Shown here: piece by piece, positions 1 to 64,000 of the stretch | How the letters are laid out: the number at the start of each line of letters is the position of its first letter | How positions within the stretch are numbered: the first letter of the stretch is position 1 | IMG/VR virus record: IMGVR_UViG_3300045988_098382 | Length of the DNA: 64,000 bases | Direction: 5' to 3' (one strand) | DNA from: a virus | Made by a program: the position numbers and the translations under genes | The notes under the pieces: model-generated | The model's input: the letters and a program-made list of their open reading frames with translations, nothing else | Databases searched by the model: none | Told to the model about the DNA's origin: nothing

Positions 1-343
1 GTATATAGTTCTATCTCTAATAGCCCCATGCCTAGTTATTTGGATATAATGTTTACGACAATATGGGGTTCCCTCAAAAGAAGCCATTTTTAAATCTCCA
101 CAAATACTACATTTTTCTAAAGGCTTTTTGTGTTTTCTTTTAGAAGTATCGGTGATTTTACCATATTTATTTAATTGGTCATAGTGTTTTTCACAAACTA
201 TATAATCATTGAATCTTCTAAGTTTTCCTTCTCCTTTAGTACTTCCGCATACTTCACAGACACATTCATCTGGTATTCTTTTTCTTACTCTTTTTTCTTT
301 TATTAAATTTCTTACTTCTAAAATGTCTAATTTTTGTTCCATA
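1..343 (-). CDS. Partial (N-terminal) Zn-finger homing-endonuclease-like protein; the gene continues beyond the window start
   Basis: ATG at 343..341 on minus. Translation MEQKLDILEVRNLIKEKRV...CEVCG...CEKHY...CSICG...CRKHY has two CxxC..CxKHY zinc-finger repeats typical of HNH/NUMOD-type phage endonucleases. No stop before the window edge. Confidence 0.4.
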
Positions 344-600
344 AACTATAATTTTTATATTTACTGTTATAGAACAACTATAGACCCTCATCCTTGGGAA
401 TCAAAATTATTTTGTATATTATATTATTAACGGAGAAAATTCTTCGATTTTCTCTCTCTATGTTACCATAGAGTTCGGACTATTGCATATTTTAAATAAA
501 TTTATTTAAAATTCTCTTTATTTAGTCTCTCAGGCTGCCCATAATTGTAATAATTATTGCTTGCCCCTCGTTGTCCTTAATTTAAGGAGTTTCGAGTCAA

Positions 601-2370
601 TTAAAAGAGATTTATAGTACCCACACGTCTAGGCACTTGTTCAGTATTAAATTGGGCTATTTTAGTTTTATGTTTCTTATTCTGCTCTTTTATAGTACTA
701 AATATTAATCTACAGAATGTCTTATAATAAATATTATTATTACATTCCATTCCTAAGTATTCGGCAGCTTGATTTAAACCATTAATTCCAATAGTTAAAT
801 ACTGCTTATCAAGATTAATAAAACCGGCATCATAAGCAGCATATAAATGATGGTCTTTACACCAATGCATTAAGTCATTATAAGCATACTGATACAAATA
901 AACTCTTTCAAGAATATTTTCTATATATTTCTTAATTCCTTCTTGGAAGTCTTTATGTGTAATCCAATCTACTGGGAAACAACATTTATTGGTATTAATA
1001 TCAATATGGTCTCTATAATCAGACCAAGTATGTTGCCAATCTTGAATAATTCTGTTTAAATTAAGAGTGATGACATTCTTACTACCAGTCATTACACCTA
1101 TTTGACCATTAGTAGTATTAAATGTATTTTCTTGTACTGCATTTTGTAAACGACAACATGAACTTAAACTATCTACACTACGAGACAAATAAGTAAAGAA
1201 AGAATTTCCTTGAGCATATTCATTGCATATAAAATGGAAAGTATCTAAATCTTTAAAATTACCTTCCTTATCTGTTAAGCAAGCATAACTACATACAGGG
1301 AATGTTAAAATACATTTTAATCTTTCTTGGTTTAACCAATGTAAATAACGTCTTTGTAACCAATTAGTAGAATTCCATTCTGGCTTTGTTCCATCTGGAA
1401 ATACAAATTCTCCAAACATACCTTCAAAGAAATATTTATCAAAGAATGAAAAATTTGTAAATGGAGATTGCATTCCTCTAGCTCCTGCTATTTGATTAAT
1501 GGAATAAGTTACCTGTTGAAAATACTGATCAATTTGACTACCAATAGTTTTTTGTTTTATACAATAGTCTGTAGTTATTTTTACACTTGGTTTGAGATAA
1601 TAATTATTTCCCCATTCTTTTCTACAGAAATAATCCATATACATCAGAAACTCAGGAGTAGCTACTGCTCCTTTAATTTCAGAGGCTAATGCAAAGTTTA
1701 GATTTACATAAATACCACAGAATGAATCAAGATTCTTTGGAACGGCTGATTTACCTCCTAATTTTTCTAATCCAGATAACAAGAAAGGATACATAGAAGC
1801 TGCCATACAATATGGTTCTCCTACTTGAGAAGATGAATCATGAGGATACAAAATAGTTTTAAAATCATTCCTCATAACTTTTATATTAAAGTTAGGATCT
1901 CTCTTCTTTACAAAACTTTCCCACCATTCTGTATTAGTAAGTTTATTATCGACTTTATGTATTTCAGCGTTTAATACTCCAATGCCTTTAGTCCCTACAT
2001 TACTATTATCATCAATAGTAGCATTAGCAGTATTGTCAGACTTTACAAAATTATGAATAAATTCAATATCCCTAGTAGCATGATTTCTAATATCTTCACG
2101 TTCTTTACGATATAGAATATATTTTTTAGCTACGTCGTGGTATCCTAAATCCATTAAGAGTTCTTCAATTTGGTCTTGAATATCCTCAATAGATTGATCT
2201 TCAGTTTCTACTACAGAATTAGTTATCTCAGTAACTGCTCTGTAAGTATCTTCGTCCATTGTTTTACTAAAATTTTGGGTAATTCCAAAAGCTTTTAGTA
2301 CAGCATCTCTAATTTTGTTTCTGTTAAATTCTTCTTTAATTCCGTCTCTCTTTATTACCATAAATAACAT
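601..2370 (-). CDS. nrdD: Anaerobic ribonucleoside-triphosphate reductase (class III RNR, NrdD) with N-terminal ATP-cone. It appears to lack the C-terminal glycyl-radical motif.
   Basis: N-terminal VIKRDGIKEEFNRNKI ATP-cone. Motifs align to T4 NrdD: YPHDSS (like HVHDID), MQSPFTNFSF (like GQTPFVTITF), NVITLNLNRI (like LGVVTLNLPRI). Ends ...PRRVG-TINLF* exactly where RRxCGY is expected. Confidence 0.8.
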   Translation of the reverse strand: MLFMVIKRDGIKEEFNRNKIRDAVLKAFGITQNFSKTMDEDTYRAVTEITNSVVETEDQSIEDIQDQIEELLMDLGYHDVAKKYILYRKEREDIRNHATRDIEFIHNFVKSDNTANATIDDNSNVGTKGIGVLNAEIHKVDNKLTNTEWWESFVKKRDPNFNIKVMRNDFKTILYPHDSSSQVGEPYCMAASMYPFLLSGLEKLGGKSAVPKNLDSFCGIYVNLNFALASEIKGAVATPEFLMYMDYFCRKEWGNNYYLKPSVKITTDYCIKQKTIGSQIDQYFQQVTYSINQIAGARGMQSPFTNFSFFDKYFFEGMFGEFVFPDGTKPEWNSTNWLQRRYLHWLNQERLKCILTFPVCSYACLTDKEGNFKDLDTFHFICNEYAQGNSFFTYLSRSVDSLSSCCRLQNAVQENTFNTTNGQIGVMTGSKNVITLNLNRIIQDWQHTWSDYRDHIDINTNKCCFPVDWITHKDFQEGIKKYIENILERVYLYQYAYNDLMHWCKDHHLYAAYDAGFINLDKQYLTIGINGLNQAAEYLGMECNNNIYYKTFCRLIFSTIKEQNKKHKTKIAQFNTEQVPRRVGTINLF

Positions 2371-2467
2371 TTATAAATTAACATTTTAAATCATCTACGA
2401 AATAAGCACTATAATACTAGTACTGAACTAATAATATAGTGCTTATATAGTTATTTCAAAATATTAT

Positions 2468-3262
2468 TTACAAAGTTAAAATGCTGTTTACTAATAAAGT
2501 TTTTTCAACCTGATTCATAATATCCTTTTTCATAGAATCAGTTATAATTTGAGTGAATGCATTATATACAGTAAACATATTTGCGTTATCATCTGATATA
2601 AGATACGGGCTATCTTTTTTATCAAACAATAATTTATAAGCATCAATAGGAGTTGATGTAGCTAATTTTACTTTACCAAAACCATTATCAACAGATTCAG
2701 ACATACAATTACGAATCCATCTACCCAAATGTTCATTTACAAAACTTTTATTGGTATAGTCAAAATCTGTTTCTGCAAAACGTCTGAGAGTGACTCCTAT
2801 CTCTGTAGTTTGCTCCACAAGTCTTGTAATTGGTTTAAAATTAATTGGAGTCTCTGGCTCTATTTCATTAACTACTAAACTATCTGGATTAAATACACAA
2901 AGATTAGTACATGCAGAATTCAGAGCACCTGAATACATTTTTACAACAGCTTTTCTAGTGTCTAGACCATATACCATACCAATTACTTGCTGATGATTAG
3001 CATATTGATATTCATTTGGTAATACTGCTTCTAACCATACTCTATTAAAAGTTAAATCAGCAGTATCTATATCACCATTTTTATTATAAGTAATTTGATC
3101 AGGTAATTTTACATGTACTCTAATATCAGAAGTTAATTTTTGAACTCTTTCTAGAAAAGGCTCAATATATCCTCTAGTAGGAAGATAATCTTTACCTTTA
3201 ATACTAGTAGCTTTTCCTTCTAATACTTCTTCTAAAGTAAATTCAGTTGGCATTCTATCCAT
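2468..3262 (-). CDS. Hypothetical protein
   Basis: 264-aa ORF, co-oriented and tightly packed with neighbours. No recognisable motif. Confidence 0.5.
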   Translation of the reverse strand: MDRMPTEFTLEEVLEGKATSIKGKDYLPTRGYIEPFLERVQKLTSDIRVHVKLPDQITYNKNGDIDTADLTFNRVWLEAVLPNEYQYANHQQVIGMVYGLDTRKAVVKMYSGALNSACTNLCVFNPDSLVVNEIEPETPINFKPITRLVEQTTEIGVTLRRFAETDFDYTNKSFVNEHLGRWIRNCMSESVDNGFGKVKLATSTPIDAYKLLFDKKDSPYLISDDNANMFTVYNAFTQIITDSMKKDIMNQVEKTLLVNSILTL

Positions 3263-3472
3263 TGTATGTGAAAAACATTATGTTATCAATAATTTCTTTA
3301 TCTAATAATTTTTGTACTAAATTATGAGGAGTATCTTCCGCATAATTAACTTTATTTATATCTACACTAATAATATATATCCACTTACTCCCGTTATATA
3401 ATATTTGCCCACAGGGATATGAATTTTTATAGCAGATAAGTAGTGTTTTGTTATCTTTAGTAATGTCATTAG

Positions 3473-4093
3473 TTACCATCTTAATGTAGCGAGAAATTCT
3501 TCATCAGATACTTCTTCAAAGTCTCCGTCCCCATAAATAACATCTGAGATATTATATTTTACTATTTTAAACTCTGGCTTGCCATGGCTATGCCAATATT
3601 CTGTAACATGTTTTGCATTACAATTAGGACTAGGACCTAATGCAATACTACAAGAAAATTTATTAGTTTCATAGCAATGTCCTTTATAAAAGTTTTGACA
3701 TTTCTTTATATAGTCAATAATAGTATTAACTTCTCCTGGGCAAGTAAGAACTTCTTTTAGTGGGAGAACTTTTTTATAATCTCTATAAGCAGGTTTATCA
3801 GGAGTAGCTTCTTTATAGTCATCTTCTACGCCTCCTTCTAAGAGTTGCTTAATTAATATTTCAAAAGTATCATCCCAAGTATCATTAATACCATATGCAT
3901 TCATATAAGTGTTTCTTATATAATTAAAATTATCTTGAGATAAATAATGTCTGGCATATAAAGGATCTTTCTCACTATCTTTAAATCCATTCTTAATAAG
4001 CTCATCCAAATCTATAGAAGGCTGAGCCCATCTATACATTTCAACAAAACACTTATGTAAAGCTTCCTTTAAAACGTCTTCTCTGCTAATCAT
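3473..4093 (-). CDS. Hypothetical protein
   Basis: 206-aa ORF. ATGA-type overlap with the upstream gene. Confidence 0.5.
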   Translation of the reverse strand: MISREDVLKEALHKCFVEMYRWAQPSIDLDELIKNGFKDSEKDPLYARHYLSQDNFNYIRNTYMNAYGINDTWDDTFEILIKQLLEGGVEDDYKEATPDKPAYRDYKKVLPLKEVLTCPGEVNTIIDYIKKCQNFYKGHCYETNKFSCSIALGPSPNCNAKHVTEYWHSHGKPEFKIVKYNISDVIYGDGDFEEVSDEEFLATLRW

Positions 4094-4370
4094 TGTCGTT
4101 AGTATAAAATTCTAATAATCTAAAATTATCTGCTATATGTTTAGTATCTATTAATTCGGTAATTAATTCTAATAATGTATCTTTAAATGTATCAAATTGA
4201 GCATTATCTATATTGTCGCAAAAATACCACATTTCAGTATCTGAACAATATGAAATTCTTCCAACAGCCATACCTTCTTTATAAGCGATAATTATACCTT
4301 TATAATTACCAGTAATAGCTGCTAAATCTATAGTAGTATCACTACTTTTAGGAATATTAATATATTTCAT
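4086..4370 (-). CDS. Hypothetical protein, tandem paralog 1
   Basis: 94 aa. Shares I.LP.TSD..ID..AI...GII.AYK..P.G.I.Y.DD..EW.Y.D.I with the adjacent ORF. Confidence 0.5.
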   Translation of the reverse strand: MKYINIPKSSDTTIDLAAITGNYKGIIIAYKEGMAVGRISYCSDTEMWYFCDNIDNAQFDTFKDTLLELITELIDTKHIADNFRLLEFYTNDND

Positions 4371-4636
4371 TGTCCAAAATCGACTAATTTAAAACTATCA
4401 GCATAATTACTTGATATTACGTTTCTTAATAAATATAATAAATTTTCATCTCGTTTATAACTACAATTTATAGTAATATCATCTAAGTATACCCACTCAT
4501 TATTGTCATCATCATATCCAATAAATCCTATTGGTTTATTACCTTTGTATGCTAAGATAATACCTTCAGTATCTGTATCTATAGCAGAGATGTCTATAGA
4601 TTTATCAGATGTTTCTGGAAGTTTTATGTCTCTCAT
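4367..4636 (-). CDS. Hypothetical protein, tandem paralog 2
   Basis: 89 aa. Paralogous to 4086..4370. 4-nt overlap. Confidence 0.5.
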   Translation of the reverse strand: MRDIKLPETSDKSIDISAIDTDTEGIILAYKGNKPIGFIGYDDDNNEWVYLDDITINCSYKRDENLLYLLRNVISSNYADSFKLVDFGQ

Positions 4637-6162
4637 TAATTATTTCCTTTAATAGTTCCCATCAAAATATCTTTATCTTTTACGATAGTATAATTAATAC
4701 TCCATTTAGTATGTCCAAAATTAGCTGTAATATAATTACTACTACCATACATACTACCTACTGAAATATAATCAAACTGTTTACCAGTAGTATAAGCATA
4801 ATTATGTAAATCACCTTTTATTACATAAATATGAGGACTACATATACCTTTTTCTGCTATATAATTAGCAAAGAATAATTCAGTCTGAGGATTTAAAGTA
4901 AGAGGAAGTTGTCTAGTCTGAGAATTATTATCTTTACCATGAGCATATAGGAATTGATGATCTCCAATGATAAAATTATCAATAGGATAGTTACTAATAT
5001 AACTCTTAACATTATATTTAGTTAAATATGCAGCTAATAGTTTTTGATTTAACCATTCAAAATCCCCACCATGATTAGATTCTCCTATAGAGAGATAATT
5101 AAAATCTTTACTTTTTACTTTTACTGTAAGAGTAGCAAAGAATTCCATCATACACTCTATAAATGCTTCACTAATTTCTTTATTATCAAGAATCTCAGGA
5201 AGTTCATGACCTCCTCTAGTAGTTTCTTTATTAAATCCATCAATAGAATCTCCAAGATTAACTACATATACAGAATGATATTCTTGTCCTATAAAAGATT
5301 CCACAATTCTAGATAATCTAGATTTAATTTCTGGAACATCATAAGAAGGTAACTGTACAAAACTACTATACTTAGCATTATAAGCTCCGATATGTAAATC
5401 AGATAGCCATATAATTAAATCAGGATATTTTGCTTCTTTATTATTAATATTTACTGGAAGTTCTTTATAATCCTTTACTGTATTTTTAATAGTAGTTTCT
5501 ATAAGTTCCTTATTTAAAGACTTAGAAGTTTCCTTAGTTAATTTAGTAACTAAAGCTCTTAAATCCTTTACTTCATCTTTCTCTATTCTTTTTAAGAAAT
5601 CATTCTCTTTTTCTCTAAGATGCATTTCTTTTAATTCATCCTCAGTATATTCTTCATACATATGAGGAGCAAATGGAGAAGATGCTTTAGTAATATTAAA
5701 AGCTCGTAAAATTCTTTTAAAGTCAATAAGAGAATAGTCTGGGAAATATCTGCTGACAATCTGCTGGGTTAAACCAGAACCGTAATAGGTATACATTCTA
5801 TATACACTATTCATTTCATTTCTAGTAAAGACTCCTGTGATTGCGGGCTTATTTCTTCTGAAAATCTCAAACTTATATCCAGTAATTTTACCAGTCTCTT
5901 CGTCTCTTATTTCCCAAGTATTAGAAGCATCATCTGTATCTTTCTTTACTTCTTTTTTCTTAGTATTCTTTAGTCTGTCATATAATTCCAATATCTTCTT
6001 ATCATCTTCATCTTTATTTTCCTTCTTTCTAAGATTTCTTATTGTCATATATACAGTATTTATGTTTTTTCCTGATATAGTACACTGAGCTTTTAAAGAA
6101 CGATTATTATTAATTGCATCATTAAAGAACTTAATATAAGAAGATTTTGTTGCTTGTTTCAT
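4636..6162 (-). CDS. Calcineurin-like metallophosphoesterase (Mre11/SbcD-like fold) with a basic N-terminal extension
   Basis: Motifs LSDLHIG (DxH), NLGDSIDG (GDxxD) and GESNHGG (GNH) in order. Confidence 0.65.
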   Translation of the reverse strand: MKQATKSSYIKFFNDAINNNRSLKAQCTISGKNINTVYMTIRNLRKKENKDEDDKKILELYDRLKNTKKKEVKKDTDDASNTWEIRDEETGKITGYKFEIFRRNKPAITGVFTRNEMNSVYRMYTYYGSGLTQQIVSRYFPDYSLIDFKRILRAFNITKASSPFAPHMYEEYTEDELKEMHLREKENDFLKRIEKDEVKDLRALVTKLTKETSKSLNKELIETTIKNTVKDYKELPVNINNKEAKYPDLIIWLSDLHIGAYNAKYSSFVQLPSYDVPEIKSRLSRIVESFIGQEYHSVYVVNLGDSIDGFNKETTRGGHELPEILDNKEISEAFIECMMEFFATLTVKVKSKDFNYLSIGESNHGGDFEWLNQKLLAAYLTKYNVKSYISNYPIDNFIIGDHQFLYAHGKDNNSQTRQLPLTLNPQTELFFANYIAEKGICSPHIYVIKGDLHNYAYTTGKQFDYISVGSMYGSSNYITANFGHTKWSINYTIVKDKDILMGTIKGNN

Positions 6163-6240
6163 ACTTTTTTAAAAATTAGATAGCTGTTACGCCTTTATAA
6201 ATAAAAGTATCTAGTAAAATAAAGGTATCTAAATTAAAAA

Positions 6241-6275
6241 AGGCAGATACTCTCGCGAGCACCTGCCTTACTTCT
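6241..6275 (-). terminator. Rho-independent terminator
   Basis: AAGGCAGGUGCUCGCGAGAGUAUCUGCCUU hairpin followed by UUUU on the minus strand. Confidence 0.6.
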
Positions 6276-6293
6276 AAAAGTTATGGGATAAAA

Positions 6294-6974
6294 TTAAAAT
6301 TCCAAACCAAAGAACATATAGCGACCATTCTTAGTACTCTTAGATGGAGTATAAGTTACAGTAGCTACTACTGGGTCAGAACCAATAGACTCCTTACCCT
6401 GAACGATATCGATCTGACCCTTAAAGCCCTTCTTAATAAGCTCCTTAGCCATTTCCTTAGCCGCAGTCTTAGTAGGACGAATAACCTTTGTATCTGGCTC
6501 AACACGACCAGTATCGTTACCATCCTTATCAAGAATTGGCTCGCCAGCCTTCTCGTTCTTTACACGCTCAGACTTCAAAGTCTTCAGTACTTCCTTTGTA
6601 TCGTGGTCTACCAAATCAAACTTTTTCTGAGTATCACGCTTACCCTCAGTCTTAATATCAACAACCTTCCAAGGACGCTCACGTGTACTTACAACAGCGC
6701 TAGAAAGAGTTACAATGAAACCACTACCAGGAGCATTCTTAGTCTTTTTCTTCAAATACTCCAGCTTAAATTCCTTCTCATCATTAGAAGTTACTTTAGC
6801 ATTTCTCTCATGGAACTTCTTCCATGCCTGTGTTGCATCACCATTAATATGGAAATTCTCTTTCTCTACCTGTGCTACTGCTGCTTCCTTTGTTTCTGCA
6901 CTTACTTCAAAACTCTTAAAATTAAAAATTTCACTCATTTTCAAAAATATATTAACATTAATTCTTATTACCAA
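6294..6974 (-). CDS. Hypothetical Lys-rich protein with GC-enriched codon usage, probably highly expressed. Likely true start at 6938 (MSEIFNF...).
   Basis: Local GC clearly above background. Upstream -33 TTTG / -7 TATTTTTG-like element. Followed by a strong hairpin + T-run terminator at 6241-6275. Confidence 0.55.
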   Translation of the reverse strand: MVIRINVNIFLKMSEIFNFKSFEVSAETKEAAVAQVEKENFHINGDATQAWKKFHERNAKVTSNDEKEFKLEYLKKKTKNAPGSGFIVTLSSAVVSTRERPWKVVDIKTEGKRDTQKKFDLVDHDTKEVLKTLKSERVKNEKAGEPILDKDGNDTGRVEPDTKVIRPTKTAAKEMAKELIKKGFKGQIDIVQGKESIGSDPVVATVTYTPSKSTKNGRYMFFGLEF

Positions 6975-6985
6975 ATCATCTGCGA
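6939..6985 (-). promoter_or_regulatory. Bacteroidota-type sigma-A promoter (-33 TTTG / -7 TAnnTTTG) immediately upstream of the GC-rich gene
   Basis: Minus-strand reading: gaTTTGgtaataagaattaatgttaaTATTTTTGaaaATG. Confidence 0.35.
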
Positions 6986-7066
6986 TGTTTTTTCTTTATC
7001 TTTGTAATGCTAATATAATCTATATTTTTTGCCTCCAAAAAGAAAATTATAAAAAAATTAATTTTT

Positions 7067-7426
7067 TTAGAATGGAAGAAATTTCCCCATTAATTCTCTT
7101 ATTTTTGTTGGCATATCTTTTGGTTGCACGCCAAATGTTGGAAAATCGGTACATCCATATGAAAAATCTTCAGTGATGATAGCAATAGCTTGTATTGTAT
7201 CTTCATCAAGACCTGTTTTTTCTGCTAATTTAGCAGTTACTTCATAATAAGTAACTCCAGGTTTTTTCTTTTTCATAGAATTTACCATATATCCAAGTAA
7301 CGATATAAGTGCAAATTTTAAATTTATACTTTCCCCTAAAGACCCTAAACTAAAGTATTTACGATATAAATCGGAAAGTTTAGTATAATCAGGTCTCTTG
7401 AGTAATTCCGAATCCCTCATAACCAT
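7067..7426 (-). CDS. Hypothetical protein
   Basis: 119-aa ORF. Confidence 0.45.
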   Translation of the reverse strand: MVMRDSELLKRPDYTKLSDLYRKYFSLGSLGESINLKFALISLLGYMVNSMKKKKPGVTYYEVTAKLAEKTGLDEDTIQAIAIITEDFSYGCTDFPTFGVQPKDMPTKIRELMGKFLPF

Positions 7427-8435
7427 GCATACAATAGAATGCTACTAATTTAAGAAGGTGAGTAAACTCTTTAAATCCTTTATTAAAAAGTTCTCTAGTC
7501 ATAGGAACTACTTTAGTATTAAAATTTGGAATAGTTTCTACTACTAAGAAATTACTTCTAATTTTAGGATTCTCAATGTTATAATTCTTCTTAGCAGCCA
7601 TAGTTAATAACCAACTATATAAAGCCATTTCTCTATAATAGTGATAGTCAATAAGAGCTCCTTTAGCAAAGTTATTTATTAAATCTCCTGTGGTTTTTAA
7701 ATCATTTACAGTGATTATTCCTTCTTCTTTATCTATACTATAATTATCAAGTTTAGACTTAATTTTTAGTATAAAAGGTTTATGCCCTGGAGCCTCCACT
7801 AAAACATCTATAAGGAAAGCTATTTCATTACCAATAATTGGTTGTTCTAGTAATCCTTCAGGATTTAATAGAGATTGAACTTGTGTATCACTATTTAAAG
7901 CTTCTAAACATATTTTTAGTTTAGCGTGATTTTTAGGGTCTGTAAATATTGGTGTTCTAGTATCATTATTTTCTTCTTCAAAAGCTTTTCTATCACACCA
8001 ATATTGAGCACAGTCTACTAACACTTTTTCCATCTTTTTATCCGACATTTTATCTTTATAATAATCACACTTATCAGATGCTTCTAATATAATATCGTTA
8101 GTAACATTGATACCTTGTGTTTTCTTATAAATATAATCTGCCATTGATCCCATTTTAGCAGTAGGTCTGCTAACGTCTGTTAGAAAAAAGTCATTAGGCT
8201 GTAAAACTAAAGTATGTAACCAACTACCAAACTTTAAGCTAGCGGTGTTTAACTTAGTCTTACCCCAATTATCGAAGAACTCTGTTGGAGAACCATCTTG
8301 ATCTGGATTTATTTTAGATAATCTAGAGTTTGAGATATAATTATTATACTTTTCTGAGAAATAAGTATCATCATCAATATCTTCAACTCTTAAAGTCTCT
8401 ATTAGAGGTTTAATAGAAATTTGACTTAATTTCAC
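7389..8435 (-). CDS. Putative PD-(D/E)xK family nuclease (YqaJ/Cas4/RecB-like)
   Basis: ITVNDLKTT (D-x-K) followed by conserved Y/H/Y residues. 348 aa. Confidence 0.45.
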   Translation of the reverse strand: MKLSQISIKPLIETLRVEDIDDDTYFSEKYNNYISNSRLSKINPDQDGSPTEFFDNWGKTKLNTASLKFGSWLHTLVLQPNDFFLTDVSRPTAKMGSMADYIYKKTQGINVTNDIILEASDKCDYYKDKMSDKKMEKVLVDCAQYWCDRKAFEEENNDTRTPIFTDPKNHAKLKICLEALNSDTQVQSLLNPEGLLEQPIIGNEIAFLIDVLVEAPGHKPFILKIKSKLDNYSIDKEEGIITVNDLKTTGDLINNFAKGALIDYHYYREMALYSWLLTMAAKKNYNIENPKIRSNFLVVETIPNFNTKVVPMTRELFNKGFKEFTHLLKLVAFYCMHGYEGFGITQET

Positions 8436-8946
8436 GTAAATAATTATTAAAGTCTTCCGACTCTTTTATACATTCATACCCATATTCTATCTCTTCTTTA
8501 TCTAAACTATAAATCTTACCATAAGGACCCCATTTTTCATTAGATTCAGAAGCTATTAATAAGCAAGGTAATCCTGCTAGATTCATCTGAATAAAATTAC
8601 TAATAGAATCATCAATGAAAATATCAACTCTACCTTTTATATATCGAGCTTTATTAGCACGCTGGCATAAGACTTGATAAATAGGTTTACTAGGATAACC
8701 ATTATTCTTTAGCCATGTTTTACTATAGTCTTTATTACATACTCTTTTAGTACAATATAATTCAGGTATAAAGTTTATTTTATTTTTTACTGGAAGATTT
8801 ACCCACCATTCTCTGTCTTTTATTAAAACTTGTTGTACATTTTTTGTTATTTCTCCATCAGACTTAGGATATCCAAATCTTTTTAAATATGGATTCATAA
8901 ACTCATTTAATGTATCATCTAAATCTAAACCAATTCTTAATTTCAT
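8410..8946 (-). CDS. 5'(3')-deoxyribonucleotidase (HAD superfamily, NT5C-like)
   Basis: N-terminal MKLRIGLDLDDTL HAD motif I. Size and downstream motifs typical of dNMP nucleotidases. Confidence 0.75.
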   Translation of the reverse strand: MKLRIGLDLDDTLNEFMNPYLKRFGYPKSDGEITKNVQQVLIKDREWWVNLPVKNKINFIPELYCTKRVCNKDYSKTWLKNNGYPSKPIYQVLCQRANKARYIKGRVDIFIDDSISNFIQMNLAGLPCLLIASESNEKWGPYGKIYSLDKEEIEYGYECIKESEDFNNYLREIKSNFY

Positions 8947-9188
8947 AGATTAAATAATTCCTCAATATCTCTTATATATGTTACCCCAATACCTTTCTTA
9001 GCCAATTCAGCTCTGATATTTATCCAGCTATCATTGTTATCAAGAATAGCATATGTATCATCGTCTAAATTTAAGTACTTATCAACTTCTTCTTTAGCCT
9101 TTTCAACGGCTTCTTCATATGAAGATGCTGTTAACTTATGAAGTTTATTTTTATTACTCTGACAAATTGCAAAAATATAATTATTCAT
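8943..9188 (-). CDS. Hypothetical protein
   Basis: 81-aa ORF. Confidence 0.4.
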   Translation of the reverse strand: MNNYIFAICQSNKNKLHKLTASSYEEAVEKAKEEVDKYLNLDDDTYAILDNNDSWINIRAELAKKGIGVTYIRDIEELFNL

Positions 9189-9373
9189 TTGGTATTGTTA
9201 TATATAATTATCATTATAATAATAAATAATATCATCATAGTGATTGGAAGTGATAAAAATATCATCACTGCTAATGTTATCCAACTCCATAATAATATTC
9301 CAGAAATCTTAAGTAAAATTAATATTATACTTATTATAAAATCTATTACTATTAAGGTTAATAGCTCTCTCAT
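9185..9373 (-). CDS. Small hydrophobic membrane protein
   Basis: 62 aa, two predicted TM segments. Confidence 0.35.
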   Translation of the reverse strand: MRELLTLIVIDFIISIILILLKISGILLWSWITLAVMIFLSLPITMMILFIIIMIIIYNNTK

Positions 9374-9879
9374 ATTAAATTATTACTTTTAGAATAACAT
9401 TCTAATAAAGTATAAAAGAAATCCATAGGAACCATTGCTATTGCTCCTGGACTAACACTACCTTCTGTCGGAGCTTTCTTCCAACATAGTACAAATGACT
9501 TATCCTTATATGGACAAGCATCTTCTATCTTAAAATATGCTGGAGTATTAGCAGTATGTTTTGCTTGAATATTTATAGGTAATTTTCCAGACCTATCAAT
9601 TATATCAACTTTATTATTATCTGTAAACTTACTTTCTCCTCTAGCGCTTACACATTCAGTATACCCCATATCTCTAAGATGATGAATTATATCTGCTTCC
9701 CATGCACTTCCTTTATTTCTAGATTTTTTAGCTTGATAACTCTTCTTAGTATGACTATCTATCCATTCATATAAAGTGCCATCAGCCATTTTTCCAGATT
9801 TATTACATCTAATTTTAAGAGCTGCTTGACTTATTTTAGTTTTTTCAGAGCATTCCTCTATAGATGTATAATCGTGCAC
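9370..9879 (-). CDS. Putative Holliday-junction resolvase-like nuclease (Hjc/RecU-like PD-(D/E)xK)
   Basis: KGSAWEADIIHHLRDMGY...RGESKF...KVDIID...IQAKH resembles the Hjc core (KGSxFEREL..L...GF...R..GS...DLVA..EVK). Confidence 0.35.
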   Translation of the reverse strand: MHDYTSIEECSEKTKISQAALKIRCNKSGKMADGTLYEWIDSHTKKSYQAKKSRNKGSAWEADIIHHLRDMGYTECVSARGESKFTDNNKVDIIDRSGKLPINIQAKHTANTPAYFKIEDACPYKDKSFVLCWKKAPTEGSVSPGAIAMVPMDFFYTLLECYSKSNNLI

Positions 9880-9925
9880 ATCGCCATTCTTATATGTTAT
9901 TCTAATAGCAGTATTCAGATTCTAA

Positions 9926-10936
9926 TTACTTTTTGACATAGTTACTTAATTTTTTTATATAATACTTTATAAATTTTAAAGTATTCTGTCGACCATATTT
10001 TTTATAAAAATCACTTATATCTTTTACTTTGAATTTATGAGGTATAAAGAAATAAAGTAATTCTGGATGATTTCTTCTTATTTTAGCCATATTAAACATT
10101 CCAGGTCTATCATTATCATAAAAAGTTACTATATAAGTAAATCTTTCTTTTAGATCATTTAACATGTTTTCAGATAACCATTGTGTTTCACTATTTGGAG
10201 CACAGGCTGTTACACCTAAACCTTTTAAACACATAGTATCTTTCATACTTTTAGTTATGACTAATAAATTACCTTTTTTAGGTAACTGACTATAACCCTG
10301 AACTTTTTTAGAGGGCCAATTTGTTAGAAATCTATATTCCTTACGTTTAGGATAATAAATTCTCCACAATTCTTTACCTTTCATTGTTCCTCCATAATAT
10401 CCGAAGATAAAGTTATCTTTGGTCTTTATAGTTTGAATATTACCATTTAAAAATACAGTACGACAAGAATATACTTTATATTTATTTAGTAATTCTAAAG
10501 AAACTCCTTGTTTATTCCACCATTTTAATTCATCTTCTGAGAAATCTTTTATTTCTACTCGTATATCTGCTGGCTCGTTTGTTTTAACAAAAGAAGTGCT
10601 TGATTGTATTACAGAATGATAATTATTTTGTCCTTTTAATAAGCCAAAATCTTTAGCTATAATGTCTAATGCTTGATGGTATTTACAAGCATATTTAGTC
10701 ATAACTACAGATATAAAGTTTCCATAAAAACTCCCATTAAAATCATGAAATATAAGTTCTCCTTTAGAGTTACGAAAAAAGGAAGCCGTAGGATTTTTAT
10801 CTTTACGTAAAGGATTACAAATTAATTTTTTTGAAACTTTTACGCCAAGATAATACTCCATATAGGCTTCCTCTGTGTTATATTTAAGTAAGTAGTCCTT
10901 AGTAATATCTGGTTTATAAGAAAAATCTAATTCCAT
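9926..10936 (-). CDS. DnaG-like DNA primase (TOPRIM domain)
   Basis: Degenerate CHC2-like zinc motif CNPLRKDKNPTASF. TOPRIM E...DxD: LVITKSMKDTMCL ... VTFYDNDRPG. Confidence 0.6.
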   Translation of the reverse strand: MELDFSYKPDITKDYLLKYNTEEAYMEYYLGVKVSKKLICNPLRKDKNPTASFFRNSKGELIFHDFNGSFYGNFISVVMTKYACKYHQALDIIAKDFGLLKGQNNYHSVIQSSTSFVKTNEPADIRVEIKDFSEDELKWWNKQGVSLELLNKYKVYSCRTVFLNGNIQTIKTKDNFIFGYYGGTMKGKELWRIYYPKRKEYRFLTNWPSKKVQGYSQLPKKGNLLVITKSMKDTMCLKGLGVTACAPNSETQWLSENMLNDLKERFTYIVTFYDNDRPGMFNMAKIRRNHPELLYFFIPHKFKVKDISDFYKKYGRQNTLKFIKYYIKKLSNYVKK

Positions 10937-10959
10937 AAAAACTACTTACTTTATAATTA

Positions 10960-11730
10960 CTACATATCTGCCAGCATAGCGTCGAAGTCTTCATCTTGAG
11001 CCTCCTTGCCTTCAGTAGAGTCGATAGATTTAGCCTCTTCTGAATCAGCTGCTGGCACAGGAGCAGTAGGCTTACGCTTCTCCATATCCTCTTTCTGTTT
11101 AATCTCATAACTAGAGAATGACAATTTATCTTCTTCTAAGCTAGCAAAATTATCACGGATATAGAACTGCCCATCACTATTAATAGCTCCAATATCAGGA
11201 ATTTTGGCAAATACATTACCAGTTTCCTTCATAATTCCTTTTTCATCCTTTTTCTTTTCCTTACGACCACTAAGTTTTAAATAAAAGTTTTTATTCATAC
11301 AATACTTAGTCAATACTGCCTGGAAAAGCTGCATGAATTGGTCAGTACTCTTACAAGCAGGAGCTTTAGTTACAAACAATTCTTTAGCCTTATCACCTCC
11401 TACTACTGTTATAATATGCAGCATAAAACCCTTAAGCTGCTCAAATGCTGAAGGAAGTACATATGGGAACTCTACACCTTTAGAATCTTTTCTCTTACCC
11501 TCATATCTTTTAGCAGAATTTTCATTAGGATAAAATAATGACTCTTGATAAGTTCCTTGTTCTCCTTCAAAATGAAGTACTAGAGATTTCCAAGTTGTAT
11601 CAGGGTCTTGCTTACCTTTACCCTCTTTAACTTCTACACTTTTTAACTGAACGAGATAAATTCCATAAGGACGAAGACCTTTCTTACTTGTAGGATTAAT
11701 ATCACCAAGACCACCAAAATTTAAATTCAT
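10960..11730 (-). CDS. Putative ssDNA-binding protein (acidic C-terminal tail)
   Basis: C-terminus ...EAQDEDFDAMLADM resembles the acidic SSB tail. GC-enriched codons. Lies in the replication cluster. Confidence 0.4.
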   Translation of the reverse strand: MNLNFGGLGDINPTSKKGLRPYGIYLVQLKSVEVKEGKGKQDPDTTWKSLVLHFEGEQGTYQESLFYPNENSAKRYEGKRKDSKGVEFPYVLPSAFEQLKGFMLHIITVVGGDKAKELFVTKAPACKSTDQFMQLFQAVLTKYCMNKNFYLKLSGRKEKKKDEKGIMKETGNVFAKIPDIGAINSDGQFYIRDNFASLEEDKLSFSSYEIKQKEDMEKRKPTAPVPAADSEEAKSIDSTEGKEAQDEDFDAMLADM

Positions 11731-11742
11731 ATTGCTATATTA

Positions 11743-12348
11743 TTAAAGATTATCGAAATTAAAATCATTATCTGAGATTTCTGTATCATCTGCGTTGCCG
11801 TCAATAAGACTAGCCATTTCGTCATCTAATTCATCTTCTGATGCAATATCCTCTGCTTCAGGAACTACATCTTCTTTAATCTCAGGCTCTCGATTACCTG
11901 TTAATATAAACAATCCATCAATTTTAGGATGTGGAGTGAAAGTAAACTCATTACCATGCTCAGCAAGGTTCTGGTTATTTTTTCCTCTATATGAAACTGC
12001 ATTCTTCTGAGTTAATTTATTACCTGACTGCGTACCAAATGTTTCAGCAGCTCCGATAACTAAGCACTCCTTTTTATTAAGCTTCTGTTGTTTAATATCT
12101 ACTTTATCTCCTGGTTCTACACCAAGAGCCTCAACAGCAGCCTTATTAAGAATATACTTATTTTCCTCAAGAATTAATAGTGGATTAGGATTTGTATCAT
12201 CTACTTCTGAGTCTTTCTTTTTAGAAGAAGACTTACGAGTAGACGGCTTCTTTACAGAATCATCCTTCAATTCACGTGTATCAGTAAAAATTTCTCCAGT
12301 TTCTTCATTAAGCCACTCGGACTTAATTGTCATTTTAATTAGCTTCAT
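11743..12348 (-). CDS. Hypothetical protein with acidic C-terminus
   Basis: 201-aa ORF ending in a D/E-rich tail (DNDFNFDNL). Confidence 0.45.
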   Translation of the reverse strand: MKLIKMTIKSEWLNEETGEIFTDTRELKDDSVKKPSTRKSSSKKKDSEVDDTNPNPLLILEENKYILNKAAVEALGVEPGDKVDIKQQKLNKKECLVIGAAETFGTQSGNKLTQKNAVSYRGKNNQNLAEHGNEFTFTPHPKIDGLFILTGNREPEIKEDVVPEAEDIASEDELDDEMASLIDGNADDTEISDNDFNFDNL

Positions 12349-13090
12349 TTAAAATATTGTCATCATTATTGGTTTCATTATTATCATCTGCGATTTCTTC
12401 TTCTTCCTCACCATATTCAAAGTTATGGATAGTATCTAAAACCTTCTGCATATTAGGTTCAATCAGTTTATCTTTAAAACATCCATCAACACTACGACAA
12501 GTATCGTTACCATTGGTTTTAGTTCTAAAGAAATAACTAATATTGCCCTCATCATCAACCTGGCGTTCAGTATATAAAATATAAGAAAATAAACCGTCAA
12601 TATTTACAGTTCTATCCAACATTTTACCACTAGAGTATAACTGCCAATGTTCGTCGAGGTCAGTACCAGCATTAATAATATGACTAATGAATACTACATT
12701 AAGATCTTCACGCAATTCACTAGCTTCCATGATTAAATCATAGTAATTTTTAGCAAATATAACGTGTTTATCCCAACCCTTTTCAAGGGCAGAATCCATT
12801 ATATTATTTGAAAGACAATAATTAGCATCATCTACAACTACTGTCTTAATATCAGAACGTAATTTATCAATAATTTTCAACCACTTACCAATAGTAGTAT
12901 AATCATTAGATACAAGCCAATTTCCAACTGGCTTCTTATTTATAACTTCAGCTTTCTTGTATTTACGTCTAAATCCAGGAATTTGAAGCTGCTTGTTAGT
13001 ACAACTAATAATAAATGTTGATTTATAATCTAAATAACGCAAAGAAGTGCTTTTTCCGGTACCACTCAAACCTGCTAAACCAATAATCAT
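12335..13090 (-). CDS. P-loop NTPase (possible Sak4/RecA-like recombination ATPase)
   Basis: Walker A GLAGLSGTGKST at the N-terminus. Acidic tail. Next to helicase and primase. Confidence 0.5.
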   Translation of the reverse strand: MIIGLAGLSGTGKSTSLRYLDYKSTFIISCTNKQLQIPGFRRKYKKAEVINKKPVGNWLVSNDYTTIGKWLKIIDKLRSDIKTVVVDDANYCLSNNIMDSALEKGWDKHVIFAKNYYDLIMEASELREDLNVVFISHIINAGTDLDEHWQLYSSGKMLDRTVNIDGLFSYILYTERQVDDEGNISYFFRTKTNGNDTCRSVDGCFKDKLIEPNMQKVLDTIHNFEYGEEEEEIADDNNETNNDDNILNEAN

Positions 13091-14169
13091 AAACTATAGT
13101 CTAATTTATTTTTCACTTTTTCATCTTTATCTTCATTCTTTATTATATTATCTGTTGAACTGTTATTTGTAGCTCGATATCTAGAATAATCAAAGATTTC
13201 TTCTGGCTTAGGCATTTCCATCCACTTATTTACTGCTCCGTCAAAGAAACAGCAATCAGCTACTTGATTTTCTCCATATCTTGACTTTAGTACAAGAATA
13301 CTTCGAAACCTATAACCCATTTCTTTAACTTGATAACCTCTATAAGTTGTTCTTTTATCAACTTGAGGATTATATACAGCTAAAATAATTTCAGAGTTCT
13401 CTGAAACAGTGGATGTTTCCTTAATATCCTCCACCATTGGCTCCATGAAAGCTTCATTCTTTTTTCTTTCCATGTTAGCAACTGCTCTATTGGATTGCAT
13501 AACAATAATTGGAGATAATCCTGTTTTATTTCTAATGATAACTAATTTATTAGTATAATCATCAATCTCTCCTTTTCTGTTCCTTCCATTAGATGGCTGG
13601 ATCAATCCAACATGGTCAGTTACTGAAAGTATTACTTTTTCAGGGTCTTTTGGAATATATTTATTCTCTATAAATTCTCCTTCTTTTTTAAGCTCTTCCA
13701 TTGTAACTTTTATGAGCTTATCAGAATTAAAAGAGCCTTCGTATATAGTTAGTACTTTATATACTTTTTCTAGCCAACCATATCCTAGTTGTACATACTC
13801 ATATAAATCATCAGGTAAAATATAATCTTTACCTATAGATAATATTTGTTTAGCAGTTACAACAATATGATAGGTATCATATAAATAGGTACTTAATAAT
13901 TTAGCTATAATAAAATCTTCTTTCATTTCAAGAGCAAAGAAAATAATTTTTAATTTATTATCTTCTAAATGCTCTTTTAAAGGAGCATATATATAAGAAT
14001 ATAATACACATGAACTTTTACCCTGTCCTGAACTCGCAAATAAGAGAGTCATGGTACTTTTAGTAATACCTCCTATTAATTCTTCCAATTTAGGAAGACC
14101 CATACTAAATCCTTGATTAAATCCTTGTCTACCAAGCTCTATCGAACGTTTAAAACTTTCTAAACTCAC
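13087..14169 (-). CDS. DnaB-like replicative helicase (RecA-fold C-terminal domain only)
   Basis: GLPKLEELIGGI...LLFASSGQGKSS Walker A in a DnaB C-terminal-like arrangement. Confidence 0.65.
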   Translation of the reverse strand: MSLESFKRSIELGRQGFNQGFSMGLPKLEELIGGITKSTMTLLFASSGQGKSSCVLYSYIYAPLKEHLEDNKLKIIFFALEMKEDFIIAKLLSTYLYDTYHIVVTAKQILSIGKDYILPDDLYEYVQLGYGWLEKVYKVLTIYEGSFNSDKLIKVTMEELKKEGEFIENKYIPKDPEKVILSVTDHVGLIQPSNGRNRKGEIDDYTNKLVIIRNKTGLSPIIVMQSNRAVANMERKKNEAFMEPMVEDIKETSTVSENSEIILAVYNPQVDKRTTYRGYQVKEMGYRFRSILVLKSRYGENQVADCCFFDGAVNKWMEMPKPEEIFDYSRYRATNNSSTDNIIKNEDKDEKVKNKLDYSL

Positions 14170-14777
14170 AGAGTGGTGATTGAATTATAATTCATACCTG
14201 AATCTCCATTCTTTAAAGCTTCAAGGTCTTCCCATTTTTCATCTACAATAAATGTAGCTAAGCTATAATTAATAATACCATTATCAGTATTAGCTTCCCA
14301 ATCTAGTAAATCAATAATCTTTTTATGAAGTTCTTCATTCCAATGAATTTTCTTCCCATAAGTTCTATAAGCATCTTCAAGACTATTAAACTTTTTAGAA
14401 ACACCTAGCATACTAGTTAAGCATCCATTAATATTTCTAAATCTAGGATAATGTTCTCTAAGTTCTTTCCCCATTTCAAAGGAACTCTTAGCTAAACATT
14501 TTAAGAAGTTTTTATTAAATGGTATTTCTTCAGGAACTAGTTTCATTCCTGGAATAATTTTATAACTTTTAAGAATAAGACCTTTATCTTGTAAAGATTT
14601 AAGTACATCTATAAAACTTCCTACATATTTTTTATCAATAGCTAAATACCTACGAAGATAATCTTCTGAATAATCTTCTATATAAGCATTTATAGCTTTA
14701 ACAACAAATAATTCAGTAGGAGTAATATTATATTTTTCTAAAATTGTTATTTCTTCATCAATGTTTAAATCAAACAT
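14166..14777 (-). CDS. Hypothetical protein
   Basis: 203-aa ORF. Confidence 0.45.
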   Translation of the reverse strand: MFDLNIDEEITILEKYNITPTELFVVKAINAYIEDYSEDYLRRYLAIDKKYVGSFIDVLKSLQDKGLILKSYKIIPGMKLVPEEIPFNKNFLKCLAKSSFEMGKELREHYPRFRNINGCLTSMLGVSKKFNSLEDAYRTYGKKIHWNEELHKKIIDLLDWEANTDNGIINYSLATFIVDEKWEDLEALKNGDSGMNYNSITTL

Positions 14778-14855
14778 ACAGTAATTCGGATAATTAAAAA
14801 TCTTCCATACTGTAATTAAGTTAATCTCTTTTCAGAGCGATATTAATACATAGAT

Positions 14856-16145
14856 TCAGAATCTAAAATCAAATTTAGGAACTATCTTTTCACCTGGAGT
14901 AAAGTCTTTACCTTGTAACACTTTATCCAATTCTGATTCGTCTATAGTTATAAAAGAATCTCCTTTATGAGAATCATAAAACCACTTAGTTTCTTGAGTC
15001 CTATTTAATACTATATTGAATATCTCTGCTGTCTTACCTTTTTCAAAGCGTATTGACCTTCCTCTTCGTTGACAAGCTCTAGTAGTTGAACTATCTAATC
15101 CAAATATAATAGCTACAGAAAGACCTTTCACATCAAGTCCTTCATCAGCTTTTTTTACTGTAGATAATAAAGTTATTTTTCCAGAGTTAAAATCTTCAAT
15201 AGCTGTAGCACTTCTTTTCTTAGAAGTTCTACTAGAATATACAGTAGCATTAGGAATTTTTTCTGCCATTTTAATATTATTAGCAAAAGTTATTATTTTT
15301 TTATCCTTCCTAGCTTCTATAATTTTCTTTACTATTTCAATTTTCTTTGGATGATTATTTATGAAAGCTTTTTTCTCATGCATAGTAGCCCAAAATCTGA
15401 TAGCATGATAATTTATATTTTGTAGTACTTCAGATTTTTTGTTAGGGTCACTACACATAGAATCTCTTAGGAGCAGTTTATTTCGCCAACCCATAGGACC
15501 AGCTAATTTATTAACTAACTCCCAAGAGAATCCGAAGAATTCAAAATGAGAAATGAATTCTTTATTTATTTTTTCATATTCTTCTAAATCATCAACATTT
15601 ACTAAGACTAGATATTCTTTATATGGGCTAACCCAACCATTTGCAAGACAAGTATTAATATCAATAGTATCAATTACTGGACAATATTGTGCTAATATTT
15701 TATCTCTACCATCAAGACGCTCAAAAGTAGCTGTAAGACCTAAGATAAATTGGTATTTTACTACCTCAAATAATCTTACAAAAGTCTCAGCTGCATATCT
15801 ATGCGCCTCATCTAATACTAAAAGATCATATTTGGCAGGATGTTTTATTACAGTGTTTATTATTTGTACATCGCAACTTAATCCTAGCCCATTAGAATCT
15901 ATATGACCACACCATTGTTTTTGTAAAGTTTCTGTTGGTACAATTATTAGTACTCGATATTGTGGAAAGTGTTTTAGCACTGTTTTAATACAGTTTAGTC
16001 CTATTCTGCTCTTACCAAATCCAGTAGATGCAACTATTGTCCCTACACAACGATTTTTTATCCATTTTCTACGACATTCTTCTTGTCGTTCATCTCTAGT
16101 GATTTTATGAAATAATTCTCCCTCAATCAGAGAGTTTGTAGCCAT
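14856..16145 (-). CDS. SF2 DEAD/DEAH-box helicase (UvsW/RecG-like)
   Basis: Walker A ASTGFGKS, DEAH box LVLDEAHR, motif III GLTAT, motif VI QRRGRSIR. Confidence 0.75.
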   Translation of the reverse strand: MATNSLIEGELFHKITRDERQEECRRKWIKNRCVGTIVASTGFGKSRIGLNCIKTVLKHFPQYRVLIIVPTETLQKQWCGHIDSNGLGLSCDVQIINTVIKHPAKYDLLVLDEAHRYAAETFVRLFEVVKYQFILGLTATFERLDGRDKILAQYCPVIDTIDINTCLANGWVSPYKEYLVLVNVDDLEEYEKINKEFISHFEFFGFSWELVNKLAGPMGWRNKLLLRDSMCSDPNKKSEVLQNINYHAIRFWATMHEKKAFINNHPKKIEIVKKIIEARKDKKIITFANNIKMAEKIPNATVYSSRTSKKRSATAIEDFNSGKITLLSTVKKADEGLDVKGLSVAIIFGLDSSTTRACQRRGRSIRFEKGKTAEIFNIVLNRTQETKWFYDSHKGDSFITIDESELDKVLQGKDFTPGEKIVPKFDFRF

Positions 16146-17109
16146 TATATTTAGCTACTGCTTTGATTTGTTTAATACGCTTCTCCCACTCTGAAGCTTG
16201 CCATCTAACCTTATTTTCAAGATGAAGTAAAACTTTATCTCTTAAGGTTTCTAATTGTACTTTAGTCAGATCATTATAACGCTTATCATATTTATCCTTA
16301 CGGAATGTAAGCATTGCACTAAACTCTTTTAGAGTTAAGCCTTTTCTATCATCAATTTTTAAAACAAGACCTTTCTTGTCTTCAGGATTCTTAGGATCTC
16401 TCAGTTTAATATTTAGAAGTTCAGCAACTTGCTTAATTCTATCTACTAAACGACCATTCTCGTCTTTCTTATTTAATTCTAATAACTCAGAACGTGTAAA
16501 CCACAATCCAAGCTCAGTAATGAATGTAAGAGTAATATGTTTACGAATACATTTACCTAAAGCAGATAAACAAGCTTCTCTAACAATATACAATGGTAAT
16601 GAAGCAAACATAGTAAATGAATCTTCATCACTATTCATAATATCATTAAGAGTCCATTCTTTAAAGAGAGTCTCTGCAATAGCACTAGCATTTGTCTCTC
16701 CTTCGCCTCTTTCTGCATTATCTTTGGCAAACTGTTCTGCCTGAGAAGTAATCTGTTGATTAAGCATATTAAAGAAACTAGTTCTTACAATACCTTGTCT
16801 AGTACTACCTTCACCTGGATACAATAGCCAAATTAAGAACAACTCAGCATTGCATCGAGTTCTTTGGTCTTCAATCTGTTCCAACAAAACTCGTCGTCCA
16901 GGATTTTCATAGTTGTCACTATAAAGCATTGATTCACAATGTTTATATGCTTTACGTAATTCTTCTTCAGTCATATCTACCATTTTTATGGAAGACTGAA
17001 CGCGTTCACCATCTACAATTTTTCTGGAACCTTTCCAGAGAAATGTTTCTACATCATTATTCTTAGCTTCTAAAGCTTGATTGAGTTTATCACCTAAAAC
17101 TGTTGTCAT
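16123..17109 (-). CDS. Hypothetical protein
   Basis: 328-aa ORF. Confidence 0.45.
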   Translation of the reverse strand: MTTVLGDKLNQALEAKNNDVETFLWKGSRKIVDGERVQSSIKMVDMTEEELRKAYKHCESMLYSDNYENPGRRVLLEQIEDQRTRCNAELFLIWLLYPGEGSTRQGIVRTSFFNMLNQQITSQAEQFAKDNAERGEGETNASAIAETLFKEWTLNDIMNSDEDSFTMFASLPLYIVREACLSALGKCIRKHITLTFITELGLWFTRSELLELNKKDENGRLVDRIKQVAELLNIKLRDPKNPEDKKGLVLKIDDRKGLTLKEFSAMLTFRKDKYDKRYNDLTKVQLETLRDKVLLHLENKVRWQASEWEKRIKQIKAVAKYNGYKLSD

Positions 17110-17125
17110 AAATCTTAAAGATTAT

Positions 17126-17464
17126 TTATTGTATTATTATATCATCTACGTTTTTAGGTCTTTGAGGGACAAACTTAATAAACCAGACATTATTATATCT
17201 GTATTTCTGTTGTGTGTCTCCATCGTACCATTCATCTATTCCTGCTATTACAGGCTTCACTTCGAGATAACCAATATCCCCATAATTTATAGTAGCAGCG
17301 CTCCAATTAGGAGGTTGAGTACACATAAGGTATTTAGTTTTTTCTCTAAGCTTATCCTCATTATCTAACAATTCGAATACATATATTACATAGCCTAAGC
17401 TATCATTAAATTTCTCGAGTAATTTACTATAAACAACCATTAATTGATAAATAAATTTCCGCAA
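17126..17464 (-). CDS. Hypothetical protein
   Basis: 112-aa ORF. Confidence 0.4.
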   Translation of the reverse strand: MRKFIYQLMVVYSKLLEKFNDSLGYVIYVFELLDNEDKLREKTKYLMCTQPPNWSAATINYGDIGYLEVKPVIAGIDEWYDGDTQQKYRYNNVWFIKFVPQRPKNVDDIIIQ

Positions 17465-17672
17465 TAATATGGTAATCCTTTTTCAAGGCGTAAATATTAT
17501 TTATCAATTTTTAGTAATTTTAGTTATCTAGGATTATAATTTCTGCATCCATACTTAGCAAAATTACATTTAAGCATGTCCATATTTACTAAGCATTTAT
17601 ATCTTTTACAATTCTTACAATCTCTATCTGGAAATTTAAATTTCTTACCGTCAGTATCCTTTATGTAAGTAT

Positions 17673-18038
17673 CTAATGTATTAGAGCACATATTATAGAT
17701 AATATACTTATACCTCCAAATAAATAATTCAATTTTGATAATTTTTTATTTTGTATATACAATTCATTATTTTTATCAGATTGAATCTTTATTTGATAAT
17801 CTTTATATGTTAGCGTACTATCCATTGTATTTACTAAAGATTTATAGTTATTTATTTGAATTTTTTGTAGACTATCATTTACTAGTAAATATTTATGCTC
17901 ATTAAAAATAAGATTAGTTATTTTTAATTGATACGGTGTCAATAAGAAGTTTTCTCCCGACTTCTTGAATGTAGTTTGTGAAAAACTGCATGTCGCTATC
18001 AGGAGACTGCTTAATAATATTGTCCTTCTCTTTAACAT
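17673..18038 (-). CDS. Lipoprotein with C-terminal TM segment (u-spanin-like). Start at internal Met MLKRRTILLSSLLIATCSF.
   Basis: n-region KRR, hydrophobic core, lipobox-like LIATC, C-terminal hydrophobic LFGGISILSIICALIH. Its 5' end overlaps the upstream membrane-protein gene in another frame. Confidence 0.4.
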   Translation of the reverse strand: MLKRRTILLSSLLIATCSFSQTTFKKSGENFLLTPYQLKITNLIFNEHKYLLVNDSLQKIQINNYKSLVNTMDSTLTYKDYQIKIQSDKNNELYIQNKKLSKLNYLFGGISILSIICALIH

Positions 18039-18246
18039 AGATAGTTTTATTATAGTAGATAGCAGTATCACACTTATTGATATCAACTTTAATAGAATTT
18101 TTCTTACTATTTAATGAGTCTATTTTTCTTTCTAAAGTATCTGTAGGTATTACAGTGGTAGATTTAAATCCTTTATATAAAAAGATAGTAGCTCCTATAA
18201 TAGTAATTAAAACTAATATTAAAATTATTCTATCTAAAAGTTTCAT
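17914..18246 (-). CDS. Type II (N-in) membrane protein, i-spanin-like
   Basis: N-terminal TM IILILVLITIIGATIFLY. The rest is hydrophilic and predicted periplasmic. Overlaps the lipoprotein gene. Confidence 0.4.
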   Translation of the reverse strand: MKLLDRIILILVLITIIGATIFLYKGFKSTTVIPTDTLERKIDSLNSKKNSIKVDINKCDTAIYYNKTIYVKEKDNIIKQSPDSDMQFFTNYIQEVGRKLLIDTVSIKNN

Positions 18247-18668
18247 TAATCTTCTACTACCTTATTATATAAAGCTGTTTTTTCAGCTAAAGCTTTAGAT
18301 TTTTCATATTTATCTTTAGCTTTAGCATATGCGACACTATACTGCTCAGGATATTGTTTTACGTGATTAACTTCATTATCGAGTATGTGTTTTACAGTCT
18401 CAATATTAAGAAGTCCTGCTCTACCTATTAGTACATTGGTATTTCTATCACTAATACTTTTACCATAAGCAATTTTCTTACCAAGTTCATTGTTGTGTTT
18501 ATCTACCGGATTACAGAAAGATACTCCAAAACTAAGAATTCTAGTAGGATTTTCAAATATAGCACTTTCTCTAAGAACAGCGCATACTACAAAGTAATGA
18601 TCTTTACCTTCAAAGTCTACAAAACTACCTTCTCTGTAATCTACAAGTTTCTGTTTAGTATTTGTCAT
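18246..18668 (-). CDS. Hypothetical protein
   Basis: 140-aa ORF between the spanin-like pair and the putative holin. No lysozyme motif recognised. Confidence 0.45.
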   Translation of the reverse strand: MTNTKQKLVDYREGSFVDFEGKDHYFVVCAVLRESAIFENPTRILSFGVSFCNPVDKHNNELGKKIAYGKSISDRNTNVLIGRAGLLNIETVKHILDNEVNHVKQYPEQYSVAYAKAKDKYEKSKALAEKTALYNKVVED

Positions 18669-18934
18669 AATTTTTTAAATTTGGAATTATTAATAATATA
18701 ATCTAGAGGAGCTGATACTAAATCAATGGATTTTATAATTCTATATCCAATCTTTTTAGTAACTTGTACTCTCTCTTTAAGAGGTTTACTAGAAGATATA
18801 AACTTACTACCTAGCAATTCTTCTCTATCTTTATAGTGAGCATATGCTGTAAGTTCATAGACGAACATCTTAGAAACTGTAATGTCTCTATGATGTTCGT
18901 CTCTCCAAGTAGTTATAGGAATGGACTTAATCAT
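18665..18934 (-). CDS. Hypothetical protein
   Basis: 89-aa ORF. Confidence 0.4.
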   Translation of the reverse strand: MIKSIPITTWRDEHHRDITVSKMFVYELTAYAHYKDREELLGSKFISSSKPLKERVQVTKKIGYRIIKSIDLVSAPLDYIINNSKFKKL

Positions 18935-19248
18935 TCCTCCATCAAAGTAGTGTTGTTAGGAGTTTCTCCCACAATATCATATAATCTATGAAGTTCTTTT
19001 GTATATGAATCTAAATATTGTTGCATAGTAAAAGCCTTTTCAGGATTAGCTCTAGCTACTCTATATCTAGCAATTGATGCCATAGCTCCAGATAAGGTTA
19101 ATCCATATCCTGCTAAAGTAAGTTCCTCTCTAGCCTCTCTAGTTTTAGATTTGGCATTAATGGTTTTCATAATATATAAATCCCAATGAGGACAACTTTC
19201 ATCATTTGTTGAAGATCTTAATTCAAAATCAGATTCTTTAATTATCAT
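18931..19248 (-). CDS. Hypothetical protein
   Basis: 105-aa ORF. Confidence 0.4.
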   Translation of the reverse strand: MIIKESDFELRSSTNDESCPHWDLYIMKTINAKSKTREAREELTLAGYGLTLSGAMASIARYRVARANPEKAFTMQQYLDSYTKELHRLYDIVGETPNNTTLMEE

Positions 19249-19516
19249 AGATTACTTGGATCCAATACCACCAGGTCTTGTTGTTGCATTCTTTACTGTC
19301 TGAGGGAGCTTATCCCACCATACCTGCTTCTGACGAAGTCTTTCAAGCTTTGCCTTATACTTCATTTTAACTAGAATTGAAAATTAAAAGAAAATTAATC
19401 ATCTGTATAATATTAAAATTATCTAGGTAAAATACCATAATTTAGTCATAGACACGTCTAGAATAGTCTACAAACTTCTAAATTTAGAATCATGAACAAT
19501 TTATCACTCTAGAAAT

Positions 19517-19548
19517 GAAAATGTCTTAGAGAGACTCTGAGACATTAC
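19517..19548 (-). terminator. Rho-independent terminator overlapping the 3' end of a small gene
   Basis: AAUGUCUCAGAG-UCU-CUCUAAGACAUU 12-bp stem followed by UUCAUUUCU. Confidence 0.5.
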
Positions 19549-19710
19549 CTTCAAAGTGCTCCTCAGCATACTTACGAGCATCTTTGATATCATCGAAATA
19601 TCTACTTGGTTTTAATCTGTCACTACGTTTTACCGCAATTTTACCACCAGTAGTACGATAAATAGTGATAGTGTCTACTGTTACTTTTACAATTTCTTTA
19701 GCCATAATTA
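19531..19710 (-). CDS. Small hypothetical protein (59 aa, MAKEIVKVTVDTITIYRTTGGK...)
   Basis: Hand-translated minus-strand ORF, below the track size cut-off. Its 3' end is embedded in a hairpin terminator. Confidence 0.3.
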
Positions 19711-19926
19711 ATTATTTTTAAAAATTTTACTTAAAGTTTCTGTTAACTCAGGGTATAAATAATACAGTGCTAATAATGTATTTATAATTGGACATACTAG
19801 TATTAATACTGATACTATATTAAAAGGAACATTATTTTCATCCCATTTGTATATAACAGCAAATGCAGATCCAACATAAATAGCTATACTAGCAAAAACA
19901 ATTATTATTGATAGAACTAAATACAT
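19708..19926 (-). CDS. Small two-TM membrane protein, holin candidate
   Basis: 72 aa, two hydrophobic helices. Located 1.5 kb from the spanin-like pair. Confidence 0.35.
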   Translation of the reverse strand: MYLVLSIIIVFASIAIYVGSAFAVIYKWDENNVPFNIVSVLILVCPIINTLLALYYLYPELTETLSKIFKNN

Positions 19927-20339
19927 TATTCTAATAATTCTAAGCTAGCATTACTAGCTAACTCATCAGCTAGATTATTACCAAAACAATCTTGATGTCC
20001 TTTAACATGGGTAAATTTTATATTTTTTACTAAAGATTTAACTCTTTCATATTCTTTATCTAAAATATTCCAGAGTTCTACATTCTTCTTTTTCTTCCAA
20101 CCCATAGTAAGACATCCTAGTACATATTGACTATCACTTATAAACTCTACTTCATCCATTGGGGTTTTAATAGACTTAAAAGCACATAACATAGCAATTA
20201 ATTCCATTTTATTATTAGTAGTATGTTTAAAGCCTTTGGAGTACTTTTTAAATACTTTACCATCCTTCATCCATACTATTCCAATACCTCCTTGGTCAAT
20301 AGAAGATTTATAAGCACCATCAGTATAAATCTGTAACAT
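19926..20339 (-). CDS. rnhA: Ribonuclease H (RNase HI)
   Basis: IYTDGA...GGIGIV (Asp motif), NNKMELIA (Glu), FISDSQYV (Asp), THVKGHQDCFGNNLADELA (His...Asp) in canonical order. Confidence 0.85.
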   Translation of the reverse strand: MLQIYTDGAYKSSIDQGGIGIVWMKDGKVFKKYSKGFKHTTNNKMELIAMLCAFKSIKTPMDEVEFISDSQYVLGCLTMGWKKKKNVELWNILDKEYERVKSLVKNIKFTHVKGHQDCFGNNLADELASNASLELLE

Positions 20340-20341
20340 AG

Positions 20342-20668
20342 TTATAAAGATATGTAATCTGCATATTCAAATACTATTCCGTTCTTTTCAGGATCAAAGT
20401 ACGTTGTAGACATACAAAAAGTATCAAAATTATGAGCTTTTCTATAACCATTTAATAAATCCCTAACGTACTTTTCAGTATCACTTATTGTGGAAATATA
20501 GCAATGTCCCTCACCTTTAATAACAATTCGTATATCTGAAGCATCATCTAAATCTCCAGTACTAGAACTAATTTCCCAAGTGCTATTATCTGTAAATAAT
20601 GCTTCTAACTCTAAATTAATATCATAAATTAAATCAGGGTCTAATTCATTTTTATTTATAATGATCAT
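20342..20668 (-). CDS. Hypothetical protein
   Basis: 108-aa ORF. Confidence 0.4.
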   Translation of the reverse strand: MIIINKNELDPDLIYDINLELEALFTDNSTWEISSSTGDLDDASDIRIVIKGEGHCYISTISDTEKYVRDLLNGYRKAHNFDTFCMSTTYFDPEKNGIVFEYADYISL

Positions 20669-20809
20669 TTTTATTCCAAAGTATTAAATAACAACGTTCT
20701 CCTTCTAAATTTGAATACCACAATATACATTGATTATCTGTAATATCTAATCTTGGATCAATTATAATTATTACCAAAATAATAGTTATAATAAGCCCTA
20801 AAATATACA

Positions 20810-21619
20810 TTAGATAACCTTAAACATTGTAACATTCTCAGGAAGATTATTCCAGTCTTTATAAGAGTTAGTAAACCATACGTGATTAAAGTTTTCTGAT
20901 AGATTCTTTATACCTTTAGGATTTACCATATGAGTGACTGCGATATTTAAACGCTCTTTAGGAATATTTAGAGCAGTAAATGCTTTAGTAATACCGCAAA
21001 ATGTACCACCACCATCACATAAATCATCAAGAATTAAAAGAGGTTTATCCTGTATATTTTCAGGATTATTTACTTTTATCTCTAAGATTTTTCCAGTAGT
21101 TAAATCCCGAACTTTACTACAAGTAATTGTAGTATTATTATATCGGAATTCATTTCTCTTTTCAGCTCCAGCATCGGGGAAAACTAATTGAAATTCTTTC
21201 CAAGTATTATTAGATGGATTTTTTTCAACGTAGAGAGGCATAAATTTAACTCCGAATTTAGGATCATAATAAACATCAGAATGAGGTTCTAGAATTTCAA
21301 TAGTCTCGGCATTACAATTTTTTAATATATTTAAGACTATTTTTAAAGTAAATGGTCTATTGAAATCCATTACTCTATCCATTCTCATACTCATTAAGTA
21401 ATAGATATTTAGTTTATATAGAACTTCATGTCTATCAAGAATATCTAAAACTTGCATAAGTATAAATAAATCCTCAGCATTAGTAACTCTACATTTAACT
21501 AATACTTGTTCCTTATGACTAAATTCTTCTAATGAAATTTGAACTTCTCCATCAGGAAATCTAGAGATAGAGTATTTAATATCACTATCTTCTAGACGCA
21601 CTAAATTTAATTGTTGCAT
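20810..21619 (-). CDS. Ribose-phosphate pyrophosphokinase-like enzyme (Prs family; possibly an ADP-ribose pyrophosphokinase of the phage NAD-reconstitution pathway)
   Basis: RFPDGE N-terminal motif. PRPP-binding loop LLILDDLCDGGGT (like ILVDDMIDTGGT). Confidence 0.7.
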   Translation of the reverse strand: MQQLNLVRLEDSDIKYSISRFPDGEVQISLEEFSHKEQVLVKCRVTNAEDLFILMQVLDILDRHEVLYKLNIYYLMSMRMDRVMDFNRPFTLKIVLNILKNCNAETIEILEPHSDVYYDPKFGVKFMPLYVEKNPSNNTWKEFQLVFPDAGAEKRNEFRYNNTTITCSKVRDLTTGKILEIKVNNPENIQDKPLLILDDLCDGGGTFCGITKAFTALNIPKERLNIAVTHMVNPKGIKNLSENFNHVWFTNSYKDWNNLPENVTMFKVI

Positions 21620-22101
21620 AATTTATAAATATAAAGAGTTATTGTTGAATCATTAGCAAAAAGTTCTTGGAGCATAGGATAAACTACTCCGTCCCAATCT
21701 CCTCCTGCTAATCCACATCCTAACTTATAAGGAATACCTATCTCTGTAATCTCATTATTTTTACAAAAGTCTTTTAAATCTAATAAAGCTTTTTTAAGAG
21801 CATCATAATCAGTATGCCTATTTTCATAAGGGGCTACTGATTCAGTAAAAGAATATTCTCCAAATAAATTAGCTACGAGATTAATAGGTTTATCCCCTGT
21901 TATACATATTTGACATTTTCCTAATAATTCTTTAGAATATTTAAGAAGTTTACAAAAATTAACATATTGTGTATATACCAAATTCCATTTATTTTTAATA
22001 GATTTAGCTATACCTGCCCCCATTACTCCCAAACAATTAGTTTGATGGGCTATAAGAGGTAAGTTTGATTGGAGTAAATCTCCATTAACAATTTCTATCA
22101 T
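21607..22101 (-). CDS. Macro-domain protein (ADP-ribose binding / hydrolase)
   Basis: IVNGDLLQSNLPLIAHQTNCLGVMGAGIAKSI matches macro-domain motifs (GD, N, G-x-G-[VI]-A). Confidence 0.65.
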   Translation of the reverse strand: MIEIVNGDLLQSNLPLIAHQTNCLGVMGAGIAKSIKNKWNLVYTQYVNFCKLLKYSKELLGKCQICITGDKPINLVANLFGEYSFTESVAPYENRHTDYDALKKALLDLKDFCKNNEITEIGIPYKLGCGLAGGDWDGVVYPMLQELFANDSTITLYIYKLCNN

Positions 22102-23651
22102 ACTAATGTTGAATTTACACGTTCACGAATCTCAGAAAGAGAATATTCTCTTACTAATTCTCCATTTACAAAGATTGTTTTAAGACAACCTTGTAGTTCT
22201 GCATCCTTAGTCTGCTGGTCATAAGCAACATACTTACCATTCTCTTTTTCAACTCTAATAAGACCTTTGAGAGAGTTCTTTGTTCCGTCGTCAGTCTTTG
22301 GATGCTTATAGATTTCTATAAGTCTACCATTAATTATACAAGCAGTTGCTTTAACTGCGAATCCCAAAGAATCACGAGACTTAAACTGATAAGTATAAGA
22401 TCCAATACCAAGAACAAGATTACAAGCTGCCATATGAGCATTCTCTAATCTAGCATAGATATCACGCTGACGTTCTAGAGTAATAGAATCTCCATAGAGC
22501 AAACCTACCTTGGTACTTGGATAACGATAATCATTTATAGTAGTATTCCATCCAAAGATTTTACCTAGCATATAATATGCCCCATAGTACTGACCTTCAG
22601 ATACTTCTACATAATGACTTTCATCATCATCCATAAATGGATTGAAATCACAGTAGTACTTACCTTCTTTCATAGCAGTATGATAGTGAGGATTTGTACG
22701 AAGACCACAAATAATGTCTACTGGATCACCACTATCAGGACGAATTACTACTCGACCATCACGCTTCATAATGTCTGCCTTGAGCTTAGGCAAGAATTTC
22801 TCAACTACCTGCCAGAAATCCCAAGTATCAGATACTATTGAGATAATACCTGTTGGATATAGATCATTAATAAGACGACGAAATGTTTCAATCTCATCAT
22901 CCTCACCTCCTGCACACATTACACTGTGTTCAGTTGCCGGAACAGTTGCAGCTACAAGTTCTTTAGTAACATCTGCATTATAATAATGCTCTACTGCTTC
23001 TATAGCTGGAATTGTTTCACTACCACAGAATGAAGTCATGTGAGCCATACCTGAAATAACAGATGCATCAAGTCCTGCCATACCTCTCATTGAAAAATCG
23101 TGGCAAGAGAAACCTAAATTTACATCTTCTGGGAATCCAGTCTTTTTAGCATGTTCCATAAGTCTCTTCTTATAAAGACGAGCACTTGTTGCAGAAGTAC
23201 AAGGAAGCCATAGAGTACAACTAATTAAAGTTTCCAAATAATTAGTCAACCAGAAGAAATTAGGAAGAGTATTCTTAATAGTCATCATAGGTACTCTTAT
23301 AGGACAAATAGAACCTTCAGGAAGAGCTTTAATTTCAATAGGAAGATATCCTAAATCATAAAGTTCTTCAATATGCTTTGTTCCAACCTGATTAATATCT
23401 ACAAAGTTACCTACACGATAAGCAAATTGCTTAATAGCTTCTTCCTTAGGAATAGCAAACCATTTGTTAAATTCCTCTATCAAATACTTCTTTACAAAAT
23501 ACTGAATACCAAATACTACAGAACCTTCTGTAGCTTCTGGGAAGTAACGATTACTTCTAGGAGTCCAGTTACTATAGACCATTTGTGTACCCTCTGGGTA
23601 CATACGATGATGACCAAGCTTGTAGCCATCAGTTGCATTAATAATTTCCAT
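22098..23651 (-). CDS. Nicotinamide phosphoribosyltransferase-like enzyme (NAMPT/NadV family)
   Basis: 517 aa. DGYKLGHH near the N-terminus, DFSMRG, GDSITLER: hallmark NAMPT-family motifs. Confidence 0.8.
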   Translation of the reverse strand: MEIINATDGYKLGHHRMYPEGTQMVYSNWTPRSNRYFPEATEGSVVFGIQYFVKKYLIEEFNKWFAIPKEEAIKQFAYRVGNFVDINQVGTKHIEELYDLGYLPIEIKALPEGSICPIRVPMMTIKNTLPNFFWLTNYLETLISCTLWLPCTSATSARLYKKRLMEHAKKTGFPEDVNLGFSCHDFSMRGMAGLDASVISGMAHMTSFCGSETIPAIEAVEHYYNADVTKELVAATVPATEHSVMCAGGEDDEIETFRRLINDLYPTGIISIVSDTWDFWQVVEKFLPKLKADIMKRDGRVVIRPDSGDPVDIICGLRTNPHYHTAMKEGKYYCDFNPFMDDDESHYVEVSEGQYYGAYYMLGKIFGWNTTINDYRYPSTKVGLLYGDSITLERQRDIYARLENAHMAACNLVLGIGSYTYQFKSRDSLGFAVKATACIINGRLIEIYKHPKTDDGTKNSLKGLIRVEKENGKYVAYDQQTKDAELQGCLKTIFVNGELVREYSLSEIRERVNSTLV

Positions 23652-24141
23652 TAATTGATTCTTTTAATGTTAAACCTATACTATATTTATAAAACACTTC
23701 AGTTATATAATCTTTAGTTTCTTTGTGAATTTTCATATGAGATTGTTGTTTAGCCCACCATGTATATTCTCTTCTTGGGTCAGCTCCATATGTTTTAGCC
23801 GCTGCTAAATAATCACATATAAGTTCTAGAACATATTTTTTAGGCATTCTAGCAGGAACTCCTCCATCATCTAAAGAATGTATCCAATATTCATAATGAT
23901 GAGGATTCCGTCCTCTATGATGAAGAAATGTTTGACTATATCCTAATATTTTACGTTCGTTTGCTAATGAACTTATATTATCGTTCCAATATTTAATGGC
24001 TCTTGAAAATTCTACATAACTAAATTTAGATAAATCATGAGTAATACCTTGCCAATATAATCCTATTTGAAAACAATATTTAGCAACATAATACTTATGA
24101 GTTAAGATTCGTTTTATTAATTTTATCCAAACTAAGTTCAT
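23638..24141 (-). CDS. Hypothetical protein, possible HD-like metal-dependent hydrolase
   Basis: GITHDLSKF ... HHRGRNPHH histidine-rich motifs. Weak call. Confidence 0.3.
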   Translation of the reverse strand: MNLVWIKLIKRILTHKYYVAKYCFQIGLYWQGITHDLSKFSYVEFSRAIKYWNDNISSLANERKILGYSQTFLHHRGRNPHHYEYWIHSLDDGGVPARMPKKYVLELICDYLAAAKTYGADPRREYTWWAKQQSHMKIHKETKDYITEVFYKYSIGLTLKESINGNY

Positions 24142-24365
24142 AACTCTGATAATTTATTTATATAAATATCTGAATATTTCTTTCCAAGTTTTTGCATTAT
24201 ACTATAGAAACTTCTTCTAAAACTACTATCTTTCATACATAATATCTTTATATTAGAAATTAAATCTTCTGATATACGTGCTTCAGAATATTCTTTAGAC
24301 ACTATTTCAGAAGATTTAATTAATTCTACTAATAAAGATACTTGATTAGCTTTTTGGTAATTCAT
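24138..24365 (-). CDS. Hypothetical protein
   Basis: 75-aa ORF. Confidence 0.35.
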   Translation of the reverse strand: MNYQKANQVSLLVELIKSSEIVSKEYSEARISEDLISNIKILCMKDSSFRRSFYSIMQKLGKKYSDIYINKLSEL

Positions 24366-24544
24366 AAGTGAGAATCTCTAATTGCTGTATAATATCCTAA
24401 AATAAAAAAGTTTTTACACTTTTCTAATTCTCTACTAGGCATTAATAGATAAGGAGACTTTGCAATTAGTGTTTTCCAAGCTTTATCTGCTTTTATTTCG
24501 ATAGTATCTGAATTCATAGTCCTTCTTTTTCTAAAGAATTCCAA
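24362..24544 (-). CDS. Hypothetical protein
   Basis: 60-aa ORF. Confidence 0.3.
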   Translation of the reverse strand: MEFFRKRRTMNSDTIEIKADKAWKTLIAKSPYLLMPSRELEKCKNFFILGYYTAIRDSHL

Positions 24545-25030
24545 TAGTCTGCTTCTAGATCATTCCAATAATCATCTAGATCACTTATAATGTCTGTTAG
24601 ATCTTCCATCAGGTATACAATATAAAATTAACCATATAATAAGGAGTATAATTATAAGTCCTATTCCTATTAAAAGTGGACTAAAAACAATCCACCACGA
24701 AATATCTCTTTAGCAACTAATAAAATAATAAAAGTTACTGGAACAACCCATCCTCCACATCCTAAATTTACATTTACCTTATCATTTGACAACATTTAAT
24801 AAAGATTTTATATAATCAATAGATTCCTTCACAGATAAGCAGTTTCCACTCTTTAACATAACGTAAGAGCTTTCACCAACTTCTTCTACTAAGGAAATAT
24901 CATCTACGGCTATTAAATATCTTCTATTAATACTATCATTGTCTAATGTTAAATCAATAAACACGTTTAATCATATTAATAATTTTTTACTAATAGTCAT
25001 CTGCGTTATGATAAGTAAGATAATATAATA

Positions 25031-25231
25031 CTATAAAGATTTAATCCTAGTACAGATTGTTTCTACAGCATTATTAAACTCTTGCTTATTACTATCTAAA
25101 ATAGTTTCTCTTAAAAAATCTAAATACGAAGTACTACGACTAGTGATAGAAGGTAATTTAAGATTTACTACAATACATTTATTACCATCTACTCTAATTC
25201 GTAATGCTCCACACTTTTTATACTTAACCAT
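25031..25231 (-). CDS. Hypothetical protein
   Basis: 66-aa ORF. Confidence 0.3.
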   Translation of the reverse strand: MVKYKKCGALRIRVDGNKCIVVNLKLPSITSRSTSYLDFLRETILDSNKQEFNNAVETICTRIKSL

Positions 25232-25363
25232 TTAAATTAATAAATATTAGTAATGCTAATACAAAAATAGGGACTAATAAGATAAACTTACTAGTCCCTT
25301 TCTTCTTGCCATCAAAGGCTTCTACAATTTCTTTTAATGTCATATGTTCATTATATAATTAAT

Positions 25364-25747
25364 TTATTTAAGAATTTTAACTTTTACGTTCTTAATACTA
25401 ATTCGTTTAGAATTTTTGGGATGTATTAATATATCAATACGATGTTTATGTCTTTTATTCATAACATCCCTAACTTCATATATCCCAAATCCTTCTATAA
25501 ACACTTTTTTAGGTTTATTCTTTGGAAATAAATAAAGTAAATCACGAGATATAGCACACCATTTAATTTTATTATGTTTTAAATGATGTAAATTAATTTT
25601 AGAACCATCAGCTGTGACTAATGGTTTATTATTACATTGACTCTTTACTGGTTGATAACAAGTAAGAGTTACATGAGTTACAGTTTGAGCAATACTTTTA
25701 GTACATAAAAAACATAATAATACTAATATAAATTTAAATCTTTTCAT
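25364..25747 (-). CDS. Secreted 3D-domain protein (MltA/lytic-transglycosylase-like cell-wall binding domain)
   Basis: Signal peptide MKRFKFILVLLCFLCTKSIAQ. TCYQP...TADG...H......A.......EGFGIYEVRD resembles the 3D domain. Confidence 0.5.
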   Translation of the reverse strand: MKRFKFILVLLCFLCTKSIAQTVTHVTLTCYQPVKSQCNNKPLVTADGSKINLHHLKHNKIKWCAISRDLLYLFPKNKPKKVFIEGFGIYEVRDVMNKRHKHRIDILIHPKNSKRISIKNVKVKILK

Positions 25748-25761
25748 TGTAAATAATCTTT

Positions 25762-26130
25762 TTAGTTATAGTATATATCACCACTCATAGTGCTAACATT
25801 ACCTGCTATAGTATTGCAAGTAATATCTCCACTCATTGTTTGTATTCCACCTTTAACGTCTTTACAATTTACATCACCACTAGAAGTACTAATAGCAGTA
25901 ACATCACCTGTAACTGAAACATTACCACTGCCAGTATGTATACTATTTATAGTACCTTCTACTTTTATTTCTATAGATGGACCTTTAAGATCTTCTCTTA
26001 AATTTCCATTTACATAAATTTTACCATTATTAATACTAATGGTTTGTGCTCCTTCTATTTTAATGTTATTAATCCAAGTAGCACCATTAATATTGTCTAA
26101 TGTTGTTTTAAATGTATTAATTATTCCCAT
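25762..26130 (-). CDS. Repeat protein with about 15-aa G-x-V/I-x-x-SGD(I/V) repeats (bactofilin/DUF4097-like beta-helix). Start at MGIINTFK.
   Basis: TGSGNVSVTGDV / TAISTSSGDVNC / KGGIQTMSGDITC / NTIAGNVSTMSGDIYYN repeats. Confidence 0.4.
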   Translation of the reverse strand: MGIINTFKTTLDNINGATWINNIKIEGAQTISINNGKIYVNGNLREDLKGPSIEIKVEGTINSIHTGSGNVSVTGDVTAISTSSGDVNCKDVKGGIQTMSGDITCNTIAGNVSTMSGDIYYN

Positions 26131-26599
26131 AATATATAAAATTTTTAGAAAATGTATACAAACAAAAAAAGTCGAGCTTATTGCCCGACCAAACATCAGT
26201 AAGTACCCCTTTGGTACTTACAAATTAAATAATAAGATTAAATAATTGGAGGCATGTATAATCTAGAATATTGAGTAACATACCAAATCCAACCCTTCTT
26301 AAATGCTTTTAAAGTTCTTTTTAAAATTTTCATCATAATAAATCAAATTTAAAGTTTAACTTATAAAATATCTAGGAGGAGAGTTTTAAAAAAATTAAGA
26401 ATCCCAGGTAAATCGCCCCTGTTAGAGATAATCTTATGGTCTCTATTTTTATTATTTAGGATTCTATAGGAATGCAAAAAACCATCGAATCATTCCAGTT
26501 CGTAGGTTCTACGACACCTAATAGGCGAGTATGCATCGTTGAGAGGCACCCTATAAGTTACGTTGCTCCTGTAACTAGTATTCTAGAGCTTTGTTATTG

Positions 26600-26677
26600 T
26601 GCAGGATGTGGGAATCAAACCCACGCAAGCCTTCACATTGGAAGTGTGATGTGCACCTTCAGCTACACTAATCCTGC
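26600..26677 (-). tRNA. tRNA-Gly (anticodon UCC) with long D-loop and 8-nt variable region
   Basis: Perfect acceptor GCAGGAU/AUCCUGC. D-stem GUGU/GCAC. Anticodon stem UCACA/UGUGA, loop CUUCCAA. T-arm GUGGG-UUUGAUU-CCCAC. Confidence 0.6.
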
Positions 26678-26690
26678 ATTATTTAATAGT

Positions 26691-26764
26691 GGACCACGGT
26701 GGGACTCGAACCCACGACATCTACCTTGCAAAAGTAGCGTTCTAGCCAACTAAACTACGAGCCC
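26691..26764 (-). tRNA. tRNA-Ala-like (anticodon UGC) with two acceptor-stem mismatches
   Basis: D-arm GUUU/GAAC, anticodon loop UUUGCAA, T-arm GUGGG-UUCGAGU-CCCAC. Acceptor GGGCUCG vs CGUGGUC has G3-G70 and U5-U68 mispairs. Possible pseudo-tRNA. Confidence 0.45.
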
Positions 26765-26774
26765 AAATTGGAGA

Positions 26775-27251
26775 TTACTCTCCAGTTAATTGTTTTATTT
26801 TAAGTTTAGCTTGTGTTAATTTATAGATTAAATCAGATATAGTATTTTTATTATCTTTAAGTCGTTTTCTAAGATCTTTCATAGATAATTTCATACTATT
26901 AAAGTTCTTTAAATTATTTGCTATAGATTCTAATTCTTCAAAAGATTTAGTATCATCAAACAAAGATATATTAACTTTAGCTTGTAATTCTTTAATTTTA
27001 AGATTCTGCTTTTCAATCTTATTTTCTAAAGATTTAATCTTATTATTTAAAGAATCTATACTAAGTCCACTCTCTAATTCGTCTATATAAGACTCTAATT
27101 CTCCAACTTTTTGTTCTAAACCAGCATAATGCTTCTTTCTTTCAGCATCATACTCTTTAAAACTATTTATTTTTCTTTTTAAAACAGCTATAATAAAATC
27201 CTTTTTATCATAAAAGTTTGCGTCAGATTGATAATTAAAAGTTTTTTCCAT
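26775..27251 (-). CDS. Coiled-coil protein located inside the tRNA array
   Basis: 158 aa, heptad-rich (LEQKVGELESYIDELESG...KIKELQAK). Confidence 0.5.
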   Translation of the reverse strand: MEKTFNYQSDANFYDKKDFIIAVLKRKINSFKEYDAERKKHYAGLEQKVGELESYIDELESGLSIDSLNNKIKSLENKIEKQNLKIKELQAKVNISLFDDTKSFEELESIANNLKNFNSMKLSMKDLRKRLKDNKNTISDLIYKLTQAKLKIKQLTGE

Positions 27252-27272
27252 ATTATTTATTTTTTTAATTAG

Positions 27273-27356
27273 TTGTCTAGGAGAGATTCAAACTCCCGAA
27301 GCTAAATAGCGGCAAATTTACAGTTTGCTGTGTTTGACCACTTCACATACTAGACA
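27273..27356 (-). tRNA. tRNA-Tyr (GUA), class II with long variable arm
   Basis: Acceptor UGUCUAG/CUAGACA perfect. D-stem UGUG/CACA. Anticodon stem GCAAA/UUUGC, loop CUGUAAA. T-arm GGGAG-UUUGAAU-CUCUC. Confidence 0.8.
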
Positions 27357-27417
27357 ATTTTTAGTAAGATTAGCGTTATCCAATTCACACCACGTGGAGG
27401 TTCTTACTATGTGAATC

Positions 27418-27497
27418 TTGCAGAGGCGGGATTCGAACCACTTTGTGCGACCTCTTGGTTATGAGCCAAGCGAGATAACCAACTTCTCCACTCTGCG
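27418..27497 (-). tRNA. tRNA-Met-like (CAU) with C1-A72 mismatch (initiator-like) and a weak T-stem
   Basis: Acceptor CGCAGAG/CUCUGCA. D-stem GAGA/UCUC. Anticodon stem CUUGG/CCAAG, loop CUCAUAA. T-loop UUCGAAU present but the 5' T-stem half is imperfect. Confidence 0.45.
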
Positions 27498-27508
27498 ATA
27501 TTAAAAAG

Positions 27509-27580
27509 AGCTTCAAGTAGGATTCGAACCTACGACCTGCTCATTACAAGTGAGCTGCACTACCACTGTGCTATTGAAGC
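27509..27580 (-). tRNA. tRNA-Thr (UGU)
   Basis: Acceptor GCUUCAA/UUGAAGC. D GCAC/GUGC. Anticodon stem GCUCA/UGAGC, loop CUUGUAA. T-arm GUAGG-UUCGAAU-CCUAC. Confidence 0.85.
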
Positions 27581-27725
27581 TTAAATAAAAGCGAATATGG
27601 CATTAGACGGGCAAACTATCGTGACCATATTCTAATAATACATTGAGCTATCAGGCATACTCGTGGATTGCCACCGCTACCTCTAACAACCACCCAGTTA
27701 ACAACTAGGTGCTCTCCATTATTTG

Positions 27726-27802
27726 CGGAATATAAGGGACTCGAACCCTTAGTTTTACTAGAGTGACAGTCTAGTTCCCTTACCAACAGGGCTTAATACT
27801 CC
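27726..27802 (-). tRNA. tRNA-Asp (GUC)
   Basis: Acceptor GGAGUAU/AUAUUCC (one G-U). Anticodon stem CUAGA/UCUAG, loop CUGUCAC. T-arm AAGGG-UUCGAGU-CCCUU. Confidence 0.7.
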
Positions 27803-27813
27803 ATATATTTTTG

Positions 27814-27893
27814 CGCCTAGACTAGGATTCGAACCTAGGAACCTTTCGGGGCAAGTTAACAGCTTGCTGCCGTTGACCACTTGGCTATCTAGA
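27814..27893 (-). tRNA. tRNA with anticodon GUU (Asn-type) but a 12-nt variable region and a 3-bp D-stem
   Basis: Acceptor GUCUAGA/UCUAGGC. Anticodon stem GCAAG/CUUGC, loop CUGUUAA. Variable CCCGAAAGGUUC. T-arm CUAGG-UUCGAAU-CCUAG. Confidence 0.5.
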
Positions 27894-27906
27894 CGAAAGT
27901 CCTGAT

Positions 27907-28062
27907 TAATCAGGACATACAGTTGAATCAATAGCAGTAGTATCAACTACTGTAGTATCAACATTAATAGAATCATTTGAAGTTGAATTTACTGAATTAT
28001 TTGAACCAGTAGAACAACTCAAAAGTGTAAATAATACACTAAATACAAGTAATTTCTTCATT
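27907..28062 (-). CDS. Small lipoprotein (51 aa)
   Basis: MKKLLVFSVLFTLLSCSTGS... signal peptide + lipobox LLSC. Stop codon sits in the loop of the GUCCUGAUUAAUCAGGAC hairpin. Confidence 0.35.
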
Positions 28063-28124
28063 TTTTATTCTTTTTTATCGTATTGACTATTATAAATCTA
28101 AATTTTATTATTCAAAATATAATT

Positions 28125-28171
28125 TTAATAAAATTTAAAAATGAACCGAGAACTTCCCAATTCTCGGTTCT
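28125..28171 (-). terminator. Rho-independent terminator (minus strand)
   Basis: Perfect 10-bp stem GAACCGAGAA-(8 nt)-UUCUCGGUUC followed on the minus strand by AUUUUUAAAUUUU. Confidence 0.6.
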
Positions 28172-28340
28172 GTGTACTAAGGTAAGTACGACCCTTCCAA
28201 TTTCATGTTGAAATCTTCAAAAAAGTCAGTATATTTATAGATATATACATCTGGGAATCAGGTTAATCGTGAAATTCGTAACTATAACAGTCCTAACCCG
28301 TTTGTGATGTAAATATAATTTAATTATAAAATTATAAAAG

Positions 28341-28562
28341 TTAATTTTTGTTTACTTTATTATTTTTAATTAAATTATTTATTTCTGTTTCTGTGAGTTC
28401 TATCTTGTAATCTCCATAACTTAAAGAATAATTAAAATCAAATAAATAGACAAATTTATTATCTATATATTGAGCACATTGTGGAATTACACTAATATTA
28501 GTAACTGTAAATTTAATATTGTCTAAAACAATACTTTCATACAATTTAAATTTGCTAGTCAT
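28341..28562 (-). CDS. Hypothetical protein
   Basis: 73-aa ORF. Confidence 0.4.
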   Translation of the reverse strand: MTSKFKLYESIVLDNIKFTVTNISVIPQCAQYIDNKFVYLFDFNYSLSYGDYKIELTETEINNLIKNNKVNKN

Positions 28563-28727
28563 AATAAACTAAAAGAGGGAACTCTAAATAGAGTCCCCTC
28601 AAAAGATTGAGTTTCCTTTTAATTATCACGACTATAATTCACGTTTCACAACGTTCAATAAGTATTCCTTATTACTGATGTTATTATAGTCGTGAATTTT
28701 TTTTCTAAAAATAAAATCTTAAAAATT

Positions 28728-29105
28728 TTAATTCTGAATCATAGCACGAAGCTCTTCAATAGATTTATTCTCAAGAGCTTCATCCTCTTTCTTTGCGATA
28801 AGCTCAGCAATACGTTTGTTACGAGCATCAATCTGTGCTCTATTAATATTATCTTTACGAGCCTTTAATTTAATATTAATTACATCTTTTACGATGCTGA
28901 AACGAAGTTCATCATCATTTTCTTCAGCTGGAAGCTCTTCAATGAAAGACTTCTTAGGAGCCTCACTAATTTTCTTATCTAGCATAATAGCTAAAGTGTT
29001 AAGATTCTGCAGAGATAAGTCGAACAAATCTTCTGTAGTAATCATACCCTTGTTTGTCTTAAAACGTAATTTTTTCTGTAATGCTTCTTTGTACATTGTT
29101 GTCAA
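28728..29105 (-). CDS. Hypothetical protein (charged, helical)
   Basis: 125-aa ORF. Confidence 0.45.
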   Translation of the reverse strand: MTTMYKEALQKKLRFKTNKGMITTEDLFDLSLQNLNTLAIMLDKKISEAPKKSFIEELPAEENDDELRFSIVKDVINIKLKARKDNINRAQIDARNKRIAELIAKKEDEALENKSIEELRAMIQN

Positions 29106-29108
29106 TTA

Positions 29109-31142
29109 TTAAATGTTTACTTTATAAATTTTACCTGAATCTACTCTAACCATAATAGAGTTACGAGAAGTAGCTATAAATCCTAAACCACTCATCTGAT
29201 TATCATCATAAGGAGTTAAAGCTTTAGATGCTAATACTTCAAACACTCTCTTATGATTCTTAGTGAGTTCGTCTTTAAGATACTCATTAAAATATCCACG
29301 AACAGCATCTGGATTCTTACAATCCTTCAACATAAAGAAATAGTGCTTAGCACCTACTTTATTATTCCCCCAGTAATTTGGAGATAAGCATATAGCAGAT
29401 ACTTCAATGAAGTTCTGAGTCTTTACTCCCCAAATTTCTTTAGATGCTGTAGTACTACTCAAATGCTCCTTAGTAAAGACAACTTCACGTCCATTAGAAG
29501 TAAAATCTAATACTGAAACATCGCTTTTATCAGGAATGTCTTTGTTATATACATAAGTATGAACAACTCCATTGAGTTCTACTTCTACTTCAAATCCTAA
29601 ATCAATATTTTCAACTTTAGCAAAGTTGTTAACAAATACTTTATAAGTACCTGCTTTAGGAATTCCTGAGAAAATGATATTTTCTACAGCATCACGAGAA
29701 AACTTCTTAGGGAACTCACGTTCTGCAGAGACACTGCCTCCACAGGCATTCATATCTACATCAAGTAAGTTATGTTTGTTATTGTAGCAGACATGTCCAT
29801 AAGGACTTATCATATGTAAATCCAAATCATCGTAATTATACCAATGAAGAGAGATTCTCATATAGCCATCTACCTTACCTCCTACTTCTTTAACACGTTG
29901 TTTAATAGCATCAGAGATATTACCGTTATATGCCCAAGCAAAACCATTAGTCCATTTAAACATAGAAGGAGCTTCTTTATTAACTGGGGCAGTAAGAGTT
30001 ACTAAATTATTATTTAACTTGTTGTCAAAGAATAATTCAAGCTTACTAGCCTTAGAAACAATATTATTAAGAAACTCTTCCATAGTTGTTGGGATGGCAG
30101 TCTTCTCAAAATCTGTAGCAGCTTTGCTAGTATTAGAAGTTTCATTCATAAGAGAATCAAATCCTCCTAACATTCTCTTACGAGTTTCTCTATTTACAAA
30201 GATAACATCTTCAATAGATATATCTTCTACTTTAGCATGACGTCTTTCTAAAGAATCTTCATATCCTAATTCTACTACAGTTTTATAAGCATTTTCTACC
30301 TGGGTTTTGGTAATAATACCTTTAGGTCTCTTATAATTATAAGGAGCAACCATAGATTCAAACTTCTTAACTGAACTTTCAACATTGTTAGTATCAGTTA
30401 TGTCTTTAAGAAGCTGACCTATAGCACTATTAAGTATATGTGTTACAGGCTCTGGAAGTATACAAGAAGATATCCAAGCATAATTATCTAATTCAGAACC
30501 TTCCAAGTGCTTACTCTCTATTGTATCAAGAGCAGTCTTTAAAGCACTTACTTGGCGTAGATAAGTGTCACCTCTATAGAGGTTATCATCTGCAATTAAG
30601 TCTAATACTGTCTGTACAGAACTATAATTAATTTCAGATAAAGTTCTTACCCATACATCGTGTGAAGATTTAGCACCTGCACGAAATGTTGGAGTTTGAG
30701 ACTTATCCATAATTAAATTACGTGTAGGAGTAGCATAAAAATGGTTCCAAGTAATTATTTCTTTAGAAGGTAGTATCTGCTGATTACATTTACAACCCAT
30801 TGTAGTCTCTTCTGTAACAAATGCATTTCTAATTTTAGTATTTTTAAGCACTTGTAACATATTGTCTACAACTTTAGCAAACATTCCTTCAGCGTGAACA
30901 TCCTCCCAGTAAGAATGTATTTTATAGTTCTCATCTACAGAAACTAATGCTCCATAGCGAGTAATGAAATGTTTACAATTTACACAGTTAAATTCTTGAC
31001 GTACGGCTCCTTCAGGGAAAGATTCCATATAAGCCATCCATAAAAATTCTTTTTGAGTGTCAAGAATAAAGAGATGTTTGTTCTCTTTAATCATCTTATT
31101 ACATGCTTCTGTAACAAGATTTCTAAAATCTAAGTATTCCAT
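29109..31142 (-). CDS. Large hypothetical protein (677 aa), first gene of a flotillin/AAA+ neighbourhood
   Basis: Long uninterrupted ORF with several Cys pairs (FNCVNCKHF, GCKCNQ). No family recognised by eye. Confidence 0.55.
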   Translation of the reverse strand: MEYLDFRNLVTEACNKMIKENKHLFILDTQKEFLWMAYMESFPEGAVRQEFNCVNCKHFITRYGALVSVDENYKIHSYWEDVHAEGMFAKVVDNMLQVLKNTKIRNAFVTEETTMGCKCNQQILPSKEIITWNHFYATPTRNLIMDKSQTPTFRAGAKSSHDVWVRTLSEINYSSVQTVLDLIADDNLYRGDTYLRQVSALKTALDTIESKHLEGSELDNYAWISSCILPEPVTHILNSAIGQLLKDITDTNNVESSVKKFESMVAPYNYKRPKGIITKTQVENAYKTVVELGYEDSLERRHAKVEDISIEDVIFVNRETRKRMLGGFDSLMNETSNTSKAATDFEKTAIPTTMEEFLNNIVSKASKLELFFDNKLNNNLVTLTAPVNKEAPSMFKWTNGFAWAYNGNISDAIKQRVKEVGGKVDGYMRISLHWYNYDDLDLHMISPYGHVCYNNKHNLLDVDMNACGGSVSAEREFPKKFSRDAVENIIFSGIPKAGTYKVFVNNFAKVENIDLGFEVEVELNGVVHTYVYNKDIPDKSDVSVLDFTSNGREVVFTKEHLSSTTASKEIWGVKTQNFIEVSAICLSPNYWGNNKVGAKHYFFMLKDCKNPDAVRGYFNEYLKDELTKNHKRVFEVLASKALTPYDDNQMSGLGFIATSRNSIMVRVDSGKIYKVNI

Positions 31143-31159
31143 AAAATTTTTAAAAGTTA

Positions 31160-31200
31160 GAAAAAGAGGGAGAGATTATTCCCTCCCTCTGTGATACTTA
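31160..31200 (-). terminator. Rho-independent terminator downstream of the flotillin gene
   Basis: AGAGGGA-(loop)-UCCCUCU hairpin followed by UUUUUCU on the minus strand. Confidence 0.5.
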
Positions 31201-31204
31201 ATGT

Positions 31205-32758
31205 TTACACATTTACGTTGGTGTTCTCTACGTCGCCATTAACGTTAACATTCTTGTTAACCTTAGCTTCAATAGTGTTAGCCTTCATAATTTCTGCCAT
31301 ATCTACACCTGTGGCATCTTTTACCATGTCACGAGTTTGTTTGATAACAGCAGGTACATTACCTGAAATACCAGAAGCCTCAGTACCATTGGTACCATAA
31401 ACTGTCATACTACCAATCTTACTCATAGGCTCTGCAATATGCTTAGCCATATCAGGAAGAACATCCTTATAAAGATCTGAGATAGTATCAATTATAGCCG
31501 CTGGACCATACTTACTGTAAGCCTCAGCCTTCTTCTGCATAGCTTCAGCCTCTGCAAGACCTTTAGCCTTAACACCTTCAGCTTCTGCTAAAAGCTTAGC
31601 TTTAATACCTGCAGCCTCAGCAGTCATAGTCTGTTGAGTAGCATATGCTTCAGCTTCACCCTTAGCACGAATACCTGCTGCTTCCTGCTCCTGAGAATAA
31701 CGATTAGCTTCAGCTTTAGCTTTTACAGCCTTAGCAGTCTGCTCTGCCTTATAAGCCTCAGCCTCAGCCTCACGCTTCTGCTTCTCCAAAGCTGCCTGAG
31801 CATCAATCTCTGTCTGATACTTATCAGCATCAGCCTTAGCATTTACATCTGCAAGATACTCATTCTGCTTAATCTTAATCTTCTCCTCAGACAAAGTCTG
31901 CTCTTTACGAGTCTTCTCAATATCAGCATCTACAGTCTTGATATTAATAGTCTTCTGTTGCTCCTGCTGCTGAATTTTATATGCAGCATCAGATTCAGCC
32001 TTCTTAATATCAGACAATCTCTTCAGTTCAGCTCTCTTAATAGCTAACTCATTATTACGTTCAGCAATAATGGTATCAGCTTTTACTCGTGCTTCATTAG
32101 CCTCATTGTCAGCTTCAGCCTGAGCCTTAGCTACATCTCTATCAGCATTAGCACGGGTAATTTTAGCATTCTTCTGAATAGCTGCTGTATTATCAGCACC
32201 CAAATCACGGATCAAGCCCTTCTCATCAGTAATATTCTGAATATTGCAAGACAAAATCTCAAGACCTAACTTAGCCATATCAGGAGCTGCCTTCTTCTGA
32301 ATTTCATCAGAGAATGCATCTCTATCAGTGTTAATTTTAATCAAGTCAAGAGAGCCTACTACTTCACGCATATTACCTTCTAAAGAATCTTTCACCTGAG
32401 CAGCAATCTGAACAGAATTCATATTCAAGAAGTTCTTAGCTGCAAGTCTAGTGCCTTCTGTATCAGGTTTTACCCTAACTTTACATACGGCATCTACCAT
32501 TACATCCAAGAAATCATGAGTAGGAACTGGCTGTGAAGTCTTAACATCAACTGTTACTTGACCAAGATATACTTTATCCAATCGTTCAAGTACAGGAATT
32601 TTTACTCCACCATTACCGATAAGTACTCGTGGCTCCTTACGAAAACCTGAAAGAATGTATGCCATCGAAGGAGGAGCTTTAACATACATTGTAGCAATAA
32701 TAACAAGCAGTACAATAATAGCGACTGCGACAACACCAATAAGAACTAAATGTTCCAT
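31205..32758 (-). CDS. Flotillin-like SPFH (band-7) domain protein
   Basis: N-terminal TM (LVLIGVVAVAIIVLLVIIA). SPFH core. Long Ala/Glu/Lys coiled coil (AEAEAYKAEQTAKAVKAKAEA...) typical of flotillin/YqiK. Confidence 0.8.
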   Translation of the reverse strand: MEHLVLIGVVAVAIIVLLVIIATMYVKAPPSMAYILSGFRKEPRVLIGNGGVKIPVLERLDKVYLGQVTVDVKTSQPVPTHDFLDVMVDAVCKVRVKPDTEGTRLAAKNFLNMNSVQIAAQVKDSLEGNMREVVGSLDLIKINTDRDAFSDEIQKKAAPDMAKLGLEILSCNIQNITDEKGLIRDLGADNTAAIQKNAKITRANADRDVAKAQAEADNEANEARVKADTIIAERNNELAIKRAELKRLSDIKKAESDAAYKIQQQEQQKTINIKTVDADIEKTRKEQTLSEEKIKIKQNEYLADVNAKADADKYQTEIDAQAALEKQKREAEAEAYKAEQTAKAVKAKAEANRYSQEQEAAGIRAKGEAEAYATQQTMTAEAAGIKAKLLAEAEGVKAKGLAEAEAMQKKAEAYSKYGPAAIIDTISDLYKDVLPDMAKHIAEPMSKIGSMTVYGTNGTEASGISGNVPAVIKQTRDMVKDATGVDMAEIMKANTIEAKVNKNVNVNGDVENTNVNV

Positions 32759-32837
32759 AAATTTGTAAATGTTTAAATAATAAAAATTAAATATCTAAGA
32801 ACTAACTGATGTTAATTCCAAGGGGGCATTTATTTTT

Positions 32838-33992
32838 TTATAATTTATAATTTACAAGACCTGTAGCTTTACTTGTAGAATAGCAACTATTAATTAAATA
32901 TATTCTAATATATCCATAATCAGTCATAGTTACTACATACTTTTCTGCAACATTTACCATTAATATACGATCATCTACAAAATAGTCTCCAGTCTCTAGA
33001 TACTTCAATTCTTTATCTTCAGTAGTAGAACCATAATCCTCATTGAACTTAGAAGCCCATTCGTTATAGAATTCTTTCTCTTCATTGGAACGATTTTCCC
33101 AATCTTTCTTTTTAAGTTCTTTATACTTATTATAAATTTTCAATAAATTATTTAGATTTTCAGGAGTAAATTTCAAGTCACAATGTCTAACTTGTACTTC
33201 TCTATATAAATAAGTAAATCTAGAGAACTCAATATTAAAGGTTTCTTTAATATCAGGAAGAGATTCTACTCCATGAATATTAATTTCAGTTGCTATAGCC
33301 TTAATTAAGTCTATAGTAATAATATTCATAGAATGAGTTAACTCTATAATCTTTTCTATAGCAGTTTTATCTTCTAAGATATCGTTAAGAATTTCTCTAG
33401 TAACCTCCTCTGAAAGATTATTGAAAGACTTTTTATATCTTATTCTAGAAGGTCTACCAAGAAGATTTGGATCTACATTTAACTCATTAGTAGTAAGTAA
33501 AAATACCTTACGATAAATAGAGTTATAAGTACCATCCATGAAAGAAAGAACATCTGAAGAATTTTTAAATTCTTTCTCATACTCATCAAAGAAGAAGATA
33601 CAGTCAAAATCAATGGATGTAGATAAATATTTTATTAATTTACTATTAGTATCACCACCCATTGATTGTACTAAGATTACAGGAAGCTGTAAACGATTAC
33701 AAAGTTCCTTTGCGGTAACTGTTTTACCAGTTCCTTTGATTCCATCTAGCAGAACACCTAAATTTCCTGTAGTGTTCTCATATGTCTTTAAGACATAATC
33801 AATAAATTTTTGGTTTAGACCATACAGTTTGTAATCAAACGTAAAAGACTCAGCGATTTTACTTAAATAAAATCCAGTCATTGAGAGTTTTACTTCATAA
33901 ATACCTTTCGGTAATCCTTCAGGATGAGATACTGTTGTAGCACTACCCTGACTAAAAATGTTACCATCTTGTAACCAAATTTGTTTACTCAT
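32838..33992 (-). CDS. AAA+ ATPase
   Basis: Walker A GVLLDGIKGTGKT and Walker B IFFFDEYEK. Classic-clade AAA spacing. Confidence 0.7.
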   Translation of the reverse strand: MSKQIWLQDGNIFSQGSATTVSHPEGLPKGIYEVKLSMTGFYLSKIAESFTFDYKLYGLNQKFIDYVLKTYENTTGNLGVLLDGIKGTGKTVTAKELCNRLQLPVILVQSMGGDTNSKLIKYLSTSIDFDCIFFFDEYEKEFKNSSDVLSFMDGTYNSIYRKVFLLTTNELNVDPNLLGRPSRIRYKKSFNNLSEEVTREILNDILEDKTAIEKIIELTHSMNIITIDLIKAIATEINIHGVESLPDIKETFNIEFSRFTYLYREVQVRHCDLKFTPENLNNLLKIYNKYKELKKKDWENRSNEEKEFYNEWASKFNEDYGSTTEDKELKYLETGDYFVDDRILMVNVAEKYVVTMTDYGYIRIYLINSCYSTSKATGLVNYKL

Positions 33993-34097
33993 TTTGATAA
34001 ATGTTTAATAATTACTTTAATAAATTTATAAGAATGTCTATGTTGTGTAACATATCATCAATTATTTTAATAGAGTTATTAATGTATTCTTCCATAT

Positions 34098-34955
34098 TTA
34101 TTTTATAGCTCTTAACTTTTTATATTCTTCAAATACTTTATCTTCAGCTTCTTTCCCCCACATAGTATATATCAATACTCCAAAAGGGCAATATTGAAAT
34201 ATTATTGGATCTACAGGGTGAGAAATTATAACTACTTTCTCTTGTAGATTTGATTTTGGACAAGCTATGAACATTTCATCTCTACGTATATAATGCACTT
34301 CTAAACCTACTGCTTCAGCCCATTTCTCATTTTCAAATCCTTCAATATAGTTCATACTATATACAGTACCATGACCTGGAACAATATTAAAGTTATAATT
34401 CAGGCATTCACGAATATCAGAATCACTCTTATCACTGGTATTATATATTTTTCTAATTTTCACCATATTTTTGTTTGTATCTAATTTCACATAACCAGAG
34501 TAATGATCCATCTTATATTTTATATTAGATAATTCTTTTAAATTACCGTTAGGTATAACTCCAGTAAATTGTTCAAGACGTCCAATAGACAATCTATATT
34601 TACGACATAATTTATAAAAAGAAGTTCTACTAACTAATATAACAGAATCTCCTAAAAACTCATTCACAGTTTTTATATAATTTAACAACTCACGAGCTTT
34701 TATAATATTTCTATTATATGCATCAATATCACGCATTCTGTCTTTTAAGAATTTAGCATTTGCACTATTGCCTAATCCTAACCCACATAATCTAGCATAT
34801 TCTCCAGACAAATCATTAGATTTTAAAGGAGTTAATGCCGCACTTTCTGAAACCCCTACTAAATCTATCGCTAACTTAGATAATTCTTTATCTATAGTTA
34901 TTAAAGGCTTCTGTTCTTTTTTGTTTTCTTTTAAAAAATTACTAAAAATTCCCAT
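34098..34955 (-). CDS. Hypothetical protein
   Basis: 285-aa ORF. Confidence 0.45.
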   Translation of the reverse strand: MGIFSNFLKENKKEQKPLITIDKELSKLAIDLVGVSESAALTPLKSNDLSGEYARLCGLGLGNSANAKFLKDRMRDIDAYNRNIIKARELLNYIKTVNEFLGDSVILVSRTSFYKLCRKYRLSIGRLEQFTGVIPNGNLKELSNIKYKMDHYSGYVKLDTNKNMVKIRKIYNTSDKSDSDIRECLNYNFNIVPGHGTVYSMNYIEGFENEKWAEAVGLEVHYIRRDEMFIACPKSNLQEKVVIISHPVDPIIFQYCPFGVLIYTMWGKEAEDKVFEEYKKLRAIK

Positions 34956-35048
34956 AATTAACAGTTAAAATTAAACAAAAATCCCTGAACTATAATAATA
35001 GCCCAGGGATTAAAAACAAATAATAATAAAAACAGTTCTATGAACTAG

Positions 35049-35377
35049 TGGAGCATTGGAGAGTCGAACTCCAGTCTTGCATATTTGCATCAAAGCATTC
35101 TTACAGCATAGGTTTTAAAGACTATCCTTGTCTTTTAGGGTTGACAGGATTAATATACTGTCAACTTCCACCACTCTGTTCCTAAAGTATACAGAGAACT
35201 TATAGAATTGTCAATGGCGCACCTTTCTGTTCCTAAGCAAGTGCTGCTCGGCTTATTAGGCAGCAGCCTGATAAGCAGGAGTCATATTAATAACTCTAGC
35301 ATTTATTGTTTTGTTGTCTTTCCAACTGTCTTTGCTGTGCTTCTTATCTCCTATACAATCAAAACCACGAATGCCCC
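35049..35377 (-). ncRNA. ssrA: tmRNA (ssrA), phage-encoded
   Basis: 5' GGGGCAU pairs with 3' AUGCUCC, including a G3-U70 wobble (the alanine identity element). 3' T-arm UGGAG-UUCGACU-CUCCA then discriminator A. Internal tag frame ...NMTPAYQAAA followed by UAAUAA double stop, then GCC... as in bacterial tmRNAs. About 329 nt, no protein ORF. Confidence 0.7.
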
Positions 35378-35491
35378 AATTTAAAAAGAGTCCTAAGTTA
35401 GAACTCTTTTATGAATTATACTAATGCAGATAATTGTAATTATCTGGATCTATTCTATTTTCATTACTCATAATTTAAAACTTAATTAATG

Positions 35492-35821
35492 TTAAAAACT
35501 AAATTGAATATTTCTATTGACATCTAATAATCCTCCATTCCAATTAGATTGAAGATCCATACTAAACCATCCCCCATTTACTGTTCTAGCAAACCAAACA
35601 AGATGATTATCATATCTAGGAATATAACAACCTATGAAATAATCAGTATCCCCATTCCATATCCAATCATAATCAAGAGCACTATTAATTAAATGTATCT
35701 TTAGATGTATATTAGCTTTATTAAAAGGAATTACTTTCTTTACATAAGCTTTATATAATCTACTTGGTGAACATTTACCGTCATCAAAGAAATTATAAAT
35801 CTGTTTCTTTTTCGGAATCAT
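35492..35821 (-). CDS. Hypothetical protein
   Basis: 109-aa ORF. Confidence 0.4.
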   Translation of the reverse strand: MIPKKKQIYNFFDDGKCSPSRLYKAYVKKVIPFNKANIHLKIHLINSALDYDWIWNGDTDYFIGCYIPRYDNHLVWFARTVNGGWFSMDLQSNWNGGLLDVNRNIQFSF

Positions 35822-35980
35822 CTTCCAAATAATATAATTCTGTTTAATATACGAAAAGCCCTTTTAACTGCAGGTATTTTGGAATCATCTGGATGTAAAT
35901 GATAATCCCGGATAACTGCATTAGCTTCATGTAGTTTCTTGATTTCTCTTAAACTATACCTATACATAAATATGACTTTA

Positions 35981-36589
35981 TTATTCTTTATTAATCATAC
36001 ATTGTCTTAATATAGCTTCATTAACTACATTATCATTTGCTCTTGCGAGTTTATCTAACAATTCCAAATTAAATTCTTCCTTTTGGAACTTGAATTGAAT
36101 CCAATCAGGTTCAAATTCTCTGTAATCTAGATGAGACAGAGGTTTATCTGTATTTAATACATCTTTAACTAGTTTAGTTAAACGTTCTCCAGCTAATTTA
36201 GATACTACAAAACCAGATAAATCATAACCTACACCTCTACTTCTCCAATATTCACCTATTTCAGGTTTAGAATCTGGAGCAACATAAAACATTTTATAAT
36301 AGTCTGAAGAACCTAAAGTTACATAAATACCTAACTGACTACTACTACATATAGATAATCCTACATAAGAATACAAGTTATTATTATGATCTAGTGTGAG
36401 GAATACTGGGACTTTATCAGGATCTAAATTATTAATTTCACAATTACGTAGTGCAGTGTGAGCATATTCAAGTAATTTAGATACTGATATAGTACTTAAC
36501 TTAGTATCTTCTTCATCTTTGTTCTCTTTAATGGCAGCATCAGAACATCTAGTGTGCCAATTTTTCCATTTATCTCCTTCTAAATACAT
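35981..36589 (-). CDS. Hypothetical protein
   Basis: 202-aa ORF. Confidence 0.45.
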   Translation of the reverse strand: MYLEGDKWKNWHTRCSDAAIKENKDEEDTKLSTISVSKLLEYAHTALRNCEINNLDPDKVPVFLTLDHNNNLYSYVGLSICSSSQLGIYVTLGSSDYYKMFYVAPDSKPEIGEYWRSRGVGYDLSGFVVSKLAGERLTKLVKDVLNTDKPLSHLDYREFEPDWIQFKFQKEEFNLELLDKLARANDNVVNEAILRQCMINKE

Positions 36590-36698
36590 ATTAATTAATT
36601 TATATAATACAATAAAAAAGTCATAGAAATAATTAATATTCCTATTATAATAAAGAATAGAATTACAAATTAAATATCTGCATCCATATTATAGATAC

Positions 36699-36905
36699 TT
36701 AATCATCATTAGGCAAACTATCCAAATACTGAGGAATAGTTACTTCAGTATTATTCTTTTCTCTTTCAAGTTGCTGAATAGCATTTGCCTGTCTATCTAC
36801 AGTTGTTTGTAACTCTTCAATTTGATTCGAAAGTTTATTACTACCAATAACCATACTAATACTAAATACTAGTAATGCGAATGTTGCTAATTGCCATTTA
36901 TTCAT
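36699..36905 (-). CDS. Small N-terminal-TM protein with coiled coil
   Basis: 68 aa; ATFALLVFSISMVIG TM. Confidence 0.35.
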   Translation of the reverse strand: MNKWQLATFALLVFSISMVIGSNKLSNQIEELQTTVDRQANAIQQLEREKNNTEVTIPQYLDSLPNDD

Positions 36906-37161
36906 ATTTTTACCATATTATGTAAAGTCCAGGATCTTCATTACCTAAATAAGATGTTTTAAATCCTAAACTATAAAAATAATCAAAATAAGCCTTTTCA
37001 GGCTTCATTTCCTTATGTATCCCCCCAAATTGGCTGCATTTGTTTGGTATATCCTTCTTAATCTAACTAATAAACAACATTAGTTAGTCAATATTCTTTT
37101 ACCAGTCGGGTGCAACCCATGCGTCTAAGTATACTTAGAATACAAACCAACCCGATTTTCG

Positions 37162-37242
37162 TCGGAATAGTGGGACTCGAACCCACACGCATTGCTGCAT
37201 ATGCTCCTAGGGCATACGTGTCTGCCATTCCACCATACTCCG
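37162..37242 (-). tRNA. tRNA-Leu (UAG), class II
   Basis: Acceptor CGGAGUA/UAUUCCG (one G-U). Anticodon stem UAUGC/GCAUA, loop CCUAGGA. Long variable arm. T-arm GUGGG-UUCGAGU-CCCAC. Confidence 0.75.
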
Positions 37243-37357
37243 TGGTGCCTTTTCATTTGCTATTATAGTAGCTAACCCTAGAGAAAAGATGCATAAAAGA
37301 CTAAGTTTCTATAGATAAATATTTTTTATTACTAAGATAAAATTTAAACTTATCTTG

Positions 37358-37753
37358 TTATTCTTCTAATAATCCTAAATATTTAATATCAGTACTAACT
37401 ACTTCTTTGAGTTTATAGTTGACATAGATAGTAGCACCTGCTGGAATTTCAAATATTCCTATGTCATCATATTCATCCTTACTGTGTTTAGCCATCTCTT
37501 CAGTTAAGTATGAATGATAACCTTTATATATATAAAAATTATCGTAATCCCAAAGTGCTCTTATAGGTATAAGAGAGAAATATCTATCAAACCCAGGATT
37601 TATCTCTACTGTAGGTACAGTCCTGGATTTATAGTATATAAAATCTTGATACAAACTTATAAAATTATCTGAAGTCGTTGACGTACCTACTTTATAAACT
37701 CTTAAAGGCTTCTTCAATACAATTGGAATTGCCATATAATTTTTCCAGCACAT
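37358..37753 (-). CDS. Hypothetical protein, MCW-paralog family member 1
   Basis: Starts MCWKNY...VYKV. Shares N-terminal MCW..(Y/A)...VYK(V/I) and C-terminal IKY(L/T)G motifs with 38211..38651 and 38656..39111. Confidence 0.5.
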   Translation of the reverse strand: MCWKNYMAIPIVLKKPLRVYKVGTSTTSDNFISLYQDFIYYKSRTVPTVEINPGFDRYFSLIPIRALWDYDNFYIYKGYHSYLTEEMAKHSKDEYDDIGIFEIPAGATIYVNYKLKEVVSTDIKYLGLLEE

Positions 37754-37780
37754 AATTTAATTATTAAATTGTTTTATTTA

Positions 37781-37996
37781 CTATTTAAATAACTCTATAA
37801 TTGGATAATAAATAATTGTATTATACTCAGCTATATTTAGGGCCCAAACTGTAACCAAAATCGTAATAAAGACTCCTAATCCCACAACGAGATATCTTCC
37901 TTTATACATAATTCTAGTTTCTTTTAATAATATTACTCTAAATACTATATATAATACAATCGTAACTATCCCTAACAGTACTTTAAGTATACTCAT
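37781..37996 (-). CDS. Small two-TM membrane protein
   Basis: 71-aa hydrophobic ORF. Confidence 0.35.
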   Translation of the reverse strand: MSILKVLLGIVTIVLYIVFRVILLKETRIMYKGRYLVVGLGVFITILVTVWALNIAEYNTIIYYPIIELFK

Positions 37997-38214
37997 TTGT
38001 ATGTATTAGCGTCTAAATCAATAGCAGACATACCTGCTTCATACTCGCTATAGATAACTATCTTATGAGGTCTTTTCTTAGAATCATACATAATTTCTAG
38101 AGTTTTACGATAGTAAGCCTGGTCTTTACGACCCGTATAGGTATTAGGATAATTATAACTATTAACTAAAGTAACAATTAATAATAATCCTATAATTGAT
38201 AATACTTTTTTCAT
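37993..38214 (-). CDS. Small secreted protein
   Basis: Signal peptide MKKVLSIIGLLLIVTLVNS. Confidence 0.4.
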   Translation of the reverse strand: MKKVLSIIGLLLIVTLVNSYNYPNTYTGRKDQAYYRKTLEIMYDSKKRPHKIVIYSEYEAGMSAIDLDANTYK

Positions 38215-38651
38215 AATTTTATATATTTACCTGTATATTTAATACGACTAGATACTATTACCCCTAAAGGATTTACAAAATAAATAGAACCTTTTGGAAT
38301 AATAAATGTGGCTAAATAAATAGGATTATTTATACCAAGTAGCTCTTTATGAGTTCCTAAAACTATAGCTTTACATATAAATCCATGAAGATTTGGATCA
38401 CATAAAGAATCAAGAACAAAGTTTACAGATTCATAACTATAATAACCTTCTTTAATGGTTAAAAAACCACTATGAGGATTACTATGTAATACTAATTTTA
38501 ACTCAGATGGTTCTGTATCTTTATAATAAGTAAAACCTGTAAATTCTGAAACACAGAGTTTTTTACTAGCATTTTTAACTACCTTATACACATTAATATC
38601 TGCTTCAGCTTTATAAGCTTTTAAATTATTAGCATAACATGCCCAACACAT
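38211..38651 (-). CDS. Hypothetical protein, MCW-paralog family member 2
   Basis: MCWACY...VYKVV ... KYTGKYIKL. Paralog of neighbours. Confidence 0.5.
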   Translation of the reverse strand: MCWACYANNLKAYKAEADINVYKVVKNASKKLCVSEFTGFTYYKDTEPSELKLVLHSNPHSGFLTIKEGYYSYESVNFVLDSLCDPNLHGFICKAIVLGTHKELLGINNPIYLATFIIPKGSIYFVNPLGVIVSSRIKYTGKYIKL

Positions 38652-38655
38652 AGTC

Positions 38656-39111
38656 TTACAATTTTAAATGTTTACCAGTATACATTATTTGATTTGAAAC
38701 AATTTCGCCTTTCCAATTTACAGCATACTGAGAACCCTTAGGAATTACAAATGTAGCTACATAATAAGGATTATTAATCCTTATAGGCATCAACAAATTA
38801 CCTGCAATGATTCCCTTGTATTCAGGTGTTGAACATGGGTCATAAGGTTTCTTAAGTGTAAAACGTATCTTAGTATAACTATGATAAGCCTTTGTAATAT
38901 AAATTAAATCAGTAGTACAAAAAGCACTACCAAGACTTGATTCTTCAAGTTCTATAGCATCCATTGCATATCTTATATTAGTCTCATATATAAACCCTTG
39001 AATAAGGGATTTACATGACAGCTTATCAGCATCTGATACTATTTTATACACTTCAATATCTCTATCAGCAATTTGTAAATCAAAACTTCTTGTATTTTCA
39101 ATCCAACACAT
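38656..39111 (-). CDS. Hypothetical protein, MCW-paralog family member 3
   Basis: MCWIEN...VYKIV ... MYTGKHLKL. Paralog of neighbours. Confidence 0.5.
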   Translation of the reverse strand: MCWIENTRSFDLQIADRDIEVYKIVSDADKLSCKSLIQGFIYETNIRYAMDAIELEESSLGSAFCTTDLIYITKAYHSYTKIRFTLKKPYDPCSTPEYKGIIAGNLLMPIRINNPYYVATFVIPKGSQYAVNWKGEIVSNQIMYTGKHLKL

Positions 39112-39113
39112 AA

Positions 39114-39332
39114 TTATTTAACTAATTTATAATCACCAATCTCAAATGCTACTTCTGTAGTATCTAAAGACCAAACTTCAGGAAATACATTGAGACCATC
39201 AAATGAATGACACTCTACTTCTATGCTGTTATTAGTTCTATCTATATTAAGAACTTTAAACCACATAGGTTTCTGACATCCCTTCCACGCTTGAGAAAAG
39301 ATGTCATTTACCTGTAATACTATTTTGCCCAT
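39114..39332 (-). CDS. Hypothetical protein
   Basis: 72-aa ORF. Confidence 0.35.
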   Translation of the reverse strand: MGKIVLQVNDIFSQAWKGCQKPMWFKVLNIDRTNNSIEVECHSFDGLNVFPEVWSLDTTEVAFEIGDYKLVK

Positions 39333-39637
39333 TCTGAATCAATATTGAGAAGTCTGAACACGTATTTAATATTATCTATTATGTCTACCAAACTATCCTG
39401 AGTATTTAAATAAATAGCATAAGCTAAACGAGCCATTTCAGGAGTTTCAAAAACAAGACTGCATACAGTTCCATGATTAGCATTCTCATATTTATCATTA
39501 GGTTTAATGGAATATCCAGGTCCATTCTTCCTAATAGTATACTCTGGACCTCTGTTAAGTCTCTTTTGTAATGCATTATACATTAAGTTTTGTTCTACTG
39601 GACTTAATGAATCAATAATTTTCTTTATATTTTCCAT
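39320..39637 (-). CDS. Hypothetical protein
   Basis: 105-aa ORF. Confidence 0.4.
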   Translation of the reverse strand: MENIKKIIDSLSPVEQNLMYNALQKRLNRGPEYTIRKNGPGYSIKPNDKYENANHGTVCSLVFETPEMARLAYAIYLNTQDSLVDIIDNIKYVFRLLNIDSEWAK

Positions 39638-39729
39638 ATGTTAATGTGTTATTTAATTAAACAATAAAAGAGCCTAACTAGATTAACTAATTAGACTCTT
39701 TAAAAAGAATAATATGATAAAAGAAATAG

Positions 39730-39803
39730 TGGGGAAGTACAGGCTTGAACTGTAGACCTTCTGATTATGAGTCAGCTGCTCTAACCGACTGAGCTACAAC
39801 CCC
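39730..39803 (-). tRNA. tRNA-Met (CAU, elongator-like) with two U-U mismatches in the acceptor stem
   Basis: D-arm GCUC-AGUCGGUUA-GAGC, anticodon loop CUCAUAA, T-arm UACAG-UUCAAGC-CUGUA. Acceptor GGGGUUG vs CUUCCCC has U5-U68 and U6-U67 mispairs. Confidence 0.55.
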
Positions 39804-40007
39804 GAAGATGTGTCTGAGAGTCGTTAATTCTCTCCTCCCTACTTGCTAGCAGAGCGTGCAACTTGCCACTAAGACACACTTTTTTGAGTTTTGTAAGTCC
39901 TCCGACTTATTAAAGTTTTCACATTAATTTTGATAAAAAATTCTACTTTCACAAGCAAAACTCTTTTATTTTTAATAACTTAAAAATTAAAATTTATGAT
40001 AGAAAAG

Positions 40008-40086
40008 GAAATGCGGACAGATTCGAACTGCCAACCTCTGAGTTTTAACCCAGTGCTCTACCGCTATGACTTTGAGCTACACATTT
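40008..40086 (-). tRNA. Noncanonical tRNA-like gene (15-nt D-loop, 6-nt anticodon loop UUAAAA)
   Basis: Acceptor AAAUGUG/CGCAUUU, D-stem GCUC/GAGC, T-arm GGCAG-UUCGAAU-CUGUC. The anticodon region does not form a canonical 7-nt loop. Confidence 0.35.
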
Positions 40087-41066
40087 CTATTTATATTAGT
40101 ATTGCTATATAGCCTTATTTAAAAACTCATACTACTTTCACAAGCAATGTGAGTTATCTTTAGTCACTCTTGACTAGACATAGATAATTACAAGAAATTC
40201 ATTAATTTTCACAAATTAATAAATTAATATGAGTTTAGAAATACTCATAGATACTCAAATAACCATTTTATCATAATGTAGTAGCTCAGACAAGAATCGA
40301 ACTTGCACGACCATTCCTGGTCAAGGGATTTTCCTACCACACTTGCTTTTATACAAGCTAACTTACAACCGTGCTCTTATTATTTACACCATTATCAATC
40401 CCCGAAGGATTAGCGTGAGAATTTAATCTACTGCTGTAAGTTATTGTGGTCTGGACTATTTCTTTACCATATTAGAAATGTTGCAACTTTCAAAACAGTA
40501 ATCTCTAATGTGCTTTCTCACATTACGTGAATCTTTATAGACTTCATAAGTATGTATTGAAATTTCTAACTTAGGTATCTCCTATATAGTCTCTACACAT
40601 TTATGAATACACAAATATAGAAAATTTTGTATTTAAACTTACTAATATCTTTTGCCTAGTCTCGGAAGATACTAATCATTTTCTATACGTACTTTGCATA
40701 TCCAATTTAGCTCGTCATCACCAAAACCTATGTCACCATAGGTGAGGCTTCTGTCGCAACTTGTATAAGTTGTTTAATTAGGGAGATTCTACTTCTATTG
40801 TTTCCAATAGAGCACTCAAAACTATGAAACATTTAATGAATAAGTCCCTCGTGTCTACCAATTCCACCACTGAGCCAGATTGCAACTAATTATCTGCTAG
40901 TTGCCAACAATATTTGGGAAAAACCAACATATCGTTATAAAGTTATATGCGTTCAACATCATAATCAAATCCGGATGTGTTGAGGTCTTCCATTAACCAA
41001 AATGGGTCATCCAATACATAATCATCCGGAACTTCTACTGTTACTTTTAATACTATTTTCTTCATA

Positions 41067-41426
41067 TTATAATTGTTTTAACATATTTGTAGCTACGTGT
41101 AATGAAATATCCACAGTTGTATGAATATCATCATTTAACTTTAAGATATATGTATTATTTTCATCATTCTTTCTAGTTATTTCAGATATGTATTTATGAT
41201 TTATTAAAAATCCTTGTGTTGCAAGAATAAAATCAATACATAAAACACGTGAAATATTTTTCAATGAACAGCATACAATAATACCATTGCCATGAACATC
41301 TATTATAGTACTATATTTACCAGATGTTTTTATACATACAATGTCATTTATGTTTATCTGTTTGTATTCTCGTCCCTTAAACACTAAAAATGTATCGGAG
41401 TCAATTTGTATTGTTTTTATTTCCAT
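41067..41426 (-). CDS. Hypothetical protein
   Basis: 119-aa ORF. Confidence 0.4.
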   Translation of the reverse strand: MEIKTIQIDSDTFLVFKGREYKQININDIVCIKTSGKYSTIIDVHGNGIIVCCSLKNISRVLCIDFILATQGFLINHKYISEITRKNDENNTYILKLNDDIHTTVDISLHVATNMLKQL

Positions 41427-41604
41427 TATTTATGCAATGTTTTAAAAGTCTATTAAGTGTTACTTCAGATTCTTCATAGAACTGATCTCCTTCAATAGTT
41501 ACGCCAAATGCCCATAGTAATTGATGAAATCTCATATCAGGATATTCTTGAGCTTTTGCTCTAATTATATCAAGAATCTTTAGATTATACTCTTGTCTAT
41601 TCAT
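41401..41604 (-). CDS. Hypothetical protein
   Basis: 67-aa ORF. Confidence 0.35.
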   Translation of the reverse strand: MNRQEYNLKILDIIRAKAQEYPDMRFHQLLWAFGVTIEGDQFYEESEVTLNRLLKHCINNGNKNNTN

Positions 41605-41615
41605 ACTCCTATTAA

Positions 41616-42005
41616 TTAGCCCATAATAAAACGAGCACTTATAATATTTTCAGGATGATGAATAGTTTTAGTTAATCCTTTCATCGCCCATTTCACAACA
41701 TCAGAATGTTTAACTCCACTTTTAAGTTCATGGTAAAACATTAAATCATAAGCTTCTCCACTTTTAAAAGTTACTTTGATTTTAAATGTAGGCTTTTCAT
41801 CATTTCTAATAAGTTCATTCATTTCTTCATCAGTTACCATGTAACTGAACAGAGGATTAGAAAGATGTTCTTCTTTGTACTTTTTTTCAAGTTCAGCTAA
41901 GTTTAACTTTGCACACTTGAGTACATTTTTACAACCAAATTTCTTAGCACTTTCTATTTGTGCTATTAAATTGGTTTTACTAACAAAATAATCTTGTCTT
42001 GTCAT
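41616..42005 (-). CDS. Hypothetical protein
   Basis: 129-aa ORF. Confidence 0.4.
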   Translation of the reverse strand: MTRQDYFVSKTNLIAQIESAKKFGCKNVLKCAKLNLAELEKKYKEEHLSNPLFSYMVTDEEMNELIRNDEKPTFKIKVTFKSGEAYDLMFYHELKSGVKHSDVVKWAMKGLTKTIHHPENIISARFIMG

Positions 42006-42299
42006 AATTTATCTATAATTAATGTGTTAATAATCTATTTAAATAATAGGCGATTTTCACTGGTTATATTTAAACTATTCCATTGTCCTCAGCTATCTAA
42101 CGTTCTTTTTCTTTTTAACCCAAATGATTAATTTTAAGGTAATTACGCTATTTAATAGAGTTACTGAGAGTTGTTTAGTACCTATTAAAATTGTCAGGTG
42201 TAGAGATTCGAACTCCTTAGGCTTATTCCCGTACGAGCTATTCACCAATCTAACCCCTCGTAGATGACGGTTCCCACACCGTAAGTCACCTGTTAGATT

Positions 42300-43029
42300 C
42301 TTAGTTAGAATCTTTTAAGAATAATACTAATTCTTTTTTAGTACATGGTATTTCATATTTTTTACACCATTTTCGGATTGTAGTATCTGACACATTATAA
42401 AATTTACCTACAGCAACAAATGATTTTAACTCTTTAAATTTATTTATAAAATCCTATTTAGCTGGTAAGTCTACTTTTTGTGCCATTTTAGCAGCACATT
42501 TAGGACAATATCTAGCAGCTTTTGTTTTCTTTTCTGCTCCACATAATTCACAAAAATATTTTGCAGCTTTGTTTGCTTGTCCACAATAGTTATCTGTTTG
42601 TGAATGACAATTTGGGCATAGCATTTGTAAATTCTCTAACCTATTGTCTCTATTATCGCCGTTAATATGATGTAGCTAACATATTAAAGGATTATCTAAC
42701 CAATATCCATTCTTACAAGGGCACTTAGGATTCTCACACTCATTCTTTTTAAGACCCTCTTTAATTAACTTTTCTTTTAATTTAGTGGTATGAATATATT
42801 TTCCAGTACCTAAATATTCTTTTACTGGGACATAATTCTCAATTCCTTTTTTACTCTTTGCTCCATAAGTAAAATGAGAGTAATCTATATTATACTCTTC
42901 TAATCTTTTTCTTAATGTAGCAGTATTATTACCTGCTCTAGGTATATTTAGTTTTTCTAATACCTAAGATAATGAATCACAGTCTGCAATAACTGATTCA
43001 ATTCTTTCTTTTGACCAATCATACTTCAT
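42300..43029 (-). CDS. HNH homing endonuclease requiring read-through of three in-frame TAG codons (recoded)
   Basis: Hand translation from ATG at 43029: MKYDWSKERIESVIADCDSLS[TAG]VLEKLNIPRAGNN...NPLIC[TAG]LHHINGDNRDNRLENLQMLCPNCHSQTDNYCGQ...AKMAQKVDLPAK[TAG]DFINKF...ends TAA. Contains the canonical HNH motif. No TAA/TGA in frame. Absent from the standard-code ORF track. Confidence 0.65.
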
Positions 43030-43415
43030 ATTACATATTCTTAAAATTAGAAGGATATAGAGGAGTTAAACCTCTTCTTTTGGGGTCAAATCCCAACGTG
43101 ACTGTCGTTACACCAATATCCCTTGTATCTAATAGATAGCACTGTAGTGCTACCATTACACCATAGCCCATTATTAAAACTTTCTATCTTCACAGACCGA
43201 AAGTTTTCTAACTCTTTAACGTTTTTACAATCCGCTGATTGTAATATAATAATTCAAACAATTTCTATGAATTAGTAGCACTAGCGATACTCGAAATCGC
43301 CTTTGGATCTTGAAAGAATCCCGTCCTGACCAGCTAGACGATAGTGCCAAGTAGATTCTCTATCTATCACAGACTAAGAATTCCAAGAAAAAGTAATATT
43401 AAGATAAATTCCATG

Positions 43416-43489
43416 CGCACCCTGTAGGATTCGAACCTACGACTTTCTGACTAATAGCCAGACGTTCTAACCAACTGAACTAAGAGTAC
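43416..43489 (-). tRNA. tRNA with unusual anticodon loop CUAUUAG (formal anticodon AUU; a 1-nt register shift would give UUA)
   Basis: Acceptor GUACUCU/AGGGUGC (two G-U). D GUUC/GAAC. Anticodon stem UCUGG/UCAGA. T-arm GUAGG-UUCGAAU-CCUAC. Confidence 0.5.
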
Positions 43490-43561
43490 AAATCTCTACC
43501 TATTTATCGCAAACCGGTAGAGTACCAATTTAAAACGAATATTCTTTTAAGAGAAGTTGTG

Positions 43562-43634
43562 TTCCCTACGAGATTCGGACTCGTGACCCACAGATTAAAA
43601 ATCTGTTGCTCTACCAACTGAGCTAAGAGAACTA
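43562..43634 (-). tRNA. tRNA-Lys (UUU)
   Basis: Acceptor GUUCUCU/AGGGAAC. D GCUC/GAGC. Anticodon stem ACAGA/UCUGU, loop UUUUUAA. T-arm ACGAG-UCCGAAU-CUCGU. Confidence 0.85.
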
Positions 43635-43641
43635 ATATGCA

Positions 43642-43729
43642 CACGGAGTAGGATTCGAACCCACGCTGTTCAACTTTCGTCTCTATAGGTTTTGGAGACC
43701 TACCCTTTCGACCACTCAGGCATCCGTAT
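43642..43729 (-). tRNA. Class-II-like tRNA (Tyr/Ser-like D-arm, ~20-nt variable arm) carrying anticodon CCA
   Basis: Acceptor AUACGGA/UCCGUGU. D-region CCUGAGUGGUCGAAAGGG. Anticodon stem UAGGU/ACCUA, loop CUCCAAA. T-arm GUGGG-UUCGAAU-CCUAC. Confidence 0.45.
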
Positions 43730-43733
43730 ATAG

Positions 43734-43805
43734 TGGAGATACGTGGAATCGAACCACAATCTCGGGATTTTCAGTCCCGCGCTCTGACCTTCTAAGCTAT
43801 ATCTC
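43734..43805 (-). tRNA. tRNA-Phe (GAA)
   Basis: Acceptor GGAGAUA/UAUCUCC perfect. Anticodon stem CGGGA/UCCCG, loop CUGAAAA. T-arm UGUGG-UUCGAUU-CCACG. Confidence 0.85.
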
Positions 43806-43904
43806 CGTATCCCACATTTCTTTAAGGAGAATAGTGGTAACACCTACCTATACTAATAGATTTATTAGTCAGGATTATTATACACATTAACAATATATCA
43901 AATT

Positions 43905-43990
43905 GAATTTGTACGGTAGAAAGGATTCGAACCAATGACCTTCTCGAAATGACCTATTATAAAAAGAGATGCTCTAACCACTGAGCTACT
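43905..43990 (-). ncRNA. tRNA-like gene with perfect acceptor and D-arm but a 4-bp anticodon stem enclosing a 20-nt loop and a degenerate T-stem
   Basis: Acceptor ACGGUAG/CUACCGU. D GCUC-AGUGGUUA-GAGC. UCUC-(20 nt)-GAGA. T region UGGUUCGAAUCCUUU. Same architecture as 44426..44506. Confidence 0.35.
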
Positions 43991-44050
43991 ACCGTAAGTA
44001 CTAGTTTATATCGGAAAACTAGTAAAACGTTAACACATTATTATGGAAAC

Positions 44051-44410
44051 TTAAAAGCCAAATAAATATATTACATCTTTAGATGGACTAAGACTTATAT
44101 ATGGAATATTATTTTCTTCAGTAATTGTAACGATATAATATTTATTAGTATTAATATCTTTACACATATGATATTCCATATCTCCTTGTCTTTTAGAAGA
44201 AGTAATCTTTAATACCATCTTACCCCATTTATTATTACTAAAAGTAATAGTTTTTCTAGATTCATTATAAACTACTGAGGTTTTAATGTAAAATGGGGCA
44301 CTCCATTCACCATCTTTATAAACAGTGATAGAACCATAATTAAACGCATGAGCTATTGTAGTTAATACAATAAAACTCATTAATAAAATAATCTTTTTCA
44401 TATTACTCAA
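44051..44410 (-). CDS. Secreted hypothetical protein
   Basis: Signal peptide MSNMKKIILLMSFIVLTTIAHA. Confidence 0.45.
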   Translation of the reverse strand: MSNMKKIILLMSFIVLTTIAHAFNYGSITVYKDGEWSAPFYIKTSVVYNESRKTITFSNNKWGKMVLKITSSKRQGDMEYHMCKDINTNKYYIVTITEENNIPYISLSPSKDVIYLFGF

Positions 44411-44425
44411 TCTTTTTAATATTAG

Positions 44426-44506
44426 TACGGAGTAAAGGATTCGAACCAGTATAACCTCTCTATGAATTGTGGAAGTGAGGTGCTCTAGCCATTAAGCTAA
44501 CTCCGC
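44426..44506 (-). ncRNA. tRNA-like gene, paralog of 43905..43990 (20-nt expanded anticodon region)
   Basis: Acceptor GCGGAGU/ACUCCGU. D GCUU-AAUGGCUA-GAGC. CCUC-(20 nt)-GAGG. T region UGGUUCGAAUCCUUU. Confidence 0.35.
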
Positions 44507-44511
44507 ATATG

Positions 44512-44584
44512 TGGTCCTGGTGAGAATCTAACTCACGACCCGGATTTTAGAAGAATCCTGCTCTATACACTGAGCTACAGGACC
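44512..44584 (-). tRNA. tRNA-Arg (UCU) with noncanonical T-loop UUAGAUU
   Basis: Acceptor GGUCCUG/CAGGACC perfect. D GCUC/GAGC. Anticodon stem GGAUU/AAUCC, loop CUUCUAA. T-stem GUGAG/CUCAC. Confidence 0.75.
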
Positions 44585-44637
44585 AAGTGCAACTAATTAT
44601 CTGCTAGTTGCCAACAATATATATGAACTTTACAGAA

Positions 44638-44901
44638 TTACTCTATTATTTCAGTTTCAGATATACACCATTTACCATTAATTTTAATGGCTTCTATCTG
44701 TTTATTATTTACTGTCTCAAGAGATACTTTATTTTCTAAAGTTCTATTGAGCGAAATAATGTATTTGTTAGCCTCTTCTTCAGAATTGACTACACGAGAC
44801 TGAATGCTATTGTTAATAACATTATATATCTTTCTTAAAACTTTCATAATTATAATTTTTATAAAGTTATTAATATATAGAGCATTGTTTCTCAACAACA
44901 C
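44638..44901 (-). CDS. Hypothetical protein
   Basis: 87-aa ORF. Confidence 0.4.
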   Translation of the reverse strand: MLLRNNALYINNFIKIIIMKVLRKIYNVINNSIQSRVVNSEEEANKYIISLNRTLENKVSLETVNNKQIEAIKINGKWCISETEIIE

Positions 44902-45016
44902 TCTACTATAGTTTCAAATATCCATTGTAAAAGTAAAAATTTGTTAATTTCAAATTTTATAGTTTAAATCATCATATTTTGCAAATTTTAAACTTTAATA
45001 CAATACAAAGACAATT

Positions 45017-45565
45017 TTATAGTATGTCCGTAACATCCACATCATCATCTCCTGGGTCTGGATAATCTCCAATATCACATGTTGTATCATCCTCATTATA
45101 TTTTGAATAATAAGCAATGTGATTTAACTTATCAATAATATTGTTTACTTTAGCTAATCTATTATAAGTAGAATCTAAAGCTTGATTCAAAGCATTTGCA
45201 ATAACTTTACACATAGTATGCATAGCTTTATCTCTTACAATTCGATTAGCTACTACCTGGTCGTCCTTATCATTTTTACTTAAAGTAATTTTAGCAACGA
45301 CTGTTACAGTAGAATTATCAACAGTAAGTCCCCAAGAAGCGAGGTTTTTAATGAAAATCTTTCTTTCTTTAGAAGTTGCAATTTTTAGGAATACCGAAGT
45401 ATTAGCACTTGAAACTTTTATATTAGCTCCTTCTAAGTGATCCATTATGTACTCTAAATCACAAGACATAGTACAAAACGTACTGTTACCAACTCTCTCA
45501 ATGCTGTACTTTACTTTTTTAATTGTCTGCATTTTCTTTCGTTTTAGATTGTTTGAATAATTCAA
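45017..45565 (-). CDS. Hypothetical protein with acidic C-terminus
   Basis: 182-aa ORF. Confidence 0.45.
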   Translation of the reverse strand: MNYSNNLKRKKMQTIKKVKYSIERVGNSTFCTMSCDLEYIMDHLEGANIKVSSANTSVFLKIATSKERKIFIKNLASWGLTVDNSTVTVVAKITLSKNDKDDQVVANRIVRDKAMHTMCKVIANALNQALDSTYNRLAKVNNIIDKLNHIAYYSKYNEDDTTCDIGDYPDPGDDDVDVTDIL

Positions 45566-45914
45566 TGATGCCTTTTAAAGCATATTCTGGAACATTACCA
45601 CAAAGACATCCACCATTTACATACAGTTTAATATTACCATAAGCAAATTTAGTAATCTCAAGATTTCCTTCAGCACCATCAGATTCATTCTCTAACCATA
45701 CTGGAAAATCTTTCCACTCATCTACAGTTAACGATTCATCAATAACTGAATGTTCTTCAATAGTTGGTTTCAGAGCTTTAAAATGCTTTAAGACTAAAGT
45801 CTTATGCTTTGAATCAGCAAACTTTAGTTTCTTTGGCTTCTTGCTAAGAAAGAAGTAGTCTTCACCAATCTTAGCCACAACATTTTTTTGTTTAACATTA
45901 AATAATAATTCCAT
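45519..45914 (-). CDS. Hypothetical protein
   Basis: 131-aa ORF. Confidence 0.4.
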   Translation of the reverse strand: MELLFNVKQKNVVAKIGEDYFFLSKKPKKLKFADSKHKTLVLKHFKALKPTIEEHSVIDESLTVDEWKDFPVWLENESDGAEGNLEITKFAYGNIKLYVNGGCLCGNVPEYALKGIIELFKQSKTKENADN

Positions 45915-45925
45915 AATTTTTAAAA

Positions 45926-46324
45926 TTAATAGTTATATTTATTTAGTTCAAGATTAACTTCAGAAATTAATCTAGATTTATATGTAGCTAATGCTGTTTT
46001 ATAAGTTTCAGAATCAGCTTCATAATGACCTTCGATATATTCTAAAGTTCCTTCTTTGAACATTACAGTTTTAGATGATAATTTATCTAATAGAAATATT
46101 ATTCCATCAGATGTCAAAGATTTACCTACAGTAAATCCTTTACTATACATATTAATATGTATATACAAACAGTCGTAGAGACTTAAAGCATTGTTTATAT
46201 TGCTTTTTATATCTCTTAGTTGGTCAAGTTTTATTTGTTTTACTATTCTATTATGACCAGCAATAGTCCAAATCACGCATAGAATAAAAGCGAGTATAGC
46301 AATTCCTATTAAACTTTCATCCAT
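45926..46324 (-). CDS. Hypothetical N-terminal-TM protein
   Basis: 132 aa; IGIAILAFILCVIWTIAG TM. Confidence 0.4.
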   Translation of the reverse strand: MDESLIGIAILAFILCVIWTIAGHNRIVKQIKLDQLRDIKSNINNALSLYDCLYIHINMYSKGFTVGKSLTSDGIIFLLDKLSSKTVMFKEGTLEYIEGHYEADSETYKTALATYKSRLISEVNLELNKYNY

Positions 46325-46676
46325 ATATTCTTGGTTCTGTATTAATGTTTTTAAAACTCATATATTGGTAAAGCCATTTAACATTATTTACAATAAAAGT
46401 GTTACCTTTTATATCTGTAAATAATATTTTCTTGTACTTATCCATAATTAGTCCTGATAACACTAGTAAAGGATTTCTAATATATACTGCAAACGTTCCT
46501 CCTTTCACACTTTCTCCAGAAATAGTTCTTAATGTATTATTAAGATATTGATATTTCTTGTTAAAAGCATTAGCATAGTTAGAATGTGCAGTTTTAGAAA
46601 TATTGTACTCTGCATCAATTTGTGCTGAGAGCATTATTACTAATTCTCCCAACGTATTGTGATCCATTTTTACCAT
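46317..46676 (-). CDS. Hypothetical protein
   Basis: 119-aa ORF. Confidence 0.4.
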   Translation of the reverse strand: MVKMDHNTLGELVIMLSAQIDAEYNISKTAHSNYANAFNKKYQYLNNTLRTISGESVKGGTFAVYIRNPLLVLSGLIMDKYKKILFTDIKGNTFIVNNVKWLYQYMSFKNINTEPRIYG

Positions 46677-47209
46677 TGATAAATTCCTCCCAAAGATAAT
46701 TGTGCTTGTAATATTTCTAAGTCACTTTTAATTGGAAGTTCTTTACCATGAATAGCTTTGTACTCTTTACTTACTTGTGCAATAGTTTTCTTTTTAGAAA
46801 AAACTAATGCTGTAATCTTAATAATGTCTTTTGTTTCCATTTTTTTTTAACTATTTAATTATTAATAATGTGCCATCACCTTTCTCATTTAAGAGTCTGC
46901 TACTTTGGATATGCAGGATGTAGGTTTACACTAGAGCCCTATCTGTCACAGACTGAACTCTAATATTTGTCTTTGTAATCTATTGTGCTTATGTACATAA
47001 TAGATTACTAAAGTAACTAGCCCTATCTATCACAGACCGAACTAGCGAAAATGATCTAAACTGTATATTGTTGATAACTATTTTATTTTAAAAATACATA
47101 AGTCTTGTCTTATGATTAACCAATTTACTTTCCAAGATGCCAACTATTTATTATACTCTATAGTACTAGAGTGCAGCTTAATCCTTTTGTATTAATAATA
47201 TGACAATTA

Positions 47210-47584
47210 CTAATACACTATACTTCTTAAAGATTCGTAACCTTCATATATTGGAAATTCCGAATTAAGAGTAATCTTAATAAATACTCTATCATCAATA
47301 GTTACAAGTCCTACAGTTTTAATATTGCGATTACAATTATCAAAACTAGTACAAATAACTGTATTAGAGGTAAAATCTGTTACACCTTTAAAACCCATAT
47401 CAACAAGAACTTTACATATAGGTGTTAAGTAATAAATACTACCTTCCTTGATAACACAAGAAGAAAATGGAATTACTCTATCACCAATGTGATAAGTTCT
47501 AGTATCACGATCTATTGTGAGAGCCTTACCTGCAAGACTCTCACAACCTGATACAATTTTTTTATTTAAGTTCTCTGTATTCAT
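47210..47584 (-). CDS. Hypothetical protein
   Basis: 124-aa ORF. Confidence 0.4.
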   Translation of the reverse strand: MNTENLNKKIVSGCESLAGKALTIDRDTRTYHIGDRVIPFSSCVIKEGSIYYLTPICKVLVDMGFKGVTDFTSNTVICTSFDNCNRNIKTVGLVTIDDRVFIKITLNSEFPIYEGYESLRSIVY

Positions 47585-48020
47585 CGATTACGTCAATTAA
47601 GTCCTGGAATGTATATTTTCCAATATCTGATTTATCTTCAACCAAATAAAGAGCTTTAGCGATTTGTTTAAGCTCAAATTTAGTTAACTCACCCAACTTG
47701 TACTGCTCAATTTTTTTAACTAGCACTCGCATAGTGTCATAAGCATTGTAAGAGAAAGTATGTTCTCCGCCAGATTTTCTAGTATATGTAATATATTTAC
47801 TATCACAATACTTTATATCATCATGGTTAATAAGACCATTAGCACAAGCATCCATTTGAGCTTTCAAAGCTTCTACTATAACATTAGTATAAGCCTCAAA
47901 TACTTTCTCTGCAAACTCTTTGAAATCTTTTTTTGATGGAGTTTCAGAGAATGCTACTTTCTTAAAAGGAATAGTCACAGAAATTGTGTATTCCTTTTCA
48001 TTTTGTATTACATTTATCAT
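47562..48020 (-). CDS. Hypothetical protein
   Basis: 152-aa ORF. Confidence 0.4.
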   Translation of the reverse strand: MINVIQNEKEYTISVTIPFKKVAFSETPSKKDFKEFAEKVFEAYTNVIVEALKAQMDACANGLINHDDIKYCDSKYITYTRKSGGEHTFSYNAYDTMRVLVKKIEQYKLGELTKFELKQIAKALYLVEDKSDIGKYTFQDLIDVIDEYRELK

Positions 48021-48102
48021 GAATTCATTTCTTTAAAATCATCATACGCTATTTTACCCATTCCTACAAGTAGGACAATTAAAATAATATTTTGTAAGAG
48101 TA

Positions 48103-48567
48103 TCATAACTTATAATTGTTTTGTTGGTATTCTGCTACTAATAACTTAGCATTATCTGCAAGTGCTATAATATTAGATTTTAACAATCTTTTATAAGCAC
48201 ACAAGATAATACTGTAACAAGTTTGTTCAGAATCATATGGTTCTTCTTTACAGTCTTCCCATTGTGCAATGGTTAGAGTATTAAGACCATAAATTCCTCC
48301 AATATAAACCTCATTTATTGTCATAAGGTTTATATCTTTAGTTCTAAACATTCCATACATATCTGGACCAAGGTTAGCATTACGAAAACCTTTACGCCAG
48401 ATTCTTTTATGGAGTATCATACACTCAGATAGAGTATTGGCATTACCAATTTTAGTAAGCCAACACTCATAACTATTAACAAGACTTTGTTGAAATTTGT
48501 AATCTGCAACATTCTTGTTTAATTCACCTTTATGGAAAATTTTATTCCAAATGTTGTATTTCTTCAT
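48103..48567 (-). CDS. Hypothetical protein
   Basis: 154-aa ORF. Confidence 0.4.
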   Translation of the reverse strand: MKKYNIWNKIFHKGELNKNVADYKFQQSLVNSYECWLTKIGNANTLSECMILHKRIWRKGFRNANLGPDMYGMFRTKDINLMTINEVYIGGIYGLNTLTIAQWEDCKEEPYDSEQTCYSIILCAYKRLLKSNIIALADNAKLLVAEYQQNNYKL

Positions 48568-48572
48568 TTTAT

Positions 48573-48872
48573 TTAAATCGTTAAATTGTTTACAAGTTTA
48601 AATACCGCAGTATCAATAGATACATAATACATTTTTCGTTGAGTAAATTTCCCATTAATTATAAGATTCATCAACTTAGCTAATTCTACTGAATATGGAA
48701 TATTAGTAGCTTTTACTAAGAGTTGAATTGCATAATTATGAGATTTACGATTGGCTACAGACATGTTATGTGTTTTAATAACTTGTTTACGCCAATATAA
48801 ATGTTCCTTAGTTTTTATCTCTCGCAGATACAACTGGTGTACCTGCAAGAGAGTTGACCTACCTGTTAACAT
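48573..48872 (-). CDS. Hypothetical protein
   Basis: 99-aa ORF. Confidence 0.35.
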   Translation of the reverse strand: MLTGRSTLLQVHQLYLREIKTKEHLYWRKQVIKTHNMSVANRKSHNYAIQLLVKATNIPYSVELAKLMNLIINGKFTQRKMYYVSIDTAVFKLVNNLTI

Positions 48873-48880
48873 GGAATTAT

Positions 48881-49072
48881 TTATTTACGTTCGTCTAATG
48901 CTTTATATGCTAAACTATCAGCACACATACTTTCATCAATCTGACTAGCTTGATTACGTACTACATTACGTAAGTCAGAATTTTCTGACTGAAGAGTAGC
49001 TATTGTAAATAACAATGCTACAATTACTATCCCTAAAAGAATAGTAGAGATTACAAAGATATTATTTTTCAT
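48881..49072 (-). CDS. Small N-terminal-TM protein
   Basis: 63 aa; FVISTILLGIVIVALLFTIA TM. Confidence 0.35.
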   Translation of the reverse strand: MKNNIFVISTILLGIVIVALLFTIATLQSENSDLRNVVRNQASQIDESMCADSLAYKALDERK

Positions 49073-49245
49073 TTCTGTAAAGTGTTTAATTGGAATAGAG
49101 TTGATAACCCACTACCTTAATTAGTATTTTATTGCATAATACTACTAGTTGCCACATCGGGTGGTACTGCAACCATATTATTTTACAACTCTATTCCTTA
49201 TTGCCATTTAAATTGTTAACTAATAAAAGTAAGCAGTTTTAATAC

Positions 49246-49464
49246 TTACTCAGGTACATTTCTAATGTTTATTTCAACAATCTTGTCATAACATACATAA
49301 AATGTATATTTATCATTGCTAAAATATACACCTTTTGTAGTAAAATCGTCTACTTCAACATTATTATAAACTTTGCCACTAGCTGTAACAATAGTGACAT
49401 TAATGCTACCATCCTTTACAGGCATAATAGCTTCACAAATATTCATTGCTAAATGGTTATTCAT
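49246..49464 (-). CDS. Hypothetical protein
   Basis: 72-aa ORF. Confidence 0.35.
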   Translation of the reverse strand: MNNHLAMNICEAIMPVKDGSINVTIVTASGKVYNNVEVDDFTTKGVYFSNDKYTFYVCYDKIVEINIRNVPE

Positions 49465-49552
49465 AATAAATTCCCTTGCATTTTAAAAATTGATAACTAA
49501 TAAAAAGTGAGCAGTTTAAAGTCTTACTCAGGACCTGGATGGACTAAAACAA

Positions 49553-49927
49553 TCATAGAATATCCCACTCTTTAAGAGCTTCTAATGGTGTAGCACCATT
49601 ATCAAGTTCTCTTTGCACTTCTGCCTTAAGACCGAATTTATCGGCTATACGAAGTGCATCTTCAGCAGTTTTAACCATTGAAGATTTGGCTGCTGTGACA
49701 GTTACTTCTACTTTAGTAGTGACTTTAATCTCTCTAGCTATTACATACTTACTTGAGAGAATAAGTACACACAGCATTTGTAAACGTACGAAATCAATAG
49801 CATTCTTTGGAGTAACATTTACAAGATACTCTAAGGCTGCATTCCTCGAAACGTTTCCGTACACTACTTTTGACTCAGAGTCTACTACAATAATAAACTC
49901 CTCTGACTTAAATAAAATCTTTTTCAT
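49553..49927 (-). CDS. Hypothetical protein
   Basis: 124-aa ORF. Confidence 0.4.
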   Translation of the reverse strand: MKKILFKSEEFIIVVDSESKVVYGNVSRNAALEYLVNVTPKNAIDFVRLQMLCVLILSSKYVIAREIKVTTKVEVTVTAAKSSMVKTAEDALRIADKFGLKAEVQRELDNGATPLEALKEWDIL

Positions 49928-49966
49928 TTTTTTTGTTTTTTGTTAATGTGTTATTTATAAAAAAAA

Positions 49967-50254
49967 CTATTCAAAATACTCAGGATCAGTGCCTTTATAC
50001 ACTTCTGATAAATTAATACCAGTGTGTTCTCTAATACCTGCAGAGGTATCAAACCAGCAGGAAGCCCAATATGCATCATACTCAATATCAAGAACTAATT
50101 GTCCTTTGTAATAATGAGTAGACTTTACCTGGACTTTATCCAACTTATCTAATTTATCTAATACTTCTTTCTTAGATAAATTAGATAAGAGTACAAAGGT
50201 AGACACTAATGTGTCATACCCTTGTAACTCATTCTTTTTATTAGACATACTCAA
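49967..50254 (-). CDS. Hypothetical protein
   Basis: 95-aa ORF. Confidence 0.4.
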   Translation of the reverse strand: MSMSNKKNELQGYDTLVSTFVLLSNLSKKEVLDKLDKLDKVQVKSTHYYKGQLVLDIEYDAYWASCWFDTSAGIREHTGINLSEVYKGTDPEYFE

Positions 50255-50462
50255 AATCTCCTGTACGATTATTGTATTTACCTGTGACTTTAAGGGTATA
50301 ACCCTTATCAGCCTTTACTGGTACTGCGAAGGTTGTAATATCACCTTCTGTATAAGTTACTGACTTAACCTCTTTTGGGTTAAACTCTTTGAGTGCATCA
50401 ACTAAGTTGTCACTCTCTTTGACAAGACCTTTCTTGCCTTCTACTTCAATTTGTATCAACAT
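50241..50462 (-). CDS. Hypothetical protein
   Basis: 73-aa ORF. Confidence 0.35.
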   Translation of the reverse strand: MLIQIEVEGKKGLVKESDNLVDALKEFNPKEVKSVTYTEGDITTFAVPVKADKGYTLKVTGKYNNRTGDFEYV

Positions 50463-50558
50463 AATTTTTAAATGTTAAAGAGTTAATAAATAGAACTCCA
50501 GTCAGGTTACAACCCTGATACAATGCTTTTATTTACTGGAGTTGTTTAAAGATGAGCT

Positions 50559-51080
50559 TTATCTTACGAATCCAGGTACAGAGACTATGAATCCATTTTC
50601 TCTCTTGCAGTCTGGATGACCTGTTGCAGGAGATACTAAGTCTCCTCTACGCCTGCATTTAGGCTTACTATTGTTAGCTGCTAATACCATAGCAGAAACA
50701 ATATAGTAAGTACCATCTTCAGGCTCTGGAAGATTCTCAATCTCTCCATAAAATACCTTACTAATACCACAACAGAAGTTGCTAAATTTGTTCTCAACAC
50801 GCGCCACTTTACCTGACGGATGATACTGAGTACCATTGTTTATGGTAATGGTATGTGGAGTAAGATTGATAAATTTTCGTGGGACTAATTCAAAGTCTTC
50901 TCCACGTTCTTGAAAATCAAGATCTAGTAAATCTTCTTTTTGGTCATCAGTACGAATATCATAGTTAATTGTAGTATTAACTTTGTAGCTGTCAGTTACT
51001 GTACCGAGTACATTAGTGCTTTCATCATCAGGAGCAAAGCTGATTACTCTTGCTCCATTCTTTACAATATTCTCTTTCAT
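50559..51080 (-). CDS. Hypothetical protein
   Basis: 173-aa ORF. Confidence 0.4.
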   Translation of the reverse strand: MKENIVKNGARVISFAPDDESTNVLGTVTDSYKVNTTINYDIRTDDQKEDLLDLDFQERGEDFELVPRKFINLTPHTITINNGTQYHPSGKVARVENKFSNFCCGISKVFYGEIENLPEPEDGTYYIVSAMVLAANNSKPKCRRRGDLVSPATGHPDCKRENGFIVSVPGFVR

Positions 51081-51151
51081 TGTTATTTATTGTTAATGTG
51101 TTATTATTTTAGTTAATTAAGTAGTTTATACACTTGCTTAGGTGTTTGTGG

Positions 51152-51454
51152 TTATCTACAAATATCAATATCCATATCAGCTCCTCGACTTGCCTCAAAC
51201 GCATCCCAGTCAAAACCTTCTTTTGCAACTTTTAAATTATGCTCTACTTCAGTTGCATAAGATTTAAGTTGTTTATAGAATGTAATTTTACCAGTACGTG
51301 TTATAGATTGTCTGTATAGTTTATAACTACGTTCAGGATGTTTTGTTGCTTCTCTTCGTCCCCACTCAATTAGTTGATGAGGATTAAGTCCTATTTTACA
51401 CATTGTCATGTCATCACCAACAATTGTGTACACTACAATATAAAAATACTGCAT
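51152..51454 (-). CDS. Hypothetical protein
   Basis: 100-aa ORF. Internal Met MTMCKIG may be the true start. Confidence 0.35.
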   Translation of the reverse strand: MQYFYIVVYTIVGDDMTMCKIGLNPHQLIEWGRREATKHPERSYKLYRQSITRTGKITFYKQLKSYATEVEHNLKVAKEGFDWDAFEASRGADMDIDICR

Positions 51455-52086
51455 AACTTTATACGATTTACCTTATACTATCGCGAGGTTTTTAAATGAA
51501 TATTAAGCACTTTAGTTTTAAGACCTATAAACCACGTTGAGGTATGCTTTACGATATAGGATTTCGTCTAAAGTAAACTTTAGACAGGGATTTCAACCTA
51601 TGGAATAAAAAACCTTTTGTTTTTGTTTTGATATTTTTGTGTTTGTTATTTTTGGTGAAACATCTTACAAAGAATAAAAATATTATTGTATAATATCCTT
51701 ATAAATTATTTGATGTGATAGGATGATTTGGATGTGATATATAAGTTGGTTTTAGTGAGAGAGATTGGGAAATTGGGGAAAGGTTTGTTTGGTGGATGGG
51801 AGTTCGTGTGCACACAAACTCATACTAATCCATATAAACAACATACCTTCCTTACCCATTCCCAACTTATCCCCCACCATTTCCAACTATCTCTCCAAAT
51901 AGCGTATTTGACCACGATAACTTTATCATCCTCAATAAGCAACATAAAAATTCCAACAATTTGTGTCGGAAGTTGCACATTGTAAAATTCCAAAGTTTCT
52001 AGGTCAACTAATTTATTTTTTCCATAAACTCCTTTTATAGTTCTGTACATACAAAAAAATACAAAGAAATTTATAAAAAAAAATTT

Positions 52087-52118
52087 AAAGGAGAGAGATT
52101 ACTCTCTCCCCTTTTTGT
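52087..52118. terminator. Bidirectional hairpin terminator
   Basis: GGAGAGAG-AUUA-CUCUCUCC perfect 8-bp stem flanked by A-run and T-run. Confidence 0.55.
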
Positions 52119-52519
52119 TATGATAAGCGGATATTAGAGAAACGCTTAGCGTTACCATACTGAGTCAAAGTCTCAATATCCACTGTGATGGTGGACACGT
52201 CCTTATCCCCCAAGTACTTGGCACAAGCATTCAGGTCATTACAACCTGGGCACGCCTGTGATAGAATTCTGGTAACGTTTACTACTCTCTCACCATCGAG
52301 TCCGTCGATGGTGATACCCGATGCTGACAGTACAGTCACTGTCTGCGCAGCTTGACCGGTCATCATGTTTGCCGGTATCGTCCGTTCTTCCGCATTAAGC
52401 TGAACATTGTCACCAAGTGACAATACGATACCATTACTCTTGTTCAACGCTGCCTCAACCTGTGAGGCGCTCATAGCTGAATGGTTCACCTGACCATTCT
52501 TTCCAACTGAAATTTTCAT
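52118..52519 (-). CDS. Hypothetical small protein with strongly GC-enriched codon usage (about 45% GC vs about 28% background), bracketed by hairpin terminators. Probably very highly expressed or recently acquired.
   Basis: 133-aa ORF MKISVGKNGQVNHSAMSASQVEAALNK... Composition stands out from neighbours. Hairpins at 52087-52118 and 52560-52600. Confidence 0.5.
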   Translation of the reverse strand: MKISVGKNGQVNHSAMSASQVEAALNKSNGIVLSLGDNVQLNAEERTIPANMMTGQAAQTVTVLSASGITIDGLDGERVVNVTRILSQACPGCNDLNACAKYLGDKDVSTITVDIETLTQYGNAKRFSNIRLS

Positions 52520-52917
52520 AACCTTTTTGCTTTTTAAATGTTAAACTTTTTTTTTGTTTGGTTTTTACTCCAAATATGTGGGGGGCTCTAAGGGGCAGTC
52601 TACTCCCTCCCACATAATAAAAATTAATTTTTAAATCCAAATCCTCACCTTATTTTCTCCATAAAAATCCCTATTTTTAAACCCTAGGGGGCTATATAAA
52701 ATCTTCTCTAAAAAAATTTTAAAATTTTAATTTAAAAATCTTAGAATATTAACTTTTACAAAAATTAACTTTTAATATTCCATACCTCGACTATATTACT
52801 CGTGTAATCAAAAAGAAATATTAAATGAATAAAGAACAACTAATACAAAGTATTAAAAACCTTCCTGATTAGTATAATATAAATTTATAGGTTATTGATA
52901 ATGTAATTCATATAACT

Positions 52918-53127
52918 ATGACTAAACAGGTAGATGAATTTGAAGAATATTGTAGTAAATTAGATGATGAAACATTTAATAATGCTTGTCTAATATTTGG
53001 AATTATCTCAGATATATCTTTAGAAGATTTTTCTTCTAATTTATATAATTCTAAATATAAAAAATATAAACAAGAATTTAAACATATAGTAGATTTTTTA
53101 AATGATAGAAACATTACAAAAAATTAA
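52918..53127 (+). CDS. Hypothetical protein
   Basis: 69-aa ORF at the start of the plus-strand island. Confidence 0.35.
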   Translation: MTKQVDEFEEYCSKLDDETFNNACLIFGIISDISLEDFSSNLYNSKYKKYKQEFKHIVDFLNDRNITKN

Positions 53128-53323
53128 TAAAGTAGTTCCTAATCTTACAGTATCTCAATTAATAGAACTGGTAAATATTATTAATGGACCTAAATTAACT
53201 ATAGATAATATGATTTTAAAAGGTATAAAAGATATACCGCATAATGGGCTTATTTCAATAGACACTAGTAATAATAAAACTACTTCTACTGAAAATCCTT
53301 TTAATGTTAATAGTTATCTATAA
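53102..53323 (+). CDS. Hypothetical protein
   Basis: 73-aa ORF. Confidence 0.35.
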   Translation: MIETLQKINKVVPNLTVSQLIELVNIINGPKLTIDNMILKGIKDIPHNGLISIDTSNNKTTSTENPFNVNSYL

Positions 53324-53332
53324 AGATAATAT

Positions 53333-53404
53333 TCTCCTATGGTGTAATGGTTAGCACAGAAGACTCTAAATCTTTTAGTCAGGGTTCGAATCCTTGTGGG
53401 AGAA
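53333..53404 (+). tRNA. Amber suppressor tRNA (anticodon CUA), probably tRNA-Gln-derived
   Basis: Acceptor UCUCCUA/UGGGAGA (U1-A72, one G-U). U8. D-arm GUGU-AAUGGUUA-GCAC. Anticodon stem GAAGA/UCUUU, 7-nt loop CUCUAAA (U33, C34-U35-A36, A37). T-arm CAGGG-UUCGAAU-CCUUG. Discriminator A. Confidence 0.8.
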
Positions 53405-53496
53405 GAATAGTATAAGTAGAAACCTCCACGTGGTGCTATTCGGGTAACGCTAATTCTACTTCAAAACATAACAAAGTTTAAATTTTTAAATAAGAA

Positions 53497-54174
53497 TTGA
53501 ACATGGGTTATATTTATTGTATTACAAATTTAATTAATGAAAAGAAGTATGTTGGAAAAACAACATATTCAGTTACAAAAAGATTCCAAGAACATTGTAG
53601 GGATTCCAAAAAAGAAAGATGTGAAAGAAGACCTCTGTATGATGCTATGAATAAGTATGGTATTGAAAATTTTGTAGTGGAAGAATTAATAGAGTGTCCG
53701 AATGATGAGCTAGATTCATATGAAAAAATGTATATAGAAAAATTACAAACTTACGGACACAATGGCTATAATGCTACTAAAGGTGGAGATGGCTCTATAC
53801 TATTTGATTATGATAAAATTATTGAAACCTACGCGTTAGGAGGTACTATGACTGAATGTGCTGCCAAAATGCATTGTTCAGTAGATACAGTTAAAAAAGT
53901 ATTAACTATTAATAATATTCCTATAAGACATAATCGAAGAGGTTGTTGTTCTGACCCTAAAAAAGTAGAACAATATTCTCTTGAGGGAGTCTTTATAAAA
54001 GAATGGGAAAGTATAACATTAGCTGCTCATTGGTTAGTAGATAATGGTTATGCTAAAACTTATAATAGTGGAGTAAAACAAAAAATAAGATTATGTATGC
54101 GAGGAAAAAATAAAACAGCATATAAATTTATTTGGAAATTTCCTCAAGAAGAACATGATATCAGCAATTTATGA
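53497..54174 (+). CDS. GIY-YIG homing endonuclease
   Basis: N-terminal GYIYCITNLINEKKYVGKTT...RFQEH matches the GIY-(10-11)-YIG core with Arg and Glu. C-terminal basic DNA-binding region. Confidence 0.8.
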   Translation: MNMGYIYCITNLINEKKYVGKTTYSVTKRFQEHCRDSKKERCERRPLYDAMNKYGIENFVVEELIECPNDELDSYEKMYIEKLQTYGHNGYNATKGGDGSILFDYDKIIETYALGGTMTECAAKMHCSVDTVKKVLTINNIPIRHNRRGCCSDPKKVEQYSLEGVFIKEWESITLAAHWLVDNGYAKTYNSGVKQKIRLCMRGKNKTAYKFIWKFPQEEHDISNL

Positions 54175-54439
54175 ATTAAATGGTAAGATTTTAAAAACAA
54201 CTAATCTTACTAAAAAATTAAAACGATTAAAATCAGAACCTAAGATTCTATTTCAATTAGAAAATGGAACAGAAGCTGATTTAGACCAATGGATTAAAGA
54301 CAACCAAAATATAAATTCTAATTCAGAAAAAGAAGATATAGAAATTAAAAAATATCATTATAGAAATCCAATTACAGGATATACAATGACTTCTATATAT
54401 GATAATCTAGATGTTAATGGTTATATAAAAATTGATTAA
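54155..54439 (+). CDS. Hypothetical protein
   Basis: 94-aa ORF. Confidence 0.4.
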   Translation: MISAIYELNGKILKTTNLTKKLKRLKSEPKILFQLENGTEADLDQWIKDNQNINSNSEKEDIEIKKYHYRNPITGYTMTSIYDNLDVNGYIKID

Positions 54440-54633
54440 TGACTAACAAAGAATTAAAAGACTTAAAGTCTAAAATGAACAAAGTACTTAATGAAGTACA
54501 GTAGATTATTGATACTATAGAAGATAATGATTTACAAGATAATCAATTAACTCTTGATTTTTGTGATAAGTTAAATGAATTATCTGTTACTTATTAATAA
54601 ATATTTGGGGATAGGTATTTATTAATTTTAAAA

Positions 54634-54668
54634 AAATAGCCGGAGCTTCTCATTTGAGAAACTTCGGC
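54634..54668. terminator. Bidirectional hairpin terminator at the convergence of the plus-strand island and the recoded minus-strand block
   Basis: GCCGGAGCUUCUCAUUUGAGAAACUUCGGC near-perfect hairpin, then UAUUGUGGUUUU. Confidence 0.5.
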
Positions 54669-54677
54669 TATTGTGGT

Positions 54678-57516
54678 TTTAATGTCCCAACTCCTACAAA
54701 AACTATCTAAAATGGTAAGATCTAGTCTGAGGATAATACTCCCGATTATTCATATTGTTATATATATCTATAAAACCTCCAATAGTGCCTGTACTTACTC
54801 CTATAGGAGTGACATATTTATTCCACTAATACTAAATATTATCAACTTTTCTTTGTGGTATTACAGAAAAATTAGTTTGCCAAGCATGTGTACGACTTTC
54901 CTAAAGTTTTTTATTCCATTTTCTATACTAAGGATATTTATAATAAGCTTTAGTATAATCATACTGAGGCTTAGAAGAATAGACATAATTATTAAGAGGA
55001 CTATATTCTGTAGTCTATTTTACTTTAGGTCCAAACCCACTATACTTTACATATTTACCCCATCTCATAGGAGCAGTATAAGGGTTAATAACTTGATATT
55101 CAGGGAATCCCATGCTTGTATAATCTCTAAAATCAAATCTAGGATTTGAACCTATTTCTAGCATATTAGTAGCTCCTGACTAAGATCCTGAAGAGTAACT
55201 TTTTAATCCGATAGTAGGCTACTACAAAGCACCAAAATACTTACCTCCATTATATGTCTCTCCATAATATCCATTTATATTTAATTTTTTAGCTAACTCT
55301 GTAGTCTATTTGGTACCTTCTTCTATAGATAAAGTACCCTAAGCTACTTTTCTATTAATATCATCAAATAAATAATAATTTGGGTCTGTTCTTTGTAATC
55401 TATTTTTTATAGAATTTACATAATCCTAAAAAGAATTAATGCCAACTCTATTATTTAATATAGCCGTAACATCTCCTCCTAAACCTCCCCTTGAAGAATT
55501 TAATAACTAATTACCTCCAATTCCTGAAGCCTATCCATTAAATGGGGCTACTACGGAACGAAGAGCATTATTTTCTGTAGTAATATCCCATTTTGGAGTA
55601 AATTTAGAAGACCAGAATGCTGTTCTTATTCCCATATTATCTGCTATTAAATTCTAATTAACTATAGATTCTACAGCATCGTCACTATAAACCTATGGAA
55701 TATTCCATCTAGTTCTAGCTTCCTAAATTTCCTAAGGAGTTAACTTTAGTCTAGCCCAATCATTAGTAACAGCATTAGTATTCATTTTCTAGATTCTATT
55801 AGTTAGCCAAGGACTACTAAACATTTGAGCTTGTCTACCTACTTGCTTAGGTTTAAAACCATTATAGTTATCCATAGCTACCATTAAATCATATATTCTA
55901 GGATGTTTCTATAATTGGATATATAATTCTTCAGCTTTTATAGGCAGAGCCTACTCTGTAGTATTAAATACTTGACCTTTCTATATAGCTGTGTTACCTA
56001 GTGATTCCCACTATTTCTATAACTATTTATATTTCTATGGGTATAGTCTAGAATAATAATTATGAGCTAACTATCCTGTAGCATATCCTTTAGCATCTTC
56101 TCCAATAGTCTAAACATCGATTACATGATTACCATCAGAATTAAATACTTTGTTATTACCTTCTAAGGACTATTTAAACCCATTAGATGGTCCATATTGA
56201 GATCCTTTTTTACCAATACTTTTCTAGACTGCTCCTAATCTAGATTTAGTTGTTAGTAACTCTAAGTCATGAGGTACTCCGTTAATAATTCCAGAACCAT
56301 ATAATCTTGTAGAACCTCCAACAATAGCACTACCATTTAGAGTAGTTTCTAAATCTTTTAAATACTAACTTAACTCAGAAATACTTGAAGTAACTTTACC
56401 AGTTTCATAATTTATTTTTGGGCGAATAGTTACTTCTTGTCCATTTAAATTAATAGTTACGCTAGGATCTTTAATCTATTTTAAATTAGTTGCATAATCA
56501 GCGTGCCATTGTTTTCCACTTTTAGCAGTAGCTTTCCAATCAATTCTAGGATTATGAGTTCTAGTGTATGTTATATTTCTATATTCAGATAGAGCATTAG
56601 GATAAGTCGCCTCTAAATCAGACATTTTATTTTGTAGCTACTATTCATAAGCTTCTTTAGATGCAGATCTAGCCTCACCTATACTACTCCAAGTATATTT
56701 TTTATTAATTATATCAGATAATCTTTTAGCGGGTTTCCAAGATTTATAAATTCTATTAATACCATAAGGAGCAAAAGTAAAAGCGGTATTTAATCCAGCA
56801 CTTGCGTAATTTTTATCTTTAATATCGTGGTGTATGTCAGCAAGATTTTGCCCTATAAACATAGCATTACCTATACCTCTAGCAGTAGCACTAGGTAACA
56901 TACTAAGTACCATAGAAGTACCAGTATTTATATCATGTATAGATTTTAATAATCTATAACCTAAAGGAGCATCCCACTAAGAATTATTTACAAGATTTCC
57001 ATTACTATCTTTTAAATACTATCCAGTTTCTAAGTCTTTTAAGAATGGATCTTCTGGATTATAATCTACTGATCTATCAGACTATATATTAGGAGATACT
57101 TTATAAGTACTGCGATAATTAGCCTCAGCCTTATCTCTAGCATTTTTAGCTAGTACTTTACTTCCTGAGGTTTTTGAAGACGCTAACTCAGCAGCATTGC
57201 GCACTTTATTAATATTTATTTTGTGTGCATTATTAAAACCCTAGTTTACTTCCTATTTATTAGTTCCTCCAGTATTTACTAATCTATTTTTTCTATATAT
57301 AGGAGCATAAAATGTTTTTACTCTAGTACTATTATTCTATTCAATATGCTGAGGCACAACTTCTACCTAAGGTCTCTATAATTTTTGAGTTCTCTTCTAA
57401 AGATTTTGAAGATTCTAATATAAAGATTTTACTGAAACACCATTATCTTTAGAATTAAATAAATTTATTCCTCCCCAAGACTATTTATAATTATTATCTT
57501 TTACCTATACAGCCAT
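54678..57516 (-). CDS. Large recoded protein (about 945 aa, more than 40 in-frame TAG codons), probably virion/tail-associated
   Basis: Hand translation from ATGGCUGUAUAG... (M A V Q V K D N N Y K Q S W G G I N L...) down to a UAA at 54678..54680. Contains the fragment the track reports as 56641..56913. TAG is the only in-frame stop. Coordinates approximate. Confidence 0.5.
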
Positions 57517-58638
57517 GGTGTTCTTACTATTACTGGAGTTCCTAATTTATCTAATATTTTTAATCCTAACACAGCTTTACTGTCTAAATCATATAAACTC
57601 CATTTCTACTTATATTCATCAGGATTAAACTTCCAAATATCTTGTGCTCTATATACTTTTTTACCATTAGATATTCCTTCCTAAACTAAATGTCCAGCAG
57701 CATCAACTCCATTATCTCCAAAGTCTAGATTATTATTAGCACCTTTCCAAGGAGTTTTATTAGTTACATTAGAAGCTTTCTACATAGGTCTCTTAGTAAA
57801 GAAATCTAAAGTTTCAGTATTTTCATATACAGGAATATTTTTATATGGGTATATCTTTCTTATATAATTCTCATGCGGACCATAATCTATATTTATTTTC
57901 TTTACTCCATAAGAAGGATTAATAGTTTTATTATATAAATAAGCATCAATCATATCATTACCTTTAGCTGCTTTCTAAAATCCAGTATATGCTTCAGGAG
58001 CATAAGTATTATACCCTATACCAGTTGATATATAAGATAATACTCCAGCATGTTTTTTAGGACTTACTTTATGCATATTATATACTATATCTTCTATAGG
58101 ATTAGCATTATTAGAAGTTCTCATAGCTACTTCTACTCCACGTTTTAAAGGAGCTTTTACAGCATATCCTATTGCAGGAAGTATTAATAAATAATTACTA
58201 GCTTTAGTTGGATTTCTAGATATATCTAAAGCACCTTTAGTATAGTCATATATTGCCTAAGCAGCTGGAGCTAAAGCATAACCTATTCCTGAATTAACTA
58301 ATGCTTTAATAGGACTAGTATTATTATTCCAACTGTCTATTTCTCTAGCATATGCTCCTTTTATAGGATGATTTCTATTCTTATTACTATAATTATATAA
58401 TTTAGAATTAGTATGTCCTCCCCTATTTTATAGTTCCTCTATTATCTACAAATACATCTCGTATACTATTTAAAGTTCTAACTGGAATAACTCTCTACTA
58501 ATATTTAGCACCAAAATATGGAGATTTAAATCTAGGATGACTTAGTCTATTCTAATACTCCATATTTATAGCCATCTATTTATTCCGAGTATTATTATTT
58601 ACTCCCTTGTTTTGTTTACTCTCATCTACTATTGGCAT
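57501..58638 (-). CDS. Recoded protein (about 379 codons) with a frame discontinuity at a GGGG run near 58410
   Basis: Starts MPIVDESKQNKGVNNN... Frame 1 hits UAA just after AAAUAGGGGAGG. A -1 shift in the G-run continues a clean ORF (...GGHTNSKLYNY...GIGYALAPAAQAIYDYTKGALDISRNP...TPWLYR*) with TAG as sense. Confidence 0.4.
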
Positions 58639-58640
58639 AT

Positions 58641-58856
58641 TTATACTTTATTTTTCCATATACTAGTTATACTGTCTATACCTAATAATCCCATACAACA
58701 ATATAAAACTGTATCTACCATATCTGGTGCTTGTATCTAACTAATAGAACAGTATATTAGAATAATTAAACTAACTATCCATCCTAATATTCCACATACT
58801 CTTTTACTACTTATTCCAGTATGTGCTGTTACTAATTTAATTAAAAACTCTTTCAT
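58641..58856 (-). CDS. Holin-like small membrane protein (72 aa, one in-frame TAG)
   Basis: MKEFLIKLVTAHTGISSKRVCGILGWIVSLIILIYCSIS[TAG]IQAPDMVDTVLYCCMGLLGIDSITSIWKNKV: two TM segments. Sits 1.8 kb from the SLT lysin. Confidence 0.45.
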
Positions 58857-59354
58857 TAATTAACTTAGATAACCAACTATAATGTTTTCTATGACTTAGA
58901 TAATCTAAATTACCCTAATTCTAATAAGCTTCTCTTTCAAAGGAGATATTTTTATAAGCTAATTTAGTATCTCTGTACATAATTAATCTAATTAAATATT
59001 CTATTATATACCATAAATAAAAACCTATCCACAATAGTTCCTATCCCTATTTAGTATGTATAGTCTCATGATTTATATCTATCTTATTTAGTATTCTTCT
59101 ACAGAATAGTATGCCAAATAAATTTATACATTTAAAACCTTTTGGAGGTAAGATATTATTAATTATTATTTTCATTGTCTAAGTAATCTAATATTTCAGT
59201 AATAGTATGAGATTCTATTAATAAATAGTTTTCATTTTCTAATTGATCCAAGAGACCTTTTCCAAGTGTGATATACATTTTTAAAACTTTAAATATTTAT
59301 TCCATAACTACTTATCTCTCTCATTTACGAAATCTAAAAATCTTTGTAATTCCT

Positions 59355-59875
59355 CAATCTTTTCTGTCAAAGTATATGTATCCATTATTATTTTTATTAG
59401 GTTTTAAATTAAATCCATTACCTTTAGTTTTAGTAACATACAATGTGGGAAGAACATTAGCCCCATCATAAACTATTTTAGTTCCACCATTATTATAATC
59501 ATAATCGGAGCCTAGATAGTCCATAGTATAATCTAAAGGTTTTCCACTATTAGGTTTTATATATTGATCTTTACTTAAATAATATATCTTATTATCTTTA
59601 CTCCAAGATTTATCTCCTAAATCTGGATAAGTTGCATGTGATTTAGTTTTATAAGTTCCTGAAGCTCCTTCATCAGAAAAATGTCCAGTAGGAATATGTT
59701 TACTCCAATTATGTGCTAAAATACTATTTAACTATAGCCAAGCTACTATAGGTTGGTCATTATAATATTTTCTATAATCATAATGATCTTTAGATAAATC
59801 TTGATTATTCCAGGCTTGAGACAACCACTTACTCCAAGTATTATAATTATATAAAGGCTATTTATTTTTTGTCAT
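59355..59875 (-). CDS. Recoded hypothetical protein (about 173 aa)
   Basis: MTKNK[TAG]PLYNYNTWSKWLSQAWNNQDLSKDHYDYRKYYNDQPIVAWL[TAG]LNSILAHNWSKHIPTGHFSDEG...ends TGA. Start overlaps the upstream stop (AAUGAC). Confidence 0.45.
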
Positions 59876-60662
59876 TATATGTAGATATTCCAAATTTAAT
59901 AAAATCCCCAACATTTCCAGTAAGTCCTAGCATATCTAAAACTAAATCAATTTTAGGATTATGAAATCTAGTTACATCAGAAGCTCCTAAAGTTCCAGCT
60001 ACTCCTAATGTTCCACTAGTAGCATTCCAGGTAGTTTCAAAAGTATTGTTATTTTTAATAGCATCATAAGTCTAATAGCCATCTATTAAAGTACCTCCAA
60101 CCTACATAGGTAATTGGGCTTTCTAAAGAAAATTTGCTACAGCTCTTTTAGTAGCAGAAGTAGCTGTTTCCCATTTTCTCCAATTAGAATAGGCTCCTAA
60201 TATAGAACCTCCTGACAAACCTAATTCTATAGCAGTTAAAGTAGCATCAAGACCATTTTTATAATCTTTCCATTTATCTAATTTTTTTTGTATTTGATTT
60301 TTAATAGCTTGTTCTACTTTAATAGACTAAGAAGTATTTATATCAGCTTGCATTGCATTCTAAATAAAATTAGCTTTTTGCTAAAGATTATTATTAGTAT
60401 TAGGAGTAACTTTTATATTAGAAAATAACTAAGAATCTTTGTTCTAATTTTTTTTCATTCTAAGCTATCCTTCTTTACTATTTATATACTTTTCTCTATT
60501 TTTTATATTTAACTATTTTGTTTTTAACTATTCCTATTTAATACTATCTATATTTTCCTTAGACTATCTAGCTATTCTATCCTAGTAATCTTCTTCTGAT
60601 TCCCAACTTTTCTTTTTTAATGTAGGAGTTGCTCTTACAGGAACTACATTACCACGTTGATA
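59862..60662 (-). CDS. Recoded hypothetical protein (about 266 aa, more than 25 TAG codons), Gln/Lys-rich N-terminus and Gly-rich hydrophobic C-terminus
   Basis: MLKLIPKYQRGNVVPVRATPTLKKKSWESEEDY[TAG]DRIAR[TAG]SKENIDSIK[TAG]... start codon nested in the SLT stop (AAUGCUUAA). Confidence 0.5.
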
Positions 60663-61338
60663 TTTAGGAATTAATTTAAGCATTTCTAAATTTATTTATA
60701 TATTTTGCAACATTAGTACCATTAGCATCAGATCCTCCTGTAATACCATACTTATAATAATTTTTAGCCCATGTTGGATTTAGCCATGATGCTGCTATAG
60801 CTTCTCCAGTAACTGTTATACCATTATTTCTTAAAAATCTTGCATTATCATCATATAATTGTGAAGCAGCTAATACTTGTGCATCAGGGCTATTTTTAAA
60901 TTGTTCTCTAGATAAATTAGAATAACTTTTTCTAGTACTATCTATAAACTAAAAATATCCAGCAGCAGAACTATTTTTAGACTAAGCTTTAGGGTTAAAT
61001 CTTGATTCTAAAGAAGCTATCTTCATTAAAGTAGTTTTCTTGTTTCCAGTGATACCATATTTATCTAAAGTCTACTCTAGTATCTACTTATTTTTACTAG
61101 GAGTATTATGATTTAATTTAAGCTAGGTATATTTATATTGTACAGGCTCTTTAGCTTTGTTAATAGAAAAATATCCATCTAAATTTAAACCATTAATATG
61201 AAAATCTCCAGTATTTAATTCAGGAATAAACTAATATTGCCTAGGAGTAAAATCTAAATCTAAGCCTTTACTTTTTAGTACTTCTGTAGCAGGTTTATCA
61301 GGAATATCTAAAGCTTCATATTTAAAATATTCACTCAT
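60655..61338 (-). CDS. Lytic transglycosylase (SLT domain, family-1 lysozyme-like) encoded with 7 in-frame TAG codons
   Basis: ...MKIASLESRFNPKA[TAG]SKNSSAAGYF[TAG]FIDSTRKSYS... matches the SLT consensus E-S-x-F-N-P-x-A-x-S-x-x-G-A-x-G-L-M-Q-(F/L). The invariant Gln of GLMQ is supplied by a TAG codon. ATGA overlap with the upstream HNH gene. Stop TAA. Confidence 0.75.
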
Positions 61339-61580
61339 AATTTTATTAAACCATTATGTATTTTAGAATGACAATTTTTACAAACACAAACTGTTTGAGA
61401 TAATTCTTTAATAAATAAATCTGTAGGTATGTGACTTACAGCTTGTGATATATTAAATAATTTTTCTCCAATATGATGAAATTCTAAACAACATTTAGCT
61501 GATTCACCACATACTATACATTGTGTTTTATGTTCATTTAAAATCTTTTTATTTTCTTTATAATATTTATTCTTACGCAT
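61335..61580 (-). CDS. Small HNH endonuclease
   Basis: CIVCGESAKCCLEFHHIGEKLFN...CVCKNCHSKIHNG: CxxC + HH...N + CxxCH..H HNH/Zn motif. Standard-code ORF. Confidence 0.6.
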   Translation of the reverse strand: MRKNKYYKENKKILNEHKTQCIVCGESAKCCLEFHHIGEKLFNISQAVSHIPTDLFIKELSQTVCVCKNCHSKIHNGLIKL

Positions 61581-62338
61581 AATTAGAATAATTATTAGGC
61601 TAATTAAAATTAACTAGAGCTAGAGGTCCTAATCCTTGAGTAGCTCTATAATAATTAATTCTTTTCTTCACTCCAGGTCTTGTAAGTAATAAATCTTTTT
61701 TATAGCCATTATAACCTTTTTCGGAGTTATACATATACTTAACATTTTTTTGTATTCCGTTATAATACTACTAAAAATTCTAAGCTTTAAGCGAATCTGG
61801 ATACATTCTACTATGCCAATCAATTAAATGCTATGCAAAAGATTGTGCATTAGGATATTTTTTATTATCTCCAGTAGCAAATCCAGTCCAACCTTTTTCT
61901 GCAACCTTTTGATTAGTTAAATCTAAAGCTGCTTGTGGAGTAACTCCTTTATCTACTAAAGCTTGATATATCTAAGTTACATTGTCATATTGACTTTTAG
62001 TTCCAGGTATCTTACCTGCTAACTACATTTTAAGAATAGTACCTCCATTAGCATGTTTCCATTTAGCAGCATTTCTAGCAAAATTAGCTCGACGTTTTTG
62101 TAAAGGAGTAGCATTAGGATTACTTAATACAGATCTAGCATGTTCCTATACAGATTCTCCAGCTGCTTTAGCTGATGCAGTAAACTTACCCTTATTTTTA
62201 TCTTTTATATGGATAGTATTTTTTCTATCTTTTATCTATCCGCCTTTCTTTAGTTTATTTATAAAACTAAACTGATTTTTAATCTTAAAATCCTAATAGG
62301 CAGAATAAATTCTTTCTTGTAATTCAGAATTAGTCATA
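61571..62338 (-). CDS. Recoded hypothetical protein (about 255 aa, 10 in-frame TAG codons)
   Basis: MTNSELQERIYSAY[TAG]DFKIKN...GESV[TAG]EHARSVLSNPNATPLQKRRANFARNAAKWKHANGGTILKM[TAG]LAGKIPG... ends TAA. No TGA/TAA in frame. Confidence 0.55.
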
Positions 62339-62473
62339 ATGTAATAAATAAGATTAAAATACTTTTGAATATAAATAACCTATATATATACTTAAATAGT
62401 ACAAAATAATAATAACTTTACCTATTAAATATAATAATAATGTTATTATAGATAACATATATATAAATATTAC

Positions 62474-63194
62474 TTATAGTAATATGAAAAAAATTATAAT
62501 GGTTATTTTAGATTATTTAAAAAAATTATGGAATTTTATTTCCAATTTAACTTCAGAAACTAAAACTATAATTATTTTTGTGTTATTAATATTTATACTA
62601 AATCCAATTCCTAGAAGTTATTACGAAGAAACTCTTTCTAATGTTATGAAAAAATAGAAAGAAGAATTACGTAAAGAAGAAGATAATGGATTTAAACAAG
62701 CTCCTTATATAGCTTAGTGTATTGATAATATAAAAATAAAAGATCCTGATTGTAGTAATGTTTTGCTGTTAAGTTATCACAATACTAAACATAGCTTACA
62801 GGGTTTTAGTTATATTTATTTAGATTGTATAAGAGAAAGTGTAAAATCATATTCTGATGAATATGTTGGAGATTATTGGCAGACTTTATAGTATACTAAT
62901 TATCAAGAAGAATTAAGTAAAATTGATGATACTGCTTATTTAAGAGTTGATAGTCTTTCTCAAATTAGAAACACTTTCCCTAGATTATATAAAAAGTTAG
63001 AATAGAGTGGAGCATATTCAGCTGCTTTCTATCCTATAGAAGGAATTAGAAATCCTATAGGAATAATAGTAGTTTTATATAAATAGCCTAAGAAATATAA
63101 GTTAGGTTATTATAATACAGTTATTTCTCCACAAATTCAACGATTATCTACAATACTTGATGATACTGTAAATGACAATGACAATGAAGATTGA
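62474..63194 (+). CDS. Recoded hypothetical protein (about 240 aa, 5 in-frame TAG codons), plus strand
   Basis: MKKIIMVILDYLKKLWNFISNL...VMKK[TAG]KEELRKEEDNGFKQAPYIA[TAG]CIDNIK...ends TGA. Confidence 0.55.
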
Positions 63195-64000
63195 TAAAGA
63201 AAATGATGGAGTAGCTTTCAATGATTCTACTCATGTTTATTGGGATATTAATAATCCAAAGAAAGAATACATTTCAGTAACTACTTTAATAGGAAGTTAT
63301 GCACAACCTTTTGATTCAGATTTTTGGTCTAAGTATAAAGCTTTAGAAAAAATTCTAGATACAGATGTATGGAAAGATTTAAAAAAGACTTTACTTAACA
63401 CACATAGAATTACTGAAGAAATTTTAGAGGCTTATTCTGTAGACATTAATGATCTTAATAAGGAACAACAGAATATTCTTGATGAATGGGAAGCTAATAA
63501 AATAGAATCTTGTGAAAGAGGAACAAAAATTCATTCTCAATTAGAACATTCTTTTTATAATATGAAAGATGATAAACCTTTACAAAAATTTGGATTAGGA
63601 GGTAAATTTATATGTAAAGAAGGATATACTAAATTAGATTTAGAAAATGGTGTATATCCTGAGTATTTAATTTCCTGGTCTACTCCTGATAATATTCTAA
63701 ACTTAGCAGGACAAATTGATTTAATGGTTAAATATGGTAATGAAGTTACTATTGTAGACCATAAAACTAATAAAAAAATAGACTTAAAAGGAGGATTTAA
63801 TGCAGCTACTAGAGGTACTACTAAAATGCAATACCCTTTAAATACTATTGAGGATTGTAATTATGGTCATTATGAGATGCAACTTTCTACTTATGCATTT
63901 ATGCTTCAGCAAAGACATCCAGAGTATGTGATTAAAGATTTAATTCTTAATCATTATGATCATAATATGAAAAATACTCTATATCATTGTATTTATCGAA
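63181..64000 (+). CDS. Partial PD-(D/E)xK nuclease (YqaJ/lambda-exonuclease-like), continues beyond the window
   Basis: MTMKIDKENDGVAFNDSTHVYWDIN...ISVTTLIGSYAQPFD...QIDLMVKYGNEVTIVDHKTNKK (D...E/D-x-K). No TAG in the visible 270 codons. Confidence 0.5.

Follow-up and report, generated by a model that had tools for sequence, protein, structure and literature searches.

Does a phage-borne flotillin flanked by an AAA+ ATPase and a large protein of no recognised family belong to a dedicated membrane system, or have these genes come together from separate sources? The question is raised by a minus-strand gene cluster in a 64,000-nt stretch of viral DNA (IMG/VR record IMGVR_UViG_3300045988_098382; hereafter the window), in which the original prediction saw a unique combination of an SPFH protein, an AAA ATPase and an ORFan. 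The ORF list contains the three minus-strand ORFs of 384, 517 and 677 aa as predicted; a fourth gene of 122 aa, downstream of them at 28728-29096, had been overlooked. The cluster lies in the early, accessory part of the genome of a large gut phage (~30% GC), among early, replication and nucleotide-metabolism genes. The host of the phage is probably a member of the Bacteroidales.

The 677-aa protein (29109-31142, minus strand) is not an ORFan. It matches PHROG 1735 with an E-value of 7.9e-200, residues 1-675 aligning with positions 2-671 of the 673-position profile, and its assignment to DUF8224 was made through this profile and through Pfam PF26675, which is precomputed on all of its full-length homologues over a range of 94% to 41% identity. 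The family is present in 522 phage records, or ~1% of deposited phage genomes, and 3,510 clusters at 50% identity match it at E ≤ 1e-3. Among the 150 best representatives, lengths span 643-754 aa and, with one exception, the alignments are near full length. Identity is 30-45% between phages of Proteobacteria, Firmicutes, Bacteroidota and Cyanobacteria, and the family spans Salmonella ViI-like, Bacillus, Caulobacter, cyanobacterial and gut phages. Its fixed length and architecture, together with this wide spread, suggest a target shared by all of these infections. PF26675 and DUF8224 yielded 0 papers in literature searches.

The N-terminal alpha/beta domain of the DUF8224 protein carries the predicted Cys pair, which is an invariant CxxC motif (C53, C56) across 113 homologues. 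A helical domain (~150-265) comes next, and a TerD-like beta-sandwich (~425-560) precedes a conserved C-terminal domain. The TerD beta-sandwich fold was recovered when the protein was tested for it. An invariant acidic cluster within the sandwich (D439, D441, D461, D463, E487, N488) is probably a divalent-cation or ligand-binding site. Among 52 members, 0 matched TerD (PF02342) in Pfam at E ≤ 5 and three gave weak matches to DUF2135, while the profile of the TerD-like domain found no TerD among PDB sequences. No homology to TerD was found at the sequence level, and the protein is TerD-like in fold while lying outside the TerD sequence family. Neither the whole DUF8224 profile nor that of the 122-aa protein had any match in the PDB. 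The resemblance of this rigidly conserved architecture to solved structures is limited to the one TerD-like domain. An identity as portal, terminase or other structural protein was also rejected, since no such match was found in Pfam, PHROG or the PDB and since the neighbours are early, replication and nucleotide-metabolism genes.

The overlooked PHROG 2018 gene (28728-29096, minus strand) encodes a helical 122-aa protein that matches phrog_2018 at 3e-33. Its ATG at 29096 lies 12 nt past the DUF8224 stop codon; the start in the ORF list is a TTG at 29105. It adjoins DUF8224 in 77 of 80 IMG/VR viral loci, and also in phages PhaxI (Ackermannviridae), Bc431v3, CcrBL10 (phiCbK-like) and Bcp1, with 39% amino acid identity between the window protein and PhaxI gp089. 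An adjacent partner is absent from the remaining three loci, in at least two of which the contig ends close to DUF8224. The 122-aa gene is a near-obligate partner of DUF8224. The DUF8224-122-aa gene order is common to the window, Ackermannviridae, Bastille-like and phiCbK-like phages, and many uncultivated phages. Both window proteins are full-length members of their families (PF26675/PHROG 1735 and PHROG 2018) with no difference in architecture, and the window differs from other DUF8224 loci by its upstream neighbours only, namely the flotillin and AAA genes. A conserved third gene of ~135 aa upstream was considered and rejected, as the upstream genes of PhaxI, Bc431v3, CcrBL10 and locus L007 are mutually unrelated.

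The 384-aa protein (32838-33992, minus strand) is a classic-clade AAA ATPase, as predicted (PF00004, 2e-10; 41.6 bits, cut-off 21.2). It matches phrog_2376 at 3e-51 and the D2 domain of p97 at 6e-4, with Walker A (GIKGTGKT) and Walker B (FFFDEYE) aligned. The second region of homology (TTN...GRPSR) was aligned as TTNELNVDPNLLGRPSRIRY to a 20-residue segment of p97 and, by our own reading of the motif, would contain the sensor-1 Asn and the arginine fingers. An N-terminal domain precedes the AAA core (~76-250), which is followed by a C-terminal extension. The protein is soluble, with no transmembrane segment (maximum hydropathy 1.25), and Pfam searches found no Peptidase_M41 or other protease domain. 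PADLOC indicated a likeness to IetA at the level of the P-loop only. In six relatives the gene is split by an insert of 0.3-1.3 kb; that of locus L004 matched 0 group I intron models in an Rfam scan.

The AAA gene adjoins DUF8224 in four lineages with differing gene orders. The order is AAA-flotillin-DUF8224 in the window, AAA-DUF8224 in loci L006 and L097 of two other gut-phage lineages, and DUF8224-small gene-AAA in the Bastille-like Bacillus phages Bcp1, JBP901, PBC6, TsarBomba, BCP78 and others. PhaxI and CcrBL10 carry DUF8224 and its partner without an adjacent AAA gene, and at an identical slot Bc431v3 lacks the AAA gene and Deep Blue lacks DUF8224 and its partner. The AAA gene (PHROG 2376) recurs beside the DUF8224 pair but is dispensable. 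The latter two phages had suggested that AAA and DUF8224 were alternative cassettes of a hotspot, an explanation that was replaced by reciprocal deletions because most Bastille-like phages carry both side by side. PhaxI gp086, upstream of DUF8224, was rejected as an AAA homologue: it shows no BLASTP similarity to the ATPase and encodes a 5-hmdU DNA kinase. One Enterococcus phage was inspected, and its AAA gene is isolated amid tRNA genes; Bacillus, Escherichia and Salmonella are the only host genera shared by the AAA and DUF8224 families. The AAA, DUF8224 and 122-aa proteins have diverged in parallel across six lineages.

The 517-aa protein (31205-32758, minus strand) was correctly recognised as a flotillin (Pfam Band_7, 8e-21; Flot, 4.5e-11). 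The Band_7/SPFH domain (PF01145) covers residues 29-206 with 75.3 bits against a cut-off of 23.6, and the Flot domain (PF15975) residues 380-478 with 43.4 bits against a cut-off of 27. The predicted membrane anchor is a single transmembrane segment at residues 4-22 (LVLIGVVAVAIIVLLVIIA; hydropathy 3.57), and an Ala/Glu-rich coiled coil completes a layout of the FloT/YuaG type. In the PDB, the protein matches human flotillin-1 (1e-42, residues 25-336 aligned) and flotillin-2 (2e-38). With 254.5 bits against a cut-off of 700 for NCBIfam NF058507, the B. subtilis FloT equivalog, its sequence identifies it as a flotillin but not as a FloT equivalog. It shares 63-68% identity with flotillins of Bacteroidales/Paludibacteraceae, one of which is located in a 254-kb bacterial contig, compared with 40-53% for other phage flotillins and 26% for the SPFH protein of the 60% relative. 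Its gene has a GC content of 0.40 and a GC3 of 0.29, against a GC3 of 0.14-0.21 in most neighbouring genes and 0.28 in the 122-aa gene. Judged from its sequence, the flotillin gene is recent and host-derived, because it is closer to Bacteroidales than to phage flotillins and has an elevated GC content. Between the window and a sub-lineage at 78% identity, the flotillin is 91% identical, AAA 69% and DUF8224 78%; being more conserved than its neighbours, the flotillin is either under strong selection or recently exchanged. Phage flotillins are indeed rare, as they were found by tblastn in only 11 of 50,697 records, mainly as unannotated fragments. A literature search combining flotillin with "phage-encoded" returned nothing relevant.

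A terminator had been predicted at 31160-31200, and a hairpin with a T-run is found there on the minus strand (31165-31190; 11 pairs, 6 GC, loop of 4), beginning 14 nt past the flotillin stop codon and ending 22 nt before the DUF8224 ATG. The stem is kept with paired substitutions in loci L004, L005, L014, L021 and L022, where L004 and L021 show G-to-A changes matched by C-to-T changes and the stem is rebuilt in L005 and L022. This stem-loop with its U-run, conserved in relatives, is predicted to be an intrinsic terminator. Ten terminator-like hairpins occur in the region, where 2.1 are expected. One at 34980-35011 (minus strand; 14 pairs, 5 GC, then a T-run) lies upstream of orf285 and is probably the 5′ boundary of a unit of orf285, AAA and flotillin, and another at 28575-28600 (minus strand; 11 pairs, 6 GC, T-run), 3′ of the 122-aa gene, is probably the 3′ boundary of the DUF8224 and 122-aa unit. 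Searches of Pfam, PHROG, NCBIfam and PADLOC gave no match for the gene orf285 (34098-34955, minus strand; 285 aa). This accessory gene varies among close relatives: tblastn finds it in L012, L014, L015 and L026 and not in L004.

The locus is best read, with somewhat more confidence than doubt, as a mosaic of a DUF8224 pair as core, a facultative AAA gene and a captured host flotillin. Built on the identities, homologies, synteny and host origin described above, this reading would assign biochemical activities and physical interactions as follows. The core would be a two-gene module, DUF8224 followed by the ~122-aa helical protein, maintained across many phage groups, and as both proteins are soluble they presumably act in the cytoplasm. 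The AAA protein would be a facultative third member, possibly a hexameric remodelling motor that works on or with the DUF8224 pair, and either the AAA gene or the pair can be lost without loss of the other; this picture of a core and a facultative motor is drawn entirely from synteny. The window lineage would have captured a host flotillin and inserted it, with its own terminator hairpin, between AAA and DUF8224. Flotillin expressed by the phage would use its N-terminal anchor to enter the inner membrane of the host and, by analogy with other flotillins, may assemble into SPFH cages or microdomains. Overproducing flotillin in B. subtilis affects cell division and makes FtsH more stable (PMC3892786), and an extra dosage of flotillin might similarly change membrane organisation and raft-associated proteins such as FtsH. 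Such an effect could preserve membrane function in infected cells or change how competing phages enter.

A membrane-associated system, in which the SPFH scaffold concentrates or regulates a complex of AAA and the TerD-like DUF8224 protein on the inner membrane, is an unlikely alternative that nevertheless draws on several observations. The AAA-flotillin-DUF8224-122-aa order is intact in 16 of 16 IMG/VR loci of the window lineage, and the gap between the hairpin and DUF8224 is too small for a promoter; with only 22 nt before the ATG, transcripts of the flotillin unit may read through into DUF8224, which would then be co-expressed. Such a system would serve to protect the membrane, to form compartments or to exclude superinfecting phages, by analogy with HflK/C caging FtsH and with membrane stress modules of the Ter/PspA type. 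The TerD-like fold of DUF8224 is consistent with the latter comparison: a part in superinfection exclusion has been proposed for the Ter components of phages (PMC7824862), and Bacteroides jumbo phages carry terD beside a pspA-like gene (PMC12880540). Four non-orthologous SPFH types lie within 10 kb of DUF8224, in the window and in three other gut-phage lineages: besides the window flotillin, a ~490-aa flotillin 2-6 kb downstream (L094, L099, L107, L110), a 278-aa SPFH protein 6-7 kb downstream (L047-L067) and a 603-aa SPFH protein upstream of AAA (L006). This is more than a one-off capture predicts and may point to a functional link. However, no SPFH gene lies near DUF8224 in 49 of the 80 IMG/VR loci, nor in PhaxI, Bc431v3, CcrBL10 and Bcp1, and outside the window lineage three to 12 unrelated genes separate the two; the SPFH gene of L055 pairs instead with an OmpA-like porin. 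All the SPFH loci come from gut viromes; the phages may be related, and they tend to concentrate their accessory genes in a single region. By hydropathy, the flotillin alone has a transmembrane segment, and neither this nor an amphipathic anchor was detected in the AAA, DUF8224 and 122-aa proteins. Conversely, neither AAA nor DUF8224 was found near the flotillins of Vibrio phage KIT04, csAssE-Sib and L027. A dedicated module is doubted on these grounds, and also because the flotillin is recently host-derived, adjoins DUF8224 in one narrow lineage only and is separated from it by the hairpin. The prediction was to fall if the 677-aa protein proved to be a common structural protein and the SPFH and AAA genes failed to co-occur in related genomes. 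Neither is the case, as the protein is non-structural and both genes accompany it in relatives down to ~60% identity. The dedicated system is nevertheless unlikely, and the unique combination of SPFH, AAA and ORFan that was originally described does not hold.

The opposite view, that these are unlinked accessory genes in a plastic early region of tRNAs, morons and homing elements, with the AAA-DUF8224 adjacency a remnant of old gene order, is likewise improbable. It would account for the variable presence of orf285 among close relatives, the AAA insert in six relatives, the terminator-like hairpins that punctuate the cluster, the wide occurrence of the AAA, DUF8224 and flotillin families without one another, and the viability of the isolates Bc431v3 and Deep Blue, each of which has lost one part. 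Against it, AAA adjoins the DUF8224 pair in both orders, in phages of Firmicutes and in gut phages whose DUF8224 proteins are 35-45% identical, and adjacency that persists despite rearrangement and such distance makes passive retention unlikely. The AAA-DUF8224 gaps are also tiny (1 nt in L006 and 21 nt in L097). Least probable of all is a more ambitious version of the membrane system, whereby DUF8224 and the 122-aa protein, often with AAA, would form a widespread, undescribed phage machine at or on the cell membrane, its TerD-like domain serving as a sensor of Ca2+ or a ligand, and at least three or four host SPFH scaffolds would have been captured independently as enhancers, with a role in superinfection exclusion or membrane maintenance.

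Known systems resemble parts of the cluster. Bacterial FloT/YuaG and eukaryotic flotillin-1/2 share the architecture of the phage flotillin (anchor, SPFH, coiled coil and Flot domains), but the window gene is phage-encoded, has no adjacent NfeD/YuaF-like partner and, in contrast to bacterial flotillins, encodes an Asn/Val-rich C-terminal tail. KIT04 gp048 and the flotillins of csAssE-Sib and L027 are, like that of the window, single genes in early or auxiliary-metabolic regions of large virulent phages; their products are only 25-53% identical to the window flotillin, and the window alone has a PHROG 2376 AAA gene and DUF8224 nearby. HflK/HflC-FtsH is an SPFH cage around an AAA protease, and the window likewise encodes an SPFH protein and a classic-clade AAA protein side by side. 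Unlike FtsH, the phage AAA protein has neither a transmembrane segment nor an M41 domain; a single flotillin replaces the HflK/HflC pair, and the phage SPFH-AAA pairing is conserved in one lineage only. In contrast to TerD and other Ter proteins, the TerD-like domain is one part of a 677-aa protein, for the remaining domains of which no related structure has been solved, and no TerB, TerC or TelA genes were found in the 26-37 kb region of the window.

DUF8224 and its small partner are among the more widespread uncharacterised phage gene pairs, and tractable hosts and natural deletion variants (Bc431v3, Deep Blue) make the function of DUF8224 directly testable. The recurrence of SPFH genes near DUF8224 likewise provides a concrete, testable hypothesis. 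The host-derived flotillin, carried by what is probably a phage of Bacteroidales, also extends the host membrane-stress and membrane-organisation genes of gut phages (TerD, PspA-like). The 11-mer TTAAACATTTA, which precedes both the AAA and the flotillin start, is not enriched across the window (18 occurrences against 11.4 expected, with one mismatch). NAD-salvage genes are located within ~10 kb of the flotillin in the window, KIT04 and L027.

On the best reading, this cluster is a conserved phage module into which a flotillin of host origin has been inserted, and each of the cluster's parts belongs to an already known or catalogued family. The window has a GC content of about 30% and carries most of its genes on the minus strand, including those for an AAA ATPase (32838-33992, 384 aa), a flotillin (31205-32758, 517 aa), a DUF8224 protein (29109-31142, 677 aa) and a 122-aa protein of PHROG 2018 (28728-29096). 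The first three ORFs were recovered where the original prediction had placed them. The hairpin said to separate the large ORF from the upstream pair was also found: between the flotillin stop codon and the DUF8224 ATG there is a terminator-like hairpin followed by a T-run (31190-31165, minus strand), and its stem is kept in relatives through paired substitutions. Terminator-like hairpins flank the cluster on either side (35011-34980 and 28600-28575, both minus strand), and 10 such sites were observed in the 8-kb stretch against 2.1 expected. A 285-aa ORF without a family match (34098-34955, minus strand) is present in the near-identical relatives L012, L014, L015 and L026 and absent from relative L004. 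The 11-mer TTAAACATTTA has just two exact copies in the window (33998-34008 and 32766-32776, minus strand), which sit 5-7 nt 5′ of the start codons for AAA and flotillin; copies with one mismatch, at 29110-29120 and 38665-38675, lie 13 nt 5′ of the 122-aa gene and of an ORF at 38211-38651. The 11-mer shows no enrichment across the whole window, and may serve in translation initiation or as a promoter element.

The 677-aa protein had been described as an ORFan of no recognisable family. This description is contradicted by a full-length match to PHROG 1735 (E 8e-200) and by the recent Pfam entry PF26675 (DUF8224) carried by its homologues; the empty Pfam result for the protein itself arose because that model was absent from the Pfam copy searched. 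By tblastn, 522 of 50,697 phage records matched at roughly 20-40% identity, with coverage of at least 80% in 460 of the 522 and most full-length matches 32-38% identical. Carriers detected in this way include Ackermannviridae (ViI-like Salmonella, Klebsiella and Escherichia phages) as well as Bastille-like Bacillus, phiCbK-like Caulobacter, Alteromonas, Roseobacter, Microcystis and Cellulophaga phages. An exhaustive HMMER scan retrieved 3,510 clusters at 50% identity (E<=1e-3), 1,103 of them at E<=1e-30; the best 150 of the 3,510 were 643-754 aa long and aligned over nearly their full length in all but one case. “Hypothetical” was the sole annotation of the homologues inspected, and a literature search for PF26675 or DUF8224 found no mention of either.

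The N-terminal alpha/beta domain of the DUF8224 protein contains the predicted Cys pair as an invariant CxxC, together with an invariant H134. A TerD-like match corresponds to a beta-sandwich at about residues 425-560, in which D439, D441, D461, D463, E487 and N488 are invariant. TerD was absent from a Pfam search of 52 members, three of which gave weak DUF2135 matches, and was not found when the beta-sandwich profile was compared with the PDB; a TerD link is therefore not supported at the sequence level. The N-terminal, helical and conserved C-terminal domains are without a solved relative. Weak PARP_reg matches on the helical region received no backing from the fold search. A BFVD search with DUF8224 returned only uncharacterised phage proteins, including those of jumbo phages and one giant virus. 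In ViI-like phages such as Escherichia phage PhaxI, DUF8224 lies two genes downstream of a 5-hmdU DNA kinase of the thymidine-hypermodification pathway (gp086, L001 4229-5434; Pfam HMUDK_hel, 6e-85).

The real partner of DUF8224 is the 122-aa gene (PHROG 2018, E 3e-33), which starts 12 nt past the DUF8224 stop codon. A homologue lies downstream of DUF8224 in PhaxI (39% identity), Bc431v3, CcrBL10 and Bcp1, and likewise in the metagenomic relatives L004-L008. In an HMM scan it adjoined DUF8224 in 77 of 80 IMG/VR loci, with the gene order reversed in two; in the remaining three DUF8224 stands without an adjacent partner, and at least two of these have a contig end close to it. The 122-aa protein is helical and soluble, and had no match in Pfam, the PDB or PADLOC. 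This pair is a more interesting object than the cluster itself.

The classic-clade AAA+ identity proposed for the 384-aa protein is borne out by a PF00004 match above the cut-off and by alignment to p97 D2, which places Walker A at GIKGTGKT, Walker B at FFFDEYE and the second region of homology at TTN...GRPSR. PHROG 2376, the family to which it belongs, was found in 391 phage records, the majority of them from Escherichia (Stephanstirmvirinae-like), Enterococcus, Bacillus, Staphylococcus, Lactobacillus and Lactococcus phages. Bacillus, Escherichia and Salmonella are host genera common to PHROG 2376 and DUF8224; the listed Escherichia carriers of the two are different phage groups. The AAA gene is immediately 5′ of DUF8224 in two other gut-phage lineages, L006 (DUF8224 60% identical, gap 1 nt) and L097 (39% identical, gap 21 nt), and lies further upstream, at 8-10 kb, in the L055 group; across six lineages compared, the divergence of AAA runs parallel to that of DUF8224 and of the 122-aa protein. 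In PhaxI (Ackermannviridae) and the phiCbK-like CcrBL10, DUF8224 and its partner occur with no AAA beside them; in the one Enterococcus phage inspected the AAA gene is solitary amid tRNA genes. The AAA thus recurs beside the DUF8224 pair but is dispensable.

Bastille-like Bacillus phages carry DUF8224, the small partner and AAA in that order, all adjoining (mapped in Bcp1). In the same slot of otherwise collinear DNA, Bc431v3 lacks AAA (L002 5979-8473), whereas its congener Deep Blue lacks DUF8224 and the partner (L009 4918-6029). Such a difference could suggest that AAA and the pair are alternative cassettes, but most relatives of both phages hold all three genes. That reading was dropped, and the difference is better read as reciprocal deletions, a natural experiment on AAA versus the DUF8224 pair. 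The window AAA gene is uninterrupted. In six close relatives (L004, MT835492.1, at 4822-6005; L015, L019, L020, L021 and L028) it is interrupted directly behind Walker A (GTGK); the insert measures 0.33 to 1.3 kb, and its long form encodes a 220-aa LAGLIDADG-type ORF. The insert is probably a self-splicing intron, whether or not it carries a homing endonuclease; the L004 copy matched no intron model in Rfam.

As predicted, the 517-aa protein is a membrane-anchored flotillin-like protein. It matches Pfam Band_7 (8e-21) and Flot (4.5e-11), NCBIfam FloT (2e-75, under the equivalog cut-off), and human flotillin-1 (1e-42) and flotillin-2 (2e-38) in the PDB, and residues 4-22 form its sole strongly hydrophobic segment. 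Its closest non-phage relatives are Bacteroidales and Paludibacteraceae flotillins (63-68% identity), one of which is encoded on a bacterial contig of 254 kb, next to NADH-dehydrogenase genes and the gene for a T9SS-tailed protein. Identity is lower to the flotillins of viral contig L027 (53%) and L094/L099 (40%) and to the 603-aa SPFH protein of L006 (26%), and the gene has the highest GC (0.40) and GC3 (0.29) of its neighbourhood. These identities and the raised GC and GC3 point to capture from a host, independently of how other lineages obtained their SPFH genes. Between the window and sub-lineage L005/L022, the flotillin is 91% identical, against 69% for AAA and 78% for DUF8224; it is either slower-evolving or more recently exchanged than its neighbours.

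Flotillin matches occur in only 11 INPHARED records, so phage flotillins are rare, as had been claimed, but not unknown. The expected synteny of SPFH and AAA genes in other genomes holds within the window lineage, which accounts for 16 of 17 loci in an IMG/VR scan, all ordered AAA-flotillin-DUF8224-122-aa. It does not extend to the 17th, L027, which has no AAA or DUF8224 within 10 kb and in which NMNAT-like, phosphoesterase and isochorismatase genes are the neighbours, or to the annotated flotillins of Vibrio phage KIT04 and phage csAssE-Sib, near which both genes are missing. NAD-salvage genes (a PRPP-synthetase-like gene and NAMPT; 20810-21619 and 22098-23651) lie about 8 kb from the window flotillin, and NAD-metabolism genes are also near those of KIT04 and L027. 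Among the 80 IMG/VR loci, several lineages besides that of the window have SPFH genes within 10 kb of DUF8224: L094, L099, L100, L107 and L110 encode a flotillin of about 490 aa 2-6 kb downstream of it, and over a dozen loci of the 42%-identity lineage encode a 278-aa SPFH protein 6-7 kb downstream. The 603-aa SPFH protein of L006 is a further case. The SPFH genes of these lineages and the window are non-orthologous, those outside the window lineage are set apart from DUF8224 by several unrelated genes, and all the loci are gut-virome contigs with clustered accessory genes; their recurrence is only suggestive of a looser SPFH-DUF8224 link. In L055 (42% lineage; 17236-19514), the gene for a 338-aa OmpA-like outer-membrane beta-barrel precedes that for a 275-aa SPFH protein by about 440 bp, forming a phage-borne envelope gene pair.

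The analysis shows the protein identities, the conservation patterns, the host origin of the flotillin and the lack of membrane segments in AAA, DUF8224 and the 122-aa protein; the mechanism that can be sketched beyond these is inferred. Because its architecture is fixed and its conservation high, the DUF8224 pair probably forms a cytoplasmic complex acting on a target common to very different infections. The TerD-like domain would provide a putative cation or ligand site, and AAA, where present, would probably remodel or assist the complex. By analogy with cellular flotillins, the phage protein may insert in the inner membrane and build SPFH assemblies. B. subtilis cells that overproduce flotillin show disturbed division and a stabilised FtsH (PMC3892786), so a phage flotillin could retune host membrane proteostasis or rival-phage entry. 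The Ter system has been put forward as a phage tool against superinfection (PMC7824862), and Bacteroides jumbo phages carry host-like terD genes adjoining a pspA-like gene (PMC12880540); both set a precedent for the borrowing of membrane-stress genes by gut phages. The original observation is partly confirmed: its ORFs, flotillin, AAA and hairpin are real, while its ORFan is not. The membrane module put forward to interpret it is partly supported.

Elsewhere in the window, an 8-kb stretch (54679-62391, minus strand) contains no ORF of at least 150 aa under the standard code. When TAG is read as sense, ORFs of 955, 308, 205, 277, 225 and 272 aa appear, and the stretch looks like a TAG-recoded gene block, probably late. 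A suppressor-type tRNA with anticodon CTA is located just upstream of the block (53332-53405, plus strand), and another with anticodon TTA at 43.9 kb (43911-43995, minus strand). The standard code is in use in the flotillin cluster region. The window has 18 tRNA genes, grouped in several arrays flanking the cluster (26599-27894, 37161-37242, 39729-39803 and 43050-44584).

Follow-up and report, generated by a model that had tools for sequence, protein, structure and literature searches.

Genes for tmRNA (ssrA) have been reported in 402 of 18,146 phage genomes (2.3%), among them that of the OM43 phage Melnitz, whose tmRNA is in two pieces (PMC9004378), and tmRNAs have already been described in huge phages (Al-Shayeb et al. 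2020, PMC7162821). Two further forms are on record: the tag-less (CDS-less) tmRNA, known from mycobacteriophage DS6A and some plastids, and tmRNA genes with a group I intron in the T loop, which are also found among live bacterial tmRNA genes (PMC11915505). Here we analysed a stretch of 64,000 nt of viral DNA (IMG/VR record IMGVR_UViG_3300045988_098382; hereafter, the window), in which a first-pass annotation had proposed a phage-encoded tmRNA, a kind of gene that it rightly called rare in phages and that, as the figures above indicate, is already known from them, huge phages included.

The locus shares with the bacterial one-piece tmRNA (RF00023), above all with that of Bacteroidota, a tRNA-Ala-like domain with G3·U70 and A73, a UUCGA-type T loop, a helix 2, a U-A at positions -5/-4 from the resume codon, a short tag with an Ala-Ala end, a stop codon within helix H5 and candidate pseudoknot-like modules downstream. 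It differs from it in being phage-encoded with no phage smpB found, in having PK1 cut to a hairpin of 4-5 bp, and in its AT-rich body, which is barely at the Rfam threshold. As for the known phage tmRNAs, a complete ssrA lies in a large, lytic-looking genome rich in tRNAs and translation-related genes, and the role proposed for them, as for this one, is the upkeep of the hijacked translation machinery. Unlike the two-piece tmRNA of Melnitz, it is one-piece and without a riboswitch; unlike the DS6A type (~65 nt, without tag frame), it is 329 nt long with a full, conserved tag frame and body; unlike the intron form, it is intronless. With respect to the known tmRNA phages, its lineage is distinguished by being from the human gut and TAG-recoded.

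The mature tmRNA occupies positions 35049-35377 of the minus strand, from G1 (35377) to the discriminator A (35049), which are precisely the ends first annotated, and is supported by Rfam RF00023, by ARAGORN -ps and by homologues in ~90 loci. The RF00023 match (35046-35377, minus strand) runs end to end over model positions 1-374 and scores 48.1 bits, where the gathering score is 47 (E-value of 6e-16 for the whole window), a small margin of ~1 bit, with low alignment confidence in the middle of the RNA, that is in the body; one relative (L051) scores 65.1 bits. ARAGORN did not call the window allele at its default settings, at which it called 14 of 31 relatives with identical frames; at a relaxed threshold of 95% it called the window tmRNA, with identical ends and tag. 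The check by detectors that had been suggested was thus positive for the covariance model and, for ARAGORN, negative at default and positive at the relaxed threshold. The description of the gap as free of open reading frames is valid on the strand of the tmRNA itself, not on the plus strand, where two mechanical ORFs of 45 and 58 aa, without support, lie antisense to the gene. On the evidence of its sequence, we consider this gap to be a real and complete one-piece tmRNA gene, a well-supported new example of a kind already known; the identification stands on the covariance model, on relaxed ARAGORN and on covariation within a large family.

The 5' and 3' ends form an acceptor stem of 7 bp, in which GGGGCAU (35371-35377, minus strand; G3 at 35375) pairs with AUGCUCC (35050-35056, minus strand; U70 at 35052), after which comes the discriminator A (35049); G3·U70 and A are alanine identity elements. 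The T arm UGGAG-UUCGACU-CUCCA (35057-35073, minus strand) has a 5-bp stem and a 7-nt loop of the UUCGA type, and both elements are present in the sequence as first read; an anticodon arm is lacking, as in other one-piece tmRNAs. G3·U70 was kept in 28 of 28 distinct sequences and in all 82 complete copies, and the discriminator A (A73) was invariant in the same 28 sequences. Acceptor positions 5-7 covary across relatives in three versions, and in the T stem four of the five pairs are changed on both sides with every cell pairing; acceptor and T stems are fully paired in 82 of 82 complete copies. Since the MAFFT alignment A2 misregisters the 5' acceptor strand between classes of tRNA-like domain, it was rejected for this purpose and acceptor pairs were counted by end-anchored positions. 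After the discriminator the gene continues with CUA (35048-35046), so CCA is not encoded; this is normal for this genome, because none of the 18 phage tRNAs in the window encodes CCA.

Helix 2, which connects the tRNA-like domain with the body, is long and interrupted, with 6 pairs altered on both sides in total over its segments 2a, 2b and 2c. In helix 2a, UUGUAUA (35352-35358, minus strand) pairs with UAUGCAA (35077-35083), with both-side changes in 5 of 7 pairs; the 5' strands GAAGC and CAGC of helices 2b and 2c (35334-35343, minus strand) pair with GCUUU (35092-35096) and GCUG (35104-35107), respectively, with one A-U to G-C compensatory pair and the others invariant. In all three segments 100% of cells pair, and 2b/2c were recovered in the minimum-free-energy fold. 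Taking the proposed helices together, the share of paired cells in 26 distinct homologues is 97.4%, compared with 39-43% in controls in which the partners were slid by 1-3 columns, and 10 pairs have changes on both sides. Pairing in the tmRNA helices exceeds chance.

The tag reading frame (35253-35300, minus strand) opens without a start codon at the resume codon GCU (35300-35298) and closes with two ochre stops (35258-35253). Precisely, its codons are GCU AGA GUU AUU AAU AUG ACU CCU GCU UAU CAG GCU GCU GCC UAA UAA, a tag of 14 codons encoding ARVINMTPAYQAAA with an Ala-Ala end; the internal frame ending in Ala-Ala-Ala and UAA UAA that had been noticed is therefore present in the sequence, and relaxed ARAGORN calls it too. 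A U at -5 and an A at -4 precede the resume codon, are conserved in all tag variants and are the equivalents of U85 and A86 of E. coli, where A86 is essential. The changes that separate the tag variants of the relatives, a 3-nt indel among them, all preserve the frame, and every variant ends in AA. Most end in ...SYAIAA (e.g. GEVNNTSVSYAIAA), and in the form GEVNNTS[V/A]SYAIAA they resemble the Bacteroides tag GETNYALAA in their Gly-Glu start (GGC-GAA) and YA-I-AA end. The window tag is longer than the Bacteroides one and differs from it at the end (...YQAAA), which may be a weaker degradation signal, or none. Among the 82 complete copies the tag stop is UAA or UGA and never UAG (0/82), a count behind which stand very few independent events; in the window phage genome, moreover, UAG is the stop codon of only 6 of 62 ORFs.

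Helix H5 (35251-35277, minus strand) is formed by GCUUAU/AUAAGC around AGGC-UGCU-GCCU, with the stop codons in its 3' strand. It folds in every tag variant and covaries with the tag codons, through the compensatory changes GUUUCUUA/UAAGAAAC, GCUUCUUA/UAAGAAGC and a further one with UGAGAAGC as the second member. An initial H5 model, UGCUGC/GCAGCA (RNA positions 113-118 and 131-136), was dropped because one pair is broken in 15 of 29 sequences and because it clashes with PK2 stem 1.

One-piece tmRNAs typically have a PK1 that lies between helix 2 and the resume codon, a feature neither universal nor strictly defining. Here PK1 is absent from that interval and its usual place is taken by a small hairpin, GUUG-GAAAGA-CAAC (35313-35326, minus strand), which Rfam aligns to a single PK1 stem whose strands are separated by only 4 nt. 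The hairpin (4-5 bp) is conserved, and one clade has a G-C to C-G change and an added A-U pair; a second PK1 stem, looked for as a partner of the GAAAGA loop or of the flanking AAGAC, was not found in a usable position. A ring of PK2-PK4 downstream of the tag is likewise typical, and it is dispensable in E. coli. As regards PK1, the account of Tanner 2006 given in PMC3968760 has it that a small hairpin can substitute for it in E. coli with tagging not lost.

Downstream of the tag, three H-type pseudoknots can be drawn, with 93-100% of cells pairing and 4-6 stems that never vary within the clade, so that covariation lends these candidates hardly any support. Candidate PK2 (35219-35249, minus strand; stem 1 GAGCA/UGCUU, stem 2 GCAC/GUGC) is invariant in 26 sequences, and its stem 1 has two compensatory pairs only in a single divergent homologue (L018). 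Candidate PK3 (35164-35196, minus strand; stem 1 CUCUGU/ACAGAG, stem 2 ACUUU/GAAGU) is also invariant, which leaves covariation silent either way, and its stem 1 is seen in the minimum-free-energy fold. Candidate PK4 (35117-35165, minus strand) consists of GUUGACAG/CUGUCAAC, with a loop AUCC pairing with GGAU, and of a hairpin AAAGAC/GUCUUU; it has a local fold z-score of -3.3 and shows one-sided G-U/A-U changes only. The arrangement PK1-PK4 that was to be looked for is therefore represented by three candidates (PK2-PK4) and, in place of PK1, by the conserved hairpin.

Homologues were found in ~90 (92) related loci, on human-gut viral and metagenome contigs of up to ~190–240 kb, with 82 complete copies. 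Coverage of the related contigs reaches 814×. Within this lineage the tRNA-like domain occurs in three interchangeable versions while the pseudoknot body hardly varies; in bacterial tmRNAs the pattern is usually the opposite one. An aberrant T loop, GGCAGUA, is present in one third of the copies; it is that of the class C relatives and not that of the window. In two homologues (L019 and L029) the T loop is split behind its nucleotide 2 by a group I intron, with U at -1 and a terminal G, matching the intron form mentioned above; the intron of L019 is 867 nt long (Rfam RF00028, 85.9 bits) and has an ORF of 209 aa on the opposite strand. Other contigs hold derivatives of ~58-77 nt made of acceptor and T arm only (L012/L016 and L113), which resemble the DS6A/plastid tag-less tmRNA (PMC11915505); the one in L113 arose by internal deletion to a minihelix of ~58 nt. 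L051 has an insertion of 150 nt. Fully paired stems in three versions, compensatory changes, in-frame evolution of the tag and covariation of H5 are what purifying selection leaves behind when it acts on both structure and coding, and from these comparisons we consider that the tRNA-like domain, helix 2, the U-A, the tag, H5 and, probably, the three candidate pseudoknot-like modules downstream are kept by selection throughout the lineage.

Flanked by two terminator-like hairpins, the gene is located among tRNA genes in a standard-code (early/middle) block, and is syntenic with a neighbour of 285 aa in the relatives. The first hairpin with a T run (34980-35011, minus strand) is ~35 nt past the 3' end of the tmRNA; the second, AAAAGAGUUCUAACUUAGGACUCUUUUU (35383-35410, minus strand), ends 5 nt ahead of G1, is conserved in relatives and probably either terminates the upstream gene or belongs to the 5' leader. 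A scan for sigma-70 promoters gave 7 sites against 7.2 expected, the best one inside the RNA, with Bacteroidota promoters outside the scope of the tool. The flanking proteins of 285 and 109 aa had no Pfam or PHROG family match, and a neighbour of 677 aa (phrog_1735) has homologues in diverse large phages, at only 36-42% identity.

The first-pass annotation also held that this genome reprograms termination, and this is borne out: minus-strand ORFs at 54.7-62.4 kb require TAG read-through, one ORF of 955 codons having 47 in-frame TAGs, and a tRNA(CUA) is located at 53332-53405. In the late ORFs, in-frame TAG reaches 5%. Among the papers retrieved by our literature searches, which covered recoded phages and crAss-like ones, none connects a tmRNA with a recoded phage. 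That recoding and the tmRNA are functionally linked is something that we infer only, from the co-occurrence of the two in one lineage.

A further suggestion was that the phage has a private trans-translation system, and this did not hold up. By tblastn with E. coli and B. subtilis SmpB as queries, no phage smpB was found in the window, where the only match was of 18 aa and at chance level (E 5.2), or in ~171 kb of the closest relative; neither MT835492.1 (121 kb) nor the first 50 kb of MT835539.1 gave a match at E≤1. The queries were validated by matches of 1e-21 to 1e-33 in unrelated loci (L063, L078). Some huge phages also carry SmpB, whereas none was found for this one, so that its tmRNA must use host SmpB; host AlaRS and EF-Tu would be needed as well, and on these sequence data the function of the phage tmRNA must depend on compatibility with the SmpB of the host. 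We infer that this host belongs to the Bacteroidota, because of the Gly-Glu...YAIAA tags, of the intron subsite and of the similarity of the tRNAs to those of Prevotella Lak phages; precisely, the intron of the relatives is at T-loop subsite 3, reported only from class Bacteroidia (PMC11915505). In an exact search of 185,579 bacterial and archaeal species genomes, both a 25-nt T-arm/acceptor sequence and a 27-nt core gave 0 matches. The absence of the lineage's body and of the window T-arm/acceptor from these genomes points to an old, phage-resident lineage.

Taken together, we regard it as probable that this is a functional one-piece tmRNA gene of a human-gut phage lineage of ~170-190 kb. Following the established trans-translation pathway, the transcript would be trimmed, with RNase P cutting at G1, CCA would be added after transcription, as must happen for all 18 phage tRNAs of the window, and the host AlaRS would charge the RNA with alanine. 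Host SmpB and EF-Tu would then bring it to stalled ribosomes with an empty A site, where alanine and the tag would be appended to the nascent chain, with termination at UAA and release of the ribosome. The most likely role of such a tmRNA would be to give the infected cell a greater capacity for ribosome rescue; the rescue of ribosomes at unsuppressed TAGs or on host-cleaved RNAs, as initially proposed, is plausible.

Why this capacity would be selected can be answered only tentatively. The main reason could possibly be an increased demand, arising from amber-suppressor TAG read-through to mRNA ends or from mRNA cuts by host nucleases. We are more doubtful of the stronger proposal that the tmRNA is a working part of a phage code-switch toolkit. 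According to it, once the suppressor tRNA is on, TAG-ended messages of the host and of the early phage would be read through, with stalls at mRNA ends, and ribosomes would also pause at TAG-dense late genes; the phage tmRNA would clear these stalls, or outcompete a host tmRNA that would otherwise tag and destroy late proteins. On this view, the fast turnover of alleles, both of the tRNA-like domain and of the tag, would be the trace of an arms race whose other side is host factors or homing endonucleases.

That the phage tmRNA instead antagonises host trans-translation appears unlikely to us. In this case, it would compete with the host tmRNA for SmpB and stalled ribosomes and add a phage-specific tag (...YQAAA) poorly seen by host proteases, so that phage late proteins whose synthesis stalls at UAG-rich stretches would escape destruction on release, or host quality control would simply be blocked. 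What keeps UAG-containing viruses from propagating in a recoded E. coli is that tmRNA tags proteins at unassigned UAG and that these are degraded (PMC6207430), and the late ORFs of this phage are rich in in-frame TAG; its tag ends in QAAA and not in the terminal LAA read by ClpX in E. coli (PMC3968760), the tag-less tmRNA of DS6A inhibits the host tmRNA (PMC11915505), and derivatives with only the tRNA-like domain occur in related contigs. However, the ...SYAIAA of most relatives is near the Bacteroides degradation signal ...NYALAA, so the lineage overall is not avoiding a degron-like ending, and a pure decoy would have no need of the tag frame, of H5 or of the frame-setting U-A, all three of which are maintained.

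That the gene is a passenger, decaying or selfish, which came from a Bacteroidota host and has been kept by linkage, recombination and intron/homing-endonuclease traffic with no benefit to infection, is very improbable. Such a history could account for the minihelix deletion, the introns, the 150-nt insertion, the GGCAGUA T loop of one third of the copies and the marginal Rfam score, but not for the paired acceptor and T stems and the G3·U70 that all 82 complete copies keep despite three stem sequences, nor for the many compensatory changes, the in-frame evolution of the tag and the covariation of H5; the lack of any match to the lineage's body or to the window T-arm/acceptor in the species genomes also speaks against it. 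An attachment-site remnant, that is a piece of host ssrA carried through integration into the host tmRNA gene, is hardly credible: integration at tmRNA genes is common, and the 3' ends of these genes travel with integrative elements (PMC11915505, PMC9004378), but the gene here is present over its full length and has a 5' end, a tag and a body of its own, none of the 10 neighbouring proteins is an integrase, and the absence of the 25-mer and the 27-mer from the 185,579 genomes means that there is no matching attB.

With a functional, phage-maintained tmRNA as the preferred reading, a widespread and well-documented human-gut lineage, which is also TAG-recoded, joins the small set of tmRNA-carrying phages. 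Default ARAGORN is part of common phage annotation pipelines, and since it misses the window allele and all class C alleles, the frequency of tmRNAs in gut phages is probably underestimated. The tag sequences, e.g. ...VINMTPAYQAAA, are concrete target peptides for metaproteomes. To our knowledge, recoding-induced stalling and its quality control have been studied so far in engineered E. coli only; if the two traits of this lineage are linked, it would offer a natural system for how a virus that reassigns a stop codon handles ribosome stalling and the quality control of its host.

The minus-strand RNA running from 35377 (G1) to 35049 (discriminator A) starts with GGGGCAUUCGUGGUUUUGA and ends with GACUGGAGUUCGACUCUCCAAUGCUCCA, followed by CUA. 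The acceptor stem GGGGCAU/AUGCUCC with G3·U70 and the T arm UGGAG-UUCGACU-CUCCA, on which the first-pass annotation had based a phage-encoded tmRNA (ssrA), can both be read there, and the internal frame does end with Ala-Ala-Ala and the double ochre UAA UAA. The Rfam tmRNA model RF00023 matched 35046-35377 (-) over model positions 1-374 and scored 48.1 bits, the gathering threshold being 47 (E 6e-16, whole window); alignment confidence was high at both ends and low in the middle. ARAGORN, the other check suggested in that annotation, reported no tmRNA in the window with default settings; with the threshold lowered to 95% it returned the same ends, the resume codon GCU and the tag ARVINMTPAYQAAA with its two stops. 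Taken alone, Rfam and ARAGORN give a borderline call, and on sequence grounds it is the comparative evidence that settles it, in favour of the tmRNA.

Among deposited phage genomes, blastn found one homologue (87.5% identity), in MT835492.1, an unannotated 121-kb scaffold from human faeces that is collinear with the window from 1 to 36.6 kb; MT835539.1 takes up the collinearity from 39.5 kb on. Exact-word scans, for which both ends of the gene and its conserved core served as probes, retrieved 37 IMG/VR loci that carry it, the longest contig reaching 190 kb, and a scan of metagenome assemblies with the 27-nt core retrieved 54 more contigs (up to 242 kb and up to 814× coverage), mostly labelled human gut, some of which duplicate IMG/VR contigs. 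Neither this core nor a 25-mer of the T arm and acceptor had an exact match in 185,579 bacterial and archaeal species, each represented by one genome. The lineage is thus seen only in viral-type contigs; it does not belong to a host, nor to a prophage in any sequenced species. In three of the five contigs encoding the 285-aa protein whose gene follows the tmRNA in the window, the tmRNA is likewise directly upstream of it.

For the comparison of structures we considered 82 complete, intron-less copies, corresponding to 52 distinct sequences. In every one of the 82, standard pairs make up the whole acceptor stem (seven) and T stem (five), and G3·U70 is retained; the discriminator A is invariant (28 of 28 distinct sequences). 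The tRNA-like domain (TLD) exists in three versions, namely class A, that of the window (acceptor GGGGCAU/AUGCUCC, T stem UGGAG/CUCCA), class B (GGGGAUG/CAUCUCC, with AGGGG/CCCCU or, in locus L051, GAGGG/CCCUC) and class C (GGGGCUA/UAGCUCC, with GACGG/CCGUC), so that both partners differ between classes at acceptor positions 5-7 and in four pairs of the T stem. Helix 2a occurs as UUGUAUA/UAUGCAA, ACUUCGA/UCGGAGU, UUGUCUA/UAGGCAA and UUGCAUA/UAUGUAA, with five of its seven pairs changed on both sides, and helix 2b shows a single A-U to G-C exchange. Over the 26 distinct rows of the MAFFT alignment of homologues, 97.4% of cells pair in the proposed structure, against 39-43% when the 3′ partners are slid by 1-3 columns; the structure has a covariation score of 0.175, which none of 500 shuffles reached, and the slid versions score 0.02-0.045. 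Folded on its own by minimum free energy (z-score -2.7), the window's tmRNA sequence gave the acceptor stem, the T arm, helices 2a, 2b and 2c and stem 1 of each of the candidate pseudoknots PK3 and PK4, and the hairpin at the PK1 position was seen in the centroid structure. What the comparison shows, at the level of sequence and predicted structure, is purifying selection that maintains the structure and the coding specific to a tmRNA, in a gene for a tRNA-Ala-like RNA that encodes a tag.

In every variant of the tag frame, U-A stands at -5/-4 before the resume codon (..UAAAU|GCU, ..UAAUC|GCU or ..UAAUU|GGC); the counterpart in E. coli is U85-A86 before G90, where A86 is essential for activity and frame choice (PMC2481249). 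The tags fall into the families ARVINMTPAYQAAA (window), ARVINMTPVSYAIAA, GEVNNTS(V/A)SYAIAA, GRVNNSSVSYAVAA and ARVINMTPAT(T)AVAIAA/ARVINMTPATTVAIAA, which differ by in-frame substitutions and one 3-nt indel; all end with Ala-Ala, followed by UAA or UGA and in no family member by UAG. The stop codon sits in the 3′ strand of a hairpin (H5) formed with the last tag codons, GCUUAU/AUAAGC in the window, where the second UAA of the double ochre lies within the stem, and GUUUCUUA/UAAGAAAC, GCUUCUUA/UAAGAAGC or GCUUCUUA/UGAGAAGC elsewhere. A Val-to-Ala codon change (GUU to GCU) is compensated past the stop by AAAC to AAGC. The window's tag is the most divergent of the family. Many of the relatives' tags, with a Gly-Glu start and a ...YAIAA end, resemble the native Bacteroides tag GETNYALAA (bioRxiv 10.1101/2025.03.18.644028), a likeness that fits a Bacteroidota origin and host for the lineage.

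Of the pseudoknots PK1-PK4, whose inspection had also been suggested, the first is represented only by a hairpin, GUUG-GAAAGA-CAAC, which in one clade becomes ACUUG-GAUAGA-CAAGU by a G-C to C-G swap and an extra A-U pair; no second stem was found. This does not argue against function, to judge by E. coli, whose tmRNA still tags when a stable hairpin takes the place of PK1 (Tanner et al. 2006, reviewed in PMC3968760). Downstream of H5, three H-type candidates can be drawn, precisely PK2 (GAGCA/UGCUU and GCAC/GUGC), PK3 (CUCUGU/ACAGAG and ACUUU/GAAGU) and PK4 (GUUGACAG/CUGUCAAC and AUCC/GGAT, then an AAAGAC/GUCUUU hairpin). Since their stems barely vary in the clade, covariation is neutral on them, speaking neither for nor against; two compensatory pairs in PK2 stem 1 occur solely in the divergent, truncated homologue L018.

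Across the 82 complete copies (loci L001-L170) the pseudoknot body is near-invariant and the TLD variable, which is the reverse of the conservation pattern of bacterial tmRNAs. The three TLD classes are each found with all the main tag families, namely QAAA, VSYAIAA and GEVNN...SYAIAA; this implies, at least from these sequences, recombination between tmRNA alleles. Class C makes up about one third of the copies (MT835492.1 4017-4349 and 31 other loci); its T arm GACGG-GGCAGUA-CCGUC has no UUCGA motif and its D region AACUAGUAUUUGA no GG, the stems pair perfectly, and neither Rfam nor ARAGORN called any of them. In L019 (9562-10770, +) and in the truncated L029, a group I intron is inserted past T-loop nucleotide 2 (GGAGUU | CGACUCUCC). 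The L019 intron is 867 nt long, has 85.9 bits to RF00028, a U at -1 and a terminal G, and carries a 209-aa ORF on the opposite strand (10044-10673). Group I introns are known at four T-loop subsites of tmRNA genes, and the site in these two loci is subsite 3, reported from class Bacteroidia alone (PMC11915505). Class C may represent alleles resistant to the intron's homing endonuclease. L051 (6897-7359, -) has about 150 extra, G+C-richer nt after PK2 and, with 65.1 bits to RF00023, scores above the copy in the window. The extra stretch may be an insertion, or L051 may be closer to the ancestral form.

Reduced forms were also found. Two G+C-richer 6.5-kb viral contigs, L012 (4401-4474) and L016, carry a 74-nt TLD-only element, GGGGCAUGAUUGGCUCGAUAG...UGGAGUUCGACUCUCCAAUGCUCCA, 4 nt before a tRNA-Tyr gene. 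The last 28 nt of the element are identical to the 3′ end of the window's tmRNA. The element resembles the tag-less tmRNA of mycobacteriophage DS6A, one of the known tag-less forms of about 65 nt (PMC11915505). In L113 (2901-2952) an acceptor/T-arm minihelix of about 52 nt, GGAGUAU...UGGAG-UUCGACU-CUCCA-AUACUCC-A, is all that occupies the syntenic site upstream of the gene homologous to that of the 285-aa neighbour, with the tmRNA body and tag deleted; its pair 3:70 is A-U and 5:68 is compensated to U-A.

The window (30% G+C) consists, from 1 to 53 kb, of a dense minus-strand run of standard-code genes, among whose products are NrdD, NAMPT, PRPP synthetase, a primase, helicases, an AAA ATPase and an SPFH/flotillin-like protein. 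Of the 18 tRNAs called by ARAGORN, 16 lie in this stretch as well. The tmRNA gene lies inside this block and on the same strand, between a hairpin with a T run ending 5 nt before G1 and a terminator-like hairpin about 35 nt downstream; it thus belongs to the unrecoded block, presumably an early or middle one. Its CUA tail is normal for this genome, because none of the 18 tRNA genes encodes CCA. Auxiliary genes among those just listed are the one for the NrdD-like anaerobic ribonucleotide reductase (601-2370, -), those for nicotinamide phosphoribosyltransferase and ribose-phosphate pyrophosphokinase of NAD salvage (20810-23651, -) and that for the SPFH/flotillin-domain protein (31205-32758, -).

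The reprogramming of termination proposed for this genome is borne out at 54679-62391 (-), where a block of ORFs is open only with TAG read-through (47 in-frame TAGs in one 955-codon ORF and between 5 and 14 in each of the remaining long ones), the rest of the window following the standard code; translation of the ORF at 60676-61353 with TAG as Gln gives matches to PHROGs for transglycosylases and virion lysins. At the boundary of the standard and recoded blocks, on the opposite strand, is an amber-suppressor-type tRNA with anticodon CUA (53332-53405, +), and directly after it comes a gene for a homing endonuclease of GIY-YIG type (53503-54174, +). TAG terminates just 6 of the 62 ORFs in the standard block. 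An 85-nt tRNA at 43911-43995 (-) was called with anticodon UUA, the complement of UAA (Rfam tRNA 53.2 bits); its anticodon stem contains a mismatch, and it may have a long variable arm or an intron. Should it be active as an ochre suppressor, the tag's own stops and 41 of the 62 gene stops would be open to it. Nearby are a tRNA with the unusual anticodon AUU, in the Asn box (43415-43489, -), and a further Rfam tRNA match of 43.7 bits without an ARAGORN call (44426-44506, -).

We searched for SmpB by tblastn with E. coli and B. subtilis queries. In two unrelated loci these gave clear hits to SmpB genes, with E 1e-21 to 4e-33. Neither MT835492.1 (121 kb) nor the initial 50 kb of MT835539.1 gave a hit at E ≤ 1, and the window yielded nothing beyond an 18-aa match at chance level (E 5.2); the search covered part of the genome, and a very divergent SmpB could escape it. 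Because no phage SmpB was found, the phage very probably relies on that of the host, and it would carry a tmRNA rather than the private trans-translation system first proposed. Following the established pathway (PMC3968760), the transcript would be processed by RNase P and 3′ trimming and receive CCA, host AlaRS would charge it via G3·U70 and A73, and host SmpB and EF-Tu would bring it to ribosomes with an empty A site, where the nascent chain would be passed to Ala, 14 tag codons translated and the ribosome released by termination at UAA.

The simplest reading is that the gene is kept for extra rescue capacity in an infected cell in which mRNAs are degraded and translation is reprogrammed. 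A functional link to amber suppression would be attractive, since read-through of TAG stops creates non-stop complexes and since tmRNA has a share in resolving unassigned UAG codons in recoded E. coli without RF1, where its tagging is what blocks UAG-containing viruses (PMC6207430). Given this block, the opposite is also conceivable: the phage RNA may compete with host tmRNA, protecting the TAG-rich late proteins. The lack of UAG tag stops is compatible with both the link and the competition, and reflects few independent events, in a genome whose standard-block ORFs seldom end in TAG in any case.

In a literature search of limited scope we found no paper linking tmRNA to a stop-codon-recoded phage. 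Phage tmRNAs are already described, with SmpB among the translation genes of huge phages (Al-Shayeb et al., PMC7162821) and as ssrA in 402 of 18,146 phage genomes (2.3%; 133 distinct structures), with possible roles discussed (Buchholz et al., PMC9004378). The gene in the window is a further example of this known type, mildly unusual in that a hairpin replaces PK1, the tag is divergent and a variable TLD sits on a constant body. Default ARAGORN called 14 of 31 family members, missing the window's allele, all class C alleles, L051, the truncated L018, the intron forms and the class B alleles L052, L046 and L021, which share the window's AAAU-GCU resume context. Annotation pipelines built on default ARAGORN will undercount tmRNAs in gut phages.

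Follow-up and report, generated by a model that had tools for sequence, protein, structure and literature searches.

An HNH endonuclease gene with TAG sense codons is paired with a tRNA-Gln gene in the tRNA array of a TAG-recoding gut phage

The tRNA region of phage T5 carries genes for HNH and GIY-YIG endonucleases, F-TflI to F-TflIV. Within the tRNA gene cluster of phage T4 the free-standing GIY-YIG homing endonuclease SegB is encoded (PMC2330249). Group I introns, some of them with endonucleases, are found in the anticodon loops of cyanobacterial and plastid tRNA-Leu(UAA), of Azoarcus tRNA-Ile and of tRNAs from Patescibacteria (PMC13011429). Lak megaphages harbour polymorphic, "enigmatic" tRNA introns, and a further tRNA is possibly encoded within an intron of a tRNA-Thr (Devoto et al. 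2019, PMC6784885). In Agate phages an endonuclease recoded at TGA (read as Trp) lies within a group I intron that interrupts an early protein gene, and it was argued that the reassigned stop codons delay its production to late infection (Borges et al., bioRxiv 10.1101/2021.08.26.457843). In that study a TAG suppressor was recognised in just about 40% of the phage genomes recoded at TAG (Borges et al., bioRxiv 10.1101/2021.08.26.457843). For crAss-like phages incorporation of Gln at TAG is reported (PMC9523058), and Zeta crAss-like phages, with genomes of 145-192 kb, show turnover of endonucleases, introns and inteins (PMC12386605; Yutin et al. 2021, PMC7886860). Earlier publications thus already cover endonucleases located in phage tRNA clusters, endonuclease genes that are recoded, and the turnover of endonucleases in large crAss-like phages.

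We analysed a stretch of 64,000 nucleotides from the IMG/VR virus record IMGVR_UViG_3300045988_098382, which is referred to as the window. It has a G+C content of 29%, and most genes are located on the minus strand. ARAGORN identified 18 tRNAs, including a tRNA(CUA) at 53332-53405 (plus strand) and a tRNA(UUA) at 43911-43995, and an Rfam scan revealed a tmRNA at 35046-35377. The closest records are the unannotated human-gut scaffolds MT835492 and MT835539 (92-97% identity), together with IMG/VR and ENA contigs of 140-190 kb. In-frame TAG codons are essentially missing from the ORFs between 601 and 54439 and abundant in those from 54679 on, one late ORF of 945 aa having 47 of them. TAG accounts for none of the 216 Gln codons in a sample of 35 early ORFs and for 95 of the 148 Gln codons in eight late ORFs, and not one of 43 ORFs is terminated by it. 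As is typical for genetic code 15, TAG is found at conserved Gln positions, the phage encodes a tRNA(CUA), and TAG never serves as a stop. From 54679 onwards, in the late module, TAG stands for Gln, a recoding of the kind known from crAss-like and Lak phages. Reading of these codons requires the following gene:

53332..53405, plus strand: suppressor tRNA(CUA), intact and intron-less, needed to read TAG codons

A previous reading of the window from its sequence alone (the sequence-only reading) had listed four endonuclease ORFs and a tRNA-like stretch, all of which were found at the positions it gave. The main subject of this study is the HNH gene in the tRNA array and its surroundings, which comprise these features:

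42046..42185, minus strand: near-invariant non-coding element of 140 nt (AUAGGUAC...GCCUAU)
42194..42292, minus strand: non-decoding tRNA-like element with acceptor-like stem, D-arm, T-arm and variable hairpins
42301..43029, minus strand: free-standing HNH homing-endonuclease gene, 242 aa, ATG at 43029, TAA at 42303-42301
43050..43122, minus strand: cassette-linked tRNA-Gln(UUG), named tRNA-Gln', 46.3 bits, the sole tRNA-Gln in the window
43142..43170, minus strand: relic of a resident tRNA-Gln, 29 nt with acceptor, D-arm and part of the anticodon stem (TGGGCTATGGTGTAATGGTAGCACTACAG)

With TAG translated as Gln, the main HNH protein matches phrog_10822 ("HNH endonuclease") over its full length (E 2e-42). 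It stays below the curated Pfam cut-offs for HNH_3 (21.3 vs 24.8 bits) and HNH (18.0 vs 21.4 bits), and the zinc-ribbon and helix-turn-helix matches flanking these HNH matches are likewise sub-cut-off. The residues C117-Q118-L-H120-H121-I-N-G124...N129...N133-L...C138-P-N-C141-H142 are invariant in homologue sets of 25 and of 30 sequences. A total of 1254 homologues was retrieved at E<=1e-5, and a 100% identical protein heads a database cluster of 511 members. The AF2 model is locally confident (pLDDT 85.8, pTM 0.40). A Foldseek comparison of this model with the PDB gave no match below E 0.1, the weak top matches being the HNH nucleases McrA, Cas5-HNH, Cap5 and colicins, and a sequence search of the PDB returned the C-terminal HTH only.

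TAG occurs at residues 22 (42966-42964), 118 (42678-42676) and 192 (42456-42454) and thus represents three of the seven Gln codons of the main HNH gene, the only convincing TAG-containing ORF within an otherwise TAG-free region. Its codon usage is of the late-gene type, despite this location. Read with the standard code, the ORF falls apart into four fragments, and the copies at loci L007 and L016 are either shortened or interrupted by many stops, as would be expected if the gene were a pseudogene whose three TAGs are nonsense mutations. We regard this as extremely improbable. All three stops are TAG, and the frame contains no frameshift and no TAA or TGA; the protein aligns with its family over the full length; the genome possesses a tRNA(CUA) and uses TAG for Gln 95 times in late genes. 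The second TAG, at Q118, encodes the invariant Gln within the HNH motif. Furthermore, three to six in-frame TAG codons occur in each of the homologues from contigs of 165, 241 and 454 kb, mostly at Gln columns, and the TAG-bearing columns differ among homologues and include other conserved Gln positions than those of the window (columns 119, 136 and 145 are conserved). With TAG as Gln, dN/dS is 0.074 in comparison to L015 and 0.097 in comparison to L009 (0.07-0.10). TAG at shifting, conserved Gln positions together with a dN/dS below 0.1 argues for a sense codon and not for decay, and the main HNH gene is intact and under purifying selection. According to this, its translation depends on the suppressor tRNA, as the sequence-only reading had claimed. 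The HNH protein would be made only while the phage tRNA(CUA) is active, presumably during translation of the TAG-rich late genes. This would mean late expression, which the sequence-only reading had assumed and which had been proposed before for the TGA-recoded endonuclease of Agate phages.

Neither Rfam matches nor group I core elements were detected around the main HNH gene, for which both flanks were examined. The gene is not surrounded by a ribozyme and hence is not encoded by a group I intron. It is, in turn, closely associated with a tRNA: tRNA-Gln' ends 21 nt upstream of the ATG, and the order tRNA-Gln(UUG), 3-22 nt, HNH ATG is found in the window and at L007, L009, L010, L011, L015-L018, L020, L023, L024 and L030. 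The HNH-linked tRNA-Gln sequences diverge considerably, and paired changes preserve the cloverleaf. Most of 80 loci of the HNH family in IMG/VR are tRNA arrays, with the gene on the tRNA strand, and the more distant family members mostly follow tRNA-Leu(UAA).

The cassette of tRNA-Gln' and HNH gene lies next to the remains of a second tRNA-Gln. In relatives the insertion point is the anticodon loop of this resident tRNA, between U34 and U35. Both halves of the resident tRNA-Gln flank the cassette at L009, L022, L024 and L030, and the 5' half terminates at ...AGAUUU, i.e. at U34, in L009, L024 and L030. At L009 the 5' half ends with ...GCAGAUUU at U34, and the 3' half, UGAUUCUGC...UAGUCCA, restarts 75 nt past the HNH stop codon. 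The halves at L022 lack the anticodon arm, and U35 is missing at L030. Only the 5' part is kept in the window and at L015, only the 3' part at L007 and L016. Since the window does not contain the 3' half, its local insertion history was reconstructed from relatives.

The cassette could be a true intron of the resident tRNA-Gln that is spliced out of the RNA, leaving both tRNAs functional. Several lineages share the identical insertion point (U34|U35), the acceptor strands pair perfectly at the four loci with both halves, and real group I introns interrupt anticodon loops in the tRNA(CUA) of relatives and in tRNA-Leu(UAA) of the window. In addition, the polymorphic tRNA introns of Lak phages, one of which maybe encodes a tRNA, provide a precedent (PMC6784885). 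Nevertheless, we consider an intron very unlikely here. Apart from the tRNA and the ORF, the space between the halves consists of only about 9-15 nt ahead of the tRNA, about 20 nt between tRNA and ORF and 10-75 nt behind the ORF, which leaves no room for a group I core, and AGACUA/AUAGUC elements are absent from it. The junctions do not have the terminal G required for group I introns (L009: ...AAAGUA|UGAUUC), and a single half in the window, L015, L007 and L016 as well as the losses at L022 and L030 do not fit to exons. Lack of a core, junctions not ending in G and several truncated halves thus indicate the remains of a split gene.

Two further elements adjoin the cassette. In the tRNA-like element an acceptor-like stem (CAGGTG/CACCTG) is combined with a D-arm and with a T-arm containing GGAGTTCGAATCTCT. 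ARAGORN calls no tRNA in it at default or intron settings and gives only inconsistent low-score calls with relaxed score settings, and Rfam has no match at E<=1. Its putative anticodon loop is not conserved (window 8 nt, Lak-C1 6 nt). A genuine tRNA was considered and rejected, as the element has no 7-nt anticodon loop and is not recognized by tRNA models. It represents an independent, polymorphic unit, which occurs in Lak-C1 and further contigs that lack the HNH gene and is missing from MT835539. The 140-nt element is always located directly 3' of a tRNA-Gln, a tRNA-like element or a tRNA-Gln'. It is probably a structured RNA; clades differ by changes that compensate one another within RNA helices and are not of the synonymous kind, and a small ORF was therefore rejected. 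Rfam finds neither the tRNA-like stretch nor the 140-nt element (gathering scan of the whole window, E-value scan of 41900-44700), and single-sequence folding of 42020-42300 was no better than that of shuffled sequences (z = 0.31). A 19-mer of the 140-nt element gave three chance matches to bacterial genomes without similarity beyond the word itself, so that the element is not host-derived. Both elements are 89% identical in Lak-C1.

The HNH gene varies strongly between related loci. About 21 of them have the order tRNA-Ser, tRNA-Gln, 140-nt element, and six, including Lak-C1 and a 554-kb contig, the order tRNA-Gln, tRNA-like element, 140-nt element, in both cases without the HNH gene. The cassette is present at three loci: it is intact in the window, truncated at L007 (the L007/L008 copy stops at 169 aa) and a pseudogene with seven TAA/TGA stops at L016. 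MT835539 is 97.6% identical just downstream, yet 42195-43146 is missing, and an intact, different tRNA-Gln adjoins the 140-nt element. A homing endonuclease is expected to show such presence/absence together with stages of decay. Target-site duplications, suggested earlier as a mark to look for at the endonucleases, were not found, and none are expected for homing. At L108 a cassette-type tRNA-Gln adjoins the 140-nt element, with neither an HNH gene nor relic halves. According to this arrangement the pair may have begun with an HNH gene landing beside that tRNA-Gln allele.

These data are best explained by a functional, free-standing HNH homing endonuclease that forms a two-gene cassette with tRNA-Gln, has split and replaced the resident tRNA-Gln and depends on TAG suppression; we consider this explanation likely. 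The cassette, consisting of tRNA-Gln(UUG), about 20 nt and the HNH gene, would travel as one unit, and the HNH family, which is large, resides almost only in phage tRNA clusters. The enzyme would cut intact tRNA-Gln genes and spread by double-strand-break repair; its putative target site is placed only by the insertion point seen in the sequences. Insertion of the cassette between U34 and U35 of the resident anticodon would disrupt that gene, and the cassette tRNA-Gln, presumably resistant to cutting, would take over its function and compensate for the loss. The resident tRNA-Gln of the window would then have decayed to the 29-nt 5' relic.

Alternatively, the HNH protein may have been co-opted for the benefit of the phage, for instance by excluding or out-competing co-infecting phages or by promoting recombination or amplification of tRNA genes, and would then not be purely selfish. 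Strong purifying selection, the identical protein at the head of a 511-sequence cluster and the link of the whole family to tRNA arrays are in line with this, as are preferred inheritance of the tRNA region by T4 SegB (PMC2330249) and the amplification of anti-defence tRNA loci by SegB according to a 2026 report (PMC13096335). On the other hand, about 27 of 30 related loci lack the gene at this site, and it is decayed in two of three carriers, which is the pattern of invasion and decay of a selfish gene. Co-option seems unlikely to us, and it does not exclude the main explanation, with which it is compatible.

The sequence-only reading had proposed that endonucleases inserted next to the recoding machinery spread the suppressor cassette between phages. 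The suppressor region and a second interrupted tRNA of the window include the following features:

40282..40876, minus strand: tRNA-Leu(UAA) gene, split at U34|A35 by an ORF-less group I intron of 509 nt (40333-40841)
53406..54174, plus strand: GIY-YIG homing-endonuclease cassette with a 66-nt leader and the ORF 53497-54174

The GIY-YIG protein matches PF01541 with 37.8 bits (cut-off 22.6) and phrog_314 at 7e-27. Its ORF starts about 92 nt past the tRNA(CUA) at 53332-53405, and the cassette directly follows the 3' end of this tRNA; the GIY-YIG gene indeed abuts the suppressor tRNA, as had been noticed before. Relative to L143 and L105, 53472-54154 is a clean 683-bp insertion. The gene was found in no other locus tested (15 by tblastn, some with little downstream sequence, and nine by flank alignment). 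MT835492 carries a 72%-identical GIY-YIG paralogue directly after a tRNA-Met, which shares the leader sequence, contains four in-frame TAG codons and has no ATG.

Ten of 16 related tRNA(CUA) loci are intact and six interrupted. In MT835539, L149, L150 and L153 an insertion of 1003 nt follows CUCU in the anticodon loop and encodes a 272-aa HNH protein without TAG codons, a distant relative of the main HNH protein (27% identity over the first approximately 190 residues, E 8e-18). An ORF-less insertion of 219-223 nt occupies the identical point in L146 and L151. In the short insertion the splice site CUCU|UAAUAUAAGGAG coincides with a U.G pair of the P1 helix; the insertion contains the core strings AGAGACUAUA and GAUGAAGAAAUAGUCC and ends with G; its full-length match to Rfam Intron_gpI is weak (16.8 bits, E 0.052). 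The long insertion has the core layout in common with the short one. The tRNA-Leu intron also matches the Rfam group I model weakly (13.8 bits), and no match was obtained for the tRNA(CUA) intron of MT835539 or for the nrdD intron described below. As Rfam matches are weak or missing, the intron calls rest on other evidence, namely precise interruption, a restored tRNA or reading frame, core consensus elements and a terminal G. In the 176 kb of MT835539 and MT835492, a scaffold pair that is possibly an incomplete genome, no second tRNA(CUA) was found, and their late genes use TAG. Provided that these scaffolds, possibly incomplete, contain no other tRNA(CUA), the interrupted gene must be spliced. 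ARAGORN misses the interrupted tRNA(CUA) in MT835539, the relative that was checked.

The suppressor tRNA gene is a preferred site of mobile elements, and tRNA(CUA) is targeted by a group I intron, an HNH-bearing group I intron and the GIY-YIG cassette. This could support a role of endonucleases as vehicles that spread the suppressor tRNA or recoding cassette between phages. At L011 an intact tRNA(CUA) is located directly upstream of tRNA-Gln' and HNH gene, co-conversion of flanking tRNAs is established for T4 SegB (PMC2330249), and a near-identical tRNA(CUA) (95% over 85 nt) occurs in three contigs with unrelated flanks. However, every close relative has the suppressor at the same locus, whichever endonuclease is present: the tRNA(CUA) is found there, with shared flanks and regardless of the mobile element, in 15 of 16 related loci (flanks were compared for all but L153). 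Among the relatives compared, no gain or loss of the suppressor goes along with an endonuclease. In the three contigs with unrelated flanks the tRNA(CUA) is on its own: neither the 3 kb upstream nor the 1.3-3 kb of available downstream sequence contains an endonuclease. Thus, spreading of the suppressor by the endonucleases is not borne out by these comparisons, and such a vehicle function appears quite unlikely. The endonucleases appear to parasitise tRNA genes instead of carrying the suppressor.

The two remaining endonuclease ORFs are located towards the ends of the window:

1..343, minus strand: N-terminal zinc-finger part of an intron-borne HNH_3 endonuclease ORF, cut by the window edge
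344..631, minus strand: 5' part of a group I intron interrupting nrdD, with GAGAGACUAAAUAAAGAG, P8 hairpin, AUGCAAUAGUCC and P9
632..2370, minus strand: nrdD exon 1; the listed ORF 601-2370 runs into the intron up to a stop
61335..61580, minus strand: small HNH protein gene, 81 aa, phrog_3106 at 2e-13, no TAG codons

The fragment at 1-343 had been classified as an HNH/Zn-finger gene. The zinc finger is present, but the window holds only this N-terminus, and Pfam and phrog searches gave no HNH match of its own. The HNH part exists in a relative: on a 97%-identical contig of 167 kb the frame, which is frameshifted there, continues into an ORF with a PF13392 HNH_3 domain, and the order is NrdD part 1, the 1-343 ORF running into the HNH_3 ORF, NrdD part 2. 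A homologue search with the 114-aa fragment found two proteins only. The 290 nt after the nrdD junction hold group I core elements, and the terminus of the insertion reads ...AUG. In MT835492 the junction is uninterrupted (...EQVP|AESA...) and the insertion absent. A split NrdD, core elements and the uninterrupted junction in MT835492 together indicate an endonuclease-bearing group I intron in nrdD. The nrdD gene of MT835492 has an intein with a LAGLIDADG domain at another position. Intron structures, whose search had been recommended earlier, were thus seen at the nrdD endonuclease, in tRNA-Leu(UAA) and in the tRNA(CUA) of relatives, but not at the main HNH gene.

The small HNH gene at 61335-61580 is collinear at about 95% identity in nine relatives and recognisable in 21 contigs. 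Being conserved and syntenic, it resembles a core gene, and its mobility is not supported. The mobility assumed for all four endonucleases is therefore supported for the three that vary among close relatives and not for this gene, which is conserved and syntenic in the nine relatives. Further mobile elements in the genome of the window and its relatives are group I introns with or without HNH genes, the GIY-YIG cassette and inteins, and their targets are tRNA genes and nrdD.

On a broader scale, the HNH family of gut-phage tRNA clusters might spread as a composite cassette with a replacement tRNA that splits the anticodon loop of the resident tRNA-Gln and substitutes for it, and this could explain nested Lak tRNAs, missed suppressors and shared tRNA-linked sequence. 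We put this forward tentatively, as a possibility that falls somewhat short of an even chance. An endonuclease bringing a spare copy of the tRNA it destroys would have a simple route for a selfish gene into a family of essential genes. Intron-interrupted tRNA(CUA) genes (6 of 16 related loci) could account for part of the gap left by a suppressor detection of only about 40%, and if the composite-cassette reading is true, it would explain suppressors overlooked by annotation owing to introns. Endonuclease-driven co-conversion would, under the same premise, explain near-identical tRNA-linked sequences, including the 140-nt RNA, across unrelated phages with contigs of 52-554 kb. The tRNA clusters appear to be an exchange zone, in which Lak, crAss-like and approximately 180-kb phages share near-identical DNA. 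In the searchable literature we found neither a tRNA-Gln plus HNH cassette nor a group I intron in a phage suppressor tRNA, which is no proof of absence.

Like T4 segB, the main HNH gene is a free-standing gene among phage tRNA genes that is present or absent between relatives, and by analogy it may be expected to co-convert flanking tRNA genes. Unlike SegB, the enzyme of the window is an HNH protein of phrog_10822, recoded at TAG and tightly linked to its own tRNA-Gln. Its cassette is nested in the anticodon loop of another tRNA-Gln in relatives, and its cleavage activity is predicted. The known group I introns of tRNAs have counterparts in the tRNA-Leu(UAA) of the window, whose 509-nt intron is located at the canonical U34|A35 position, and in the tRNA(CUA) introns of relatives (219-223 and 1003 nt) with P1 U.G, AGACUA/AUAGUC and terminal G. 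The main HNH cassette differs from them in carrying a whole tRNA and no ribozyme.

As in the Agate case, the main HNH gene is rich in a reassigned stop codon within an early region that uses the standard code, but the recoding is TAG to Gln, and the gene is free-standing in a tRNA array. With Zeta crAss-like phages the phage analysed here shares TAG recoding, many tRNAs and, judged by the 140-190 kb contigs of its relatives, a large genome, a likeness by traits and not a placement in the clade, and close relatives differ mainly in the endonucleases they carry. The tRNA-Gln cassette and the introns in suppressor tRNAs are not described in the papers on Zeta crAss-like phages (PMC12386605, PMC7886860). 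The tRNA introns of Lak phages resemble the cassette in that a tRNA is nested in the anticodon region of another tRNA, with variable presence and near identity across genomes, and a cassette with a spare tRNA offers a concrete explanation for these "enigmatic" nested tRNAs. In contrast to them, the nested unit described here adds an HNH gene, and the halves of the outer tRNA are decaying, which argues for homing plus replacement rather than splicing.

The gene for tRNA-Leu(UAA) in the window is split by a group I intron, and in several relatives the suppressor tRNA(CUA) is also interrupted:

40282-40876, minus strand: gene for tRNA-Leu(UAA) with a group I intron, split at U34|A35.
14990-16047 of the human-gut scaffold MT835539 (L006): interrupted tRNA(CUA); the same in the related loci L149, L150, L153, L146 and L151.

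The intron in tRNA-Leu(UAA) comprises 509 nt (40333-40841) and contains no ORF, and in silico splicing yields a clean 87-nt tRNA-Leu(UAA). The unspliced gene was called neither by ARAGORN nor by the Rfam gathering scan. Lak-B phages and the crAss-like cr116_1 contain stretches that match parts of this region at about 84% identity, and in cr116_1 the matching stretch carries the annotation 'DNA primase'; IAS virus matches at 69%. In the relatives it is the anticodon loop of tRNA(CUA) that is broken by group I introns, which are of two types, one of 1003 nt with an HNH gene and one of 219-223 nt without an ORF. ARAGORN did not call the interrupted tRNA(CUA) in MT835539, the sole relative scanned.

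Genes close to tRNAs were found in the window and in the second human-gut scaffold, MT835492 (L005):

52825-53127 of the window, plus strand: ORF of 100 aa that contains TAG in frame twice.
35859-36578 of MT835492, minus strand: GIY-YIG paralogue, 72% identical at the DNA level to the GIY-YIG gene of the window.

The 100-aa ORF adjoins tRNA(CUA) on its upstream side, shares its strand with this tRNA and the GIY-YIG gene, and is part of a small cluster of plus-strand genes where the early genes give way to the late ones. The paralogue directly follows tRNA-Met in the tRNA array of MT835492; its reading frame contains four TAG codons but no ATG start.

Presence or absence also varies for other segments. 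Window segment 22193-24046, which has a higher G+C content (0.35) and carries a DUF5662 gene as well as one for a nicotinamide phosphoribosyltransferase (Pfam NAPRTase and NAMPT_N), is missing from MT835492. Conversely, insertions at 8522-9579 and 24972-25943 of MT835492 and at 22949-23608 and 25401-26421 of MT835539 have no counterpart in the window. One of these insertions is an nrdD intein with a LAGLIDADG domain, and another is a LAGLIDADG ORF that stands free. The remaining two are a Cys-rich ORF, which contains six TAG codons and matched no family, and an insertion within an ORF of 647 aa that has a weak LAGLIDADG match.

Further non-coding features lie on the minus strand of the window:

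42046-42185, minus strand: 140-nt non-coding element.
43911-43995, minus strand: 85-nt tRNA with anticodon UUA.
35046-35377, minus strand: phage-encoded tmRNA (Rfam RF00023).

The 140-nt element is nearly invariant across 38 IMG/VR contigs of 52-554 kb (Lak-like, crAss-like Suoliviridae and ~180-kb phages), always directly 3' of a tRNA-Gln or a tRNA-like unit. It occurs neither in bacterial genomes nor in Rfam. In the RNAalifold structure a stem closes the element, and four pairs show compensatory changes.

Judged by its anticodon, the tRNA at 43911-43995 would read TAA. It is kept in MT835539 and several IMG/VR relatives, with two copies in the related locus L125; despite its presence in the window, TAA is the main stop codon there (33 of 43 ORFs). 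ARAGORN reported unusually long tRNAs at 26599-27894 and 43050-44584 (Trp 91 nt, Tyr 85, Met 82, Asn 82, Gly 79), and one further tRNA (44426-44506), called by Rfam only, shows a loop some 20 nt long in place of the anticodon loop. These tRNAs may contain small insertions. The tmRNA scores 48.1 bits against an RF00023 gathering score of 47; as in the window, a tmRNA is annotated in the crAss-like cr124_1 and cr7_1.
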